From: Spirochaetota bacterium
GTDB lineage: Bacteria; Spirochaetota; UBA4802; UBA5550
Direction: 5' to 3'
DNA length: 64,000 nucleotides
Assembly: GCA_963663865.1 (NCBI GenBank)
Contig: OY760686.1
Span: 2,496,001 to 2,560,000, forward strand
Every line of letters begins with the position of its first letter. The stretch's first letter is position 1. This document shows positions 1 through 64,000 of this stretch, piece after piece. The position numbers were made by a program, and so were the translations under genes. Below the pieces are notes generated by a model. It was not told the origin of the DNA, searched no databases, and worked only from the letters and a program-made list of their open reading frames with translations.

Positions 1-153
1 GGCGAGAACACATGGGGGATCCATAACACCATGCTGACTGACCGATTTCACCAGCTCTTCCGAAATGTTATTTCTGCTAATTTTGAAATATTTTTCTTCA
101 GTGCTTATATGTGTGACAGGAATAGTGAAAATATCTTTCTTAATGCATTTCAT
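1..153 (-). CDS. ParB/Sulfiredoxin N-terminal-domain protein, 5' part only (runs off the window edge; not in ORF track)
   Basis: Manual translation from ATG at 153: MKCIKKDIFTIPVTHISTEEKYFKISRNNISEELVKSVSQHGVMDPPCVLA. EELVKSVSQHGVMDP fits the ParBc 'eL..Si...G...P' motif; starts 34 bp after the stop of the TPR gene. Confidence 0.6.
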   Translation of the reverse strand, partial: MKCIKKDIFTIPVTHISTEEKYFKISRNNISEELVKSVSQHGVMDPPCVLA

Positions 154-187
154 TTACGAAACTCTCAAACACGGTTTAGTTCCAAAG

Positions 188-1765
188 CTATAGAAGTCCC
201 TGGAGCAGATTACCGAACTGTTCAGGGTAAATCACCCTTACGTTTTTCAGCCTCTGCAGCGAGCTCTCAGCAGTCGGGGTCAGCATACCGCTTGTAATAA
301 AATATCCTTCTTTTGCCTTAATGTCATTGATGGCCTGCGCAAAATTTCGCAGAGGGATCTCTCCTATGCTCAGGCCTTTCCATCGTCTGACCCAAACGAG
401 AGCGGTATTTTTACCGTCGGATGACCTGGCAAGGAAATCCACACCATCTGATTCTTTATAGGTTGGAAGAATATCATCCACGGTGTAACCAAGTTTTTGA
501 ACCACCCTTCCCGCAATTATCCGGAAATTCTCTGTATCGAGCTCATAGAGACGCTCAATAACATCATCCCCCGGCATCACAGCATCCGCCTGTCTGGACT
601 GGCCAGATGTCTTTTGTTCTGACTGTTTACCGCGTCCAATAATTCCTCTGAGATCTATCTTCTCTGCAGATTTTAATCCGCAGATATCCCAGATAAAATC
701 CTCGGGGAACGTTTCTCTGATCCACTCTTCGCTATAGGCAACAAAAGCACCCGCCCCGCTGTCTTTTTTAAGCCTTCCATCAGCTTCCATCTCTTTTCGT
801 AAAAGCGTTGTAAGAATCTGTATTTTTTTATAGGATCTGTTCCTTTGATACAGTTGGTTCCAGTATTCATAGGCCATTTCAGTCTTCTCTGCTGCAATAG
901 CTATGAATCCTATATCGTAAAGGTACATCTCAATATCTTCAGATATGCCGGCTTTTACAGCGTCATTCAGAAGCTCCTCGTAAATAGACATGGCCTCGGC
1001 AGCTCTGTTCCACTGAAAGAGTATTATTCCCAACAAGCGCTTCCCGATTAGAGCGGCATTTATATCGCCGGAACCGTCAGCAACCTTTCTGGCATAGCTT
1101 GACGCGTTTGAAAAATCCCTTTTTTTATTTAAGGCAAAAGCCGCAGAAATGTTCGCTATCTCGGAAGACGAATTAATGGAGGCAGCCTCTCTGAAATACT
1201 CAATTGATTCAAGAAGCTTCTGATTCATAAAGGACGTTATTCCAGCACCAAACAGGACTTCAAACGACCTGCTCTTTGAAGCCTTGAGAAGTTTTTCAAA
1301 GTATTTAATCGAAAACTCAAACATCTCCTGTCCGAGAGATATAAAGGCTATGTGATAAAGCGCCTCTTCATCTGCCGGAAACGCTCTTGATATTTCAAAG
1401 AATGCCTGGAATGCCCTGTCAAGCTGCTCTCTTGAAACATATGCGCGTCCGAGCTTGCGCATAACATCATACCTGTCAACTTCGTGGCTGAACTTGCCTG
1501 AATTAAGAACCTGCTCATAGTGAATTACACCCTGATCAACTTCATTCTTGCGAAAATAGAGGTTTCCGAGGCGATAATTTACAACGGGATTAAGCGGATC
1601 ATTATCGAGAAGTTTTCGATACTCTTCAATCGCGTCTTCAATGCGGTTTTGACTGAGATACTCCTCAGCCCTGTTAGCAGGATTAAGTCTTGGAGCAATC
1701 AGGTAAACATAAGATACCACGACTCCAAGAATTAGCACTAAAGCTATTAATACCGGAATTACCAT
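188..1765 (-). CDS. Membrane-anchored TPR protein with C-terminal Mrr-like (type IV restriction endonuclease fold) domain
   Basis: N-terminal hydrophobic helix and multiple TPR repeats. C-terminus FRIIAGRVVQKLGY...SDGVDFLA...ALVWVRRW...GYFITSG matches the Mrr_cat layout but lacks QxK. Confidence 0.8.
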   Translation of the reverse strand: MVIPVLIALVLILGVVVSYVYLIAPRLNPANRAEEYLSQNRIEDAIEEYRKLLDNDPLNPVVNYRLGNLYFRKNEVDQGVIHYEQVLNSGKFSHEVDRYDVMRKLGRAYVSREQLDRAFQAFFEISRAFPADEEALYHIAFISLGQEMFEFSIKYFEKLLKASKSRSFEVLFGAGITSFMNQKLLESIEYFREAASINSSSEIANISAAFALNKKRDFSNASSYARKVADGSGDINAALIGKRLLGIILFQWNRAAEAMSIYEELLNDAVKAGISEDIEMYLYDIGFIAIAAEKTEMAYEYWNQLYQRNRSYKKIQILTTLLRKEMEADGRLKKDSGAGAFVAYSEEWIRETFPEDFIWDICGLKSAEKIDLRGIIGRGKQSEQKTSGQSRQADAVMPGDDVIERLYELDTENFRIIAGRVVQKLGYTVDDILPTYKESDGVDFLARSSDGKNTALVWVRRWKGLSIGEIPLRNFAQAINDIKAKEGYFITSGMLTPTAESSLQRLKNVRVIYPEQFGNLLQGLL

Positions 1766-1821
1766 ATTGATTACAGCTATCTGACTCCATCATGTAAGTA
1801 TTTTTGACTATACACGTAACA

Positions 1822-1849
1822 ATATCGGCATTTCGTCCGGTTTAAATTA
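1822..1849 (-). promoter_or_regulatory. Putative sigma-28 (FliA/SigD-type) promoter
   Basis: Minus strand TAAT-N16-GCCGATAT, 56 bp upstream of the ATG at 1765. The -10 is an exact match to the SigD consensus; the -35 has one mismatch to TAAA. Confidence 0.45.
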
Positions 1850-1863
1850 TGAAAAGCGGGGAT

Positions 1864-3960
1864 TTATCTACGCTTTAAGAAGCGCACCACAGAAGGCCAG
1901 CCATTTATAGTATACGAATTAGAGCTTTCTTTCTTGAGGATATAATCGTCCCCTTCAACGATTGCGGTTTTGAAGGGAAGATTGATCTGAATATCAGGCG
2001 GTATGAAGCGCGGAGGGCTTGAAAAGTGTAACTGAATCTCATTTGATGTTGTTACAATTCTGAAACCGATCTCACCGAACCTTGATGGCGCATTGTCAAC
2101 CCTGAGTTCGTTTCCGGTTTTAAACCATGCCTCATCCGGTTCAGGGAATATTTCAAGTTGATCGCTGGTATCAGAGAAGAGAAGGTTTCTTGTCAGTATG
2201 AACATCATTGCAGAAATGACCTTATCCGCACCGTCCCCCCATACTCCTTTCATGCTGACTGGATTCACATAATCAGGGAAGGTAAACCCGGTCCCGGCAA
2301 TCGCCATCATTTCCTTCAGAGGCCCGGCAATTTTCTTCTTAACAGATAAAAAGCTGTTTAGAATTATTGCCGTTGAGAATACATCAACTCCCAGCGCCTG
2401 CAGCCTCACCGGTACTCTGTCAAATGCCGACAGCACATTCTTTATTAGCGTTTTTTGTTCTTCCACAGAAAGAACATTGCAGGTATATGGATATACGAGC
2501 ATCAGCGCCGGGATGTACATGCCGGTTGCTCCATGCTTTGTTGAATAATCAGCAGCTGAGAGCATGCTGGAGATTATTTTCTCAAGGCGAACAGCTTCCT
2601 TCGAGAACTCCTTCTCCTCGCCGAAAAGACCGCCGCATCTGGCCATATACGCTATATGCTTCACCGCGCACAGAACAGAGGCTGCTTCCTGTATGGTAAA
2701 AAAGCCATCAGCTACTTCACCTGGCAGAAAAAAACCAGGGCTGCCTTCCCTCAGATACTGCTTTGAATACCTCAAAAGCTGTCTGCTTTCTCCTGATATC
2801 AGGCGATACATATTTGAATCGCGGCGATAAATAAAATATTCGCTGCAAGCGGATACAAGATGTGAATAATCTATTATATCTTTTTTTGCCGCCTTTTTTT
2901 TAGGAAGTTGACTTCCTGCAGCAGTGTCACGGATGAGCCTCTCTGCCTCCTCAAAATAACCTGCTCTGACCATCGCGTGTATTACAGTATAGAATCCGAA
3001 GCTGTATTCTTTTAAGGAGTCAACAGCATCAACGGGTAGAAATTCCAGAAGAGACGACTTCATTGCGAGTAAAAATTCCTCCAGTCTGGCATCAGGCAGC
3101 TTGCAGCTGATACCAGACTGAGTTCTGGCTGATGAATAGAGCCGGAATTTATCCATTTCACCGTCCGTATCGGAAAATGAAGCTGACAGTGAGATTCCCT
3201 TTACCAGAGGGGCCCGCATCAATAATTCGTTTTGACCTTTTTTCAGTTTAAACAATGCCGTCGCCGACGCAAGTCCATATGGACATTCACATCTAACACT
3301 GTCAGACTCCTGAGACAGATCTATATCGCCCGTCTCGGCAGTCCCAAAAAAAACAGAATGCGGTCTATCAGAAAATTTAAGCGCCGCAATTCCATCCGCG
3401 CTTAGAGTCGAAGCTCCATCATCGCAGCCTGCCGAATTCAATGTTCCCAGAATTTCGTTGTTATAGGGACGCAGTGATACGGCCAGGTAGTGAGATGAGT
3501 CTGAAACTTTTACAGCGGCCGAAATCAGAGCCATGTCCTGGTAATAACCGGAACCGGATATCTTAATTACAGCCTCAAATCCTCTTCCGCTCCAGGTGAT
3601 TGTCTGTGTCAGCGTTTCTGCATCTTTAACAACTGAGACACTGTCTGTTTTAAACTGAGGACGGCGGACTGTCTTCCCGTCGTACAACCATAATTCAACA
3701 GACCATTTTGAGAAGGAAGGCGTAATCATGCCAGACGGATCAACGCGCAATTCTCCAGATGAAATAAAATTGGAGAAAACAGACCACTGTCGCTGTGAGG
3801 TGTTCAGTAATACTGGAGGGTAAATCTCTGTTTCCGAGCTTGAATCGGAATCAGATTGAGCGTAAACCCAGGAGGGCCAGTAACGTTGAGGATATTTTAT
3901 AAATATGTCAAAATTACCGACTCCCGTCGAAATCAACTCATCTCTATTAATAGGTCTCAA
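1864..3960 (-). CDS. Six-hairpin glycoside hydrolase-like protein (family unclear, possibly inactive)
   Basis: 698 aa; N-terminal beta-rich region, helical core, and C-terminal 'WGDG...RNLL...WF...LRVDNAPSRFGEIGF' typical of (alpha/alpha)6 GH-like proteins; TTG start. Confidence 0.55.
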   Translation of the reverse strand: MRPINRDELISTGVGNFDIFIKYPQRYWPSWVYAQSDSDSSSETEIYPPVLLNTSQRQWSVFSNFISSGELRVDPSGMITPSFSKWSVELWLYDGKTVRRPQFKTDSVSVVKDAETLTQTITWSGRGFEAVIKISGSGYYQDMALISAAVKVSDSSHYLAVSLRPYNNEILGTLNSAGCDDGASTLSADGIAALKFSDRPHSVFFGTAETGDIDLSQESDSVRCECPYGLASATALFKLKKGQNELLMRAPLVKGISLSASFSDTDGEMDKFRLYSSARTQSGISCKLPDARLEEFLLAMKSSLLEFLPVDAVDSLKEYSFGFYTVIHAMVRAGYFEEAERLIRDTAAGSQLPKKKAAKKDIIDYSHLVSACSEYFIYRRDSNMYRLISGESRQLLRYSKQYLREGSPGFFLPGEVADGFFTIQEAASVLCAVKHIAYMARCGGLFGEEKEFSKEAVRLEKIISSMLSAADYSTKHGATGMYIPALMLVYPYTCNVLSVEEQKTLIKNVLSAFDRVPVRLQALGVDVFSTAIILNSFLSVKKKIAGPLKEMMAIAGTGFTFPDYVNPVSMKGVWGDGADKVISAMMFILTRNLLFSDTSDQLEIFPEPDEAWFKTGNELRVDNAPSRFGEIGFRIVTTSNEIQLHFSSPPRFIPPDIQINLPFKTAIVEGDDYILKKESSNSYTINGWPSVVRFLKRR

Positions 3961-4036
3961 TATTCCAATCTCATGGTAATTTAGTATTTTACGAGTTCCG
4001 GCATAAAAAAAGGCAGCTTAAGACAACACTGTATTA

Positions 4037-4396
4037 TCAGTCCTCCAGATTAAAACTCCGCAGGGCTTCGTCTTCGGTTTCGTAGATATCAAACATATCC
4101 ATAAGCTCTACAACCTCAAAAATCTTCTTAACGGCGTTATTCATATTACTCAGTTTAAGCTTTCTTCTTGATTCCTTCAACACTCTCATTGTCGACACAA
4201 ATATCCTCAGCCCGGAACTGCTCATGTATTCGACATCCTTAAGATTGAGGAGAAGATGGCAGGTCTTGTTGTCGCGGATAATATTGTTCAATTCAGCTTC
4301 AATATCCGCGGATAGATGGACGTCCAGTCTCCCCTTAAGGGATATAACAGCAACGTTATCTTCCATTTTCATGTCCAGCTGCATGTTCATCTCCAT
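4037..4396 (-). CDS. STAS-domain anti-sigma factor antagonist (SpoIIAA/RsbV family)
   Basis: LKGRLD...LNLKDVEYMSSSGLR with the phosphorylatable Ser motif. Confidence 0.92.
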   Translation of the reverse strand: MEMNMQLDMKMEDNVAVISLKGRLDVHLSADIEAELNNIIRDNKTCHLLLNLKDVEYMSSSGLRIFVSTMRVLKESRRKLKLSNMNNAVKKIFEVVELMDMFDIYETEDEALRSFNLED

Positions 4397-4431
4397 TTTT
4401 TATAATCAGAAAAATTTCATATCAACGTGTT

Positions 4432-4460
4432 AATGTACGATCCCTGACACAAATAATCAA
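4432..4460 (-). promoter_or_regulatory. Putative sigma-70 promoter for the STAS gene
   Basis: Minus strand TTGATT-N17-TACATT upstream of 4396. Confidence 0.4.
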
Positions 4461-4475
4461 CAAAAAAACAAAAGC

Positions 4476-4976
4476 CTATTCCACACCATCACGGGCATTT
4501 TTCCTGGTAAGCAGCAAACCAGCGGATGTTGCAATTGTAATAAACAGAAACACGGAAGCCGCAATAACAATTAATACTGATCCCCCCAGATGAGCATTGC
4601 CCCCGACAATTGCCCTGTCAAGATGATATTTCAACACCAGCAATACAGCATTTTTGACCAGCACAACTGATGCCATCATGGGGAAAAGCAGTCCGATGTA
4701 ATAGATCATCCCTCTGTATCTAAGCGGGTCGAAAAGAGGAAGAATCATAGCACAGCCGGCAGCAAAAAGAAGCGCGGAAAAGGCTCTAAAAAAGTAATAC
4801 ATCGGCCCGACCAGTTCGTGATCCTTAACCAGATCAAACCAGTTTTCTGATATATTCATCGCGAATGCCTGTATCGCTCCAATTGGATGTATATAGAATA
4901 TCAATCCGGCTGATATATACACCAATCCTGTGAAAAGAATAATAAACTGCAAAATATTCGTTCGTTTTGACCTCAT
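4476..4976 (-). CDS. Hypothetical integral membrane protein (about 4 TM helices)
   Basis: Four hydrophobic segments; start moved to the ATG at 4976 (MRSKRTN) after a GAGGG RBS-like motif. Confidence 0.7.
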   Translation of the reverse strand: MRSKRTNILQFIILFTGLVYISAGLIFYIHPIGAIQAFAMNISENWFDLVKDHELVGPMYYFFRAFSALLFAAGCAMILPLFDPLRYRGMIYYIGLLFPMMASVVLVKNAVLLVLKYHLDRAIVGGNAHLGGSVLIVIAASVFLFITIATSAGLLLTRKNARDGVE

Positions 4977-5066
4977 TCTCGATACACCCTCATAAAGAAT
5001 CAACAATTTCAGCACAATGTGCTTTTCAATAAATATCAGGCAAACTTTACAGAAGCTCCTCTTTTT

Positions 5067-6875
5067 TCAACAGATTTTCTGCAATATTTCAGTGGTCGCC
5101 TTTTCAGCGTTTATGATCATTTTTTCAGGATTATAAGCCTCGTTAACAGGGTTGATTTCAAAGCACCTCTCGGCAAGGCAGCTGCTGCTGTCCCGCATGC
5201 GGCGGGAAGTCCCGTCCGAAACGTGATCGAGATAAAACCTGAGCACTCCCATTCCGCCTGTATTAACCTCCAGTGAATCATTCAAGGAAACAAAATCTAC
5301 CCTGTCTACATCAGCCCTGAAAGCATCAGCTACGGTTACACCCCGTTCCGGATAAGAAGCCCGCCACAACCCGCCAGCCAGTTCCACAGGTTCAAAAAGC
5401 CCTGACAGCTGAAATGATGAAGCCATCAGCGTTGCAATTGATCCCGTGCTGAAAAGCCTGTCTTCTCCGCTTATAGACGACAACTTTACGACCGGCAGAG
5501 TTTTAAACATCTCGGCCCTCATCCGTCCCGCCGCTCCTGAAGATGCAGACGCTATACCAGAACTTCGAAAGACAAACCTGTCGGGAAAAACAATATCTAT
5601 ATATGAGGCAAGTTTCGCTTCAGAAAAAAAGCTGATTGCCGCTTTGTAGAAGCTCTCTCTGCCGGAAGACACAAGGAACAGCGAGACAAGAATGGACGAA
5701 AACGCTGATGAGTATATTTTATCATACGAAAGCCTCCCTTCGTATAACTCTGCAATGAAAGGGACATAGTAAAGAGATGAGAGTACTTCAGGCTGAATAA
5801 CCAGAGCTCTCTTCTCAGATGAAACTGCAGAAGCAAAAGCGCTGCATGCTCCCTCACCCCTCATTGCTGAAAATGCATCTTTCCCCGATTTTGAATAATC
5901 TTCGAGAAATAGATATCCGGCAGTGTCATTCCCGGGTTTAGCGTTAAACATGTTTAAAATATGATATATCCTCTGCCCACTGTTTATGGCACGGTCAAAC
6001 AACAAATCGTATGAAGAAAAGTCCCGCGTCCGCTGTCCGACCGCAAAGACATAATCTGAAACAGAGAGGGCCCTGTCCCTCAGTTCCGGATCATCATCTG
6101 AAAGATCCATCACAATATAGCTGTATTCAAATCCAAGCCTGAACAGCACCGGAGAAAGGATTGAACTGTCAACAGCGACCTTTGAAAAATGCGAAACATT
6201 TAAAAGGCTGAAAGTATCATTCACCCTTTGAATTCTTTCAGCTATGGAGTATTCTGATGTTACAGAATCGTCGCGCCTCTCGGAAATTGGCGGAGTCAAC
6301 CTCAGACCGAGATATTCAAAAGCGGACTTCCCCGTCGAACTCGCATCTAGAAGTACCGTGTTGCCGGTCTCTGAAAGCTTTTCCGCCACAAGCGTCGCAA
6401 TCAACGTTTTACCTTTTACACTGCTATTACCGTAGACAGAGATTACCCTTGTAGTGCTGCCTGGTATGTAGCCGGGAAGCCCGTCAACCTTAAACCCGGT
6501 TCTTTCAAGTATTCGAATATAGCCCCTGTATGCTTTGAAATTAAATAGAAAGAAGCGGCGGATATCATCCTCGCTTAAAACAAATACAATAGAATCACAC
6601 AGAGCCCTGACGCGACCGCTCTGCGTCCTTGAGGCAAATGGGAGCCGTCCAAAATACGATCCGGCGTTCATGTAAACTGCTTCAGAGGGTATAACTCCGC
6701 CGGCTGAAAGGAGACCGCTTACAACAACGCAGAGCGATGTGTCTTTTTCCGCGGTCATTTCAGAGTTGCCTTTCAGATTCAGCGTCTTTCCGCAGCTCGC
6801 AAGCTGAATAATTTCATCTGAAGTCAGATGGCCGAAAAAGTGAAGACTGCGCAGTATTTTAAAGAGATTTCTCAT
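5067..6875 (-). CDS. cNMP-binding + ParA/MinD-like P-loop + patatin-like fusion protein (degenerate motifs)
   Basis: LHFFGHL...VVVSG...GSYFG (cNMP fold); VISVYGNSSVKGKT...LLDAS...YIVMD (ParA-like); ALVI...SSAFS...ASSFQLSGLFEPV (patatin layout). Confidence 0.7.
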   Translation of the reverse strand: MRNLFKILRSLHFFGHLTSDEIIQLASCGKTLNLKGNSEMTAEKDTSLCVVVSGLLSAGGVIPSEAVYMNAGSYFGRLPFASRTQSGRVRALCDSIVFVLSEDDIRRFFLFNFKAYRGYIRILERTGFKVDGLPGYIPGSTTRVISVYGNSSVKGKTLIATLVAEKLSETGNTVLLDASSTGKSAFEYLGLRLTPPISERRDDSVTSEYSIAERIQRVNDTFSLLNVSHFSKVAVDSSILSPVLFRLGFEYSYIVMDLSDDDPELRDRALSVSDYVFAVGQRTRDFSSYDLLFDRAINSGQRIYHILNMFNAKPGNDTAGYLFLEDYSKSGKDAFSAMRGEGACSAFASAVSSEKRALVIQPEVLSSLYYVPFIAELYEGRLSYDKIYSSAFSSILVSLFLVSSGRESFYKAAISFFSEAKLASYIDIVFPDRFVFRSSGIASASSGAAGRMRAEMFKTLPVVKLSSISGEDRLFSTGSIATLMASSFQLSGLFEPVELAGGLWRASYPERGVTVADAFRADVDRVDFVSLNDSLEVNTGGMGVLRFYLDHVSDGTSRRMRDSSSCLAERCFEINPVNEAYNPEKMIINAEKATTEILQKIC

Positions 6876-6888
6876 ATCAGCTGAAAGC

Positions 6889-8241
6889 TCAAATCTTTTT
6901 CAGCAGTTCAATCAGCTCAGTCTTGCCAAGTGTCTCTATCGGGCGTGTGTTGGCAAAATCGAGGGCTTTTGTTGAATAATCGCCGGTCGTAATGACCATT
7001 ATCCTTGTGACGTTTCTCGGCTTCATTCCCTCATACAAACGGCGGAGAATAGATTCCTGTATAGAGTCGGTTGTTCTGATTACACGGATAAGCCGGTTTG
7101 ACTGTCTCGCATTTCTCCATTTACCTTCAATCTCAGTTGCCACCATCTCTATGTCAGTGTCGCTTATAATGTCAACATCAGTAATCGTAAACCCCATTCC
7201 GTTGACAATCTTTCTGCAAAGATGCTCAAATTGAGACAGACCTGCAATCATAAAGTCCTTTATTCTGTCGTCCTGCCTGAACTCGGAGAACTGTCTGAGC
7301 TTATCCGGGACATCCCGGAAGTTCTTATTGACCTCAGCGATGAGCTCCCAGTTCCTGATTGCTGAGTGGACATCCCTCATCTTTTCCTGACTTTCCGCGA
7401 GGTAGTACCTGAGATTCAGAGCGGTCTCACTGCCGCTTCGAGCGAACTTGAGCCCCTTCTCAAATTCCATTGCAGCTTTGGGATACTGGCTTCTCTCAAG
7501 AAAGCATGAACCCTTTGCCAGGAAGCACTTAACTTTAAGCTCGTCGCTTTTTTGTGCAAAATCGAATTCCTTGATAGCCCATTCATAGTCACCCTGCTGC
7601 CTGAGAACAAGCCCCAGAAAGTAATGGGCCTTGTAGTTATTCTGATCCAGCTTGATAACGTTGAGGAACATCTGCTTCGCGTCACCGAAATTATTTGTTT
7701 TGTAAAAAATCTGTCCAAGATGATAATATGACATATCATGCTTCTGATTATTTGAGACGCTCTTTTTGAAAAAACCTGTGGCCTTATCATACTGGTTCAG
7801 GTTGTAGAAAATTGTTCCGAGTTCAAAAAAATTCTCGTAATTTGCGGGATCAATCTTGGTTAGAATGAGATATTCTTTCTTTGCATCCTCCATGGCATTA
7901 CGGTTTTTCAAAAGCGCCGCCAGCTTTGTTCTTACATAAACCTCACTGACCTTGTCATCGAAGCGGCCGAGCTTCAAAACCTGTCTGTATTCAACAATAG
8001 CAAATTGGAAATTTGACTCTTTTCTGTACGCCTCAGCAAGAAGAAAATGCGCGTAGGCGTTACGCTCATCCTTGACAATCATCTCTCCGAGTTTCTTTAT
8101 AGCCAGCCGGGTCTGCCCATTATCTATCATTCTCGCTATTTCATTGATCTTTTTCGGGAGAAACACAGTGTAAATGATATAGAACACGATGAGTCCGAGA
8201 ATTATGAAGAAAATAAATATTATTGCATAGGTTAATATCAT
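6889..8241 (-). CDS. Membrane-anchored TPR protein with C-terminal Mrr-like domain (paralog of 188..1765)
   Basis: N-terminal TM and clear TPRs (AHYFLGLVLRQQGDYEWAIKEF). C-terminus FEHLCRKIVNGMGF...MVITTGDYSTKALDFA has the Mrr_cat fold pattern. Confidence 0.82.
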   Translation of the reverse strand: MILTYAIIFIFFIILGLIVFYIIYTVFLPKKINEIARMIDNGQTRLAIKKLGEMIVKDERNAYAHFLLAEAYRKESNFQFAIVEYRQVLKLGRFDDKVSEVYVRTKLAALLKNRNAMEDAKKEYLILTKIDPANYENFFELGTIFYNLNQYDKATGFFKKSVSNNQKHDMSYYHLGQIFYKTNNFGDAKQMFLNVIKLDQNNYKAHYFLGLVLRQQGDYEWAIKEFDFAQKSDELKVKCFLAKGSCFLERSQYPKAAMEFEKGLKFARSGSETALNLRYYLAESQEKMRDVHSAIRNWELIAEVNKNFRDVPDKLRQFSEFRQDDRIKDFMIAGLSQFEHLCRKIVNGMGFTITDVDIISDTDIEMVATEIEGKWRNARQSNRLIRVIRTTDSIQESILRRLYEGMKPRNVTRIMVITTGDYSTKALDFANTRPIETLGKTELIELLKKI

Positions 8242-8439
8242 CTTGAAGAATCCTTTTCAGATTTTTAAACCAGGCCCGGAAGACATGGACCTTCGGACAG
8301 ACACTAAGTTGCAGTATAGCCCATGTCCTGTCAATATATCAATTATTTTTCATCAAATAATCAATATGGCTCCTCTTTCTTGAAATTGACATATCTTCTT
8401 TCAGAAGAGCCGAATTGAACGTAAAAAATCAAAATTGTA

Positions 8440-8467
8440 TTGACAAAAACAGGGGCTATTTTAAAAA
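8440..8467 (+). promoter_or_regulatory. Putative sigma-70 promoter of tRNA-Ala
   Basis: TTGACA at 8440, AT-rich -10 (TAAAAA) 16 bp later, just upstream of the tRNA. Confidence 0.45.
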
Positions 8468-8484
8468 ATAAGCATTGCAACAAA

Positions 8485-8557
<73 letters not shown>

Positions 8558-8568
8558 CAGATTCCCCG

Positions 8569-9060
8569 TTATTCTTTCGGTTTTTCAAACTCATTCCCGT
8601 GTATCGTAACAAGCTTTTCTATGTAATATGATTTTTTCCCTGCAGGTATTACAGCCTCAACTTCTTCGCCGGCCTGACGATTCTGCAACGACATACCAAT
8701 CGGCGACGAAAGCGAAATTTTCCCTTCTGATGGATTTATCTCATTCGAGGAAACAAACATAAATACGACCCTCTCCTCTTCTGATATATCATAGAGCGTA
8801 ACCGTTGACCCGTATCCAATTCTGTCGGTCGGCAACGATGACACGTCAATATCATTAAGCTGGGCAAGCTGTTCGGAGAGCTGGCCTATCCTTGCCTGGA
8901 CAAAGGACTGCCTTTCACGCGCGGCATGATATTCAGCGTTTTCCTTCAAGTCGCCGTAGGCTCTTGCCTCTGAAATCACCCTTGGAAGCTCAACCTTAAA
9001 CTCATATTTTAACTGATCAAGTTCGGCTTTAATCTGTTTTTTTTTCTCTTCAATATCCAT
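8569..9060 (-). CDS. greA: Transcription elongation factor GreA
   Basis: ARAYGDLKENAEYHAARERQ and ISLSSPIG motifs. Confidence 0.95.
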   Translation of the reverse strand: MDIEEKKKQIKAELDQLKYEFKVELPRVISEARAYGDLKENAEYHAARERQSFVQARIGQLSEQLAQLNDIDVSSLPTDRIGYGSTVTLYDISEEERVVFMFVSSNEINPSEGKISLSSPIGMSLQNRQAGEEVEAVIPAGKKSYYIEKLVTIHGNEFEKPKE

Positions 9061-9081
9061 ACATAACTCCCTGGTTTCTGT

Positions 9082-9228
9082 TTATTTCGAAGGGGCCTCT
9101 CCGGCCTCACGGGAAAGCCTTATCAGGACTTTCACCCTGTTTGAATCATCCAGCTTGCAGACGAAGCCGTTATTTTTCAGTGTCCTTTCGATTCTGTACG
9201 ATAGCAAATCAACTATTTTGTCACTCAT
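9082..9228 (-). CDS. Small hypothetical protein (48 aa), below the ORF-track cutoff
   Basis: MSDKIVDLLSYRIERTLKNNGFVCKLDDSNRVKVLIRLSREAGEAPSK; AAGGA RBS upstream; fills the gap 21 bp before greA on the same strand. Confidence 0.6.
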   Translation of the reverse strand: MSDKIVDLLSYRIERTLKNNGFVCKLDDSNRVKVLIRLSREAGEAPSK

Positions 9229-9271
9229 GTCGTTCTTCCTTGAACAAGTTTATGCGGCATCCTTCCGCTTA

Positions 9272-9304
9272 TAAAAACAGCACAGCCGATATTGCCGGCT
9301 GTGC
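9272..9304 (-). terminator. Intrinsic terminator-like hairpin after the M16/rseC operon
   Basis: GCACAGCCG-N7-CGGCTGTGC stem followed by TGTTTTTA on the minus strand. Confidence 0.6.
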
Positions 9305-9361
9305 ATGCGTACTCTATTGATGTTCGGCCCGGGGGAGCTGAATATTTAGCCTTAAAGTTAC

Positions 9362-9817
9362 TTAAGCACGATTCTCGCTCCCTGCGTTAACCCTTATTAC
9401 CTCGGTTATCAGAATTCCTTTTCGCCTGAGTAGCATTGAAACAATAAACCCCGCGGCAAGACCCGCAAAAAGCCCTGCAGTTCCCGTCAGAGCAGCCGCC
9501 GCGTCGGTGGTAATGTCCGCCAGGGCAGCCAGAGCGCTTTCAGAACCAGCAATGGCCCCTGCAGCAAGCATCGTAACAGGTAAAATATAGTGAAGGGCCG
9601 CAATAAGTATAACATGACCCGTCTTTGTCTCGTATTCAACAAGATCACCCTCTGATGCTCCAGCTGAATTTTTCATCCATGAGCTCTTCTTTACTGGAGC
9701 TTCTTTAACACGGCAGAAAGCTGAAGCCCCGCAGGAGGAACATCCCCCCCCCACATCAGACTCAACATAGACCAGATTCCCGTTTACTCCGGTAACTCTT
9801 CCGCAGCCCGTACTCAT
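9362..9817 (-). CDS. RseC/MucC-family (SoxR-reducing system) membrane protein
   Basis: GRVTGV...GCSSCGASAFC...GASEGDLVE...YILP followed by two TM helices. Confidence 0.8.
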   Translation of the reverse strand: MSTGCGRVTGVNGNLVYVESDVGGGCSSCGASAFCRVKEAPVKKSSWMKNSAGASEGDLVEYETKTGHVILIAALHYILPVTMLAAGAIAGSESALAALADITTDAAAALTGTAGLFAGLAAGFIVSMLLRRKGILITEVIRVNAGSENRA

Positions 9818-11214
9818 TCCTTCGTCTGCTCCTTAACATCAACAACCACTCTTCCCTTTGAAAGAGCTTCTCTGAGCGAAGCAGGGCCAACCACAACGTA
9901 AATAACACCCTTATCAAATAATCTTGAGCTGTGCATAAGAATGTCTGCCGGCATAACCTGCTCCACCTTTTCAAGATACACACGATAATAGTCTTCGTCA
10001 AGCCCGTTATACTCCATATCCATCCATGCCGCAAGAACAGAGGCTGGCGTATCAAAGTTAAAAACGTAGCTGTTGAGAATGTTGCTCTTCGTCCAATTCA
10101 GCTCACTATCCTCAACCGGCTCCTTTTGAACTCTGTTGAAATTATCACTCATTATATCAACAACTTCGTTAACGCTCTCAGGGCCAGTCTGCGCGTATGC
10201 CATGAACACACCGGTTAGAAGACGTGACCTGTAAAGAGACTGTACTGAATAAGCGAGCCCTCTTTTCACCCTGATTTCCGTCATCAGCCTTGAATTGAAC
10301 GAACCGCCGCCGAGAATTCTGTTCATTATCTTGAGGGGAATATCGCCATCATAGGTGACATTAAATGCGGGAACACCGGCTACCACCGTTGCCTGGGGAA
10401 CCTCTTTCTCAAAGAAGAAGACCTTGCCGCTGTTCTCCTGAAAAGCTTTTTTTACGGCAACCCTTTCGTCGGTGTATAGCTGCCTCTGCCCAGGTCTCAT
10501 GCCCTTAAAAAAACTGTCCACGTACTCTCTGTTCTTTTCCAGGCTTATTGAGGAAGAGATACCAAGAATCATATTGCCTGCTGTAAAAAAAGAGTCCCTG
10601 ACACTCTCCGCGTCGGAGAGCTTGAGAGTCAAAACATCTTCAGGGGCCGGCGAACTGCCGTATCCTCTGCCTTGAAAAATTATCGACCGGGCCTGTTTAA
10701 AGGCTATTTCAGCCGGATCATCATAACTGCGCCTAATTCTCTCGGCCATCATTTTTTTTGAATACTCCCATGCGTCATCACTGAACACCGGATTCTTTAC
10801 CAGGTCAGATAAAATATCATACGCTTTGTCCGCGAACCGTGCGAGAACCTTAACCGTAACAGTAAAGCTCTCCCAGGAGGAGGATACCGAAAGCTCGCCT
10901 CCAATAGACTCAATCTCCTCGTGAAGCTTTTTCCCCGGATACTTCACTGATCCGGAAAGCTCCATCATTCCGGCTATGCACTCTCCCATGCCGGCGCTGC
11001 TGCCTTCTTCATAGAGTGAGCCGTATCCGAATGAAGCAGACAGAAGCACAACGGGAAGCTCATCTTCAATATAGATAGCCCTTATGCCTCCGTCAGAAGT
11101 AAATCTGTCAGGTTCAGGCAGCCTGAGCTCTTCAGCTGCCTCAACTGAGAACATATTTGCCTGCAATATCAAGCCTGTAAATACGGCCAGCAGTGTTTTT
11201 AGTATTACTTTCAT
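9814..11214 (-). CDS. M16 (insulinase) peptidase, non-catalytic subunit, exported
   Basis: Signal peptide; ILGGGSFNSRLMTEIRVKRGLAYSV; HxxEH absent. Confidence 0.9.
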   Translation of the reverse strand: MKVILKTLLAVFTGLILQANMFSVEAAEELRLPEPDRFTSDGGIRAIYIEDELPVVLLSASFGYGSLYEEGSSAGMGECIAGMMELSGSVKYPGKKLHEEIESIGGELSVSSSWESFTVTVKVLARFADKAYDILSDLVKNPVFSDDAWEYSKKMMAERIRRSYDDPAEIAFKQARSIIFQGRGYGSSPAPEDVLTLKLSDAESVRDSFFTAGNMILGISSSISLEKNREYVDSFFKGMRPGQRQLYTDERVAVKKAFQENSGKVFFFEKEVPQATVVAGVPAFNVTYDGDIPLKIMNRILGGGSFNSRLMTEIRVKRGLAYSVQSLYRSRLLTGVFMAYAQTGPESVNEVVDIMSDNFNRVQKEPVEDSELNWTKSNILNSYVFNFDTPASVLAAWMDMEYNGLDEDYYRVYLEKVEQVMPADILMHSSRLFDKGVIYVVVGPASLREALSKGRVVVDVKEQTKE

Positions 11215-12716
11215 TTGTTCTGAACCTCCGCTGCCGTCTGTACAAGTGTTCCCACAGTTCTATTTTCCTTAACAAGATACCTGCTGACAGCCTTTGAGAT
11301 ATCAGCCTGATCTACCCTGCTTACACTTTCTGGATATGAAATAAGATATTTCCAGTCACCATGGACAGTCTGATAATACGAAAGCATTCCGGCAAGCCCC
11401 TTATTGTTTGCAAGAGAGAACACCATTTGCGACTCAATGCTGTTATTGACTCTTTGAATCTCTTCGCCTGAAACATCGTCCTTCAACCTGGCGATTTCAG
11501 TGTAAACAGCCTGCTCAACCTCATCGGCGCTATGACCTTCTGCCGGAGCCGCAAATACAACAAACAGATTGTCGTATCTCAGCCCGGGCGAACCGTTCCA
11601 CACGCTGACAGATGAGGCTATTTTATTCTCCAGGACCAGACTTCTGTAAAGCCTTGAGGTCTTCCCTGAACCGAGTACGCCCGCGATAACCTCGAAAGCA
11701 TAATCATAATCTGAGGGATAAGCAGGCTTGTGCCATCCCATTACGACGTAGGGATTGGAATTATACCGGAGTACAAAGCGTCTTTCACCCGACTGCGCAG
11801 GTTCTGATACCGGCAGAGCGCCGGGATCAGGACGGGGCTTTATCCTCCCGAAATATTCTTCTATAATTTTCAATGTTTTCCCGGGATCCTGTTTGCCAAC
11901 AACAGTGATTGTCATCCTTGAAGGGATGTAGTATTTATTAAAAAACCCCCTTACATTTTTGAGCGTCAGATTGTTGATGTTAGTTTTCCAGCCTATAGTG
12001 GGATGTCTATATGAATGAGACATGAATGCGGTTGCCAGAAACTGTTCGTACAGCAGGCCGTTGCCGCTTGAATCATAACGCATCAGTCTCTCCTGAAATA
12101 CGTTATCCCGCTCCGTATAGAACTCTCTGAAAACCGGGCTTAGCAGCCTTTCTGATTCTATTCTGGCCCACAGCTCCAGCCTGGAAGCAGGCAATTCAAT
12201 ATAATAACCGGTTTTGTCACGCGAAGTTGAAGCATTAAATCCTACTGCTCCGTTTTCACTGTATATGCGGTCATAGTGTGAGCTTACAACGTATTTGGCG
12301 GCCTGTTTCTCAAGCGCGGCAAGCTGCTCCTTCATCTCCGGTATCAGAGGGTTTTCAGGATTCTGCATCTTCAGGCGGTCAATCGTCTCGCCAAGCGTTT
12401 CAATCTTTCTGAGGATTTTAACTTCTGACTCATAGTCTGTAGTACCAATTTTATCTGTTCCCTTGAAAAGCATGTGTTCGAGGAAGTGAGCGGCGCCGGC
12501 TGTGCTGTAACTTTCATCAGCCGACCCTACTCTGAAAGAAATGTCAAACGCAAGAGTCGGTGAATATCCCCTGTTGAGAATAAGAACATTTATTCCATTT
12601 GATAGTTTTTTGTGAACAACGTTGTTTTGCAGAAAGTCTCCTGCGCTGTTTTCTGCAGCGCTTAGAGGCGCAAACAACAAAATAGCAGCTGCGATGGCTG
12701 TAAAAACGCTTTTCAT
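11211..12716 (-). CDS. M16 (insulinase) zinc peptidase, catalytic subunit, exported
   Basis: Signal peptide; GAAHFLEHMLFKGT (HxxEH); NASTS; overlaps the partner gene. Confidence 0.93.
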   Translation of the reverse strand: MKSVFTAIAAAILLFAPLSAAENSAGDFLQNNVVHKKLSNGINVLILNRGYSPTLAFDISFRVGSADESYSTAGAAHFLEHMLFKGTDKIGTTDYESEVKILRKIETLGETIDRLKMQNPENPLIPEMKEQLAALEKQAAKYVVSSHYDRIYSENGAVGFNASTSRDKTGYYIELPASRLELWARIESERLLSPVFREFYTERDNVFQERLMRYDSSGNGLLYEQFLATAFMSHSYRHPTIGWKTNINNLTLKNVRGFFNKYYIPSRMTITVVGKQDPGKTLKIIEEYFGRIKPRPDPGALPVSEPAQSGERRFVLRYNSNPYVVMGWHKPAYPSDYDYAFEVIAGVLGSGKTSRLYRSLVLENKIASSVSVWNGSPGLRYDNLFVVFAAPAEGHSADEVEQAVYTEIARLKDDVSGEEIQRVNNSIESQMVFSLANNKGLAGMLSYYQTVHGDWKYLISYPESVSRVDQADISKAVSRYLVKENRTVGTLVQTAAEVQNK

Positions 12717-12820
12717 ACAAACTCCTTAATTGAATTAACCGTCACAATACAGGCTTTTATTACAGTGGGGATTTTACACTCCGAGGCTTGATGCTGTACA
12801 CTAAGCCCTAAACAGTGACG

Positions 12821-13177
12821 TCACTGTTCATCTTCGTTCCTGCTTAATATTTCCTCAGCGAGTATTTTAAGCTTGGGTGACACCTTCAGCGGAGGCAGCT
12901 CAACCTTAAAAGACGGAGGGGTTTTCCCTACAAGCCTGCCGAGAGCATACATCATTCTCTCGTATATTTCATTTACCTTGTCGCGGCGATTCACCATCTT
13001 GTACAAAGACAGAGCAACAAGCGGCATCTTCTTATCGTAAAAGTAATAGTCGGCTACCCTTGTTATTCCATCCCGGTATCCGGTCTTTATAAATATTTTC
13101 TCAGCCGCGATCACGTCTCCCCTGTTAAAAAGCTCGTTTCCCTTCCTTATGAGCTCAATACGGACCTTCTGATCCAT
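12821..13177 (-). CDS. Hypothetical helical protein
   Basis: 118 aa ORF with GGAGG RBS; TPR-like LIRKGNELFN helix. Confidence 0.7.
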   Translation of the reverse strand: MDQKVRIELIRKGNELFNRGDVIAAEKIFIKTGYRDGITRVADYYFYDKKMPLVALSLYKMVNRRDKVNEIYERMMYALGRLVGKTPPSFKVELPPLKVSPKLKILAEEILSRNEDEQ

Positions 13178-13355
13178 TTCGCCTCCGTTGCCGCCGCATT
13201 CCGTCTAAAAAATAACCTTGACAGGACGGCTCATTACAGTGTTTTTATATACGGCTGAGATTTTCAGTCCGGCAAAGCAATTCCGGTACTGTCAGGGTCA
13301 AATTACCATATACGATTCTCAGCGTCAAGATTTGTTACACGGCACGGTGAATTCT

Positions 13356-14111
13356 ATGTATCCAATTATCTTCAATTACAAGGCCATAACAATCGGAGGC
13401 TATGGCGTAATGCTCGGTCTCGGATTCTATCTGGCCTTTCTTCTCCTTGAGAGAGAACTCAAGCTGAGAAATATCGACGGAGAACTCGCTTACAAGATTC
13501 TTCTGACGATAATTCCATCGGCAATAATCGGAGCCAAACTCTTCCATATTTTGGAAAACATCGACGCGTTTATGAGCAGCCCTCTGGACATGATTTTTTC
13601 CGGTGCAGGACTTACTGTTTACGGAGGATATATCGCTGCGATCTTTGCGGCGGTGCTCGTAATCAGACACAACAGGCACAACGTCCTCGAGGTTCTGGAC
13701 GCGGCAGCCGCTCCAATGTCGCTCGGATATGCAATCGGCCGCCTTGGCTGTCATGTCTCCGGCGACGGGTGTTACGGCATTGCAACCAATTCGTTCATCG
13801 GAACCGCTTACCCCAACGGGATAGTGCCCACAAGCACTGTCGTCCTGCCGACACCTCTTATCGAATCTCTAATGGCATTTATCTTTGTTTTTCTGCTTCT
13901 TCAACTTAGAAAGCGGGATTTTACGAGGGGATTTCTATTCTTCTTATACCTTATTCTTAACGGAGCGGCGCGTTTCCCGATAGAGTTCTTCCGACTCAAC
14001 CCTCCAGCGGCTTTCGGCTTAACACAGGCCCAGATTGTGGCAATTTTCTTCATGCTTACCGGTCTGATCGGAATTATGACGATCAGGATAGTGAACAAGC
14101 CTTTAAAATAA
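13356..14111 (+). CDS. lgt: Prolipoprotein diacylglyceryl transferase
   Basis: MYPII...YGVM...GLTVYGG...GYAIGRLGC...RFPIEFFR; start moved to the ATG at 13356. Confidence 0.92.
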   Translation: MYPIIFNYKAITIGGYGVMLGLGFYLAFLLLERELKLRNIDGELAYKILLTIIPSAIIGAKLFHILENIDAFMSSPLDMIFSGAGLTVYGGYIAAIFAAVLVIRHNRHNVLEVLDAAAAPMSLGYAIGRLGCHVSGDGCYGIATNSFIGTAYPNGIVPTSTVVLPTPLIESLMAFIFVFLLLQLRKRDFTRGFLFFLYLILNGAARFPIEFFRLNPPAAFGLTQAQIVAIFFMLTGLIGIMTIRIVNKPLK

Positions 14112-14140
14112 AAAAAACGGCCGAAAGGCCGTTTTTTTTT
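14111..14140. terminator. Bidirectional intrinsic terminator between lgt and rpmE
   Basis: A7-CGGCC-GAAA-GGCCG-T9 between convergent genes. Confidence 0.9.
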
Positions 14141-14341
14141 CTACTTGATATTGTACTTCTTTTTGAATTTCTCAACACGTCCTGCGGTATCAACCAACTT
14201 CTGCTTCTTGGTGTAGAAGGGATGACAGTTTGAGCATATCTCAACGTGGAGGTCTTTCACAGTAGAGCGCGTCTTTATCTCATTACCGCACGCACACTTA
14301 ATGACGGTTTCCTCATATTTCGGATGGATTCCTTCCTTCAT
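14141..14341 (-). CDS. rpmE: 50S ribosomal protein L31 (zinc-binding type)
   Basis: MKEGIHPKY...CACG...CSNCHPFYT...GRVEKF. Confidence 0.97.
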
Positions 14342-14362
14342 GACGATTCTCCTCTTGATTCC

Positions 14363-15775
14363 CTATGAATTCATTGCCTTAAAAAAGGCCTTATTGTTCT
14401 TTGTTGCCCTCATCTTGTCAATTAAGAGCTCCATTGCCTCTGTAGAGCTGAGTGAAGACAGCGCCTTCCTTAATACCCATAATTTATTGAGTTCTTCCTC
14501 GTCAAGCAGTAATTCTTCTTTCCTTGTGCCGGACTTATTAATGTCTATGGCGGGGAAAATCCTCCTGTCTGAAAGCTTCCTGTCCAGATGAAGCTCGCAG
14601 TTTCCAGTTCCCTTAAACTCCTCAAAGATTACCTCATCCATACGGCTTCCGGTATCAATAAGAGCTGTGGCGAGTATTGTCAGGCTTCCACCTTCTTCAA
14701 TGTTCCGCGCGGCTCCGAAGAATCTCTTCGGTTTATGCAGAGCATTAGAGTCAACACCACCTGATAGTATTTTCCCGCTTGTGGGAACAACTATATTGTA
14801 GGCCCTCGCCAGCCTGGTGATTGAATCCAAAAGAATAACAACGTCCATCTTTCTTTCGACAAGACGTCTGGCCTTTTGTATTACCATCTCAGCTACCTGA
14901 ACATGCCTGCTGGCCTGCTCGTCAAAGGTTGAAGATACTACCTCTCCCCTTACTGATCTCTGCATATCGGTAACCTCTTCAGGCCTCTCATCGATGAGCA
15001 GAACAATCAGGTAAACCTCAGGGTGATTTGATGTGATAGCATTGGCTATTTCCTGCATGAGAACAGTCTTTCCTGTCCTTGGCGGAGCAACGATAAGAGC
15101 TCTCTGTCCTTTCCCTATGGGAGTAAAGAGATTCATTATACGCATCTCGATTTTATCGCCGGTTGTTTCAAGATTGATTCTTTCTTCAGGATAGAGGGGA
15201 GTAAGGTTGTCAAAAAGTACTCTTTTGTGCAGATTTTCAGGATTTTCAAAGTTTACGGCCTCTATCCTGAGCAGTGCGAAAAATCTTTCATTGTCCTTTG
15301 GAGGCCTTATCTGTCCCGCGATCGTATCACCGGTCTTTAATTGGAAAAGCCTGATCTGCGAAGGCGATACATATATATCGTCGGGCCCTGGAAGATAGTT
15401 GTAGTTTGGAGACCTCAGAAATCCATATCCATCGTTGAGAATCTCAAGTACACCGCTCGCAAAGATAAGTCCTTTCTGCTCTGTCTGTGATTTCAGAATC
15501 TCAAATATCAGATCCTGCTTTTTAAGCCCTGAAACCCTCTCAGCGCCCATTTCCCTGCCAAGCTGCGCAAGCTCGGAGATTGTTTTACCTTTCAACTCTG
15601 CGAGGTCGAGCCTTGGCCCGCTTACCTGCTCAGGGGTGATTATTTGATCTTCAATGCTTCCGGCTGTATTTTCAGCGCTGTTATCCGCTGAGCTTAATCC
15701 GGAATTCGCGGATGAATTCCTGCCGTTGGCACTCCGGGCCCTTGGTCCGGCACCGTTGTTCTCTGATCTTGCCAT
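14363..15775 (-). CDS. rho: Transcription termination factor Rho
   Basis: [45 protein letters not shown]. Confidence 0.98.
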
Positions 15776-15959
15776 AGAAAACCTTTACTAAATTTTTTAT
15801 TGTGAAAATGACGTAACTATCCAGATTAATCTTGAAAATCGGTCAATTTCGGATATTAAATAATTGTGGCTTGGAGAAGAAAATAGAATTTTTCTAACAA
15901 GGCATTATCCAACCAGGATAGACCGATGTCAAGAATTTTAAACATTTTTACTACAATAA

Positions 15960-16970
15960 TTATTTGCTGGATTTCTTCATGTGCTTATCGGATTCAGGCA
16001 GCTCTATCCCGGATTTCCTGATCTTGCTCATCAGCGACTGTCTGCTCAGGGAAAGCTCATCAGCAGTCTTTTCAATAGATCTGGTTTTATTCAGAAGTCC
16101 TGCAATCAGCTGCCGCTCCGTCGCGCTCAGTATCTCGCCAAGTGACATTCCCCGGACATCGGTGCCTGGGATCAGGGGCATCATGCCGTCTGGCTCATGG
16201 TTTTCACAGAATATTAGAAACCCGACCTTCTTTCCAGAGCTTATCATCGGAATTCTTTCATAAAAGAAGTTCAGGCTGCTGTTGAAAAAAAACAGGTCGC
16301 TGTCGCCCTTCGATGATACTACCTCATTAGTCTCAGCTGAAGATATCGCTTTCTCAACAAAGGTAGAATCTACATCTTTCCCGACATTTTTTTGATACAA
16401 CTCCTCAAAGTGGCTGTTGTAAAATATGGTTTTACCGTTTTCGTTAACAGCGTAAAGGGCTCTTGGAATATGTTCAAGAATCAGGTATATCATCCATTCG
16501 AGTGTCTGATCACCGTTCGGCTGTTCTTTGCCGGACTCGTGAATGTCAGCGGACTCGGCTCTGCCCTCAGACTCGGTAAAAAGCCTGATTCTGGACCAGC
16601 TCTCCTGAACCTCGCCGAATATATTAACCGCAATAAACTCTTTAATCCTTCCAAAGGGCAAGAGCTCTTCGAAAGTCATTTTTTTTGCCAGCGAGGTTAT
16701 AAAATCGTCAACCTTAACATTTTCGACTCTGCTGATATCGCTCAGCTCAGATATCACATCGTCTTTTTTGAGTATCCCTATAAGAACTCCCCTTTTAGAG
16801 ACCACGGGAATTAAAGGCTGATCATGCGTGTAAAACAGCCTTACAACGTCCTCAGGTTTCTTTGTCTCACGCGCGTAGGGGTTCTCGCCAAATTCAATTG
16901 TATCGTCTTCAGCATTACTGACATCAGCAGCTTGAGCTGCTTCAAGCTTTTCTACACTGTCATTCATCAC
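15960..16970 (-). CDS. CBS + PAS-like + Fis-type HTH putative regulator
   Basis: IPVVSKRGVLIGIL (CBS), ILEHIPRALYAVNENGKTIFYN (PAS), ERQLI...KTADELSLSRQSLMSKIRK (Fis HTH); overlaps the dapB stop. Confidence 0.7.
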   Translation of the reverse strand: MMNDSVEKLEAAQAADVSNAEDDTIEFGENPYARETKKPEDVVRLFYTHDQPLIPVVSKRGVLIGILKKDDVISELSDISRVENVKVDDFITSLAKKMTFEELLPFGRIKEFIAVNIFGEVQESWSRIRLFTESEGRAESADIHESGKEQPNGDQTLEWMIYLILEHIPRALYAVNENGKTIFYNSHFEELYQKNVGKDVDSTFVEKAISSAETNEVVSSKGDSDLFFFNSSLNFFYERIPMISSGKKVGFLIFCENHEPDGMMPLIPGTDVRGMSLGEILSATERQLIAGLLNKTRSIEKTADELSLSRQSLMSKIRKSGIELPESDKHMKKSSK

Positions 16971-17761
16971 AATCCAAGCACATCAAACATATTGTACAGC
17001 CCGGGCCCCATGCCTTCAAGGTATTCGGCGGCGAGTACAGAACCCCTGGCATAGGTGGATCTGTTGGATGAGCGGACAGTGAGCTCAAGACGCTCACCTT
17101 CACCGGCCATGAAAACCGTATGCTCGCCCACAATATCGGCAGCCCTCATTGACATCATTCCGATCTCTTTTGAGCTCCTCTCGCCGGTGAATCCTTCGCG
17201 GCCGTAAACGGCCTTCGCGTCAGCCATGCCCGGCATGCTGCCCTTAACTATCTCAAGAAGCTTATTCGCGGTTCCGGAAGGAGCGTCCTTCTTAAAGCGG
17301 TGATGGGCTTCGAAAATTTCAACATCAATATCCTCATTCATGGCCCTGGAAGCTATTTCGGTAAGCTTGAAAAGAATGTTTACACCAACCGACATGCTCG
17401 GAGACCAGACGACTGGAATCTTCGATGAAGCCTCAACAATTTTCTTTTTCTGTTCCTCACTGTATCCTGTCGTCCCGATTACCAGCGAACGGCCTGTTTC
17501 AATAAGAACAGGCAGAAGTTCCATGGTCGCCTCAGGGCTTGAGAAATCTATTAAGCAGCCGCAGTTTTCGACGGCCTCCCTTTCAACGGCGGAAACCCTG
17601 ATTCCGGAAACATTTTTCCCTGAAACGGAGCTCACCTCCCTGCCGAAAAAAAGGCTGTCCCTGGAATCAAAGGCGGCTCCGAGCTCATGGTTTTTCTGAA
17701 GGACAACATCAAGTATTTCCTGCCCCATCCGTCCGCATATTCCGCATATTCCAATCTTCAT
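16967..17761 (-). CDS. dapB: 4-hydroxy-tetrahydrodipicolinate reductase
   Basis: GICGRMG, IDFSSP, VIGTTG, EAHHRFKKDAPSGTA. Confidence 0.97.
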   Translation of the reverse strand: MKIGICGICGRMGQEILDVVLQKNHELGAAFDSRDSLFFGREVSSVSGKNVSGIRVSAVEREAVENCGCLIDFSSPEATMELLPVLIETGRSLVIGTTGYSEEQKKKIVEASSKIPVVWSPSMSVGVNILFKLTEIASRAMNEDIDVEIFEAHHRFKKDAPSGTANKLLEIVKGSMPGMADAKAVYGREGFTGERSSKEIGMMSMRAADIVGEHTVFMAGEGERLELTVRSSNRSTYARGSVLAAEYLEGMGPGLYNMFDVLGL

Positions 17762-18648
17762 TTGATTTTAACTCCGTAATCCTCAAGGGCTTTTTTCAGT
17801 CTCTGTCTGTTCTCCGGCAAAATATCGGTCATCGGGAGCCTGAGGCTGCCGGAACAGAGCCCTGCCATCTCCATCGCGGCCTTTACCGGAATCGGATTTG
17901 TTTCGTAGAACATCGCCTTACAGAGAGGAAGCAGCCTGTAGAACATTTCCATTGCCTTCACCACATCGCCGCTCCGGTAATTGTCAACTATAGCCTTGAC
18001 ATCGGACGGTACGAGGTTCGACACTACGGAAACAATGCCTTTCCCGCCAACAGACAGCAGGGGCAGCAGCAGATTATCGTCGCCGGAGAGAACCGTAAGC
18101 CTGTCACCGCATAGACGGATAAGCTCCATCATCTGAATGATATCCCCTGAAGCCTCTTTCACCGCGGCAATATTGTCCACCCTCTCCGTCAGTTCCTTAA
18201 CGCTTTCGGGAAGAAAATTTACTCCGGTGCGCCCCGGTATATTGTAAAGTATGACAGGTATTCTGACAGCCCTCGCAACAGCCTCAAAATGCGCTATCAG
18301 CCCTTTCTGCGTCGGCTTGTTGTAGTAAGGATTCACCTGGAGGACAGCATCCACCCCGGCGTCCTGGGCTGAACGAGAAAGATGGACAGCCTCTGTCGTA
18401 GAGTTTGCTCCCGTTCCAGCTATTACTTTGACTCGCCCGTTTACTATTTTAACAACACGCTTAATCAGCTCCTCGTGCTCTTCGAACGACACGGTTGGAG
18501 ACTCACCGGTTGTGCCCAGAGGGACAACTCCGTCAACACCGCCCCTTATCTGAATCTCGATAAGCTTTTCGAGCGTCTCATAGTCAATATCCCCCCCTTT
18601 AAAAGGGGTAACCATTGCGGTAAATACACCTTCAAACATTTTTGTCAC
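17758..18648 (-). CDS. dapA: 4-hydroxy-tetrahydrodipicolinate synthase
   Basis: GTTGESPT, PYYNKP, LYNIPGRTG, KEASG, ETNPIPVK. Confidence 0.97.
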   Translation of the reverse strand: MTKMFEGVFTAMVTPFKGGDIDYETLEKLIEIQIRGGVDGVVPLGTTGESPTVSFEEHEELIKRVVKIVNGRVKVIAGTGANSTTEAVHLSRSAQDAGVDAVLQVNPYYNKPTQKGLIAHFEAVARAVRIPVILYNIPGRTGVNFLPESVKELTERVDNIAAVKEASGDIIQMMELIRLCGDRLTVLSGDDNLLLPLLSVGGKGIVSVVSNLVPSDVKAIVDNYRSGDVVKAMEMFYRLLPLCKAMFYETNPIPVKAAMEMAGLCSGSLRLPMTDILPENRQRLKKALEDYGVKIK

Positions 18649-18651
18649 CTT

Positions 18652-19008
18652 TTATTTTTTGGTTACCGGCTTAAGAACCCTGTAAAGCCTGTCCCTGAAA
18701 TAATCAACATTGAACTCTTCTTCCTTAAAATCATCGCTGAATAGATACAGCACCAACACCCTCTCGGACTCAAGGCGCGTCTGATTTCTGTCATAAGCGT
18801 AGACCTTGACCCAGGAATCGCCGGATACAGTCAGTATCTTCACGAATGTGTTCTTCTTCAAAGAGCTTTTCCCGGAAGAAACATCCTGAAGAAGTACATA
18901 GTCCTGCTTCTCAAACTCAGTCAGAAGCGGAACATCATTTTCAGGAATAAACGTCTTACAGGAAACAGCCGCCATGGCTGTTATTATCAGCAAAAGAAAT
19001 TTCTTCAT
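18652..19008 (-). CDS. Small lipoprotein resembling the spirochete 'type II secretion-associated' lipoprotein
   Basis: Lipoprotein signal MKKFLLL...AVSC; WVKVYAY...R.LVLYLF.DDF pattern. Confidence 0.6.
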   Translation of the reverse strand: MKKFLLLIITAMAAVSCKTFIPENDVPLLTEFEKQDYVLLQDVSSGKSSLKKNTFVKILTVSGDSWVKVYAYDRNQTRLESERVLVLYLFSDDFKEEEFNVDYFRDRLYRVLKPVTKK

Positions 19009-19089
19009 ATTTTATAATAACCGGTTAGTATAGTATATTTAAAAGAACAGCTCTTTCCCCGGCATGTCAAGGAATATTTGCGATACTCT

Positions 19090-20373
19090 TCACCCCTGTT
19101 GAAAAGTCTCTCTGGGCGGATTGTAATATCCGAGCCTTATTTTGGGAAATTCCGCCCTTATCATATTTAGGAGCACAGCTGTTCCCAGCGGCTCCGAATC
19201 TTCAAATCCGATACTGTCGAGGTAGTAATCAGGATCAATATTGAGATTCCGCGTTTGAATCATATTCACGGGAAATCTTCGCAGAAAAGCTAAAAGTTTC
19301 TCCGCCTCCGCAGCCGAGTCAGTAAATCCGGGAAGAAAGAAAAGGTTTAGAGATGTGAAAATACCCGCAGAAAGCGCGGTTTCGATCGTACGATAAACAT
19401 CACTCAGGGCATAATTCACGGGCGAATAGTATCTGTTGTAATAATCCGGATCAGGCGAGTTCATGCTGACTCTTATGGAATCAAGTCCGGCGTCAATCAT
19501 CATTTTGACTGCTTCAGGTATAGAACCATTGGTGTTTATATTGATTGTTCCCGAGGATGTCTCCTTCCTGACCATGGATATTGCTTCCGCGAGATCCCTT
19601 CCACGCATAAGCGGCTCGCCCTCACATCCCTGCCCGAAGCTTGCAACGGCCCGGTCGACCCTTCTAAAGTGATGTAGGATAAGGCCGGCTATCTCTTCGG
19701 GAGCAGGTTTGAAATTCAGTCTGGGCTGCGACTCCGGGAAAGGCCCTCCCTCGTTCTGGTGCGAAAGGCAGCCGAGACACCTGGCATTGCATGCGGGAGA
19801 AGTAGGCACTGGAGCCTCGTATCTGGAGAGAAAGAAGTTCCTCGCGCAGAGACAGCCGTACTCGCGGCTGCAGGTCGAAAGCTGCCTGACAAGCCGGTTT
19901 TCAGGATACATCCCGCGAACCTCATCTATAGCCAGATCAAGCTCTTCGTGGTTCTCGTGGATCGCGGGGTCAGACCTGACATCTTCGTCAATGCGCACCG
20001 CGGGAACAAGAAATTCCCCGTCCTCAGAAACCGCAACCCCCGCGTAAGCCCACATCGGCAGCGGCCTGCCCCCCGCTTCCGGGACATAGGCAGGCAGAAA
20101 GGTCCTGAGATAGGCGCTCGACAGAAAAGCTGACACCCCCCATATTTTTCTTCCGTACATATCGCGCTTTACCGGCTTAAATGAGCCCCCCTTCGCGGCC
20201 GAGACGGGGGCCCTGTCAGGAAGCGAAAACAGATAGCTCCCGTACGGAAGACTGATAAGCTCACCCCTCTCTGGCACAACAAAGCTTCTGCCTGTCCTGA
20301 AGGCGGCCTCAGCAGACTCGTGTTCATAAACAGTGCCCTTTTTATCCGAATAGAGCATCATAAGTTTATCCAT
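19090..20373 (-). CDS. Radical SAM protein of unknown function
   Basis: CNARCLGC (CxxxCxxC), SFGQGCEGEP, NTNGS; extra Cys in CSREYGCLC. Confidence 0.9.
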   Translation of the reverse strand: MDKLMMLYSDKKGTVYEHESAEAAFRTGRSFVVPERGELISLPYGSYLFSLPDRAPVSAAKGGSFKPVKRDMYGRKIWGVSAFLSSAYLRTFLPAYVPEAGGRPLPMWAYAGVAVSEDGEFLVPAVRIDEDVRSDPAIHENHEELDLAIDEVRGMYPENRLVRQLSTCSREYGCLCARNFFLSRYEAPVPTSPACNARCLGCLSHQNEGGPFPESQPRLNFKPAPEEIAGLILHHFRRVDRAVASFGQGCEGEPLMRGRDLAEAISMVRKETSSGTININTNGSIPEAVKMMIDAGLDSIRVSMNSPDPDYYNRYYSPVNYALSDVYRTIETALSAGIFTSLNLFFLPGFTDSAAEAEKLLAFLRRFPVNMIQTRNLNIDPDYYLDSIGFEDSEPLGTAVLLNMIRAEFPKIRLGYYNPPRETFQQG

Positions 20374-20377
20374 TTTA

Positions 20378-21394
20378 TCAGCAGACTCCAGTTTTTATCT
20401 TTTCAAATTCGGCGGCGCAGGCAATAAGTTCGTCAGGAAAATCGGGCCTGTTTTCCCAGGCAATGACGCGGCCGTGTTTTTTCTTCTTATCGTCCTTCAA
20501 ATCGGAAAGCGGAATTCCAGAGCAGTCTAAAAGCAATGGAACTTCGCCGCCATCGCACTCCCCGTGCGAGCCATATGGCACCACCATGAAATCAACCAGC
20601 TTACACTCGTCAGAGCTCTGACAGCCGTTCTTCCCCACGCGGACACCCCGCAGTAGGCCCGGCGGGAGAACCGTCAGCATCCCTTTCAGCGGATAATCAT
20701 CATCCCCCAGAACCACACCGGCCGAGCCTGTCATCGCGGCAAGCTCGGGACGACTTCCGAAAAGCAGACTCAGACCGCTCTTCCGCATCTCGTCTGAAGT
20801 GACGGAGGCTTCAGCAAAAGCCTCTTTACGGGGCAGTTCGGCTTTGTATAACAACGCCGGCACTCCCGCCTTCACCGCGGTTGATGCGATGAGAGATAAA
20901 CCTGATGAATCAATATCACGGGAGGTTATGCTGACGACTATTGCTTCATTCAGCTTTTGCGCCAAGCCACCGCGCACAAGGGCAAACCCGGACTCCCTTT
21001 GCAGAGAATAAATTCTGAATCTCAGCTCTTCAAAACGCGCGGAGGACAGCCCCGCCCCTGCAAAAGACGGAAGCTTTGAGAGCTCCTCAAGGCTTCTGAG
21101 AGACTCGGCCGCGCGGCTGATGTTTGCAGTAAAAAGCTCAATCAACCCGGCCCGCTTTGTCTCCGAGTCAATATCGTAAAACTTCTGACCGTCTGCAGCC
21201 ACATCCCTGGCCTCAAGAAACATAAAGCGGTTCACCGCCGATGAAGCCTCCCTGAGGTCATGTCTCATTTCCTTGAAGCTCGCCGAGAGGCGGCTTCGCG
21301 CCGCGAACCTCAGTATATCCTCGCAAACCCTGATTCCCTCCATTGCCCGGTTAAGGCAGGCATCAAAAGCCCTGTATGCCCCGCGCTCTTCCAT
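20378..21394 (-). CDS. Thiamine-phosphate synthase-like protein (N-terminal ThiD2-type helical domain + degenerate ThiE barrel)
   Basis: DACLNRAMEGIRVCED...ANISRAAESLRSLEE...RFRIY matches the long-form ThiE N-domain; C-terminal catalytic motifs eroded; start moved to 21394. Confidence 0.7.
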   Translation of the reverse strand: MEERGAYRAFDACLNRAMEGIRVCEDILRFAARSRLSASFKEMRHDLREASSAVNRFMFLEARDVAADGQKFYDIDSETKRAGLIELFTANISRAAESLRSLEELSKLPSFAGAGLSSARFEELRFRIYSLQRESGFALVRGGLAQKLNEAIVVSITSRDIDSSGLSLIASTAVKAGVPALLYKAELPRKEAFAEASVTSDEMRKSGLSLLFGSRPELAAMTGSAGVVLGDDDYPLKGMLTVLPPGLLRGVRVGKNGCQSSDECKLVDFMVVPYGSHGECDGGEVPLLLDCSGIPLSDLKDDKKKKHGRVIAWENRPDFPDELIACAAEFEKIKTGVC

Positions 21395-21396
21395 GC

Positions 21397-22119
21397 TCAA
21401 CTCCACTCGTAGACTATGACAGACAGAAGGGCCAGAGCCGCGGTTTCGGCACGAAGCTGCGTGAATCCGAAGTTGAGGACCTGCCATCCGCCATCTGCCG
21501 CTTCATTGATCTCACGTCTTGAGAATCCGCCCTCGGGGCCGACAAGAAGCGAGACCCTGCCGGCGCCAGCAGGCCGCCCGGAGAGGCCGTCCCTGAACAA
21601 TTTATCGGCTCCGGGATGTCCGATAATTCTGACATCCGATGAGTCGTGCTTTACAGCCTCCTCAAAAGACACAGGCGCGGCGACCTCGGGGATGTTAAGC
21701 CTTCCTGACTGCTTGGCCGCCTCGTGTGCTATGCGGTTCCACCGCGTCAGCCTGTTTGTCAGGCTGCCGTCCGGTGAAGGGACCGTCCTCTCGGTGATTA
21801 TCGGAACAACTCGTGATACGCCGATCTCAACAGACTTCTGTATAGCCAGCTCAAAGTTTTTCGACTTCAGCAGGGCCATGTACAGCACTATCTCAAGCCC
21901 CGGGGCTTCCGCCTGCTCCGCCTCTATGAATCGAGCGCTGATGCTGATGCTTCCGACATCGACGACTTCTGCTTTCCATCTTTTCTTTTCAGTTGTCACC
22001 ACGCTGATTACGTCTCCACTCCTCACTCTGCGAACCCTCGCAAGATGCCGAAAATCATCACCAGAGATAGAAAAGAGAGCGCCCGGGCTCCCTCCTTCGT
22101 TTATCATAAAAACAGGCAT
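21397..22119 (-). CDS. rsmE: 16S rRNA m3U1498 methyltransferase
   Basis: HLARVRR, QKSVEIGV, EAAKQSGR, VGPEGGFS, LRAETAA. Confidence 0.95.
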   Translation of the reverse strand: MPVFMINEGGSPGALFSISGDDFRHLARVRRVRSGDVISVVTTEKKRWKAEVVDVGSISISARFIEAEQAEAPGLEIVLYMALLKSKNFELAIQKSVEIGVSRVVPIITERTVPSPDGSLTNRLTRWNRIAHEAAKQSGRLNIPEVAAPVSFEEAVKHDSSDVRIIGHPGADKLFRDGLSGRPAGAGRVSLLVGPEGGFSRREINEAADGGWQVLNFGFTQLRAETAALALLSVIVYEWS

Positions 22120-22898
22120 CAGTCACCAAGCCTCTCCGGCCTGAAGATTTCGCTTTTAAAGCTGACATCTGTATCGAAGCCGTAAAATGACATTATGGAA
22201 ACCGTTCCCCGGCGAATATTCATCATATCGTAGCGGACAGGCAGAGTCCTGCCACCCAGCTGAGCGGTTTTTGCGACCGTCATAAACTTGAATATCGCAT
22301 TATCCCGGTCGTGAAAATCAATCCTCATCGGGAAAAAATCCTCCTTGCTGACGTAAAGCGTAAGCATTCCATAAAGCCCTGACCGAAACACTGGAACAAG
22401 CTTCAACCTGTAGGCGCGCCTTCCGCCAATGGAAGCCTCTCCTTCTATGGAAGCGGTATAGTTGCTCTGAAGGTCATATCCCGATATATCTATAAAGTTA
22501 AAGTTTGTTCCGAGGACTTCATCGTACCTGTCTATCGCCATCTTATGGTATGTCATTCTGGAATGCGGAGCGTACACCCTTATGTCCTCACCTCCGAGGG
22601 TGTATAGCACCTTGAGCTGTTCCCCTCTGCCTCCGCCTGTGAATTTGAAAAGGGAATTCAGACCCGAAACACTGATTGAAAAATCAACCGATGATGAGCT
22701 TCCTTCCGGCCTTATATGACGAATCCTTCCTCTGGCCCTCCCGTCAGGATATTGCATTGTCCGGTCAACCCTGGCAAGAATTGCCTGTGCGGTCAGCTCA
22801 ATCTCCCTTGAATTTTGAGCGCGCACCTCAACCCCCTCAAAAAGCAGAACAGAAACAGAAGCAACGCACAGCAGGGATCTCAACTTTATACGTCTCAA
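22119..22898 (-). CDS. Outer-membrane lipoprotein-sorting (LolA-like) protein
   Basis: Signal peptide; GTNFNFID, YRLKLVP, RIDFHD, FRPERL C-terminus; TTG start with AGGAGG RBS. Confidence 0.8.
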   Translation of the reverse strand: MRRIKLRSLLCVASVSVLLFEGVEVRAQNSREIELTAQAILARVDRTMQYPDGRARGRIRHIRPEGSSSSVDFSISVSGLNSLFKFTGGGRGEQLKVLYTLGGEDIRVYAPHSRMTYHKMAIDRYDEVLGTNFNFIDISGYDLQSNYTASIEGEASIGGRRAYRLKLVPVFRSGLYGMLTLYVSKEDFFPMRIDFHDRDNAIFKFMTVAKTAQLGGRTLPVRYDMMNIRRGTVSIMSFYGFDTDVSFKSEIFRPERLGD

Positions 22899-23147
22899 AT
22901 TCTCCTCCTAAAACCTTTACATGGACAATTATAATTCATTTAGAGTTTTTTTCATCATCTTTTCCGGTTCTTCACACAAAAAGTTGAATATATACAAATT
23001 TATCCATCATTCGAACATTAAAATACAGGCCCGCCTTCGGACAAGCTTAAATACTGATTTTTTTAGTTTTTTTGCTCTAAATAAGTTTTTCGTTGATTTT
23101 CCAGGGGCTGTTTATAGCTTATATATGATCAGCAGATCGTACAATTA

Positions 23148-23684
23148 GTGGACAAATTTATGGGAACTTCGGAAAATCTATATCTCGCAAACAGGGAAGA
23201 GTCAGCCATTTCAGTTACGCTGATCCCTTCGGTCGTGCGCGCGAAATGGGTTGAGGCTGGCAATACGGCGGACTTTATTGCAGATTTTTACAACCAGTGT
23301 TTCAACGACAGAAAGATCAGGGACATGATATCAACCGTACTGAATGAGCTTATTGAAAATGCCGTAAAATTCTCCGGCAGCGACAGCCTTCCTGTAAACG
23401 TTGAGAGCAACGCGACCGACAGCAGCATAGTTTTCCGTGTGACTAACAGCATTAAAGCGGAATCGCTCGATTCCCTGTACACGGCCTTCAACGACCTTGA
23501 AAGCTCCGATCTGGGCAAAACCTTCACAAGCAGAATAGAGAATCTCGATATGTCCGCGAACGGAGCCGGGATTGGCCTCATCCTTCTAAAAAAATTCTAT
23601 AAAGTCAGAATTGGTCTTGTTGTGTATGAGTCGGCTGATGAGCTGATAAAAGTCACGGTTTCGGCTGAGATCCCGATCCATTAG
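23148..23684 (+). CDS. HATPase-fold anti-sigma/Ser kinase-like protein (SiaB/slr1658-like)
   Basis: STVLNELIENAVKF N-box and GAGIGL G2 box. Confidence 0.75.
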   Translation: MDKFMGTSENLYLANREESAISVTLIPSVVRAKWVEAGNTADFIADFYNQCFNDRKIRDMISTVLNELIENAVKFSGSDSLPVNVESNATDSSIVFRVTNSIKAESLDSLYTAFNDLESSDLGKTFTSRIENLDMSANGAGIGLILLKKFYKVRIGLVVYESADELIKVTVSAEIPIH

Positions 23685-23693
23685 ACACGTTAT

Positions 23694-24086
23694 TCACTCC
23701 GACGAATAATACAGGCTTCCGCCGGTTTCGAGGTCAGGCCTGAGCTTTCTCGCTTCATGCAGATAGAGTTGAACCAGTTCGCTCTGTTTTTTTTCGGTGT
23801 TTATATGCAGAAGAACCCTGATGCATTTTCTGAGGCTTCCCTTCACTGGAATCTCCCTGACACAGAAAAGAGGAGTGAATATCCATCCCATCTTTCTGGC
23901 AGCAACAGCCGGAAATTCATCATCGATGTCATCGGTAACCGAGAAGATTACTGAAGCTATATCCTCAACTTCAAAGGTATTTCTTTCGACAAGCCCCCTT
24001 AGAAGCTCCTCAGTCCTTTCAAGTATCTGGCCCTTTTCATTTTCAGTAACCGTTGTAGCGCCCCTTACTCCTCTTACTGCCATCAA
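23694..24086 (-). CDS. aroH: Chorismate mutase, AroH class
   Basis: VRGVRGATT...FPAVAAR...CIRVLL...LRPDL. Confidence 0.95.
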   Translation of the reverse strand: MMAVRGVRGATTVTENEKGQILERTEELLRGLVERNTFEVEDIASVIFSVTDDIDDEFPAVAARKMGWIFTPLFCVREIPVKGSLRKCIRVLLHINTEKKQSELVQLYLHEARKLRPDLETGGSLYYSSE

Positions 24087-25361
24087 TCAATCCTCCTGAA
24101 GTGTTATGCGCCCGCCGGCCGAATTCATCAGCTCCCTGAAGGTTGGGAAGGTGACGGCAACAGCCTCAGCAGTTGAAATCTCAACAGGCCCCTGAGCCGC
24201 CATTCCGGCAACAGCAAGCGACATGACTATCCGGTGATCATGGTGTCCATCAACCAGGCCGCCTGACAGGGTGCTTCTCTTAATAATCAGCCCGTCGGGT
24301 CTCTCGGATATATCAGCTCCAAGCTTCGCAAGCTCCCTGCACATCACCGCGATGCGGTCTGTTTCCTTGAGCCTGGCCTGGGGAACATTTACCAGCCTTG
24401 TCTCACCTTCGGCGAAGCATGCCGCCACGGACAGAGCAGGAAGAGCGTCTGGTATTGCGTTCAGATCGAACTCGCCCCCCTTCAGTTCCCCGCCCTTTAC
24501 GACGCAGGTTAGTCCGTCGACCTCAACCCGGGCGCCCATGGCACGCAGAATGTCCGCGACCTCCCTGTCTCCCTGTGAATCATTGAAGTCGAGTCCCCTG
24601 AGCATCAGCTCGCCGCCTGTCACAGCAGCGGCAACCATAAAGAATGTAGCCGAAGAGAAATCAGCAGCTATAGCCTCTTCAAACGCGCTGATCCTCTGAG
24701 AGCCCGGAATAATAAACTTTCTGTAATCGTGATTTTCATATTTAATTCCAAGTCGGTCGAGCCAGGAAAGAGTAATATCCACATAAGGCTTTTCGTTGAG
24801 CAATCCGACTTCAATTGATGAGTCACCGGTGGCAAAGGGCGAAGAAATAAGTATCGAAGAAAGATACTGACTCGTTACTGCCTCAACGCGCGCCCTGCCG
24901 CCTTTCATTTTGCCTGTAATCACAAACGGGGCCTTGCCGTTGCCTCTTGTAGATAAAGCTTCAGCTCCCAGCTCTCGAATAGCTTCAATCAGCCCGTCTG
25001 CAGGCCTGTTTCTGATCTGGTGATCTCCTGTAAAAACGGTCGTTCCATCAACAAGAGCCGCCATCGACATGCCGAAGTAGAGGCTCGTTCCCGAGTTCCC
25101 TGTATCAATCACATTATCGGGAACGGCCACTGCGCCGCCGAGTCCCCTGACAGTCCAGCAACCGTCATGCTCAATAACCTCCGCTCCAAAAGCGCGGATC
25201 ATATCCAGACAAGATCGGGTGTCGGATGAATCCAGAGGCGACTTTATCCTGGACTCGCCAGATGCAAGGGCGGCAAGAACAAGTGCCCTTATGGTGTGCG
25301 ATTTCGAGCCGGGTACTACAACAGTTCCACCGGCCTCAGAAGCATTTGAAATATATCTCAT
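24087..25361 (-). CDS. aroA: 3-phosphoshikimate 1-carboxyvinyltransferase (EPSP synthase)
   Basis: PGSKSHTIR, GNSGT, SQYLS, RLKETDRI, DHRIVM. Confidence 0.97.
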   Translation of the reverse strand: MRYISNASEAGGTVVVPGSKSHTIRALVLAALASGESRIKSPLDSSDTRSCLDMIRAFGAEVIEHDGCWTVRGLGGAVAVPDNVIDTGNSGTSLYFGMSMAALVDGTTVFTGDHQIRNRPADGLIEAIRELGAEALSTRGNGKAPFVITGKMKGGRARVEAVTSQYLSSILISSPFATGDSSIEVGLLNEKPYVDITLSWLDRLGIKYENHDYRKFIIPGSQRISAFEEAIAADFSSATFFMVAAAVTGGELMLRGLDFNDSQGDREVADILRAMGARVEVDGLTCVVKGGELKGGEFDLNAIPDALPALSVAACFAEGETRLVNVPQARLKETDRIAVMCRELAKLGADISERPDGLIIKRSTLSGGLVDGHHDHRIVMSLAVAGMAAQGPVEISTAEAVAVTFPTFRELMNSAGGRITLQED

Positions 25362-26149
25362 TTTAGTCCTTTTGCAGTATCCGGTTTAAGTCTTCTAAAA
25401 ACGCCGGCATAATATGGAACGGAAAGCTCTCCCCCGGCAAACGAGCACGATGAAGCAAGCCTATCCTTGTTTTCGCTCACGAATGCCTCTGCGGTTTTTT
25501 TAATTTCAGGCGTCAGTTCGGCGAAGAAAGCAATTTTTTCCGCGGCATTCTCCTTGAAAGACTCAACGTCATAGTTTACGAGCTTGAAGTCGTTGAGCTC
25601 AAGAATTGTCTGAAGCTCTTCGGGAAAATAGTACTCGTTATGAATCGGAAACATTGAGCGCATATACTCATCGTATATACCGTCTTCATCGTCGCCGCTG
25701 AGCAGAGGGGAAGCGGCGATCAGTATTCCGTCAAACTGAAGCACCCTTCTCATCTCATCAATTGCCTCGCCGGATTCAATGAAGCTCAGATAGTCGGTTA
25801 AGATAATCATGTCAGCCTTGTAGTAATCGACCGGTATCTTCTCGAATACACCGTTTATCCAATAGATAGAAGAATAACTTGCCCCGCTGTATTTATCAAC
25901 AAAAGCCCTTATTGTGTCAATGCAGGGCTCGACAACGACAATTTCAGCATCTGTTTCAGCTGCCAGCTTTGCCAGAAGCTCCCCTGATCCGACACCTGTT
26001 TTTACTATAACTGCCGGCCCGTAAATGCTAACATTTTCCATGACTTTTTCTTCAAGGAATGGCCTGACCTGTGCCGGCTCAAGCATCATCCCCCGCCCAA
26101 AAGAGTTACGGCTTAACTGGCATATCGTTTCAGATCTGTCCATGATCAC
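25358..26149 (-). CDS. Class I SAM-dependent methyltransferase-like protein
   Basis: TGVGSG motif I variant, VVEP, EMRRVLQFDG; overlaps the aroA start. Confidence 0.7.
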   Translation of the reverse strand: MIMDRSETICQLSRNSFGRGMMLEPAQVRPFLEEKVMENVSIYGPAVIVKTGVGSGELLAKLAAETDAEIVVVEPCIDTIRAFVDKYSGASYSSIYWINGVFEKIPVDYYKADMIILTDYLSFIESGEAIDEMRRVLQFDGILIAASPLLSGDDEDGIYDEYMRSMFPIHNEYYFPEELQTILELNDFKLVNYDVESFKENAAEKIAFFAELTPEIKKTAEAFVSENKDRLASSCSFAGGELSVPYYAGVFRRLKPDTAKGLK

Positions 26150-26443
26150 CTCGCGTTTAACTGCACTTCTTCACAGGTTTGCAGCCAGCCGGATTAAATC
26201 CGACGGCTATTCAGGTCAGGAATTTTTCGGCTTGATGTCAAGGGTTTAATAAATCGGCAGACCATTTTTTCAAGAATAATACCCGTGCCTGAGAAATATT
26301 ATTGACACCACAATGTTTCAGTTGAGAATTTCCAGAAGCGGGTATTATGTCTAATTCCAGGCTCCTATAGCACAAGTTTCCTGCACACCGATAGTTCAAT
26401 TTCCGTTATTAGGCAGAAACCGCACCAGATCAGAGGTAAAAGA

Positions 26444-27709
26444 ATGAATATATTTCAACAGGCCCAGAAGGGCATAATGAGCGATGACGTGAAAACCGCA
26501 GCTTCAGGTGAAGGACTGGACGAACAGCTCCTTTTAAAAGAGTTTGCCGCGGGGCGTGTCGCAATATTCAGAAACACTCAGAGGACAATTAAGCCGGTTG
26601 CCGTCGGCAATGGAACAACAACCAAGGTTAACGCGAACATCGGCACATCCCCTGATTTCTTCAAGCTTGAAACAGAGATGGAGAAGCTGAGAATTGCCGT
26701 CAGGTACGGCGCTGACGCGATTATGGACCTCAGCACCGGCGGCAACGTTACAGACTTCAGGCGTAAAATCATTGAAGAATCTCCGGTACCGGTAGGCACT
26801 GTGCCGCTCTACGAAGTTGCCAAGGACATGATGGACATGAAGAAGTCCATTATGGACATGACCATCAAGGACTTTCTGAACATAGTAGAGAGGCAGGCAA
26901 AGGAAGGAGTCGACTTCATGACCATTCACTCTGGCGTGACGCGCGCTTCCATTGAATCACTCCGTTCGCAGCACCGTCTCGTGGGAATTACCAGCCGGGG
27001 CGGCTCCATTATCGCCGAGTGGATAAAAAAGAACCACAGCGAGAATCCGCTTTACGAATACTACGACGACATACTGGACATTATGGCCGAATACAACGTG
27101 GCTATCAGCCTCGGTGACGGACTCAGGCCAGGAGGCATACACGATGCCAATGACCGGGGACAGATACATGAAATGGTTGAGCTCGGAAGGCTCGCCCGCC
27201 GGGCAAGGGAAAAAGGGGTGCAGGCCATTATAGAGGGTCCGGGCCACATGCCCCTTGACACAATTGAAGCTAACATGAAGATTCAGAAAACCCTGTGTGA
27301 CGGCGCCCCCTACTATGTTCTCGGCCCGCTTGTAACAGACATAGCTCCGGGTTACGACCACATTACCGGAGCAATCGGAGGAGCCATTGCTGCCGCAAGC
27401 GGCGCCGACTTCCTCTGTTACGTCACTCCGGCCGAGCATCTGAAACTCCCCTCTCCTGACGATGTCCGGGAAGGTGTAATTGCCTCAAAAATAGCGGCCC
27501 ACGCAGCCGATATTGTAAAAATGGGAAGCAGAGCCAGAAAAATTGACGATGAGATGAGTGAAGCCCGGAGAAAGAGAGACTGGGACACGATGTTCAAGCT
27601 CGCGATTGACCCCGATAAAGCTAAAAGGTACAGGGAAGACGTTCCCTCAGTGGACAACGATCAATGTTCAATGTGCGGAGAGTTCTGCGCCATGAAAAGG
27701 GACTATTAG
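26444..27709 (+). CDS. thiC: Phosphomethylpyrimidine synthase (ThiC family)
   Basis: KVNANIGTS, MDLSTGG, SRGGS, SLGDGLRPG, EGPGH, CYVTPAEHL, CSMCGEFC. Confidence 0.92.
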   Translation: MNIFQQAQKGIMSDDVKTAASGEGLDEQLLLKEFAAGRVAIFRNTQRTIKPVAVGNGTTTKVNANIGTSPDFFKLETEMEKLRIAVRYGADAIMDLSTGGNVTDFRRKIIEESPVPVGTVPLYEVAKDMMDMKKSIMDMTIKDFLNIVERQAKEGVDFMTIHSGVTRASIESLRSQHRLVGITSRGGSIIAEWIKKNHSENPLYEYYDDILDIMAEYNVAISLGDGLRPGGIHDANDRGQIHEMVELGRLARRAREKGVQAIIEGPGHMPLDTIEANMKIQKTLCDGAPYYVLGPLVTDIAPGYDHITGAIGGAIAAASGADFLCYVTPAEHLKLPSPDDVREGVIASKIAAHAADIVKMGSRARKIDDEMSEARRKRDWDTMFKLAIDPDKAKRYREDVPSVDNDQCSMCGEFCAMKRDY

Positions 27710-27718
27710 GAGGATTAG

Positions 27719-28546
27719 ATGTCCAGCGATTCACATTACTACAGTTCGTACAAGGAAGACAGAGACCTTGTTCTTGAGTACAACCAGGTCTCGCTTGAAG
27801 ACGGAGAGCCGGTAAACGTGCTGGGTGTCAACATTGACAATCTGACAAGGGAACAGGCTGTTGTCAAAGTCATACGCATGATTGAAAACGGGGGAGTAAA
27901 CCACATCGTTCCGGTAAATCCCTATAAAATCGAAAGAATGAAGACCCGTCAGGAGATGAGAAACCTGTTCTCCGGCGCGGACATGATAATTCCCAGCGGA
28001 GCTGGCGTGGTATGGGCGGCAAAGAAAATCAAAACCCCTCTGAAGCAGAGAATCCCCATACTCAGCTTTATGATGGACATTATCCGTATCGCTGAAATCA
28101 AGGGCTTTTCCATCTTCATTGTTGGCGGCAAACCGGAAACTGCCGAGATGGCCTTCTTCAACATCAGAAAATCGTTTCCGAAAATACGAATCGTAGGCAG
28201 GCACGGCGGATATTTCAGCCCTGAACGGGAAAAGGCGGTCGTGGAAGCTATGAGAAAATCGGAAGCAAATATCGTCTTCGTAGGCATGGGTTTTCCAAAA
28301 GAAAACAGATGGATTGAAAAGATAAAGGGAGAATTTCAGAATACAGTCTTCGTCGGCGTTGGCGGATGTATTGACATTATTTCAGGCGACATCAAGAAAG
28401 CGCCCGCCTGTGCGATGGCAACGGGCACAGACTGGCTTTACAGAACCGCAGTCAGGCCTTGGCGTATCGGGCGTCTTATGCGAATTTTCAAATTCTATGT
28501 TCACGCTTTCTTCAAAGGCCTGTTTACGCGAACTCACGGGAAATAG
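27719..28546 (+). CDS. WecB/TagA/CpsF-family glycosyltransferase
   Basis: VGRHGGYF, VFVGMGFPKE, GVGG, WLYR...PWRIGR. Confidence 0.9.
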   Translation: MSSDSHYYSSYKEDRDLVLEYNQVSLEDGEPVNVLGVNIDNLTREQAVVKVIRMIENGGVNHIVPVNPYKIERMKTRQEMRNLFSGADMIIPSGAGVVWAAKKIKTPLKQRIPILSFMMDIIRIAEIKGFSIFIVGGKPETAEMAFFNIRKSFPKIRIVGRHGGYFSPEREKAVVEAMRKSEANIVFVGMGFPKENRWIEKIKGEFQNTVFVGVGGCIDIISGDIKKAPACAMATGTDWLYRTAVRPWRIGRLMRIFKFYVHAFFKGLFTRTHGK

Positions 28547-28548
28547 GC

Positions 28549-28767
28549 CTATTTCTCGTACCGGTTTTTAAGCGCCCGCGTATCGCGGGCATCCATCAGC
28601 TCACCAGAGCTCACCTTACAGCGGCCAAGCGTAAAGCCGGCTACCTCTTCCGTGTATCCGCAGCTTCTACATTTAAATATCGGATTCCCAGCTTCGGTCC
28701 ATTCAGAAGCATCCACGTACCTCGAACTGCATCTCCTGCAAAATATCACCGACACGAATTCACTCAT
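28549..28767 (-). CDS. Small zinc-ribbon protein
   Basis: 72 aa with CRRC...CRSC; purine-rich RBS; directly downstream of the GAF/PP2C gene on the same strand. Confidence 0.65.
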   Translation of the reverse strand: MSEFVSVIFCRRCSSRYVDASEWTEAGNPIFKCRSCGYTEEVAGFTLGRCKVSSGELMDARDTRALKNRYEK

Positions 28768-28793
28768 ATTACTCTCTCTTTCTGGATTTACTG

Positions 28794-30068
28794 TTATTGG
28801 ACCAGCTTGACCGCAGCAACTGCCAGGTCTTCTCTGACCGCCAGTCCCTCCGCGAAATCTTCAGCCGCTTTCAAAAGCGCGCCTGCCCCTTCTTCAACTG
28901 ACTGAACCTGTTGCGCCAGAGCGCTCAGCAGGACATCTTTAGACAGCTTTCTTCCTGACCTGTTGCGTATGTTAAACACACCGCCGGTAACCGCCGCCAG
29001 ACAGTCTCCGGGCTTCATCTTTACGGTTATTACACGGCCATATCCCGGCTCTTCGGGTCCGGACTGGAAAACCATCTTGGCCTCATTGCCAATTCTCTTC
29101 AGTATTACACATACATTGCCGGCCGTAACAAACGATACTGACTGCGTGCCGCCATCAATGAAACCGTAAACCCCTGATAAGGCTGCTGCCCCCGGGAGTT
29201 GAATCATTGTTTTTCTGAGAAGCTGAAAAATCCTGGAAGGCGCCCCAAGAGGAACTATCGGCAGCGAAGATAATGCTCCGCGTATACTGGATGCGGCCAG
29301 GGCCCCGGGAATGCCTTTTCTTGAGACGTCGCCAATGTAAAAATACGCGACCTCCTCACTGATTTCCATTCCGCCATGCAGTACGCCTCCCAGCTCACGC
29401 GCGGGCTTTGAAAGCGTAAACGCGGACAATCCGCCCGCACGTACTGATACGCTCCTGCCGAAGACCTCGTTGACAGCAACTGCTCCTTCGACCTCGGCCT
29501 TTAAGCGTTCCTCCTCAATCGCTTTCTGAAAATAGACTGCGTTTTGTACTGCCAGTGCGGCCTGATCCGCGAATATGCTGAACACGGCGCTGTCAGAAGC
29601 GGCAAAGCCTTCTCTGTCTGCGGCATTTATTGCCTGTATAACACCGAGAAGTTTACCCTTATGCAACAGGGGAGCGCACATAATCGATTTTGTGACAAAT
29701 CCGGTTGCCCGGTCATAATTTGGATCAAATCGGTCATCTGAATAGACATCGTTTACAATGAGGCTTTTCCCGCTCTTCGCGACATGGCCCGCGATGCCCT
29801 GCCCCATTCTAACCCGGTACTTTTCAGTCAACTCCTCACCGGCCCCTCCCAGAGCAACCTTAAAGACAAGATCGTCTGAAGATTCGTCGTAAAGCAGAAG
29901 AGTGCTTGCCTCAGCTTTAACGATCTCCTTAATTATCTCCATGATAATGTTCAGAAGCTTTTTTATATCGAGTGTTGAGTTGATAATCGTGTTTATTTCG
30001 ACAAGCCTGGCAAGGCTTTCTGTCTGATCATTGCCCCAGGTGTTTTCCAAAATCTGTGAAGTATCCAT
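28794..30068 (-). CDS. GAF + SpoIIE/PP2C-like phosphatase-domain protein (likely inactive)
   Basis: GQGIAG...NDVYSDDRF...DRATGFVTKSIMCAPL (GAF); PARELGG...IGDVSRKG (SpoIIE); start moved to 30068 after a GGAAGGGG RBS. Confidence 0.85.
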   Translation of the reverse strand: MDTSQILENTWGNDQTESLARLVEINTIINSTLDIKKLLNIIMEIIKEIVKAEASTLLLYDESSDDLVFKVALGGAGEELTEKYRVRMGQGIAGHVAKSGKSLIVNDVYSDDRFDPNYDRATGFVTKSIMCAPLLHKGKLLGVIQAINAADREGFAASDSAVFSIFADQAALAVQNAVYFQKAIEEERLKAEVEGAVAVNEVFGRSVSVRAGGLSAFTLSKPARELGGVLHGGMEISEEVAYFYIGDVSRKGIPGALAASSIRGALSSLPIVPLGAPSRIFQLLRKTMIQLPGAAALSGVYGFIDGGTQSVSFVTAGNVCVILKRIGNEAKMVFQSGPEEPGYGRVITVKMKPGDCLAAVTGGVFNIRNRSGRKLSKDVLLSALAQQVQSVEEGAGALLKAAEDFAEGLAVREDLAVAAVKLVQ

Positions 30069-30288
30069 TTCCCCTTCCGGCGCGGCAATCACCCGCCTGC
30101 AGAATTTCATCTCTCTGTTCCTGACAGCGACAGCTGTCCGTCCCCAAATTAGGCCGCCCCCGTACCGGGGGTTGCATCATTTCATCAAAGTATATTAAAA
30201 CGATAAATCCCCATAGTGAATCAGAAGAGTCTGAAGCTGTAAAGAAAAAAAAAGAATATTGTAAGCCCGATCAGGCCGCCTTTTTATG

Positions 30289-30317
30289 TTGACACAGCTG
30301 CCGCTGGATTCTTCAAT
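30289..30317 (+). promoter_or_regulatory. Sigma-70 promoter of the glycan cluster, predicting a leaderless wbqC mRNA
   Basis: TTGACA-N17-TTCAAT ending 1 bp before the ATG at 30318; predicted +1 coincides with the in-frame ATG at 30324. Confidence 0.55.
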
Positions 30318-30323
30318 ATGGTC

Positions 30324-31037
30324 ATGGCAAAGAGAGTTTCAATAATACAGTCAAACTACATTCCCTGGAAGGGTTATTTCGATATTATAAATTCATCCGA
30401 CATATTCATTATTTACGACGACGCCCAGTACACCCGCAGGGACTGGAGAAACCGCAACATCATTAAGACCCCGCGCGGGAGGGAGTGGCTCACTGTTCCG
30501 GTTGAGACAAAGGGATTCTACACGGCTCCGATAAATACGATAAGAGCTGCCGGCAAAGAATGGGCTGAAAAGCACTGGAAAACCATTAAGCGCAACTACT
30601 CGAAAACCAGATACTTCTCAAACTACAGCGGTCTTTTCGAATCCATCTACTCATCACTGGAAGATTATGAATATCTCACCGACATAAATATCAGGCTGAT
30701 TAAAGCAGTCAGCTCAATCACTGGAATTAAAACTGAGATTAAGGATTCAAGGGATTTCAACCTTAGCGGCGACAGCAACGGCAGGCTTATCTCTATGTGC
30801 CTTGAATCCGGAGCCGACGAGTACATTTCCGGCCCGTCTGCAGCGGCATATATTGACGAAAACAGATTCCGGGAAGCAGGGATTACGCTGAGGTGGATGG
30901 ACTACAGCGGGTATCCGGAATATCCGCAGCTCTATCCTCCATTCGATCACTGCGTTAGTATTCTTGATCTCATGTTCAACACGGGAGATGAGGCTCCCCT
31001 CTACATGAAATCCTTCGGGGAAGAGGCTTCCGCATGA
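30324..31037 (+). CDS. WbqC-family protein
   Basis: IIQSNYIPWKGYFD...YDDAQY...DWRNRN...YISGP...SILDL; ORF track start 30318, second ATG preferred. Confidence 0.92.
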   Translation: MAKRVSIIQSNYIPWKGYFDIINSSDIFIIYDDAQYTRRDWRNRNIIKTPRGREWLTVPVETKGFYTAPINTIRAAGKEWAEKHWKTIKRNYSKTRYFSNYSGLFESIYSSLEDYEYLTDINIRLIKAVSSITGIKTEIKDSRDFNLSGDSNGRLISMCLESGADEYISGPSAAAYIDENRFREAGITLRWMDYSGYPEYPQLYPPFDHCVSILDLMFNTGDEAPLYMKSFGEEASA

Positions 31038-32587
31038 AAGTATCCATTGTCACGTCGCTTTACCGTTCTCAGGACTACGTAAATGAGTTTTGCGCCCGGT
31101 GCAGAAAGTCCGCAGAAAGAATAGCAGACGACTTTGAAATCATCCTTGTAAATGATTGCTCTCCTGACAATTCACTTGAGAAAGCCCTCGCCTGTGCCGA
31201 GACCGACAGCCGCATCACCGTCATTGATCTTGCGAGAAACTTCGGACAGCACAGAGCAATAATGACAGGTATTGCTCACAGCAGCGGCGACTACGTTTTC
31301 ATTGCAGACTCAGACCTTGAAGAAGACCCTGCCCTTCTCGAAAGGTTTTACACCGTAATGATCTCAGAAAACGACACGGATGTCGTCTACGGTGTGCAAA
31401 CAGTAAGGAAGGGAGGCCTGATTGAACGTCTCAGCGGCAGCATCTTTTACAGGGTTTTCAACTTCCTCTCTGAGGTCAAAATCCCGGCAAATCAGATTAC
31501 GGCAAGGCTCATGACACGCCGTTACGCCGACGCGCTTATTCAGCACAGGGAAAGAGAGCTGTTCATGGCCGGCATCTGGGCGCTGACGGGGTTCAGGCAG
31601 GTTGCGGTTCCTGTTCGAAAGAGATCATCAAGCCCGACTTCATACACACTGAAGAAGAAGATATCCCTTCTTATTAATTCCCTGACATCATTCAGCAGCA
31701 GGCCTCTGCTTGCGGCATCCTATATCGGATTTGTTATTACAGTTTCCGCCTTCGCCGGCATAATAAAGCTCGTATACGACAGACTGGCGCACGGCACGGC
31801 TATCGAGGGATGGACATCGATTTTTGTCTCCATCTGGTTCGCCTGCGGACTCATAGTTTTCTTTGTCGGGCTGATAGGGCTCTACGTGTCGAGAATGTTT
31901 ACTGAAACAAAAAAAAGGCCCTACACTGTCATCAAGCAGATTCACAGCTTCCCCTGCCGTTTCAGCAGGGACAGGATCAAAAACACTGTTTCAGAATACT
32001 ACAGCAGCCTCGTGAAAACTCACGGCGCCACTCCGAAGGGCGCGGACTGGAATTCGAGCGAGTCTCAAACGCTTCGCTTCAGACAGCTTATGAATGCTGT
32101 GGAAAACGGCAAGCCGTTCAGCATCAACGAGTTAGGCTGCGGCTATGGCGCTCTGCCCGCCTGGATGAAGGATAACGGGTTCCGTTTCAGATATACCGGT
32201 TACGACATTTCTTCAGAGATGATCAGCGAGGCCAAAAAACTCCACTCAAAAGGCAGGAACATTTCATTCGTTAAGTCAGACCGCATGAAATCCGCGGACT
32301 ACACGGTGGCAAGCGGAATATTCAATGTCCGCCCCGGGATTTCCGAAAGGGAATGGGAGGCCTATGTCCAGGATACCATCAGAATGATGGACAGATCATC
32401 GGTCAAGGCATTTGCCTTTAACGCTCTGACCTCATATTCCGATTCACACCTCATGAGGGACGACCTCTACTACGCTGACCCTCTGAAGCTATTTGACTTC
32501 TGCAAAAGAAATTTTTCAAAAAACGTATCCCTTCACCACGATTACGGGCTGTACGAATTCACAATTATCGTCAGAAAGGATATATGA
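31034..32587 (+). CDS. GT2 (GtrB/ArnC-like polyprenol-phosphate glycosyltransferase) fused to a class I methyltransferase
   Basis: VNDCSPDNS, RNFGQ, DSDLEE, two TMs, KKRPYTV, then HGATPKGADW...ELGCGYG...GYDIS...ASGIFN. Confidence 0.88.
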   Translation: MKVSIVTSLYRSQDYVNEFCARCRKSAERIADDFEIILVNDCSPDNSLEKALACAETDSRITVIDLARNFGQHRAIMTGIAHSSGDYVFIADSDLEEDPALLERFYTVMISENDTDVVYGVQTVRKGGLIERLSGSIFYRVFNFLSEVKIPANQITARLMTRRYADALIQHRERELFMAGIWALTGFRQVAVPVRKRSSSPTSYTLKKKISLLINSLTSFSSRPLLAASYIGFVITVSAFAGIIKLVYDRLAHGTAIEGWTSIFVSIWFACGLIVFFVGLIGLYVSRMFTETKKRPYTVIKQIHSFPCRFSRDRIKNTVSEYYSSLVKTHGATPKGADWNSSESQTLRFRQLMNAVENGKPFSINELGCGYGALPAWMKDNGFRFRYTGYDISSEMISEAKKLHSKGRNISFVKSDRMKSADYTVASGIFNVRPGISEREWEAYVQDTIRMMDRSSVKAFAFNALTSYSDSHLMRDDLYYADPLKLFDFCKRNFSKNVSLHHDYGLYEFTIIVRKDI

Positions 32588-33264
32588 CACAACAGGAGAG
32601 AATTATGAAAAAGCTGATAATATTCGGAACAGGCGACATCGCGCAGATAGCCCATCTATACTTTTCTGAAAGCGGAGAATACAGCGTAGAAGCGTTTACT
32701 GTTGACAGAGACTTCATTAAGGCAGACAGCTTCTGCGGACTCCCTGTTCACGCCTTCGAAGATATCCGGAAGGATTTCAGCCCTGATGAATACGAGCTTT
32801 TCGTCGCTGTCAGCTACGCGGGCCTCAACCGCGTTAGGGCGTCAAAATACGAAGCAGGAAAGGCCATGGGATACCGCTTCGCAAGCTACATCAGCCCGGC
32901 CGCCAGCATCGCATCAAACGCCGAAATAGGAGAAAACTGCTTTATATTCGAAGACAACACGGTTCAACCCTTTGTAAAAATCGGCAATAATGTAACACTG
33001 TGGAGCGGCAACCACATAGGCCACCACTCCACCGTCGGAGACAGCTGCTTTATTACGTCCCATGTGGTTATATCGGGCGGTGTACATGTTGGAGATTTTT
33101 CCTTCATCGGAGTAAACGCGACTCTGAGGGATCACATAAAAATTGGGATGAGCTGCGTAATAGGAGCCGGAGCCATCATTATGAACAATACCGATGACGA
33201 AAGTGTCTACGTGCCTGAGAGGACGAAGCCCCGGAACATGAAGAGCAGCGAACTGCGTCTTTAA
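32584..33264 (+). CDS. Sugar acetyltransferase, NeuD/PglD hexapeptide family
   Basis: IIFGTG N-domain followed by left-handed beta-helix repeats (IGENCFI, IGNNVTL, IGHH). Confidence 0.92.
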   Translation: MTQQERIMKKLIIFGTGDIAQIAHLYFSESGEYSVEAFTVDRDFIKADSFCGLPVHAFEDIRKDFSPDEYELFVAVSYAGLNRVRASKYEAGKAMGYRFASYISPAASIASNAEIGENCFIFEDNTVQPFVKIGNNVTLWSGNHIGHHSTVGDSCFITSHVVISGGVHVGDFSFIGVNATLRDHIKIGMSCVIGAGAIIMNNTDDESVYVPERTKPRNMKSSELRL

Positions 33265-33308
33265 CAGAAATTTTTCTTATATAGACCGTCTGAAAAGGGA
33301 GCGCCCGA

Positions 33309-34352
33309 TTAAAACAGAAAGAATATACCTGTACCGGCGCCCGCATATACCGGAAACGATTCTCTTTCTGCGACTAAGCCGCAATAGAGGCTGAAGCGCA
33401 TACCCACATTGTATGTCAGCATTCTTGAGGCGCTCAAACCTGCATCGGCCATGAACTCAATGGCAGGGCCGGACTGGTAGACGGTTTCACCCGAAGGATA
33501 ATGGTAGCTCATGTACACGGCGCCCGCCCTTACAACCGGCTGAAGAGACCACTGACCAAATTCTGCTGCAGCATAGCACACCCTCAGCAGCAGGGGCACC
33601 TGCAGCATGTACCCCCCCAGAGTGCTTGAAAACTCGTATCGAAGCAGCCCGGCATCAACGCCCGCGGAAAGGCCCGGAACAAAAATGTCCCTAAACGACA
33701 GGGCAGCTCCGCCCCCAAACGCGTATTCCGCCCGATCGGCAAACTCTCCTGCCGGTAGCTGAAACGAGCCGTACAAATCAAAGCTTATATTGTCAACAGG
33801 CTCATCAACTGCCGTCTGATAGGACTCCTCGCGTTTCCGGGGATATCCTTTTTCGAGATACCAGCGTATATCCTCAACAATAAGGGCGCTCATCTTCTTC
33901 AGGTAGCGCCTGAGACTTCCCTGCCTGTCAATGCGCCTGACATAAGCGTAAAGAATGGAACCGTCTTCCACTCTGATGACGCGAATATTCAGAATTGCCT
34001 TGCCGAGCAGAGTTGAAATGCTGCCCGTCACGAAATAATCGGCTGTGAGCATTTTTCCGGCCGAGACAATGGCTCCGCTGCCGGAGAGGTTCTCCTTCAG
34101 TGACTTCTCTTTAAGAATAAGGTCAACTCTCTCCCTTTCAAGTATGCGGAAACTGCGCGAGTTGAAAAAATTAAGCTCAATCTCATCCCTGAGAGTCTTC
34201 TCGAACTTTCTTGACTCCTCATCGAATTCAAAACCCGCAATGGCCACGGCCGGCCTGCTTTCAGATGCGGCAAAAGCTCCAGACACAACCGGAGCAAACG
34301 CACACACGGCAAGCATGACCGCACAAACAATAATCCGAATTACTCTCTTCAA
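33309..34352 (-). CDS. Exported CsgG/HfaB/FlgO-like domain + C-terminal outer-membrane beta-barrel protein
   Basis: Signal peptide; VAIAGF...FRILERERVDLILKE...GKMLTADYFVTGSI...NIRVIRVEDG; amphipathic strands ending in Phe. Confidence 0.75.
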   Translation of the reverse strand: MKRVIRIIVCAVMLAVCAFAPVVSGAFAASESRPAVAIAGFEFDEESRKFEKTLRDEIELNFFNSRSFRILERERVDLILKEKSLKENLSGSGAIVSAGKMLTADYFVTGSISTLLGKAILNIRVIRVEDGSILYAYVRRIDRQGSLRRYLKKMSALIVEDIRWYLEKGYPRKREESYQTAVDEPVDNISFDLYGSFQLPAGEFADRAEYAFGGGAALSFRDIFVPGLSAGVDAGLLRYEFSSTLGGYMLQVPLLLRVCYAAAEFGQWSLQPVVRAGAVYMSYHYPSGETVYQSGPAIEFMADAGLSASRMLTYNVGMRFSLYCGLVAERESFPVYAGAGTGIFFLF

Positions 34353-35059
34353 TTTAACTTCGCTTTTATCTCACGGAAATATTCTCTGCAGCGCTCTTCG
34401 AAGCCTTCATCTTTCTTTAATGACTTTCTTACAATCCCTACAACCTCGGAGGTATCACCCCTGACTATTCTTGATGTCAACAGAACCGCTCCGTCTTCAG
34501 ACTCCGCGCTTCCAAGCACGATGTACTCCGCGTTACTGTGCATTCCCGCAGACTGAATTACGCGCATCTGACTCCCGCTCCCCAGGACACGGGCGGCAGC
34601 TCTGTTCAATGCACTGAGTTCGGCGCTTCCAATCGTCTCTGAAGTAAAGCCCTGGAAACCTATAAGCTTCATTTTTATCCGGGGGGGGATATTGACCTGT
34701 TCAGTTTCTGTTTCCACCGGCTCCGGAATTGATATTTCCGAAACAGCCTGCTTCTCTTTTTTTGAAGCAACATAGTACTTCACGCTGACAGCGGAAGCTG
34801 TAGTAACCGCTACAGCCGTTGATACCGCTAAAACCTTATTCACTGCCATAAAAAGCTTTATGTTCTTCATGAGATACATAAGAGCGGCAAATATAGCTGC
34901 CCATGCCGATATGAGGCCAAGCTCTCTGAGCAGCCTTTTCAGAACCCTTTCCTGCGACTTAATCGCGTGGCGTCTTGCCTCCCTGGAAGAGCTTTCGACA
35001 AGCTCAGCTCTGTCGAGAAGGCTTTCAAAAAGGAGGATATCTTTACGTCCAGACTTCAT
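34349..35059 (-). CDS. Membrane protein, putative anti-sigma factor with C-terminal CsgG/FlgO-like domain
   Basis: Coupled to the ECF sigma gene (ATGA overlap); short cytoplasmic N-terminus, TM segment(s), AEYIVLGS...LTSRIVRGDTSEVV. Confidence 0.55.
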   Translation of the reverse strand: MKSGRKDILLFESLLDRAELVESSSREARRHAIKSQERVLKRLLRELGLISAWAAIFAALMYLMKNIKLFMAVNKVLAVSTAVAVTTASAVSVKYYVASKKEKQAVSEISIPEPVETETEQVNIPPRIKMKLIGFQGFTSETIGSAELSALNRAAARVLGSGSQMRVIQSAGMHSNAEYIVLGSAESEDGAVLLTSRIVRGDTSEVVGIVRKSLKKDEGFEERCREYFREIKAKLN

Positions 35060-35592
35060 ATCAGATCCTCCACGCCCGTGATTCCTTTATTTCTTAAATT
35101 ATGCATCATCTTCTTTATTACCCTTTTATACCTGTAACCTGTCTGTCTTGAGCTGAGATTAAGCTGTAAAGCGGCCTCCCTGCGGGAATAGCGTAATATA
35201 GCAATAAGCTCAAAGACGGTCCTGTCAATATCATCCTCGTAGTTCTCAGCGTTATCAATCTCCTGCTGAAGCACTATCCTCAGATCGTTTGAAACAGACT
35301 CCCTCAAATCTGAAAGATCATCTTTTCCGCTGTCGAGTTCAACCTGGCTCTCGCCTCTGCTCCTGTAAAACTGAGATATCCTGTTTCTTGCCACAGTCAT
35401 CAGCCAGTTTTTTGGCTCAATTACTGTCTCAATATTCCTGTATAAATCAATGAATATTTCGTGGCAGATATCCTCGGCGTCTTCCACCTTCCCCAGAGAC
35501 TTATAGACTCTGTTAAAGACAAGGGAATAGTTGTTTCTATAGCACTCAATAAACTCGGTCTTTAAGGCCTTATCGTCTTCCATTTCCACCAT
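35056..35592 (-). CDS. ECF-family RNA polymerase sigma factor
   Basis: DAEDICHEIFI and WLMTVARN (region 2), YSRREAALQLNLS (region 4); start moved from 35778 to about 35592/35583. Confidence 0.85.
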   Translation of the reverse strand: MVEMEDDKALKTEFIECYRNNYSLVFNRVYKSLGKVEDAEDICHEIFIDLYRNIETVIEPKNWLMTVARNRISQFYRSRGESQVELDSGKDDLSDLRESVSNDLRIVLQQEIDNAENYEDDIDRTVFELIAILRYSRREAALQLNLSSRQTGYRYKRVIKKMMHNLRNKGITGVEDLI

Positions 35593-35951
35593 ACACTGTA
35601 TAAGATGATTTTTACACAAACTGTTGACATATTTTTTTTTATTATCGGGGTTTTTTTGTGAAATTTGCAGCGATGAAGCCCAATTACACCTTAACTTCCC
35701 CGCCTGCGGCGGGGAGGAGTTGATGTTTGTGTCCTCGCAGTTTTTATCACTATTCAAATTTCCACTTGACATCTTCATTTTTTATTAAAAAACTTTCCAC
35801 GAGTTAGCGGCGGAAATCAAGCCGGCTTGCGCGTCAGCATGAAAATTGCATGGTTTAATCAAAAGCTTTGATTTTCCTTATACTCTCATTTATATATATT
35901 TATTTTACTATATGATTTTAACTCATATTTTTTCATAATAAATATGGCTGG

Positions 35952-38471
35952 TTGATTTTGTCAATTTATAAGAATATAAACAAGCTCTCCATAAGCTTCT
36001 TCTGGATATGGCTGACCATTTCAGCATGTTTCCTTCACGTTTCGTGCGGGAATTACATCAACGACATCAAACCGTATATTCCCGCACCCCTGTCTTCACT
36101 CTCAATTGGAAACGGAAGCCTCAACCCCGAGTTTGACAGCCTGACGACCAGCTACGAATGCGAGGTCCCCTACAGCACAGATTCAATCTCGCTTAGCGCG
36201 GATGCTTCATCCTCGATTAAATTCTACGTTGACGAAATTCCGCTTAAGACAGAGAGCGGGACAGTGATTATTGAACTCCATCCCGGAGTAAATATTGTAT
36301 CTATCAGGACTTCAGCTCACGGCAAGTATTCGCCCGGAGAATACATCCTGAGAATTAACCGTTTGCCGTCAAGCCGTCTATCATCGCTCAACGTTGAAAA
36401 CGGGCTCCTTGAACATGAGTTTACACCTGATACATCCGAATACACACTTTCAGTATTTTATACATACGACCGAGTGAACCTTACACCGTTTACTGAGGAC
36501 CCTGAGGCTGAAATACGGATAAACGGAGGCATCATTCAAAGCGGAGAATCAAGAACAGTAAGGCTGTTTTCAGACGGAAATGAGGACACCATCATCGCGG
36601 TCACTGCCTCAGATGGAAGCATTGCTGAATACACTTTCAAAATAAGACGTCAGCTGATTAGCTCATGGACTGAACACACTGTTAACGGATCTGTGGGCTC
36701 ATCCCGCTGGAACAGCGTAGCGCTGTCCGATGACGGAAACACCATTGCTGCTGTTTCAACCGAATCAATCTTCAGAACTTTTGACCAGGGTGATACATGG
36801 CACGAGATGACATCGCCTGTTATCAGAGGCTGGACTTCCGTTGCGCTTTCAGGGGACGGAGCGGCCATGACAGCCGCCGGCCCGGATGGCATTTGGCTCT
36901 TTGATTCGTCCGGCACTGACGGCACTCTATGCGCGGGCACGGCCGGACCTGACTGGGCTTCTGTCTCTTCAAGCCCGGACTTCTCCCTCCTCGCAGCTTG
37001 CGCTTTCGGAGATTACATCTACACATCCTCCGACGGGGGAAACACCTGGGACATGAGGACTTTCTCCGGGGAACGCGACTGGGCTGATATAGCAGTATCT
37101 CCCGACGGCGCTTTCATTGCCGCGGTCTGCAAATCGGGCAGCATATTCACATCCTCAGATTCAGGGCTTTCCTGGAATGAAACCGCCTCGGCTCCAACGG
37201 GAGCAGGACCGTGGATTGCGGCTGCCGTGTTCAGCTCGGGACTGATTGCAGTCTGTTCAGAAGCCGGCTATATCTACAGCACAACAGACGGGGGCTCCAC
37301 CTGGTCAGAGCACCCTCAAACCGGCGTGAGGAACTGGACTGACATCTGCTTTGATTCCGCTGGCGAGATTGTTGCATCCGCTTCGAACAGCTACATCTAC
37401 AAATCCGGAAACTCGAGGACTGAATGGACTCAGATGATATCATCCGGCAGGGACAGCTGGAGTTCAGCGGCCGTTTCGGGAGCAAATGTAATTGTTGCAG
37501 CTTCCAACCCTGGAAGGCTCAAAATATCTTTGAACTCAGGACAGATTTGGAATGAGTTCAACGGTCCCGACATACGGCTGTGGACTTCAATAGCATCCTC
37601 TTCAAACGGCCTCCGCTTCGCTGCCGCTGACTGCGGCGGATACATATATACATACCCTGACCCTGACACGGATGAACTGTGGACCGAGCATCAGGCTGCC
37701 GGCAGGCGGAAATGGGCCGATATCGCCATGTCGAATGACGGGTCATTTATAGCGGCCTGCGCGCCCTCCGATGGAATGTATATATCCTCAGACTTCGGGA
37801 ATGCCTGGGAACAGCCAGACTCAACGTCAGGAATCAGCTGGAAGAGAATCGTCTGTGCTTCAGACGCTTCATTTCTGGCCGCATGCGCTACAGACGACTT
37901 CATCTATATATCCAAAGACAGAGGAAGCAGCTGGTCAGCCTGCGATACCTCCGGGCTTCGGAACTGGCAGGCCCTGTGCGTCTCAGCTGACGGGATGAGA
38001 ATTGCCGCCTGCGAGGAATACGGCTATATCTATACGTCTTCGGACGGAGGAGAGACATGGGCAGCAGAAGATTCTGCGGGAATAAGATACTGGCAGGACA
38101 TAACCTGCTCAGCTGACGGCTCTTTTTTGTCCGCATGCGAAAAAGACGGTAACTTCGTTTTTTTTGAATCGGACAGTACAACCTCATGGCCGGCTGAGCT
38201 CCAGGAGTTTCAGCTTGAAGGCGACTGGCAGAGTATCAAATCGTCATACGACGGAAGAGAGATGCTGCTCTGCACAAGAACCGGCTCCCTGTACTTTTTC
38301 CATAATCCCGTGGATAATAATCCCGTGGATAATCCCGTGGATTGGCCTTATTCCTTACAGATAATCGATTATGCCGGAACAGAGGGCTTTAATTCAATCG
38401 GGGCTTCGGCAAACCTTTCACGCATAATGGCAGCTCCTGCATCGGCAAGCACTCTTCTTTTCTGCGAATGA
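35952..38471 (+). CDS. Surface lipoprotein: two cadherin-like beta-sandwich domains + 14 BNR/Asp-box propeller repeats
   Basis: Lipobox-like HVSC; LSSL.I..G.L.P.F....SY twice; 14 copies of W..IA.S.DG..IAA....YIY.S.D.G.TW. Confidence 0.8.
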   Translation: MILSIYKNINKLSISFFWIWLTISACFLHVSCGNYINDIKPYIPAPLSSLSIGNGSLNPEFDSLTTSYECEVPYSTDSISLSADASSSIKFYVDEIPLKTESGTVIIELHPGVNIVSIRTSAHGKYSPGEYILRINRLPSSRLSSLNVENGLLEHEFTPDTSEYTLSVFYTYDRVNLTPFTEDPEAEIRINGGIIQSGESRTVRLFSDGNEDTIIAVTASDGSIAEYTFKIRRQLISSWTEHTVNGSVGSSRWNSVALSDDGNTIAAVSTESIFRTFDQGDTWHEMTSPVIRGWTSVALSGDGAAMTAAGPDGIWLFDSSGTDGTLCAGTAGPDWASVSSSPDFSLLAACAFGDYIYTSSDGGNTWDMRTFSGERDWADIAVSPDGAFIAAVCKSGSIFTSSDSGLSWNETASAPTGAGPWIAAAVFSSGLIAVCSEAGYIYSTTDGGSTWSEHPQTGVRNWTDICFDSAGEIVASASNSYIYKSGNSRTEWTQMISSGRDSWSSAAVSGANVIVAASNPGRLKISLNSGQIWNEFNGPDIRLWTSIASSSNGLRFAAADCGGYIYTYPDPDTDELWTEHQAAGRRKWADIAMSNDGSFIAACAPSDGMYISSDFGNAWEQPDSTSGISWKRIVCASDASFLAACATDDFIYISKDRGSSWSACDTSGLRNWQALCVSADGMRIAACEEYGYIYTSSDGGETWAAEDSAGIRYWQDITCSADGSFLSACEKDGNFVFFESDSTTSWPAELQEFQLEGDWQSIKSSYDGREMLLCTRTGSLYFFHNPVDNNPVDNPVDWPYSLQIIDYAGTEGFNSIGASANLSRIMAAPASASTLLFCE
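38302..38342 (+). repeat. Three copies of a 12-bp unit (ATAATCCCGTGG) in-frame in the surface lipoprotein
   Basis: Units at 38302, 38317 and 38329 encode NPVD-N-NPVD-NPVD. Confidence 0.9.
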
Positions 38472-38519
38472 CGGCTGCTTTCCCTTACGGAGGGATTTTT
38501 TACCAGGTGAATATGAAAA

Positions 38520-39419
38520 ATGAAATGGAATAAAATTGGACACATCTTCACTCCTGACGGCTCCATCCCCCTCATGAAAACACATGCCTCACTGCCGGTA
38601 GCGGAAAACGTAGACGGCCCTCTATTCAGAATTTACTTCAGCTCAAGAGACGACCTCAACCGTTCGCATACATTCAGCCTTATGTTCGATATAGAAAGCT
38701 TAAAAATTCTGTCGGTTGACATTGAACCGGTACTTTCTCCGGGGGAACCCGGTTTTTTCGATGACTCGGGGGCCATGGCCTCGTGCATTCTCGAAAACGA
38801 AGGCACAAAATACCTCTACTATATAGGCTGGAATCTCGGAGTCAGCGTACCATTCAGAAATGCTATTGGCCTTGCGCTGAGACGCCCGGGGGAAAACATC
38901 TTTACAAAATACTCTGAAGGCCCCATTGTTGACAGAAGTCCGGTTGACCCATGTTTTACCGCCAGCTCATGCGTCCTTTACGTGGGCGGGCTTTTCAGAA
39001 TGTGGTATCTTTCGTGTGTATCATGGCTACCCCGCCACAGATACAATATCAAATACGCTGAATCTGCCGATGGCATCAACTGGCGCCGTAAAGGCATAAC
39101 AGCGATTGACTTTAAAGACGCTGACGAATATGCCATCTCGGTGCCGAGGGTCCTCGTAGAACAGGGCGCTTACGGGATGTGGTTTTCACACCGCGGCACT
39201 CCCGACGCTCCGGCGTATAGAATAGGTTACGCGGAATCAGCTGACGGAATCACGTGGAAAAGAAACGATCAAAAGGCTGGGCTTACAACTTCCGAGTCTG
39301 GATGGGACTCGGATATGGTCTGTTATCCGTTTGTTTTTACCCACAACGGGACAAAATACATGCTTTACAACGGAAACGGTTACGGAGTTACCGGTTTCGG
39401 TTTAGCTGCAGAGGAATAA
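38520..39419 (+). CDS. Five-bladed beta-propeller glycosidase-like protein (GH43/GH130-like), common in glycan clusters
   Basis: GFFDDSG, YLYYIGW, YAESADGINW, WDSDMVCYP, YNGNGYG. Confidence 0.8.
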   Translation: MKWNKIGHIFTPDGSIPLMKTHASLPVAENVDGPLFRIYFSSRDDLNRSHTFSLMFDIESLKILSVDIEPVLSPGEPGFFDDSGAMASCILENEGTKYLYYIGWNLGVSVPFRNAIGLALRRPGENIFTKYSEGPIVDRSPVDPCFTASSCVLYVGGLFRMWYLSCVSWLPRHRYNIKYAESADGINWRRKGITAIDFKDADEYAISVPRVLVEQGAYGMWFSHRGTPDAPAYRIGYAESADGITWKRNDQKAGLTTSESGWDSDMVCYPFVFTHNGTKYMLYNGNGYGVTGFGLAAEE

Positions 39420-39424
39420 TCACA

Positions 39425-40279
39425 ATGACCAGACAACTCCCGAGAAAGCTGTTCATCTGCCCCGAATGCAGATCTTCAAGACTCCGATTCCGCAAGGACC
39501 GGATTACCTGCATGGGCTGTTCTTCTCAGTTTTCCGTAGATAACGGCCGTTACATATTCCTGAAAAATCCTCCTTCCGCCCTTGATTTACTTGACCGTAT
39601 TAAATCAATATTCAAATCGTTTCCCCGGCTCTATTCGTTTATTGTCAGAACTTTCAGCCCTGTTTATTCACCGGACTTTACATCGAGATTTATCAGCGAC
39701 TATATTCAGGACAAATCGCTCGTTTCAATCAACCTCGGAAGCGGAGCCGTCAGTCTTTCAGATAATATGATCGACATAGACTGTGTTCCGTATAAAAACG
39801 TCAGCATCGTGTGCAACATTACGTCGCTTCCTGTTGCCGACTCAAGCGTGGACCGCATTCTCAACTCTGCGGTGCTTGAACATGTCCCCTCGCCCGAGGC
39901 AGCGGTCAATGAAATGTTGAGGATTATGAAACCCGGAGCCGTAATATGCTGTTACATGCCCTTCATTGTAGGCTATCATGCCAGTCCTCATGACTACTCA
40001 AGGCTGACAATCGAAGGCATGCGGCATCTGTTCAAAGATTTCGATATTGTATCACTCGATGTATGCGGCGGACCGACAAGCGGTCTGCTCTGGATTCTCC
40101 AGGAATGGCTTGCTCTTATTCTCTCCTTCGGTTCAAAGAATCTCCACCTTGTCCTTTACATCCTGATAAGCATGCTGACATGGCCAGTTAAGTATATTGA
40201 TGTTATACTCAGAAAACACCCTGCATCAAGGAACATAGCAAGCGGTTTTCTTATAACAGCGAGGAAGCCGTCCCAATGA
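39425..40279 (+). CDS. Class I SAM methyltransferase with N-terminal zinc ribbon
   Basis: CPEC...CMGC; NLGSG; AVLEHV; PF...H.SPHDY; start moved to 39425. Confidence 0.85.
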   Translation: MTRQLPRKLFICPECRSSRLRFRKDRITCMGCSSQFSVDNGRYIFLKNPPSALDLLDRIKSIFKSFPRLYSFIVRTFSPVYSPDFTSRFISDYIQDKSLVSINLGSGAVSLSDNMIDIDCVPYKNVSIVCNITSLPVADSSVDRILNSAVLEHVPSPEAAVNEMLRIMKPGAVICCYMPFIVGYHASPHDYSRLTIEGMRHLFKDFDIVSLDVCGGPTSGLLWILQEWLALILSFGSKNLHLVLYILISMLTWPVKYIDVILRKHPASRNIASGFLITARKPSQ

Positions 40280-41136
40280 TTCTCTGTCCCGAATGCGGCC
40301 TTCCGCTTAATAAAAAGTCATGCAGATGCGGCTTCAAGCTCGCAAAACAAAACGGCGTTTACCGCCTGGCAGCCGGCATTCCACACATCAAACCGGGGTA
40401 CTCGGAGGAAGGGCATATCGTACTCAACTCGTGCGAAGAAAAACACTTCTGGTTTGTCATAAGACGCAGACTTATTTCAGAAGCTGTAAAGCGCTGCCTT
40501 AAGCCAGGCTCGTCTGTGTTCGACGCGGGCTGCGGAACCGGCCGGACAGCAATGGAACTCAGCAAAGCCGGATTTAAGGTAAGCGCCGGAGACATCTTTG
40601 AGCCCGGACTCAGGCTTTCCGCCTCCAGGATACAGGGCCCGGTCTATCAAACCGACATATCAGATCTCCCATTCAGGGAGCATTTCGATTCTGTATGTGC
40701 CTTTGACGTTATTGAGCACTTTAAGGACGATATCGCCCTCATGAAAACTTTTCATTCGGCGCTTAAGCCCGGGGGAATCATCTTTCTGACAGTTCCCGCC
40801 TACCAGTTCCTCTGGAGCCGAGGCGACACTGAAGGCGGGCACGCAAGAAGATATAGCAGAAAAACAGTGAGAAACCTTCTCCGCAATGCCGGCTTTGAGC
40901 CGCTTGAGATACGCTATTTCTATCTATTTATTCTTCCCCTTCTCTTTCTTCGGAAACTTCTGCTCATGTTCAGTCCGAGTGGGCATAAATCCACCGAGAC
41001 CGGTACAGCCATAAATGAGGCAGTCAATGCCATCCTCATGTCAGCCGCACGTTTTGAGCACCGGATATTCCGCCGTAGCGGCCCTCCTGCTGGAGGCAGC
41101 ATCCTGGCAGCAGGCAAAAAAATCGAGGAGCAGTAA
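40276..41136 (+). CDS. Class I SAM methyltransferase
   Basis: EEKHFWF, DAGCGTG, FDVIEH, TVPAYQFLWS, GHARRY. Confidence 0.9.
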   Translation: MILCPECGLPLNKKSCRCGFKLAKQNGVYRLAAGIPHIKPGYSEEGHIVLNSCEEKHFWFVIRRRLISEAVKRCLKPGSSVFDAGCGTGRTAMELSKAGFKVSAGDIFEPGLRLSASRIQGPVYQTDISDLPFREHFDSVCAFDVIEHFKDDIALMKTFHSALKPGGIIFLTVPAYQFLWSRGDTEGGHARRYSRKTVRNLLRNAGFEPLEIRYFYLFILPLLFLRKLLLMFSPSGHKSTETGTAINEAVNAILMSAARFEHRIFRRSGPPAGGSILAAGKKIEEQ

Positions 41137-41140
41137 GCTA

Positions 41141-42274
41141 ATGCAGGTTCCCTTTAACATACCATGTCTGACCGGACTCGAAGAAAAATATCTGCTTGAG
41201 CTGGTCCGGTCAGGACGCTTTTCCGGAGACAACCACTTCACGGCTGAATGCCGGGCACGCCTTAAAGAGCTCTATCCTGATTCAATGCCTCTGCTGACGA
41301 CTTCCGGGACATCCGCCCTCGAAATGGCATGCATCCTCACGGAACTCGGGCCCGGGGATGAGGTTATTCTCCCATCCTACACCTTTTCATCTACAGCAAC
41401 TTGCGTAACAATGAGAGGCGCGGTGCCTGTTTTCGTCGATATCCGCCCCGATACGATGAATATAAATGAGCAACTGATTGAAGACGCGGTTACGGATAAA
41501 ACACGCGCCATAATTCCAGTCCACTATGCCGGCATGCCCTGCGAGATGGACACGATATTGGATATCGCCGCAAAACACGGGCTGACTGTTATTGAGGACG
41601 CGGCACAGGCTGCTCTTTCGTTATATAGAGGAACCCCGGCCGGAGCTATCGGCTCCTTCGGCGCGCTCAGTTTCCATGAGACAAAGAACCTCCAGTGCGG
41701 AGAGGGGGGCGCTCTTCTTGTCAACAGAGAGAAATACTTCGGCAGGGCGGAAATCATCAGAGAAAAAGGTACCGACAGGTCAAAGTACTGGAGAGGAGAG
41801 ATAGACAAGTACTCGTGGGTTGACAACGGATCCTCTTTCCTTCCTTCCGAACTATGCTCAGCCTTTCTTCTCCCGCAGCTTCAGAGCGCTGAAGAAATCA
41901 CGTCGCAGAGAAAAAACTCCTGGCGTCTTTACATAGATGCCTCGCAGGAACTCGTTGAAGCGGGACACATTGAGATTCAGATTATTCCCGAAGGCTGCGA
42001 AACTAACGGCCATATTTTCTACATTAAAACAAGTAATATTCAAGTAAGGGAAAAGCTCATGTCGTTTCTCGAAACAAGAGGAATAGCGTCCGTTTTTCAC
42101 TATGTACCGCTGCACAGCTCAAAGGCCGGAAAACGCTTCGGACGTTTCCACGGAGACGATACTTATACAACAGCCGAAAGCATGAGACTTCTGAGACTCC
42201 CCATGTTCCACGGGATCACCTCCGATCAGATTCAGTACACAGTTGAATCAATTGAGGATTTCTACAGGGCATAA
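41141..42274 (+). CDS. wecE: dTDP-4-amino-4,6-dideoxygalactose transaminase (DegT family)
   Basis: SGTSALEM, VHYAG, IEDAAQ, SFHETKN, REKGTDR, FHYVPLH; start moved to 41141. Confidence 0.92.
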   Translation: MQVPFNIPCLTGLEEKYLLELVRSGRFSGDNHFTAECRARLKELYPDSMPLLTTSGTSALEMACILTELGPGDEVILPSYTFSSTATCVTMRGAVPVFVDIRPDTMNINEQLIEDAVTDKTRAIIPVHYAGMPCEMDTILDIAAKHGLTVIEDAAQAALSLYRGTPAGAIGSFGALSFHETKNLQCGEGGALLVNREKYFGRAEIIREKGTDRSKYWRGEIDKYSWVDNGSSFLPSELCSAFLLPQLQSAEEITSQRKNSWRLYIDASQELVEAGHIEIQIIPEGCETNGHIFYIKTSNIQVREKLMSFLETRGIASVFHYVPLHSSKAGKRFGRFHGDDTYTTAESMRLLRLPMFHGITSDQIQYTVESIEDFYRA

Positions 42275-42371
42275 AGCTCAACAGAAAGCCCGGGGCTTAG
42301 ACCTAAAAATTGCTTTACATACGCATTTATTTTTTTAAAAACTATTGAAAGAACCTGACCGGAGAAAAGCC

Positions 42372-43301
42372 ATGAAAAATAATTCGCTCTCTTTATCATC
42401 TGCCGTTCTGACTCTCATACTGACCGCATCATGCGCCGGGCCTCAGATAAGCGGCTTTACCGGAGAAGCGCCGGGCCCCGCAAGGGCTCTTAAAAGCACA
42501 CCGGTCTACTCAGAACCGAACAGATCATCAAAGATTATAAGCACAGTCCGGGAAGGCTCGCGCCTTGATGTTGTTTCAAATACGAAAATCAGGGCCTCCC
42601 TCTTCGGAGTAAGCGGGTACTGGCTGACCGTCAAAACCATGAACGGCCTGAAGGGATACGTCTTCGGAGCAGGTATTGAACCTGCGCTTCCACAGGGAAA
42701 TCCAGACGATACTTTCAGACAGTTTTTCCCTGATTGTCCCGGCTCGGCGGAAAACTCAAGCGAATGCGCTTCAATAATGGAAAAGAAGCTTATTGCAGAG
42801 AACCCGAAGCTCTTCATCCGCTCGAAAGGCACTCTCGAACTGAGACTAAGCCGCGGGAAAAAGGCTGTTTACAGGGACAACAAAGTCAACTCTGAAGCCT
42901 ACGCTGCTTCATTTCTTTCAGGGTACTACCAGGACTTTAAACTGGCCCTTGTTCTTCTACAGGGATATGAATCCCTTAATTTCGAACTTGTGCACATGGA
43001 AAGCGGAAGAAAAATCAGGCTGAGTGGACGTCCCGTCTTTTCACCCGACTCCTCGAGATTTACTGCAGTCAGCATGGACCTTGAAGCAGGCTACATCGAC
43101 AACAGGATTGAGATTGTACGCGTTGCCAGAGGCTCATTTATAAAGGAGTTAAGCAGGGATTTATCCTGGGGACCTTCTTCAGCTCAGTGGACTTCCGACA
43201 AAGAACTCCGCCTTACAAGGTGGGACCGTACTTCCAACGGTTTTCTGAAGTTCAGCTCATTCGCTGTAATTGAAGATAATGGATGGGTTCTTTACGAATA
43301 A
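42372..43301 (+). CDS. SH3b-domain lipoprotein
   Basis: Lipobox TASC; VYSEP...W..V....GLKGYVFG SH3b pattern; start moved to 42372 after a GGAGA RBS. Confidence 0.7.
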   Translation: MKNNSLSLSSAVLTLILTASCAGPQISGFTGEAPGPARALKSTPVYSEPNRSSKIISTVREGSRLDVVSNTKIRASLFGVSGYWLTVKTMNGLKGYVFGAGIEPALPQGNPDDTFRQFFPDCPGSAENSSECASIMEKKLIAENPKLFIRSKGTLELRLSRGKKAVYRDNKVNSEAYAASFLSGYYQDFKLALVLLQGYESLNFELVHMESGRKIRLSGRPVFSPDSSRFTAVSMDLEAGYIDNRIEIVRVARGSFIKELSRDLSWGPSSAQWTSDKELRLTRWDRTSNGFLKFSSFAVIEDNGWVLYE

Positions 43302-43411
43302 ACAGTCAACCTTAATTGTCACGCGGCAATTCGTCACATAAATACCGCTTTGTCATAGACAGATTATTCAGGCATCAATAAGCCGGAAATCAGAGCGATA
43401 CAGGATCAGAC

Positions 43412-44221
43412 ATGATATCAGACAATGTATTATTCGCCCTTGGAGTTACTGCCGTAGCCGGACTTGCAACCGGCATAGGCAGCGCGATGGCATTTCTCGC
43501 CAAGAAGTTCAATCCGAAGTTTCTGGCCCTTTCGCTGGGCTTTTCAGCGGGAGTCATGATTTACGTCTCGCTTATCGAAATATTCGTTAAGGCAAAGGAC
43601 GCCCTCACCGTGATTTACGGCGACCGCCCTGGTTACTGGATAACCGTCATAGCCTTTTTCGCGGGAATAGGCCTGATTGCCCTCATAGATAATCTGGTTC
43701 CATCCCACGAAAACCCGCATGAAATGAAACAGGTCAAGTGCTGCGGCGATGAGTCCTTCCAGCCCGATAAAAAGCTCATGAGGATGGGGCTCTTTTCTGC
43801 CCTGGCAATAGGCATTCACAACTTCCCTGAAGGCATAGCAACTTTCATGTCGGCGCTGCATGACCCCGCGATGGGAATCAGCATCGGAGCCGCTATCATG
43901 ATCCACAACATACCGGAAGGCATAGCCGTCTCTGTACCCATTTACTACGCGACCAGAAGCCGCAGGAAGGCCTTCACTCTGTCATTTCTTTCCGGGTTGG
44001 CCGAGCCCGTCGGCGCCCTCATAGGCTTTGCCCTTATCAACACCTTCTTTTCCGAAGATATCTTCGGTCTGGTATTCGCGGCGGTAGCCGGTATCATGGT
44101 GTATATTTCACTCGACGAGCTGATGCCTACCGCAGAGGAATACGGCGAGCATCATATAGCTATAGGAGGCCTCATTGCCGGTATGGCGGTTATGGCTGTG
44201 AGCTTGATACTTTTTTCCTGA
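43412..44221 (+). CDS. zupT: ZIP-family zinc transporter ZupT
   Basis: [40 protein letters not shown]. Confidence 0.95.
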
Positions 44222-44259
44222 GCCAGATTTCTTTATACTGAATTGCTGGAGATAAAAAC

Positions 44260-45192
44260 ATGTTCACTTCATTTTTAAAAAAAACCCTGTTGTCCGCGGC
44301 ATCGGCAACCTTCATCATGAACGCCGCCGGGGCTCAGTCAATTGACCTTAATCCTTCGTCCAGGGCAATTGACGGCATTTCAAACACAGCATCATCAATA
44401 ATATCCGACAGCTTCGTTCCCATGACGCATTATAAGGAGGGGGATATTAACATAAGCGCTGTTCCCGCTTATTTCAGAGTCGACCGTGCCTATGACAGTC
44501 CGGGCGTTTCCGGCGACGATCTCAGCGGATATGCGGCAGGACTCGGCGCGGGATACGCTCACAGCAGCCGCCTGATGTTTTACGGTATAGCCGGTTTTAT
44601 GAGGATAACCGGAGGCCTTGAGTCAGCCTTTTATACGGGGCTTACAGATGAATCCTTCAAAATGGACACAGAGTACAGCGTGGTTTCATTAAACGCAGGC
44701 GCCGGATACGACCTGGTCGAAAACGATTGCTTTTCAATCCCTGTCTACCTCGGCCTTTCTTTCCAGTACTACAGCGGATCTGGGAAGCTTCCATCTTACA
44801 GCGCCTTCAACAGCACAGCATCGCTTTCCGTTGAAAGCTCAGGACTTCTTGCGGGGATCTCAGCCGGCATAGCCCCTTCCTATAAGCTGATGGATACGTT
44901 TGTATTCACCCCGTACTTTCTGTACACCTTCAGCTTCAACTCAGCCGAATCAGAGGCCAGGACCGAATTGAGCGGCACCATTTCGCAAAGAGATGAACAC
45001 GGCCTTGGCACATCGCCGTTCAGAAAGGGAATGATCGGCTTCGCATTTACCTGGAAAAGCTCGCGCAGTCTCTCATTTTCAGTTTCGGCAGGCGGCTGGA
45101 TCAGAGACGCGGGCTCCTGGTACAATGATGAGTTTCTTAACGGCCTGGAAATGAAATCTGCCGTAGTTGCAGTATCGTACAGTGTTCGTTAG
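44260..45192 (+). CDS. Putative outer-membrane beta-barrel protein
   Basis: Signal peptide; many amphipathic strands rich in G/Y/F; C-terminal VAVSYS strand. Confidence 0.6.
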   Translation: MFTSFLKKTLLSAASATFIMNAAGAQSIDLNPSSRAIDGISNTASSIISDSFVPMTHYKEGDINISAVPAYFRVDRAYDSPGVSGDDLSGYAAGLGAGYAHSSRLMFYGIAGFMRITGGLESAFYTGLTDESFKMDTEYSVVSLNAGAGYDLVENDCFSIPVYLGLSFQYYSGSGKLPSYSAFNSTASLSVESSGLLAGISAGIAPSYKLMDTFVFTPYFLYTFSFNSAESEARTELSGTISQRDEHGLGTSPFRKGMIGFAFTWKSSRSLSFSVSAGGWIRDAGSWYNDEFLNGLEMKSAVVAVSYSVR

Positions 45193-45227
45193 CAGACAGC
45201 TAAAAATAATACGCATAAAACATCCCC

Positions 45228-45316
45228 GAGTTTGCTTCATTCCCCCGGTCAGCAAGCAAACTCAGGCCTCTGATAATTCATAAGCGGCTCTGGAGGCCGC
45301 TTATGTAATTTTTTTT
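45228..45316. terminator. Tandem hairpins between convergent genes
   Basis: GAGTTTGCTT...AAGCAAACTC (45228-45263) and CATAAGCGGC...GCCGCTTATG (45279-45305) followed by a T-run. Confidence 0.7.
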
Positions 45317-45324
45317 GATTTAAA

Positions 45325-46533
45325 CTACCCTATCCTGTCAGCAAGTTCTCTGACGGCGGCCCTTGTTTTTTCAAGGTCATCCTCAGTTGGATTGCCTTTA
45401 AATGTTACGCTTTTCCCGAAGCTCCAGCCGAGCTTGTAGCTTTCAACAATCTCATTGAGCTCCTTCTCGGCTCCACCCGACCATCCGTATGAGCCGACAT
45501 AGAGGGCCTTCCTTTTTTCAATTTTCTTCCTTCCAATATCGTCAATCACGGCTGCCATGGGCGGGAACATCTTGTACTCATAGGTCGGTGCGGCTATGAT
45601 AACTCCCCTGGCCCTTAAAACCGCGGGAAGCACAAATGAAACATGCGTCTCGGGAATATTCAAAGCTTCAAACCTGACACCGAGCCTGGTCAGCTCATCC
45701 TTTATTACAGCGGTTGCCTTATCCGTGCTTCCATACATGCTTGAATACAGAAGCGTGATGCTGTCCCCGGCATTCCCTTTTGACCACTCTGTAAACCTGG
45801 CAAAGAGTCCCTTTACATAGTCAGGGTCTGAGGCAAAAACCGTCCCGTGAGCGGGTGCTATGACCCTCACATTGCGGTCTGCAAAAACGTCGAGGCCTTT
45901 CGCTACAAAGCCGTGAAACGCGCCAAGAATGTTTGCATAATATCTGAGCGCCTCTTCCTTGTAAAGCGGAAGGCTTTCCGCGTAAAACTCGGGCGTGTCG
46001 GTATGGGGGAATATTCCGTACGCCCCGTAGCCGTCACATGTAAAAAGAGTGCCTGTAGTCCTTTCGAGCGTAAACATTGTCTCAGGCCAGTGTATATTCG
46101 GAGCCATCTGGAACTCGAGTTCCGCGCCTCCAAGTTCAAGCACATCGCCGTTTTTAACGGCCATGGTTCTGTAGCTGTCTCCGTAGAATGCCTTCGCAAG
46201 CTCAAGGCCCTTCGCGCTCGAGACCAGAGTAAAATCAGAGTGTATCTTCACGAAGGACTCAAGCCAGCCCGTGTGGTCAGGCTCAAGGTGGTTGAAGACG
46301 ACATAGTCAATGTCCTCAGGCTTCATGTCCGCTTCCGCGAGCGCTTCGTACAGGGTTTCAGGAACCCCGTCCCAGCCGCATACACCGTCAATCACAGCGC
46401 AGAAGTTATCACCCTTTACGAGATATGAGTTCATCATCACCCCGTGAGGCACCGGCCAGATGCTCTCGAAGAGAAAATCAGAAGCGGTAGCTGTTATCTT
46501 ATAAACCGAATCGTTAATTTTATGTAGTTTCAT
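45325..46533 (-). CDS. fprA: Flavodiiron protein (FprA family; O2/NO reductase)
   Basis: NHLEPDH, HWPETM, YYANI, APAHG, flavodoxin SMYGST and GSYGWSG. Confidence 0.9.
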   Translation of the reverse strand: MKLHKINDSVYKITATASDFLFESIWPVPHGVMMNSYLVKGDNFCAVIDGVCGWDGVPETLYEALAEADMKPEDIDYVVFNHLEPDHTGWLESFVKIHSDFTLVSSAKGLELAKAFYGDSYRTMAVKNGDVLELGGAELEFQMAPNIHWPETMFTLERTTGTLFTCDGYGAYGIFPHTDTPEFYAESLPLYKEEALRYYANILGAFHGFVAKGLDVFADRNVRVIAPAHGTVFASDPDYVKGLFARFTEWSKGNAGDSITLLYSSMYGSTDKATAVIKDELTRLGVRFEALNIPETHVSFVLPAVLRARGVIIAAPTYEYKMFPPMAAVIDDIGRKKIEKRKALYVGSYGWSGGAEKELNEIVESYKLGWSFGKSVTFKGNPTEDDLEKTRAAVRELADRIG

Positions 46534-46614
46534 TTTTTCCCCTTACTCATGAAATTTATATACTCTAAGAATCCCCGCAGCTTCAACGCAATGCGGGTTC
46601 CCTGAATGACTGTT

Positions 46615-48726
46615 TTACCTTGCCGTCTCAAAATCACGCGGATCTATCAGATCGGGCCTGGATGCAAGCTTGCCGTCAAGGGCTTTAACAGCCACAGCAC
46701 GCCAGGCATCGAACTCCGGAAGGGACGCCGACCTGTATAGAAAATACCTCAGCTGAAGCTTCCACTTTGCATCACCCTTATCCGGCGCGTTTTTATCCCC
46801 CCCTAAAGAAGGCCAGGACGACGAAATGCCGTAATTATAGACGGTAGCAAGCCCGAATGGATCGTTGCCGAGGTTCATGCTCAGCCAGTGTATGGCTGAC
46901 CTTTCGTCTCCGCTTTTCCAGAGATAAGATACTGCGCTGTTAGTCACATCGGCAAGAAGTTTCTTGCTGACATGCGACCTTTCGCCTGTCTCAACAAGTA
47001 GTTTGAAAGCCCCTTCGACAGCGCCTTTTCGATAAAGCTCTGAGGCCTTTATGCTGGCCGAGGCCCCTTCTGTAATCACTTCAAATTTGGAACCGTTATA
47101 ATTCTTCTTCATTCCCATGAGAATAGCGCGCGCCCCGGCGAGATCGCCGATTCCTGAAGCGAAGAGGCAGGCGTCCCTCGCATTCTCAATGTTCCTGATA
47201 TTGGAAATATTATCAGCAGGCAGCGGAAGCGAGTGTGAAAGCTTTATCTCCCTCCTGACAAACACCGCACCCGATGGACCGTAGAAAGCTGTCTTCCACT
47301 CCGGCGCCGATTCGAAGTACCTCATAAGCTGCCTGTCTGTGTACAATACATTTATAACATCAAAAGGCCTTTTGGACAGAAATGCGTCAACCCTGCCCCT
47401 CGAAGCGAATCCTATGTAATCCTGAAACCACCCGGCAAAAGGGAAATAGCGCGGATCAATCATTATGGGCGTTTCGGGCGCCAGCCTCCAGAGCATGTAG
47501 CCGCCGTTGTTGTATACATTCCCGATACGGTAATCGCGCAGGTTGGCGGCTATATATTCAGTCTCCGCCTCTGAGTTGACATAGGAGTTACCGAGCCCGA
47601 ACCATCCTCCATCGTAGGGTTTAGCTGCCGCCCTGTAAACCGAATACGCGCCGAAAAGCAGCGCAATCAATGAGGCGGCAATAAGCGGGACAGCCGGTTT
47701 CTTTTTGAATTTTACATGTCCCCCATCCGGATCAATTGCGAAAAGGGCCCCAAAGGCGAATATCGGCCCCCAGAAAAACATTGTCCTCTGAAAGACCGCG
47801 TAGAGTACACCGTAAAAGATTACAGTCAGAAACAGTGCCGCGTCGATCCTGCGTCCCCTTCCGAACAAAAAGACCGCTATCAGAAGGAGCATCACAGTTA
47901 TACCGAGCAGAGCCATTGAAACCGGATCGCCGGCTGAACTCCTGTAGGCTATTATTGCCCTGAGCCCGAGATCGTAGCTCCCTCCGGAAAGCTCGGATGC
48001 CAGCTGAAGCGGATACTTCCAGCCGTAGGGTGTAACAGCGGAGGAAGCAAAGGACAAGAACACAGCAATGGCAAGGTTCCTTCTTTTTGTGGAGCCCATA
48101 ACGGCAGCCGGATTTAGTTTTGAATTAATGATATCGCCGGCCAGAAAAAGCGCGGCGAACGGGAGGCCGAATATGAAAGCGCCGTGGCTGTTCACCCATA
48201 ACACAAACACAAGGGGCAGAAAGAAGAATCCCCGGCCGGAAGAGTCCTCATCAGCTCTCACTTTATAAAGTATAAAAACGATGAGTGACATGAACAAAAA
48301 TGAAAACATGTCCGGCTTTATCTGCGCTGAAGACGAGGATGCGGCAAGAAGAGCAGCTGCTGCCAGCGGGGCCGTAATTGGATAAAATAACAGCTTCCTT
48401 TTTTTCGCAAAAAGCATGACCAGCAGAATGAAACATGCCGGTATGAGATATCTCAGGGCGGAAAGGAGCTTCATCCCCCCGACGTTGTAAGACCAGTACA
48501 TCAGAAGCTCGGGAATCCACGCGCAGTATATTGTGTCATTTGAAGCCGGGGTCCATGTATACGCTGAGTGGTCCGGTATCAGGCTGCAGCTGCTCGCCAT
48601 GGCGCGTCCGTAAGCCATGTGCCACCAGGTGTCCCCATCCCCCACAGGAGAAGTGTAAGCTGAAATAATAATCGAAATGATTGATACAGCAAAAAATACA
48701 GCGTATATCTTCGATGCCGTTTTCAT
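46615..48726 (-). CDS. Polytopic membrane protein, probable GT-C-fold glycosyltransferase
   Basis: DGDTWWH..G after TM1, about 11 TMs, LWVNSHG, TPYG, NNGGY...IDPR, helical C-terminal extension. Confidence 0.65.
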   Translation of the reverse strand: MKTASKIYAVFFAVSIISIIISAYTSPVGDGDTWWHMAYGRAMASSCSLIPDHSAYTWTPASNDTIYCAWIPELLMYWSYNVGGMKLLSALRYLIPACFILLVMLFAKKRKLLFYPITAPLAAAALLAASSSSAQIKPDMFSFLFMSLIVFILYKVRADEDSSGRGFFFLPLVFVLWVNSHGAFIFGLPFAALFLAGDIINSKLNPAAVMGSTKRRNLAIAVFLSFASSAVTPYGWKYPLQLASELSGGSYDLGLRAIIAYRSSAGDPVSMALLGITVMLLLIAVFLFGRGRRIDAALFLTVIFYGVLYAVFQRTMFFWGPIFAFGALFAIDPDGGHVKFKKKPAVPLIAASLIALLFGAYSVYRAAAKPYDGGWFGLGNSYVNSEAETEYIAANLRDYRIGNVYNNGGYMLWRLAPETPIMIDPRYFPFAGWFQDYIGFASRGRVDAFLSKRPFDVINVLYTDRQLMRYFESAPEWKTAFYGPSGAVFVRREIKLSHSLPLPADNISNIRNIENARDACLFASGIGDLAGARAILMGMKKNYNGSKFEVITEGASASIKASELYRKGAVEGAFKLLVETGERSHVSKKLLADVTNSAVSYLWKSGDERSAIHWLSMNLGNDPFGLATVYNYGISSSWPSLGGDKNAPDKGDAKWKLQLRYFLYRSASLPEFDAWRAVAVKALDGKLASRPDLIDPRDFETAR

Positions 48727-48849
48727 TTAAGTTAACCTCTATCCATTGCGGCCGGGCCCGACACGTTAAGTTCTAATCTATGATCTGCCTATCCGGCTGA
48801 AATGATGTCAAGCAGCTATTTTTAAATACTTATGACATAAGGACTTTAA

Positions 48850-48865
48850 AACGGACGCGTCCGTT
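48850..48865. promoter_or_regulatory. Perfect 16-bp palindrome, operator-like
   Basis: AACGGACG|CGTCCGTT, between divergent TTGACA boxes at 48806-48811 (-) and 48883-48888 (+). Confidence 0.55.
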
Positions 48866-48882
48866 CATTTTTTCAAAAAGTA

Positions 48883-48910
48883 TTGACAGCTTATTATATA
48901 AGTGTATACA
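48883..48910 (+). promoter_or_regulatory. Putative sigma-70 promoter of the fadL-like gene
   Basis: TTGACA-N16-TATACA in an AT-rich intergenic region. Confidence 0.5.
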
Positions 48911-49025
48911 AGTGAGATTATATTTATTAAATATATCTTACATAAATTTATTTTTTGTCCATACATTTTTAATTAGCATTAAACTGCTTGCAGTTTAAAT
49001 ATTTTTGTACACATCTGGAGGATTT

Positions 49026-50363
49026 ATGAAAAAGGTTTCGCTCTTTTCAGCAGCCATGCTTGCCCTCGTCTTCTCGGCGGGCAGCCTTTACGCCGGAAGC
49101 GTTGACGCACTCGGCAATCTTAGCGCTGAATATGTCAGGTCGCTCAGCCGCAACGCATCAACTGACACCGACGCTGTGAGCTACAACCCCGCAGGAGTCA
49201 TGCACCTCGAAAACGGACTCTATGGAAATGTCGGATGCCAGTATCTTTTAAAGGATTACAGCATGACGGACAACAATGCTGACACCACAAGGCTCTGGAA
49301 CAAAGATGAGTATTCATCAGACACACCGAGCATTATTCCAAACGCGTACGTTGTTTATAAGGCAGACAAATGGTCAGCATTCGGCTCATTCAACGCAGTT
49401 GCCGGCGGTGGAGATGTGGAGTATGACGGCGGATCTCCGATGATAGGTACAGCGATAGGCGGCTCAGCCTACGCCGCAGCCCTGACTGCAGGCGCTGATG
49501 CTGCAACAGCGATGGCAACAGCTCAGCAGACTACCTCTTTCATTGACAGCCTCAAGGCTAAATCACAGTACCTTTCCGGAACAATTGGAGGCGCTTACAA
49601 GATTAACAATATGTTTTCGGTATCACTTGCCGGACGCTATGTAAACGGAGTCAAAGAGTTTGACATCAGCTCAACCCAGGCGGTTACCGGACTCTCTGAA
49701 GGAACCAACATCGCTAAAGTTGAAATGAACACATGGGGACTTACAGGAATCATCGGTGTTGACGTCACTCCTATGGAAGGCCTCAACATCGGACTAAGAT
49801 ACGAATCTGAAACATCTCTGGAATGGGACACTGAGGTAAGCGGCGCGCAGATTGCTCTTGCCCAGGGACTCGGCTACGTCGACGGCGGAACTGAGAAGAA
49901 GAACCTTCCTCAGCTTGCTTCAATCGGAATCGCTTACAACATCCTTCCGGAACTCAAAGCCTCTGCTTCCTTTACATACTACATGATTAAGTGGTCGACA
50001 TGGGAACATGACAACGGAACAGAAACAAATGAAGACTATGACAATGGATTTGATGCCGCAATATCACTGGAGTACTCAATCATGCCTGAGCTTCTCGTGA
50101 GCGCCGGCTATATGTACACACAGACAGGAGCCAACGAAGACACACTGACCGATTTCGAAATGGCCCTCGACGCCAACGTCGTAGCTCTTGGAGCACGATA
50201 TGAGGTAATGCCGGGTCTTCTCGTTAATGCCGGCTTCCAGTGGGCAATGTACATTGACGGAACCGGAAACCCGACTCTTCCGGGTTCACCTGACCCCGAA
50301 GACATCACTTACGCCAAAGATGTTAAAAACTTCGCCCTCGGAGTTCAGTACAAATTCATGTAA
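49026..50363 (+). CDS. OmpP1/FadL-family long-chain fatty acid outer-membrane transporter
   Basis: R.AST..DAV.YNPAG, NIGLRYE, LPQLASIG, C-terminal YKF; start moved to 49026 after a GGAGG RBS. Confidence 0.88.
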   Translation: MKKVSLFSAAMLALVFSAGSLYAGSVDALGNLSAEYVRSLSRNASTDTDAVSYNPAGVMHLENGLYGNVGCQYLLKDYSMTDNNADTTRLWNKDEYSSDTPSIIPNAYVVYKADKWSAFGSFNAVAGGGDVEYDGGSPMIGTAIGGSAYAAALTAGADAATAMATAQQTTSFIDSLKAKSQYLSGTIGGAYKINNMFSVSLAGRYVNGVKEFDISSTQAVTGLSEGTNIAKVEMNTWGLTGIIGVDVTPMEGLNIGLRYESETSLEWDTEVSGAQIALAQGLGYVDGGTEKKNLPQLASIGIAYNILPELKASASFTYYMIKWSTWEHDNGTETNEDYDNGFDAAISLEYSIMPELLVSAGYMYTQTGANEDTLTDFEMALDANVVALGARYEVMPGLLVNAGFQWAMYIDGTGNPTLPGSPDPEDITYAKDVKNFALGVQYKFM

Positions 50364-50376
50364 TATCGACAGGCGG

Positions 50377-50417
50377 ACGCAAAAAACCCGGATTTTACAA
50401 TCCGGGTTTTTTTGCGT
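50377..50417. terminator. Bidirectional intrinsic terminator between the fadL-like gene and pyrG
   Basis: ACGCAAAAAACCCGGATT-ttac-AATCCGGGTTTTTTTGCGT. Confidence 0.9.
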
Positions 50418-50431
50418 TTATGTACTCAGCT

Positions 50432-52069
50432 TCAGGCTTCGTCTGAATGCTCTGCCGCGGCTCTTATGAAATCCCTGAAGAGCGGATGCGGTGTCGTGGG
50501 CCTTGACTTAAACTCAGGGTGGTACTGTGTCGCGTAAAACCACGGATGCTCCGGTATCTCAATGGTTTCTACAAGGTTTTTCTGCGGATATATGCCTCCG
50601 AAAACCATACCGCCTTCCTCGTAGGCCTTTCTGTACCTTAGAGTAAATTCAAATCGATGACGGTGCCTCTCCTGTATCGCGTCCTGGCCGTATATCTTCC
50701 TGATACCGCTGCCCTCCTGCAGGCTGCACGGATAGGACCCCAGCCTCATCGTTCCGCCCTTGTCGACTACCAGCTCCTGTTCTTCAAGCAGAGAGATTAC
50801 AGGATGAGCGGCCTCAGGGTCAATCTCAGTTGTGTGAGCATTGTCGAGACCGCAGACATTGCGGCCGAATTCAATAACAGCGCAGTGAAGCCCCAGGCAG
50901 ATTCCAAAAAAAGGAACCCTGTTTTCACGGGCAAACTTTATAGCGGCAATCTTTCCCTCAATTCCTCTGTTCCCGAATCCTCCGGGAACAAGAACACCGT
51001 CAACCCCCTCAAGCAGCGTCTCCGCGCTCGTTCCCTTCTGACAGTTCTCAATGTCCTCGGAGTCAATGCGTACGATTTGAAGCTCGGTCTGATTCGCAAC
51101 AGCGCCGTGAGTCAGCGCCTCATAGATGGATCTATACGCGTCCTGCAGGGCAATGTATTTCCCTACCACCGCTATTTTCACCTTTTTAAGCGGATTCCGC
51201 TGCATCTCGATAAAGCGGTCCCAGGCAGGAATGCGAAGCGGGCTGTCTGGAAGATTGAAGTGCTCAAGAACAATCTTATCGTACTCGTTTCTAATAAACA
51301 TGTACACAATCTCATAAATTGATCCCTTAACATCCTCAGCCGATATAACCTTTCTTTCTGAAACATTGCAGAACAGTGCTATCTTGGACTTCATTTCCTG
51401 GGATAGGGCCTTTGATGTTCGCGCCAGAAGCATATCAGGAATTATTCCGAGCTCCATAAGCTCCTTGACCGAATGCTGAGTCGGTTTTGTCTTGTGCTCT
51501 CCCGCGACCGAAATAACCGGAACAAGGGTAAGATGTATATTGAGGACCCGGGATAATCCCAGCTCATGCCTTATCTGCCTGATTGCCTCAAGAAAAGGAA
51601 CTGACTCGATATCTCCGACTGTCCCGCCTATTTCAACAAGAACGAAGTCAAGTTCCGGGTCATCACTGGCGACATCAAAAATTCTCTTCTTTATTTCATT
51701 GGTGATGTGGGGAATAACCTGAACAGTCCTTCCCAGATAATCGCCCCTTCTTTCGCGCTGAATAACTGTATTATAGATTTGACCTGTCGATACTGAATTC
51801 TTCTGAGACAGCCTGGCGTTTGTAAACCGCTCGTAATAGCCCAGATCCAGATCAGTCTCTGCCCCGTCATCCGTCACGTAAACCTCGCCATGCTGGTATG
51901 GGCTCATCGTTCCAGGGTCAATGTTGATGTAAGGATCCATTTTTATCAGCGAGATTTTATAACCATGTCCTTCAAGAAGCAGTCCCAGAGAAGCCACGGA
52001 TATCCCCTTACCAAGAGATGAACACACACCTCCGGTTACAAATATAAACCTTGTCTTTTTGTTTTCCAT
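50432..52069 (-). CDS. pyrG: CTP synthase
   Basis: [38 protein letters not shown]. Confidence 0.98.
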
Positions 52070-52288
52070 TGCGAATTTCCTCTATTTTCCATTAAAGGCC
52101 GTGAAGAAAAAAATTGGAATACACCCGGAACAGGCACTGCGGATACAGGCCGTCAAAAGTCCGGAAATATTGAAAAAACACAGCCGCTATTAAGGCTATA
52201 TCTGATCGGCCCCGAATTAATCAAGGTTTTTATTCCATGAAGGTTTGAATTAATCATTTTCAGCCCTCTAAATCTGATTAAAGATAAC

Positions 52289-52317
52289 TTGACACCGGGA
52301 CCGGGTGAAGTTAGATT
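52289..52317 (+). promoter_or_regulatory. Putative sigma-70 promoter of the PilZ operon
   Basis: TTGACA-N17-TAGATT. Confidence 0.5.
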
Positions 52318-52374
52318 CGCTGACAGCGGTATGGATTCATGATACTGCCCGTTCATCAACAAACCGGAGGAGCT

Positions 52375-52749
52375 ATGGGCGAAAAGAGAAAACACAGACG
52401 CTACGAGTGCTCAATAAAGGCGGAATTCCGATTCTATGAAGGAAATCCTGACGATGTTGAGTATGATCAAAACTCGTTTTCGTCAGGCAAAGGAACAATC
52501 ATGGATGTCAGCAGCGGCGGGCTTTTCATTGTCACCAATTCCAAAGTCAACATAAACTCCCCTGTGTCGCTTTCCTTCAAGTCAAAGAGAGGATGGCACG
52601 ATCTAGAAGGCCGGGTTGTCAGGACAGGGCTCATGAAGAACAACCCGACTGAACTTGCCGTAAAGTACTCACACTGCGCTGGAAAAGGTGAAGCCTATCT
52701 GGCGGTTGAATTTGACAGCGAATGCCCGGATTTTACGGATGGATGCTGA
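52375..52749 (+). CDS. PilZ-domain protein (c-di-GMP binding motifs intact)
   Basis: RKHRR (RxxxR) and DVSSGG (DxSxxG); start moved to 52375 after GGAGG. Confidence 0.85.
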   Translation: MGEKRKHRRYECSIKAEFRFYEGNPDDVEYDQNSFSSGKGTIMDVSSGGLFIVTNSKVNINSPVSLSFKSKRGWHDLEGRVVRTGLMKNNPTELAVKYSHCAGKGEAYLAVEFDSECPDFTDGC

Positions 52750-53600
52750 TGAAGCAGAAGATTCTCAGGATTACAGATATATCAGAAATCGACACCTCCA
52801 GAGTGTCAGTTTTTGACATGAACAACAGATATATTGACGGCCGAGGAAACATATACGGCCTTAAGTTCAACCGTCTTACGAAGAAGATTGAGGTCATCAA
52901 GCTTATACGCACCCATACGGATGAGGCCCAATTCGTTCAGCATAGAATAATCCAGAAAAAGATTAAAACCCAGCAAATCCAGGAAAAGGAACAGTCCGAG
53001 TGGCACAATGATGACACCGAAGACATTCCAGCAACGGCCTTCAGCCCAAGAGACGCGGTTGAAAGAATTATTTCACTTATAGGCCCCCACAGGGAACGCC
53101 TTAAAGGGATAATAATGAACATCAAAAACTCAAACGCTTTTACCAGGGACAACAAGACAGAAAGCATTGAGCTCGATAATATATTCAGAAATCTTGACAT
53201 TGACGGTATTCAGCAATTTGAAAAAATAGAAAACTACCACCGTGAACTCACCGGATATCCCAGATCCATAACCTACTATATGGCCAAGCTTGATCCCAGA
53301 TCAAGGGACATAGTCGACTCAATGGGTACAGAATCCGACAGGGTTATGAGGTATATTTTTTTCTACGAGATGAACAACTCAATCACGGCCATGTACAGAA
53401 ACCTGAAAAAAATTCTCGTCAACCTGACAGAGTTTCTCAGCACAAAGGATATTGAATCCATGAAAAATCTCACTTCCTTTGAAAAACAGTCCTTCGAAGA
53501 TGCAAATACTTCCATCGAGAACACCCTTCTTGAAATTGACGATGTACTTGACAGCCTCCTCCCAATGGATGACTTTCTGCACAACCCGGAAAACCTGTGA
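52749..53600 (+). CDS. Hypothetical protein (small beta N-domain + helical C-domain)
   Basis: TGATG coupling to the PilZ gene; NRYIDGRGNIYGLKFN N-terminal motif. Confidence 0.7.
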   Translation: MKQKILRITDISEIDTSRVSVFDMNNRYIDGRGNIYGLKFNRLTKKIEVIKLIRTHTDEAQFVQHRIIQKKIKTQQIQEKEQSEWHNDDTEDIPATAFSPRDAVERIISLIGPHRERLKGIIMNIKNSNAFTRDNKTESIELDNIFRNLDIDGIQQFEKIENYHRELTGYPRSITYYMAKLDPRSRDIVDSMGTESDRVMRYIFFYEMNNSITAMYRNLKKILVNLTEFLSTKDIESMKNLTSFEKQSFEDANTSIENTLLEIDDVLDSLLPMDDFLHNPENL

Positions 53601-53662
53601 TTCAGGAAATTTAGAACAATTCAGCCGGGCTTTCTAATTATGGCCCCGAACCGGAAACTGTT

Positions 53663-56600
53663 ATGATTTTCAAAAACCTTATTGATGAATTCTGTTCCAG
53701 CGGTGAATTCGCACAACTTCTTCCGTACATGGAAAAAGGAGAGCCTTTATCAGTTGAGGGCATCCCCTCATCTTCGTTCGCCTTGATTATTGCATCTATT
53801 TACAGAACCAGCGGCAGCCAGATGTTAATCGTCACAGAAAACAGCACGACACTTGAAGAGCTTCAGCAGGACCTTGCCTGTTTTGTGGACGATCAGGATA
53901 TCATCGCTCTTCCCGGCTGGGACACCCTGCCCTACGAAGATGTCTCTCCTCCGGAAAGAATACAGAGGCAGCGTCTCACATCAATCTACAGACTCATTGC
54001 GGGCGATAACGGAATAGTGATAGCAACGGTAGAATCGCTCATTCGGCTCATCCCTGAAAAGAACTTTTTCACAAACCGCGGACTCACCCTGAAAATGGGC
54101 GAAGAGATACCCTTCGACGACCTCATAGAAACAATCGCGGAATACGGCTTCTCACGCGAACACAAAGTCGAAGAGTATGGACAATTCTCTGTAAAGGGCG
54201 GAATTGTTGATGTTTTTCTGCCCTCAAGGGACAGGCCTGTGCGTCTTGATTTCTTCGGAGATACAGTCGAGTCAATCCGGGAATTCGATCCTGTTTCACA
54301 GATATCCGGAGATTCGCTTTCGTCAGTGACTTTCTATCCGAGGCATGAGATATCACTGCTCCCGTCTGAAAAAGAAACCATTGCGCGATGGATAAAAACA
54401 TCCGGATCGTCGGAAAAGATCGCAGCAGCCGAAAGCTTCATAAACGGTACAATTGAACATCTTCCTGGGATTGAAGATATCTTTCCGCTGGCCGTTGAGC
54501 CAGCACCCGTTCACACACTGCTGAAGAATGACGCTTATATCATACTAACAGACCCCACAGGCCTCAACACAAAACGTAATCAGATAGAAAAAACCTACAC
54601 CGAGCTTTTCTCACGAAAGCATGAATCCGATTCGTGCCTGCCGCCCGAAAAGCTGATCGACGGTTCAATTCTGGACTTAATTTCATCAAATGCTCTCCGT
54701 TTACAGACCATGACGACAAATCCCGGCGCACTTCACTGGGGCTTTAAGGGACTACAAAACTATCACGGCAAGGTTCCTGCTGTCAGAGACGAGATATCAA
54801 AGCGTATTGATGAAGGATGGAAGGCCGTTGTTTCAACGGCCTTCGAAGGCCAGGCCCGGAGACTTGCCGACATGTTCGCAAAGCTTAACCCTGAACCGGG
54901 CTTCTCTTCTTTACCCGAAAGCTTCAAACTCAGAATTGTTATCTCCGGATTCAGAAACGGAATCGAAATAGCGTCAACCCGTACAGTAATCTTTACTGAC
55001 AACGATATATTCGGCAGAAGCTACAGAAAAAAAGCTTCCTTTAAAAAAAAGGCTTCCAGGCCAATCGAATCATTTCTCGACCTCAAGGAAGGCGACTACA
55101 TAGTTCACATCAATCACGGCATTGGAATATTCAACGGAATTGAGAGAATGGCCGCCGGAGGGGTTGAGCGGGACTTCCTCCTCATCAACTACGCAGACGG
55201 GGACAGACTTTTTGTATCGCTGGATCAGATCACAATGGTTCAGAAATATATCGGAATGGAAGGCCGCCCGCCGCGGATAGACGCTCTTGGTAAAAAATCA
55301 GCCTGGAATAAAATCAAAGACCGCGTCAAAGAGTCGGTTGAGATTATAGCAAAGGAGCTGATTGAGATATATTCTATGAGATCTGCTCTGCGGGGATATC
55401 AGTATCCACCGGACACTCTCTGGCAGGAAGAGTTTGAAGCCAGGTTCGAGTATGATGAAACTCCCGATCAGATAACAGCTATCGAAGACGTAAAGGATGA
55501 CATGGAAAGCCCAAAGCCCATGGACAGGCTCATCTGCGGCGATGTAGGTTTCGGTAAAACCGAGGTAGCCATAAGGGCGGCATTTAAGGCGGTTATGGCC
55601 GGTAGGCAAGTGGCGCTTCTGGTGCCAACTACGGTACTTGCGATGCAGCACTTTGCAACATTCAAAAAACGCTTCGCTGAATATCCCTTTGAAATTGAAA
55701 TGATTTCACGATTCAGAACAGCCTCTCAGATAAGGCAAATCAAGGAGAGACTCGCTGAAGGGAAAGTCGATATAGTTGTTGGAACCCATGCCATTCTTTC
55801 AAAGGATATGAACATAAAGAATCTCGGACTTCTTATAATTGACGAAGAGCAGAAATTCGGAGTCAGGCACAAGGAACACCTGAAAAAGCTGAGGGCTATG
55901 GTTGACGTTCTTACGCTTTCAGCCACGCCAATCCCGAGAACGCTGCATATGTCAATGGCGGGCATCAGGGACCTCTCAACAATATCGACCCCCCCGGAAA
56001 ACCGTCAGTCCATTGAGACTTACGTACTTGAAGATAATCCCGACATTCTTGCCCTTGCCATACGAACTGAAATTGAAAGAAGCGGCCAGGTATTCTTTGT
56101 TCATAACAGGGTAAACGACATTGATGAGTATGCGTCAATGATCCGCACCCTTGTTCCTGAAGCCTCTGTCTGTGTGGCTCACGGCCAGATGCATGAGCAC
56201 GAGCTTGAAGAGATAATGATAGACTTCATGAACAGAAAGTACGATGTCCTTGTAAGTACTACTATAATTGAATCCGGCCTCGACATACCGAATGTCAATA
56301 CCATCATCATTAACAGAGCCGATACTCTCGGCCTTTCCCAGCTCTATCAGCTCAAAGGGCGCGTCGGCCGTTCTTCAAGAAAGTCATTCGCGTACCTGTT
56401 TCACCCGAGGCATATCGCTCTTACTGAAGATGCCCAGAAAAGACTTCAGGTAATCTCCGAATTCTCTGAGCTGGGCAGCGGTCTAAAGGTGGCAATGCGC
56501 GATCTTGAGATAAGAGGCGCGGGAAATATTCTCGGAAAAGAACAGTCCGGAGACATTATGGAAGTAGGCTTTGATCTCTACTGTCAGATGCTTGAGGATT

Positions 56601-57076
56601 CAGTAAAGCGGCTTAAAGGCGAAAAGCCTGTCTTCGCTCACCGAACCAACCTTTTCATACGGATGGACTTCTTTATACCTGAAGACTATATCAGCGACGA
56701 AAGACAGAAAATTGAATTTTACAAGAGATTCGAATCCTGTTCAACCTCAGAAGAGGTTGACATGCTTGAAAAAGAGCTTAAAGACAGGTTCGGCGCTCCT
56801 CATGGCCAGGTGCTCAATCTGATTGAGTTTGAACGAATTCGAGCTGCGGCATCAGAGCTTTTCATAGACGAAATCATTGAGGATTCAAGAAGTATCAGAA
56901 TCAGAATATCGTCGCACGCAAAAATTAACAGTTCAAAGCTTATCGAAATCATTTCTAAAGACAGCCGATTTAGCCCAGACATGTCGGATTCAACAATACT
57001 TCATTTCAGACCTGGAACAGATGAGACCCAAAAAAAGCTTATCGAGTTAAAAAAGTGGTTGCAACAAATATCCTGA
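53663..57076 (+). CDS. mfd: Transcription-repair coupling factor
   Basis: VHINHGIG, GDVGFGKTEVA, DEEQKFG, QLKGRVGR, DLEIRGAG. Confidence 0.98.
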   Translation: MIFKNLIDEFCSSGEFAQLLPYMEKGEPLSVEGIPSSSFALIIASIYRTSGSQMLIVTENSTTLEELQQDLACFVDDQDIIALPGWDTLPYEDVSPPERIQRQRLTSIYRLIAGDNGIVIATVESLIRLIPEKNFFTNRGLTLKMGEEIPFDDLIETIAEYGFSREHKVEEYGQFSVKGGIVDVFLPSRDRPVRLDFFGDTVESIREFDPVSQISGDSLSSVTFYPRHEISLLPSEKETIARWIKTSGSSEKIAAAESFINGTIEHLPGIEDIFPLAVEPAPVHTLLKNDAYIILTDPTGLNTKRNQIEKTYTELFSRKHESDSCLPPEKLIDGSILDLISSNALRLQTMTTNPGALHWGFKGLQNYHGKVPAVRDEISKRIDEGWKAVVSTAFEGQARRLADMFAKLNPEPGFSSLPESFKLRIVISGFRNGIEIASTRTVIFTDNDIFGRSYRKKASFKKKASRPIESFLDLKEGDYIVHINHGIGIFNGIERMAAGGVERDFLLINYADGDRLFVSLDQITMVQKYIGMEGRPPRIDALGKKSAWNKIKDRVKESVEIIAKELIEIYSMRSALRGYQYPPDTLWQEEFEARFEYDETPDQITAIEDVKDDMESPKPMDRLICGDVGFGKTEVAIRAAFKAVMAGRQVALLVPTTVLAMQHFATFKKRFAEYPFEIEMISRFRTASQIRQIKERLAEGKVDIVVGTHAILSKDMNIKNLGLLIIDEEQKFGVRHKEHLKKLRAMVDVLTLSATPIPRTLHMSMAGIRDLSTISTPPENRQSIETYVLEDNPDILALAIRTEIERSGQVFFVHNRVNDIDEYASMIRTLVPEASVCVAHGQMHEHELEEIMIDFMNRKYDVLVSTTIIESGLDIPNVNTIIINRADTLGLSQLYQLKGRVGRSSRKSFAYLFHPRHIALTEDAQKRLQVISEFSELGSGLKVAMRDLEIRGAGNILGKEQSGDIMEVGFDLYCQMLEDSVKRLKGEKPVFAHRTNLFIRMDFFIPEDYISDERQKIEFYKRFESCSTSEEVDMLEKELKDRFGAPHGQVLNLIEFERIRAAASELFIDEIIEDSRSIRIRISSHAKINSSKLIEIISKDSRFSPDMSDSTILHFRPGTDETQKKLIELKKWLQQIS

Positions 57077-57156
57077 TGGCTTAGAGAACCGAAAGATACA
57101 GTCTTAAGGCATAAACTGCCTGACTCATAAAAACAATCAATTACAGGACCTACAAA

Positions 57157-57867
57157 ATGAAAAAAATATCCTTTCTATTCATCGCTGTTCTTACGGCATC
57201 AGTTTTCGGATGCAGCCAGTTCTCCGGAGAATGGGCAGCCAAGGTTGACGGCGAAAAAATAACCTTAGATGAATTCAACAGTCTTTACTACACTCAGAAC
57301 AAAATTATGTTTAACCTTCAGACAAACGATCAGGTTGATAAGATGGCAGAACAGGCTGGAATGATGAATCCGCAGGTTCAGCAGATGCTTAACAAGAACA
57401 GCTTTCTTGATCAGATGATTGCCCAGAAGCTCATCTACACAAAGGCCCTTAACGATGACTCAATTGACCAGAAAGAGCTAAAAACCCTGGTTGAATTCAC
57501 CAAAATGCAAACTGTAGCCTCTTACTACCTCGGCCAGAAGCTGAAGGATCAGGTAACTGTGAACGAGCAGGAAATTGAGAAGTTCTACAATGAAAACAGA
57601 CAGTATTTCAGGGGAGTTCCTCTAAATAACGAGGTAGTTGAAAGAATAAGACAGCAGATACTCATGCAGAAGTCTAAAATGCTTTCAAATGAATATGTTA
57701 TGAACCTTGTTGCTGAAGCCAAGGTTGACAGATCCGGACTAACAAAGCACCTGAAAGAAAAAAACGCTCCTGAGAAGAAAGACGAAGCAAAAAAAGAGGA
57801 TGTTAAAACAATCTCTCCTGAAAACAAAGCTCCCGAAGCCAAACCGGAAGCTGCTGAAAAAAAATAG
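57157..57867 (+). CDS. SurA/PrsA N-terminal-domain lipoprotein lacking a PPIase domain (LipL31-like)
   Basis: Lipobox VFGC; AKVDGEKIT..EF; LDQMI..KL; EIEKFY.EN; K/E/A/P-rich tail. Confidence 0.7.
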   Translation: MKKISFLFIAVLTASVFGCSQFSGEWAAKVDGEKITLDEFNSLYYTQNKIMFNLQTNDQVDKMAEQAGMMNPQVQQMLNKNSFLDQMIAQKLIYTKALNDDSIDQKELKTLVEFTKMQTVASYYLGQKLKDQVTVNEQEIEKFYNENRQYFRGVPLNNEVVERIRQQILMQKSKMLSNEYVMNLVAEAKVDRSGLTKHLKEKNAPEKKDEAKKEDVKTISPENKAPEAKPEAAEKK

Positions 57868-57945
57868 CTACTTTCAGCTGATGGACAATTCAAAGGCCGT
57901 GTTAATTCACGGCCTTTTATCATTAATGCTGACACAGCCTGCTGT

Positions 57946-58671
57946 CTATCTCCTTCTCAATCCAGGATCCATCATCAGCCCTGACGCCTCTTTAAACATG
58001 CCGGCCGCTCCATATGCCTTCACCAGCTCTGTTCTTGTATGTCTGCTCTCCCGATCCATCCGGTATGCTCTTTCAAGATAAGGAACAGCTTTCCGCGGAT
58101 TTCCGCTTCGTGAAAGAGATGTACCAAGATGATACAGAACATCAGCATCCGGGCCTTCGTATTCAAGAAGCCGACTGAATACAATGGCTGCTTTACTGTA
58201 TTCCGAAAGCTTAAACAGAGAAAGCGCGTGATAGCGTCTTACTTCCGAATAATTCAAATTACTGCCCACAGAAGCTATTGATACAACGTCATCATAATAG
58301 CCCCTTGCATAAAGAGCGCTGACCAGCTTCAACATATTCGGCCTGTCAAGTTCGCCCGCAAGGGCAAGCGGACCAATAAGCGACAGGCCTTCACTGATCA
58401 ACCCGGCATCAATTAAGGCAATTCCGCCTGCTGTTAAAACAAGAGCATTGCCGGGATAAGCAGCATTAGCTCTTTGAACAGCCGTCTTCAACTTTCCGGC
58501 GTCGCCCGTTTGAGCGGCATTTTTGATTCTGCCAGCCGCATCCCCGGGACTCTCCTTCATAAGCGCCTTGTAATATGCAGCCATGTAAAAACCGTAAATC
58601 TTTTCACTGTTGAAATACGACAGCCCGGAGACAGCCGCGATCAGAATCAGGATGATAATCCTTTTTGTCAT
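57946..58671 (-). CDS. TPR protein with N-terminal signal/anchor
   Basis: DVLYHLGTSLSRSGNPRKAVPYLERAY TPR; start moved to 58671 after GGAGA. Confidence 0.75.
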   Translation of the reverse strand: MTKRIIILILIAAVSGLSYFNSEKIYGFYMAAYYKALMKESPGDAAGRIKNAAQTGDAGKLKTAVQRANAAYPGNALVLTAGGIALIDAGLISEGLSLIGPLALAGELDRPNMLKLVSALYARGYYDDVVSIASVGSNLNYSEVRRYHALSLFKLSEYSKAAIVFSRLLEYEGPDADVLYHLGTSLSRSGNPRKAVPYLERAYRMDRESRHTRTELVKAYGAAGMFKEASGLMMDPGLRRR

Positions 58672-58906
58672 CAAAATCTCCTGGAGAGCTTTCTTATAGT
58701 ACAGCCATTGATCGCAGTTTATATCAAATCTCAAACATTGCTGAAATCTCAATATAAACCAGCGTGACGATAGCTCTATAATCAGCGATATTATAATCCA
58801 TTTCAACAATTAATTCTTGAAATATATCAGTACGGCTGATTGATTAACAATTAGCGCCTGAACAGGATGTTTTTTCAGGCAATTACTTCTATGAACGGCG
58901 GAAAAA

Positions 58907-59506
58907 ATGAGATTCAATATAGTGATTTCTTCTCTTGCATTTTTTTTAGCGCTGGCCACCGCGGGCCACGCGTTAACGGTTGAGGAAGCTATTTCCCGTT
59001 TCCAGGGCAGGATGTACAGCGCGGGCAGGCTTCAGGGAACAATTTCCTGGACTTCATCAAGCGGAGCAGCTTATTCTGGCGAATTCAAATACATGAGTCC
59101 CGGCATGATAAACGTCAAGTTTACAAGTCCTTCCGGCAAATCGGTTGTGTGCAACGGCAAAAAGCTCTGGATATATGACAACGGCTCAAATATCTGCGGA
59201 GTACAGGATGTCGGTGGCGTGTCGGGCGGAATCGCCGGGATTGTAAACGGATACAGCGGCATAGCAACCGGCGGCGGAGGCGGATACACCCTGAAGTTAA
59301 AGTCCGAAAGCAAGGCATATCCCGAAATTGTACTTAATCTGGATTCAACATTTATGCTCAAGAGGGCAACATTCAAGGACAGATCGGGAAACAGCACATC
59401 ATTCACTCTGACAGTCAGAGATGGCGGCTCTGTTTTCCCGGGAATGTTCAACTTTGCGATTCCTTCAAACGCCCAGGTAATCAACAATCCGCTTGATATC
59501 AGGTAA
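58907..59506 (+). CDS. lolA: Outer-membrane lipoprotein carrier protein LolA-like
   Basis: Signal peptide; SG.F.Y..PG...F..P....VCNGKKLWIYD; F.F.IP.NAQV. Confidence 0.75.
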   Translation: MRFNIVISSLAFFLALATAGHALTVEEAISRFQGRMYSAGRLQGTISWTSSSGAAYSGEFKYMSPGMINVKFTSPSGKSVVCNGKKLWIYDNGSNICGVQDVGGVSGGIAGIVNGYSGIATGGGGGYTLKLKSESKAYPEIVLNLDSTFMLKRATFKDRSGNSTSFTLTVRDGGSVFPGMFNFAIPSNAQVINNPLDIR

Positions 59507-59512
59507 AAAACG

Positions 59513-60130
59513 TTGAAAAATAAATTACAGACAGCCGCGCTTCTCATATTGCTCACCTCACAGCCTCTCCTGTCACAGAGAGGTGAGCTCGCCAGTGAGA
59601 GCAGCCTCTTTTATACCTTTATAGGTCCAGTTGTCTCCGCGGGATACGGCGGCGTCAAGGAAAGATACTGGGACGGCGCGGCAAACCTTTACTCAGAAAG
59701 GAAGAACTCCGGGCCTCTATTCGGGGGGGGATGCAGCTTTTCTCTAATCGCGGACAGCTTTGCGGGAAATTTTCGAGCTGAATACCTTTACAACACCGGC
59801 GGAGATGGTCCCGTAACACACAACCAGCTTTCAATGAACGTAAGCTATATCCACGCATTCAACAAGACTTTATCGCTTGGGATCGGAGCCGGGCTGTATC
59901 TCGAAACACCTCCTTCAACCGGGGACTATGCTTCCACTGCGGGATTCCTACTGCCCGCCACAGTATATATTACTACCGGTTTTGACACACTACTATTTGC
60001 CGAAATTTGCGGGAAATACGGCTACTTCAACGGCAGCGAAGAAACGCCAGCAACTTCCATCACAGACAATCCCTACCGCTACTCCGCTTCCATATCATTA
60101 GGATTTCTTTTAAAAATAGGCCGCATCTAA
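59513..60130 (+). CDS. Putative small outer-membrane beta-barrel protein
   Basis: Signal peptide; amphipathic strands; C-terminal ASISLGF strand. Confidence 0.55.
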   Translation: MKNKLQTAALLILLTSQPLLSQRGELASESSLFYTFIGPVVSAGYGGVKERYWDGAANLYSERKNSGPLFGGGCSFSLIADSFAGNFRAEYLYNTGGDGPVTHNQLSMNVSYIHAFNKTLSLGIGAGLYLETPPSTGDYASTAGFLLPATVYITTGFDTLLFAEICGKYGYFNGSEETPATSITDNPYRYSASISLGFLLKIGRI

Positions 60131-60188
60131 TTTTTCACCTTTCCGCCGTGCCATCCGTATTACCATCAAACAATGATGGTGGTACAAG

Positions 60189-62171
60189 ATGTCAGGTGGA
60201 TCAATCACAGCAACAGGCCCTGAAAGAGTAAAAAAGCATTCAGGCAAGGTTCTGCTTCCTTCAGCCGCACTTCTGCTCGCCTCAACCGGGACAACATTTG
60301 TTACCACGGGCTACTTTATATCATCATTCAGAGACATAGCTGCGGGCGCTATTTTACTATTGATGTCAATCCTCACCATAGCCGTGATAAGGACTGCGGT
60401 CAGCCGGCTTATATTTACAGGGTTTATAATTGCATTTTCAGCAGCATCGTTTATTTCTGCAAGGTCAGAAATTTTGCCCAACTCAATAATTGACAGCTAT
60501 CCTACTGAAGGGCTCATTCAGGATGTCTCCGCTAAACTAAACTCGTACAATATCACCGCCACCATTTTCCCTCAGGGCCATGAGAATGGAGGTATATGCG
60601 CCCTTATAACCTATACCGGCTCCTGCATTCCTGTTAACGGCGAAAGGTTCAGCTTCAGCGCCCGTATCAGAAAAATCAATAACACAAATAATTCTCCCGC
60701 TGAAATCATGCTCATGAGACGGGGGATATTCTTCCGCATTTACTGCAGCGACAGGGATATCAAGTTCCACCCTTCGGATGAATCTGCTCCGGTTGAGACT
60801 TTTCGCAATAAACTCCGCCTGCGGTTAGACTCGCTTTTCCGGGCCGATATAGCAAGCTTGCTGAAAGGTCTGTTTTTCGGCAATATATCGATAATTCAGC
60901 CGAAAATTGTACACAGGTACAGAATATGCGGCCTGATACATCTCCTGGCAGCGAGCGGGCTGCACGTCGGAATAGCCGCGGCCCTTCCTCTTCTGCTTCT
61001 GGGTTTTCTCGGCGCCGGGAAAAGAGCCATCCTAATTGGCGCTTCTCTGGCACTTACATTTTACGTGGCTATAACCGATTTACCCCCATCTCTTTTCAGG
61101 GCATATATTATGTTCTGCACCCATACCGCGCAGGTGCTTTTAGGACGCGAAGAAAATCCATTCAACTCCCTTTATCTCTCCGCGCTGGTGATAGTTCTAA
61201 TAAGACCTCAGGATATTTATTCACCGGGCTTCCACATGAGCGTTTCAGCGGTCTGGGGCATTCTGTTTTTTCAGCCCCGATACATGTCACTTATGAAATC
61301 ATTCCCTGCTTTCCTGGCATCCCCTCTCTCGGTAACCTTATCCGCACAGTTCCTTATCGTGCCAATAATTGCCCTAATTTTCGGTGAAATCAATCTCACA
61401 GGGATTTTTACCAACCTTCTAATGGTACCTCTTGTCACTCTATTGCTTGCACTCTCAGCATTCACTGTAGCGGCCTCCTCGATACTTCCGGTACTGGCAT
61501 CTATACTGGTAAAATCCGTTACATCATTGTATGAATTGTCTGACGGTATACTGGAGGTCCTATGCAGCGCGAAGGGTCATTTCAGTCTTTCGGGAGGGCT
61601 TCACCTCCTGATTCCTCAGATTCTTTTTATCACAGCAGCACTTTTAGCCGGAAAGCTCAGATTCTGTTCACGCTTACTGCTGGCAACCGGCATTTTTATA
61701 TCGATACTGATAACCTCAACAGCAAGCATAAACACAGAGCAAATGCCCCGGATATCAGGTAACGACGACAAAGCCGGGATTCTATATGTACGCGGCAAAA
61801 CGGCATACTACTCCGGCCCGCTTAAAGACTATTCATCTGCCCGTGAAATTGAAGACTTCTTCAGGTACTCCGGCTGTACGAGCATAGAGATTAATCTTGA
61901 AGACAGCAGCTTCAGCTCGATAAGCCAGGCGGCGAGACTCAGCTCAAGAATACCTGTAACGAGACTCATAGTTCCTCCGCAATATATTCCTGACAGAGGA
62001 GCAAAATCCGTCTTCAACTCGTTTATACGCTCCGGCACCATGATTGAATCTGCGGATAAAAGCAGTTTCCTGCAAGCCCGCAAAATAAGAAAAGCAGCCC
62101 GTATTTATATTGACTACTCTGAAGCAATTGACTATATGTATGGAATATTCAGATGGGATACGATTAACTAA
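60189..62171 (+). CDS. comEC: ComEC/Rec2 competence protein
   Basis: GLIHLLAASGLHVG, PSLFRA, PGFHMS, NLLMVP. Confidence 0.88.
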   Translation: MSGGSITATGPERVKKHSGKVLLPSAALLLASTGTTFVTTGYFISSFRDIAAGAILLLMSILTIAVIRTAVSRLIFTGFIIAFSAASFISARSEILPNSIIDSYPTEGLIQDVSAKLNSYNITATIFPQGHENGGICALITYTGSCIPVNGERFSFSARIRKINNTNNSPAEIMLMRRGIFFRIYCSDRDIKFHPSDESAPVETFRNKLRLRLDSLFRADIASLLKGLFFGNISIIQPKIVHRYRICGLIHLLAASGLHVGIAAALPLLLLGFLGAGKRAILIGASLALTFYVAITDLPPSLFRAYIMFCTHTAQVLLGREENPFNSLYLSALVIVLIRPQDIYSPGFHMSVSAVWGILFFQPRYMSLMKSFPAFLASPLSVTLSAQFLIVPIIALIFGEINLTGIFTNLLMVPLVTLLLALSAFTVAASSILPVLASILVKSVTSLYELSDGILEVLCSAKGHFSLSGGLHLLIPQILFITAALLAGKLRFCSRLLLATGIFISILITSTASINTEQMPRISGNDDKAGILYVRGKTAYYSGPLKDYSSAREIEDFFRYSGCTSIEINLEDSSFSSISQAARLSSRIPVTRLIVPPQYIPDRGAKSVFNSFIRSGTMIESADKSSFLQARKIRKAARIYIDYSEAIDYMYGIFRWDTIN

Positions 62172-62238
62172 TTATCAGGACAACCGGATACTGTTCCGGT
62201 TCACTCAGCCGCGCAATCAGGAAATTATGCGAGGGATA

Positions 62239-63780
62239 ATGTCAGGAACTAATCCAACAGAAAGCCCGGCTTCACTTGACAACAGCTCTAACAGATCAGA
62301 CCAGGATGAATTTGTATCAGCTGTGCTTAATGGAAAACAGGCTGCGTTCCGTTTTACGTTTCCAGGAGATACAGTTCTTTCCACGATTAACTCGTCTATT
62401 GCAAGGCTTCTCGCCAGGGACGACAAAGCCTTCCTGCTTGATACTGTAATTACCATTCTCCGTGAAATGATACTAAACGCCGTAAAAGCCAACGCTAAAC
62501 GTCAGTTCTTCGACAGACTCGACCTCGACATTAACGACAGCAGAATATACAACAGCGGCATGAGAATTTTCAAAGATTCAATCATCGGAGATCTGATTTC
62601 AATACGCGAGGAAATCGAAACAGCCCCATACAATGTAACACTCAGAATCAAAAAGGATGAGAGCGGTATAACTATTTCGGTAACAAATAATATCTCAATT
62701 CTTCCAGACGAACTTGACCGAATTCGTGAAAGGATTCAAAGCGGTATATCCAGCAGCGATTTCAATTCTTCATACGAAGAGGTTTATGACCCAACCGAAG
62801 GGGCCGGACTTGGAATACTCCTTATTATTCTTCTTTTGAGGAATGCAGGGATAAAGCCAAACAATTACACCATATTAAATAAGCAAAAAAGCTTCACCAG
62901 TCAAATAAAGATACCGGAAATTATACGCCCGGTTGAAATCCAGACTGAGATCAAAAAACAAATACTTCGAGACGTCGAGTTTCTTCCGGCCTTTCCGGAA
63001 AACATCCTCCAGATTCAGGCGCTATGCAATAACCCCGAATCAACTATTGACCAGATAGCCTCAAAAATTGTTATTGATCCCTCACTGACTGCGGACGTTC
63101 TAAGAATATCAAATTCAGCCGGGTTTATAACAGGCAAGCGTATTAAAAATATCAACGAAGCTATAATGCTAATAGGCCTCCGAAACCTTAATTCAATTCT
63201 TACTGCGGCCGCTGCGAGAAAAATACTGGATACTCGCTTTCGAAAGTTTGAACAGATATGGCAGCACTGCAACAAGGTTGCTTTCTATTCGCGGGGGCTT
63301 GCTGCGGCCCTTGGACTTAACGGAATAGTAGACCATGTTTTTATATCGGGCCTTCTCCACGATATCGGGAAAATAGTGCTTCTTTCGACGGACCAGACTC
63401 TCCTCAACAGGCTGTCTGAAATCGTAGCCGATAAAAAGATACGGTCCTCGACTATTCTTGAAGAAATCAGCATTGGTATAAGCCATTCTTCTATCGGGGC
63501 CCTAATAGCAAACAAGTGGAATTTTCCCGACTACCTTATTGACGCGATAAACTACCATCACAGCCCTCTCGATGCCGAAGAAAGCTATGCGCCCATCGTT
63601 GCGATAGTATATTCCGCCAATCTTTTCGCCGGTATTGAATCACGTAAATACGCTTTCACTTACATGGAAAATGAAATTCTTGACAGATACTTCCGTCCTC
63701 ATAATCATAAGCCTGAAGAACTGTTCGAAAAACTCAGATCTGCATACCTTAACCACGCTATAACGATTCAGGCCCTTTAG
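62239..63780 (+). CDS. HATPase-like + HDOD domain signalling protein
   Basis: REMILNAVKAN and GAGLG, then LPAFP...DPSLTADVLRISNSA...LLHDIGK...W.FP...YHH; start moved to 62239. Confidence 0.88.
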   Translation: MSGTNPTESPASLDNSSNRSDQDEFVSAVLNGKQAAFRFTFPGDTVLSTINSSIARLLARDDKAFLLDTVITILREMILNAVKANAKRQFFDRLDLDINDSRIYNSGMRIFKDSIIGDLISIREEIETAPYNVTLRIKKDESGITISVTNNISILPDELDRIRERIQSGISSSDFNSSYEEVYDPTEGAGLGILLIILLLRNAGIKPNNYTILNKQKSFTSQIKIPEIIRPVEIQTEIKKQILRDVEFLPAFPENILQIQALCNNPESTIDQIASKIVIDPSLTADVLRISNSAGFITGKRIKNINEAIMLIGLRNLNSILTAAAARKILDTRFRKFEQIWQHCNKVAFYSRGLAAALGLNGIVDHVFISGLLHDIGKIVLLSTDQTLLNRLSEIVADKKIRSSTILEEISIGISHSSIGALIANKWNFPDYLIDAINYHHSPLDAEESYAPIVAIVYSANLFAGIESRKYAFTYMENEILDRYFRPHNHKPEELFEKLRSAYLNHAITIQAL

Positions 63781-63798
63781 CTTTTTTCCGGAGCTCTT

Positions 63799-64000
63799 AT
63801 GAATAAACTCTACTTAATTGAAACAAGAAGCGGGCATAAAACGGCTGTTGTTCGGGGCTTCCGCCTCCACTCAGCCTACGACCCGGTCAAAGAAGCGCAG
63901 CGTGCTACAGACTCGTTCGATCCAGGAAGATCGTCAATTATTCTCGTATCCGGCGCAGGACTGGGATTCCATGTAAGCGCCCTTAAAAACAGGTTTCCTC
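63799..64000 (+). CDS. Maf/MptE-like (motility-associated factor) protein, 5' part
   Basis: Manual translation MNKLYLIETRSGHKTAVVRGFRLHSAYDPVKEA...GAGLGFHV; the LHSxYDPxxEA and GxGLGxH motifs match the Maf N-terminus; runs off the window. Confidence 0.7.
   Translation, partial: MNKLYLIETRSGHKTAVVRGFRLHSAYDPVKEAQRATDSFDPGRSSIILVSGAGLGFHVSALKNRFP

Follow-up and report, generated by a model that had tools for sequence, protein, structure and literature searches.

What a bacterium might do with a row of enzyme-like proteins that have lost their catalytic residues is the question raised by seven consecutive genes (A to G) at the start of the window, as the whole 64,000-nucleotide stretch of DNA analysed here is called. 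Their products could belong to an anti-phage defence system, to an enzymatic pathway, to a merely conserved neighbourhood or to a largely non-catalytic assembly, and these readings are weighed below as the evidence for each is given.

Layout of the gene block and transcription signals

All seven genes lay on the minus strand within positions 1 to 8241, with gaps of 13 (A-B), 51 (B-C), 79 (C-D), 76 (D-E), 98 (E-F) and 34 nt (F-G), every one shorter than 100 nt (Table 1). The six open reading frames of A to F were complete, and the seventh, that of G, started at the ATG at position 153 and was cut by the start of the window. An earlier sequence-only reading had described seven consecutive minus-strand genes with gaps below 100 nt, which the coordinates bore out, and had called the frames intact and full-length, which held for A to F, G not being full-length in the window. 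Moreover, orthologs of C aligned from query residue 13-14, and the true start of C is likely to be Met14 (ATG at 4976, giving 166 aa), while D likely starts at Met5 (ATG at 4384); with these starts the B-C gap would be 90 nt and the C-D gap 91 nt.

Table 1. Features of the gene block in window coordinates
Feature	Position	Strand	Basis
tRNA-Ala(GGC), upstream boundary mark between GreA and the block	8485-8558	+	
Promoter-like site TTGATA-18-TATACT upstream of A	8313-8342	-	10/12 matches
Gene A, TM-TPR-Mrr, 450 aa	6889-8241	-	ORF, Pfam, hydropathy
Mrr domain of A (residues 336-447)	6901-7236		
Gene B, cNMP-binding/ParA-like/patatin-like fusion, 602 aa	5067-6875	-	ORF, family profile
cNMP-binding-like domain of B	~6501-6875	-	
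ParA/MinD-like P-loop domain of B	~5886-6473	-	
Patatin-like domain of B	~5196-5813	-	
Gene C, 4-TM protein	4476-5015	-	ORF, hydropathy
Candidate internal promoter TTGATT-17-TACATT upstream of D	4432-4460	-	MAFFT alignment reading
Gene D, STAS	4037-4396	-	ORF, Pfam, TIGR00377
Gene E, glycoside-hydrolase fold, 698 aa	1864-3960	-	ORF, AlphaFold2/Foldseek
Gene F, second TM-TPR-Mrr, 525 aa	188-1765	-	ORF, Pfam, hydropathy
Mrr domain of F (residues 407-517)	215-547		
Gene G, ParB/Noc-like, first 51 codons, last gene of the block	1-153	-	ORF, orthologs

A total of 12 promoter-like sites were found in the region against 15.2 ± 2.7 in shuffled sequences, a count not above chance, so that the site upstream of A is only a candidate. 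Upstream of D, a TTGATT block following a run of T recurred in several loci when a MAFFT alignment of 18 sequences was read by eye. Furthermore, six terminator-like sites were detected on the minus strand, all of them inside genes. D and F each follow a gap of about 100 nt, and a promoter-like sequence is conserved upstream of D, which points to more than one transcription unit.

Membrane anchors A and F

Each of A and F had one N-terminal hydrophobic segment by hydropathy (TM helix at residues 5-23 in A and 2-20 in F), followed by a TPR array and a C-terminal Mrr domain. Pfam TPR families matched both proteins, and Mrr_cat (PF04471) was found well above its cut-off of 21 bits in A (46.3 bits, 5.5e-12) and F (49.2 bits, 6.6e-13), with F also matching NA-iREase1 below the cut-off (2.9e-4). 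Despite this common architecture, the two shared only about 20% identity. When aligned to E. coli Mrr, the QxK motif was replaced by RxI/V/L in five of five A sequences and by WxR in five of five F sequences, the motif region reading VQAKRW in E. coli Mrr, I/V-R-V/I-I/V/L-R-T in A and V-W-V-R-R-W in F. The acidic Mrr residues were kept in both, and the QxK lysine was gone from both. The (D/E/Q)xK motif was reportedly identified by Bujnicki and Rychlewski in 2001 as the catalytic motif of Mrr, and from these substitutions the Mrr domains of A and F are predicted to be catalytically dead. Inactive homologs are known in the PD-(D/E)xK superfamily (PMC3424549). By the positive-inside rule, the TPR and dead-Mrr parts of both anchors would face the cytoplasm.

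A degenerate cNMP-binding/ParA/patatin fusion

Taken alone, the window copy of B gave only a sub-threshold Pfam match to cNMP_binding (18.8 bits against a cut-off of 27.5). Within its family of 53 members, cNMP_binding was found in 40, Patatin in 10 and AAA_31 in 9, and the family profile matched PDB structures of PKG cNMP domains (6.7e-16), the ParA-type protein PF-32 (1.1e-14) and the patatin PlpD (1e-6). In addition, 14 of 17 distant matches of B that were tested had strong hits to Patatin (1e-24 to 1e-34) and cNMP_binding (1e-20 to 1e-27), and AAA_31 was also present in seven of those 14 intact proteins. An intact sister family could thus be recognized, 650-710 aa long, with the same three domains in the same order, similar to B with E-values of 3e-12 to 1e-3, and retaining the patatin aspartate, glycine loop and serine.

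In contrast to this sister family, B was about 80 aa shorter at its C-terminal side, and the motifs of all three of its domains were degenerate. In the patatin domain, the glycine-rich oxyanion loop (GxGxxG) was lost when compared with six intact sister proteins, the aspartate of DG[GA] was present in none of the 53 family members, and the nucleophile of GxSxG was lost in part, a serine being found in 29 of 53 members and an alanine in the window copy. The phosphate-binding cassette of cNMP domains comprises a glutamate (FGE) and an arginine; in B the glutamate occurred in 6 of 53 members, with an arginine in its place in the window copy, and a glycine aligned where the sister proteins have Arg/His. 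As for the P-loop, ParA/MinD proteins carry a deviant Walker A motif (KGGxGK[ST]) with a signature lysine, a position at which lysine was found in 5 of 53 members, while the Walker A lysine itself was kept in 35 of 53. The window copy reads NSSVKGKT and retains G-K-T, so nucleotide binding is possible. Judged by these residues, B is predicted to be a dead derivative of an intact family of phospholipases with a cNMP sensor and a ParA-like domain.

The block could also be an anti-phage defence system or its decaying remnant, akin to the cNMP-triggered patatin effectors of CBASS and Pycsar and to TPR-Mrr immune sensors, a reading that we regard as highly improbable. At the domain level, the intact sister family of B did match PADLOC models, with E-values as low as 4.6e-16 for Pycsar effectors, in their cNMP-binding part, and 1.2e-10 for CBASS phospholipase effectors; weak matches were also obtained with the Mrr domains of the two anchors (mREase_IV, 4.2e-5; PDC-S02), and the pairing of an Mrr-like nuclease with TPRs occurs in Avs immune proteins. 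However, B, C, D and E themselves had no PADLOC match, and the defence models gave nothing for B to E or for four G orthologs, save one 18.9-bit match to a methyltransferase model. Moreover, no nucleotide cyclase or STAND NTPase was found in the block with Pfam and NCBIfam, and the candidate effectors had lost their catalytic residues, with conserved substitutes in their place. The earlier judgement against an active restriction (Mrr) or lipase (patatin) system is upheld, because the defining catalytic residues are missing and their replacements are conserved.

Genes C, D, E and G

Gene C encodes a protein with about four hydrophobic segments by hydropathy, with no match in Pfam, NCBIfam or PADLOC, and in the Atlas it appeared only in its own Spirochaetota cluster. 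D was recognized as a STAS protein by Pfam (3e-20) and by TIGR00377 (87.9 bits against a cut-off of 53.45). A total of 57 of its 119 alignment columns were invariant among 17 sequences, including S59-S60-S61-G62, and an invariant serine presumably occupies the phosphorylation position, by comparison with SpoIIAA. Among the seven block genes, Pfam and NCBIfam detected no SpoIIAB/RsbW-type kinase, PP2C phosphatase or sigma factor, and no cognate kinase or phosphatase of D was seen in the rest of the window with NCBIfam at E <= 1e-10.

The orthologs of G were 303-313 aa long, and ParB_N (Pfam cut-off 26.3 bits) was found in two of the four tested (33.3 bits in L004 and 24.9 bits in L010) and not in L012 or L017. 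The G profile matched ParB (6e-9) and Noc (2e-6) over the N-terminal domain and the HTH-like region. The GERR box of ParB was changed to GHNR in G and to G/C-H/F-N/K-R in the orthologs, the last arginine alone being nearly invariant.

No Pfam match was obtained for E, and its fold was assigned from Atlas leads, an alignment-based AlphaFold2 model (pLDDT 86.6, pTM 0.89) and Foldseek searches against PDB. In the model, a beta-sandwich at the N-terminus was followed by an (alpha/alpha)6 barrel and then by a beta domain at the C-terminus, and it matched GH94 cellobiose phosphorylase (5e-17) and GH15 glucoamylase (1.7e-14), as well as GH95 and GH65 enzymes, with values ranging from 5e-17 to 1e-11, TM scores of 0.5-0.6 and identities of about 10%. 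E is read as a cytoplasmic protein and, given its invariant charged residues, may still be catalytic. This leaves room for an enzyme-centred explanation, in which E is an active cytoplasmic hydrolase or phosphorylase acting on an envelope glycan, a glycolipid or a storage sugar, B is perhaps a non-canonical lipid-acting enzyme, and the TPR anchors, the STAS protein and the ParB-like protein are regulators or assembly factors. Apart from the fold, it draws on a membrane cyclic glucan synthase (8rf0) whose GH94-like part was among the Foldseek matches, on the invariance of E449, E455, D526, D597, R441 and R591 (together with residues such as E89 and R164), on purifying selection (dN/dS 0.114-0.128) and on the short D-E gap (median of 27 nt across loci). 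On the other hand, E fits none of the Pfam GH families, its profile reached GH sequences in PDB only below threshold (0.088-0.89), with 30% identity it ranks among the fastest-evolving genes here, Pfam and NCBIfam revealed neither a glycosyltransferase nor a transporter or sugar kinase in the block, and the patatin aspartate is absent from the whole B family. An enzyme-centred pathway is thus considered unlikely.

Overall, the folds named in the sequence-only reading were recovered: profile and structure searches gave the same ones for B, E and G, and Pfam, TIGR00377 and hydropathy agreed on TM-TPR-Mrr for A and F, a 4-TM protein for C and STAS for D. Its view that catalytic residues are eroded applies to A and F (the QxK lysine) and to B (the patatin motifs), while E, with its invariant acidic and basic residues, is an unproven case of a pseudoenzyme.

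Conservation, synteny and selection

The block was surveyed in 19 loci from Spirochaetota MAGs and SAGs, all uncultured and of one lineage, with no named Leptospira among the source genomes. C followed B in all 19 loci. A was found in 16 of 17 loci, D in 17 of 18 and E in all 15, and F and G were each found in 12 of 13, with G directly after F in all 12 F-bearing loci. Two loci broke the block, which is therefore separable: L001 had GreA-B-C followed by an ABC ATPase and lacked A and D, and L002 lacked F-G after E. Across loci, median gaps were 12 (A-B), 22 (B-C), 125 (C-D), 107 (E-F) and 9.5 nt (F-G). The spacer between GreA and A varied from 223 to 2116 nt, and the downstream flank showed two differing arrangements, both convergent. 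Linkage was thus kept across divergent genomes, as the earlier proposal would have it, with L001 and L002 as the exceptions.

Median identities to orthologs were 65% for A (15 orthologs), 69% for D and 45% for F, compared with 64% for GreA, so A and D were as conserved as GreA by this measure; B, E and G had diverged to about 30%, yet the order from A to G was kept. All seven genes were under purifying selection, with dN/dS values from 0.01 to 0.20 taken from unsaturated pairs only. These were 0.012-0.047 for A, 0.062-0.096 for B, 0.043-0.149 for C, 0.027-0.14 for D, 0.054-0.063 for F and 0.20 for G, with 0.044 for GreA and 0.07-0.11 for M16 peptidases as references. The block genes are intact and therefore not in decay, and they lie in core chromosome (with Rho, DapA/B, ThiC, AroA, PyrG and Mfd in the surroundings). 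The fixed position in the core genome across the clade and the slow evolution of A and D, unlike that of typical defence genes, speak further against a defence function.

Upstream, the genes M16b-M16a-RseC-GreA, of unrelated functions, were syntenic with the block in the same loci, so the linkage may partly reflect shared ancestry within one clade instead of selection for a common function. The seven could then be independent housekeeping or regulatory genes that form no common complex and are adjacent because a young clade keeps its synteny. Such an explanation, which we find doubtful, fits the single lineage of all 19 loci, the splitting of the block in two of them, the internal promoters that probably precede D and F, and the widely varying evolutionary rates (30% to 69% identity). 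However, it does not sit well with the retention of gene order despite the divergence of B, E and G, with the variable flanks on both sides, with gaps of about 10 nt in A-B and F-G, or with the double occurrence in one block of a rare architecture (TM, TPR and dead Mrr), each time beside a ParA-like or ParB-like gene.

A tentative model of a membrane assembly

The most likely reading, to which we subscribe only tentatively, is that the products of the block build a largely non-catalytic assembly at the cytoplasmic side of the inner membrane. As a genetic unit it is most likely operon-like, possibly with the sub-units A-B-C, D-E and F-G. Since catalytic residues have been lost from nuclease, lipase and partition folds, the seven proteins probably make up a membrane scaffold of a new kind, a proposal made with low confidence. 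No published description of the block was found in the literature searched, in agreement with its earlier designation as undescribed.

Across loci, each anchor gene preceded a gene of partition ancestry by about 10 nt (A before B, F before G). In the proposed assembly, the single-pass anchors A and F would hold their TPR and dead-Mrr parts in the cytoplasm, and the TPR or dead-Mrr surfaces of A would bring B to the membrane and those of F would bring G, comparable to the adaptor role of the TPR array in LapB. The dead folds would bind protein, nucleotide, lipid or DNA instead of acting as catalysts. Furthermore, D could be a phospho-regulated partner switch, its kinase and phosphatase being encoded elsewhere, and E may remain catalytic, possibly as the sole enzymatic output. 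The interpretation given in the sequence-only reading is supported in part, and its suggestions of positioning by the ParA-like and ParB-like parts and of switching by STAS phosphorylation would be conceivable features of such an assembly.

Comparison with known systems

At their C-termini, A and F resemble Mrr and other PD-(D/E)xK nucleases in matching Mrr_cat and keeping the acidic residues, but they differ from Mrr in lacking the QxK lysine and in having a TM helix and a TPR array instead of its N-terminal DNA-recognition part. Avs immune sensors combine an Mrr-like nuclease, a STAND NTPase and TPRs; unlike them, A and F lack the central NTPase, no STAND/NACHT domain being found in either with Pfam, NCBIfam or PADLOC. 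Compared with CBASS and Pycsar, the block is without a cyclase, and only the intact sister proteins of B match those effector models. Esterases of the NTE/PNPLA6 type, with cNMP and patatin domains, may be looser counterparts of B.

D resembles SpoIIAA and RsbV in being a single-domain STAS protein of the anti-sigma-antagonist type, and one of its invariant serines presumably stands at the site of phosphorylation; unlike them it has no kinase, phosphatase or sigma factor beside it in the block. E shares the three-part fold of clan GH-L-like enzymes (GH15, GH65 and GH94) and of GH95, but at about 10% identity and outside any Pfam GH family. The P-loop domain of B is of the ParA/MinD type and matches the structures of PF-32, ParA and Soj, and G is similar to ParB and Noc in its N-terminal and HTH-like regions, whereas its GERRxR nucleotide-binding box is altered relative to ParB. 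In contrast to ParABS, B and G are not adjacent genes, and each stands beside a membrane TPR anchor.

Finally, A and F share with LapB/YciM, an inner-membrane TPR adaptor in the control of LPS, a single N-terminal TM segment, a cytoplasmic TPR array (on the predicted side for A and F) and a small C-terminal globular domain. NCBIfam LapB models matched both proteins, although with 18-35 bits against family cut-offs of 363-670, and the C-terminal domain is a presumably dead Mrr fold in A and F and of the rubredoxin type in LapB. The TPR region of F was collinear with that of LapB (8v24), residues 35-321 aligning with residues 44-324 (E-value of 7.7e-6).

Gene layout and genomic surroundings

The sequence-only reading had described a cluster of seven same-strand genes with gaps under 100 nt, and the ORFs confirmed it: genes A to G follow one another on the minus strand, every intergenic gap of the block in the window being of that size and G being partial. 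A and F encode TM-TPR-Mrr proteins, B a cNMP-binding/ParA-like/patatin-like fusion, C a 4-TM protein, D a STAS protein, E a glycoside-hydrolase-fold protein and G a ParB/Noc-like protein. Ortholog alignments suggest that the true starts are Met14 for C and Met5 for D.

Genes of the block and associated features, in window coordinates unless a locus is named, with their presence among the loci whose contig extends far enough
Feature	Coordinates	Strand	Description	Presence (examinable loci)
Gene A	6889-8241	-	450 aa, complete ORF	16/17
Gene B	5067-6875	-	602 aa, complete ORF	
Gene C	4476-5015	-	179 aa, complete ORF; 166 aa if the start is Met14	19/19 (after B)
Gene D	4037-4396	-	119 aa, complete ORF; possible start Met5	17/18
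Gene E	1864-3960	-	698 aa, complete ORF	15/15
Gene F	188-1765	-	525 aa, complete ORF	12/13
Gene G	ATG at 153, off window start	-	seventh ORF, partial	12/13; 12/12 where F present
tRNA-Ala	8485-8558	other than block	upstream of A	
Intact stand-alone patatin gene, locus L002	14584-15546		Patatin 1.2e-33	

Within gene A, a 124-aa ORF on the same strand but in a different frame (7416-7790, -) is probably spurious. Beyond the tRNA, which was the sole match of the Rfam scan, the upstream side carries GreA, then RseC and two M16 peptidases, and the remaining window is ordinary core chromosome (Rho, DapA/B, ThiC, AroA, PyrG, Mfd, Lgt). Polysaccharide/O-antigen-type genes were found at 27719-33261 and 41015-42271, namely those for a WecG/TagA-family and a GT2 transferase, an acetyltransferase of the NeuD family and an aminotransferase of WecE type. 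Apart from these, the window has an ECF-type sigma factor at 35059-35778. Moreover, two spirochaete-specific NCBIfam families were matched below their curated cut-offs, namely the type II secretion-associated lipoprotein TIGR04410 (18655-19008, -; 47.7 vs. 50 bits) and LIC_10450 (52722-53597, +; 139.2 vs. 150 bits), which is consistent with a Leptospira-related lineage.

Conservation, spacing and selection

A pattern-based scan built on the 12 closer B sequences, in which each GTDB species was represented by one genome, found 19 loci, all of them in Spirochaetota (MAGs and one SAG). The neighbourhood is conserved, with two loci as exceptions. In locus L001 (1-4239), GreA is followed directly by B-C and then by an ABC-transporter ATPase, A and D being absent, so that the B-C pair is able to exist without the remaining block. 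In locus L002 (9859-16520), the block stops after E and has no F-G, in place of which appear convergent aminotransferase genes, a phosphofructokinase and the stand-alone intact patatin gene. Wherever present, G closed the co-directional run; the genes beyond it were convergent, in one of two arrangements (S1 protein, or DHH/GlyQ/HDOD). Genes upstream of the block were also syntenic. That these genes merely form a conserved neighbourhood, with no common complex among their products, is a somewhat doubtful explanation. As to single loci, two gene A fragments in opposite orientation at the start of a single-cell-genome contig (locus L006, 2-411) are more likely a chimera from amplification or assembly than a biological feature, and an E ortholog that ends after 399 aa, 112 nt short of the contig end (locus L003, 12831-14027), may reflect a frameshift or an assembly error close to that end.

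Median gaps across loci were 12 nt for A-B, 22 for B-C, 125 for C-D, 27 for D-E, 107 for E-F and 9.5 for F-G, and the GreA-A spacer varied from 223 to 2116 nt. This pattern, with short A-B, B-C, D-E and F-G gaps and long C-D and E-F gaps, suggests three sub-units, A-B-C, D-E and F-G. Upstream of D, a T-run followed by TTGATT recurred in several loci (window 4432-4460). The spacer before F (window 1766-1863, about 100 nt) was conserved in length across loci (62-204 nt), and an A-T-rich block (ATAATTGAT-like) lay about 60 nt upstream of the F start in most of them, possibly as an internal promoter of F-G. Neither promoter-like sites (12 vs. 15.2 ± 2.7 in shuffles) nor terminator-like sites (12 vs. 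7.8 ± 3.1 in shuffles) were enriched.

The median identity to the window was 69% for D, 65% for A, 45% for F, 42.5% for C, 32% for B and 30% for E, with 64% for GreA. The dN/dS values of all seven genes ranged from 0.012 to 0.20 in unsaturated pairs, the more distant locus pairs being left out for saturated dS, and were similar to those of GreA and the M16 peptidases; none of the block genes is decaying.

Membrane TPR proteins with an altered Mrr domain

Proteins A and F are only about 20% identical (E 4e-8) but have the same architecture: a single N-terminal hydrophobic segment is followed by TPR repeats and, at the C-terminus, by an Mrr_cat domain that scores above the Pfam cut-off. The Lys and Arg immediately past the TM helix suggest, by the positive-inside rule, that the TPR-Mrr part is cytoplasmic. 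The TPR regions of F and LapB are collinear, but the score is far under the LapB family cut-offs. In an alignment of five A and five F sequences with E. coli Mrr (L020) as reference, the Mrr acidic residues were retained, while the position of the QxK motif, which we take to be the catalytic motif of Mrr, read RxI/V/L in 5/5 A sequences and WxR in 5/5 F sequences; the lysine is thus gone and its replacement conserved. The F Mrr domain alone gave Rpb5 as best PDB match, which was not significant (E 0.05). A had 320 homologs in a large protein collection, and the 119 listed besides its own cluster (62-75% identical) had no annotation beyond TPR protein and came from uncultured Spirochaetota. Complex prediction for A (residues 30-450) with D gave no answer (score 0.00) and speaks neither for nor against binding. 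According to PMC3424549, Mrr_cat is assigned to the PD-(D/E)xK superfamily, in which inactive homologs exist.

Protein B and its intact sister family

B alone gave a sub-threshold cNMP_binding match and a weak match to ParA-type PF-32. An exhaustive HMMER search retrieved 102 representatives (57 at E <= 1e-30), compared to one by the word-indexed search; B and its relatives remained without a name in the cluster look-up. Of the 53 aligned family members, 40 carry cNMP_binding, 10 carry Patatin and nine carry AAA_31, and the family profile matched PKG cNMP domains (6.7e-16), PF-32 (1.1e-14) and the patatin PlpD (1e-6). The distant matches comprised a sister family of 650-710 aa, for which 14 of the 17 proteins tested had strong Patatin and cNMP_binding domains, seven of these 14 also having AAA_31. 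Four sister proteins (P0077, P0084, P0086 and P0092) matched PADLOC models of Pycsar cNMP effectors and CBASS phospholipases, at the domain level only.

Judged against six intact sister proteins, the catalytic columns of the B family were degenerate: the GxGxxG loop was lost, the nucleophile column held Ser in 29/53 members (Ala in the window copy), the aspartate of DG[GA] was found in 0/53 and the FGE glutamate was kept in 6/53. The Walker A lysine was kept in 35/53 and was variable in the sisters too (2/6); the ParA-like domain had therefore probably become non-canonical ahead of the separation of the two families. The window copy retains G-K-T and may still bind nucleotide. The erosion of catalytic residues claimed by the sequence-only reading thus holds for A and F (QxK lysine) and B (loop and Asp), but E keeps invariant acidic and basic residues. 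The same reading took the block to be something other than an active restriction or lipase system, a view that is supported here.

Proteins C, D, E and G

C has about four hydrophobic segments and matched no known family. D is a STAS protein of the anti-sigma-antagonist type, with S59-S61 and G62 invariant. Elsewhere in the window (23148-23681, +), an slr1658-superfamily regulator was found (NCBIfam 2.6e-31), and D weakly matches the companion slr1659 superfamily (1.3e-4), which makes a distant functional link among the STAS-type regulators of this genome conceivable.

E had no match in Pfam. Its AlphaFold2 model with 20 relatives reached a pLDDT of 86.6, compared to 34.6 in a single-sequence run; the word-indexed search yielded only seven relatives. 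The model matched GH94 cellobiose phosphorylases, GH15 glucoamylase, GH95 and GH65 (E 5e-17 to 1e-11), with TM of 0.5-0.6 and about 10% identity, consistent with the Atlas leads. The E profile searched against PDB sequences returned repeat-driven pentatricopeptide artefacts, with GH matches only sub-threshold. Several acidic and basic residues are invariant in E; an enzymatic pathway centred on this protein is unlikely to be what the block encodes.

The G orthologs are 303-313 aa long, with ParB_N in two of the four tested. Their profile matched ParB (6e-9) and Noc (2e-6), reaching through the HTH-like region, and GHNR stands in place of the ParB GERR box.

Proposed function and comparison with known systems

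Our tentative interpretation, held with limited confidence, is that the block forms a largely non-catalytic assembly at the cytoplasmic face of the membrane. It builds on what was observed, namely the protein architecture, the lost catalytic residues, the linkage of the genes, the purifying selection on them and their place in the core genome; from these we infer the topology, every protein contact and the D switch. Each TPR anchor would recruit the protein encoded closely downstream of it (B for A, G for F). The dead folds would serve as binding modules; D, given its invariant S59-S61 and G62, would be a phospho-regulated switch, and E would possibly be the sole enzyme. The scaffold envisaged by the sequence-only reading, which would position something and be switched by STAS, is a reasonable hypothesis. 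Concrete candidate pairs are A-B, F-G and D with the anchors.

A quite improbable reading is a membrane-nucleoid tether found in this clade of spirochaetes alone, in which G, as a Noc/ParB-like DNA binder, and the dead Mrr domains, which could still bind DNA though no longer cutting it, would keep the chromosome at the inner membrane via the TPR anchors A and F; B would link the tether to membrane lipid or a nucleotide signal, and D would switch it. If true, architectures otherwise known from anti-phage immunity (cNMP-sensor/patatin, TPR/Mrr) would have been taken over for a housekeeping role in cell organisation. To our knowledge, the membrane-proximal organisation of long thin spirochaete cells is poorly understood.

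A defence system, or a remnant of one, is very improbable. PADLOC gave no match for B to E, only weak Mrr-domain matches for A and F and no system-level match on the block; three of four G orthologs had no match and one had an 18.9-bit match to a methyltransferase model. Within the block, there was no cyclase, STAND NTPase, kinase, phosphatase or sigma factor. Defence-like domain architectures at core-genome positions are thus not necessarily immune systems.

The titles and abstract openings returned by a full-text literature search contained no account of the cluster, of the TM-TPR-Mrr architecture or of the cNMP/ParA/patatin fusion. At least one defining feature is missing for each of Mrr nuclease, patatin lipase, ParA ATPase, ParB CTPase, CBASS/Pycsar and LapB, and as a system the block matches nothing described. 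If the seven proteins cooperate, they would constitute an undescribed bacterial membrane assembly, almost wholly of catalytically dead enzyme folds, and spirochaete cell biology would gain a module specific to this lineage. The intact sister family allows a direct comparison, offering a clean natural case in which a phospholipase that senses nucleotides and the fold of a restriction nuclease have become structural or regulatory parts.
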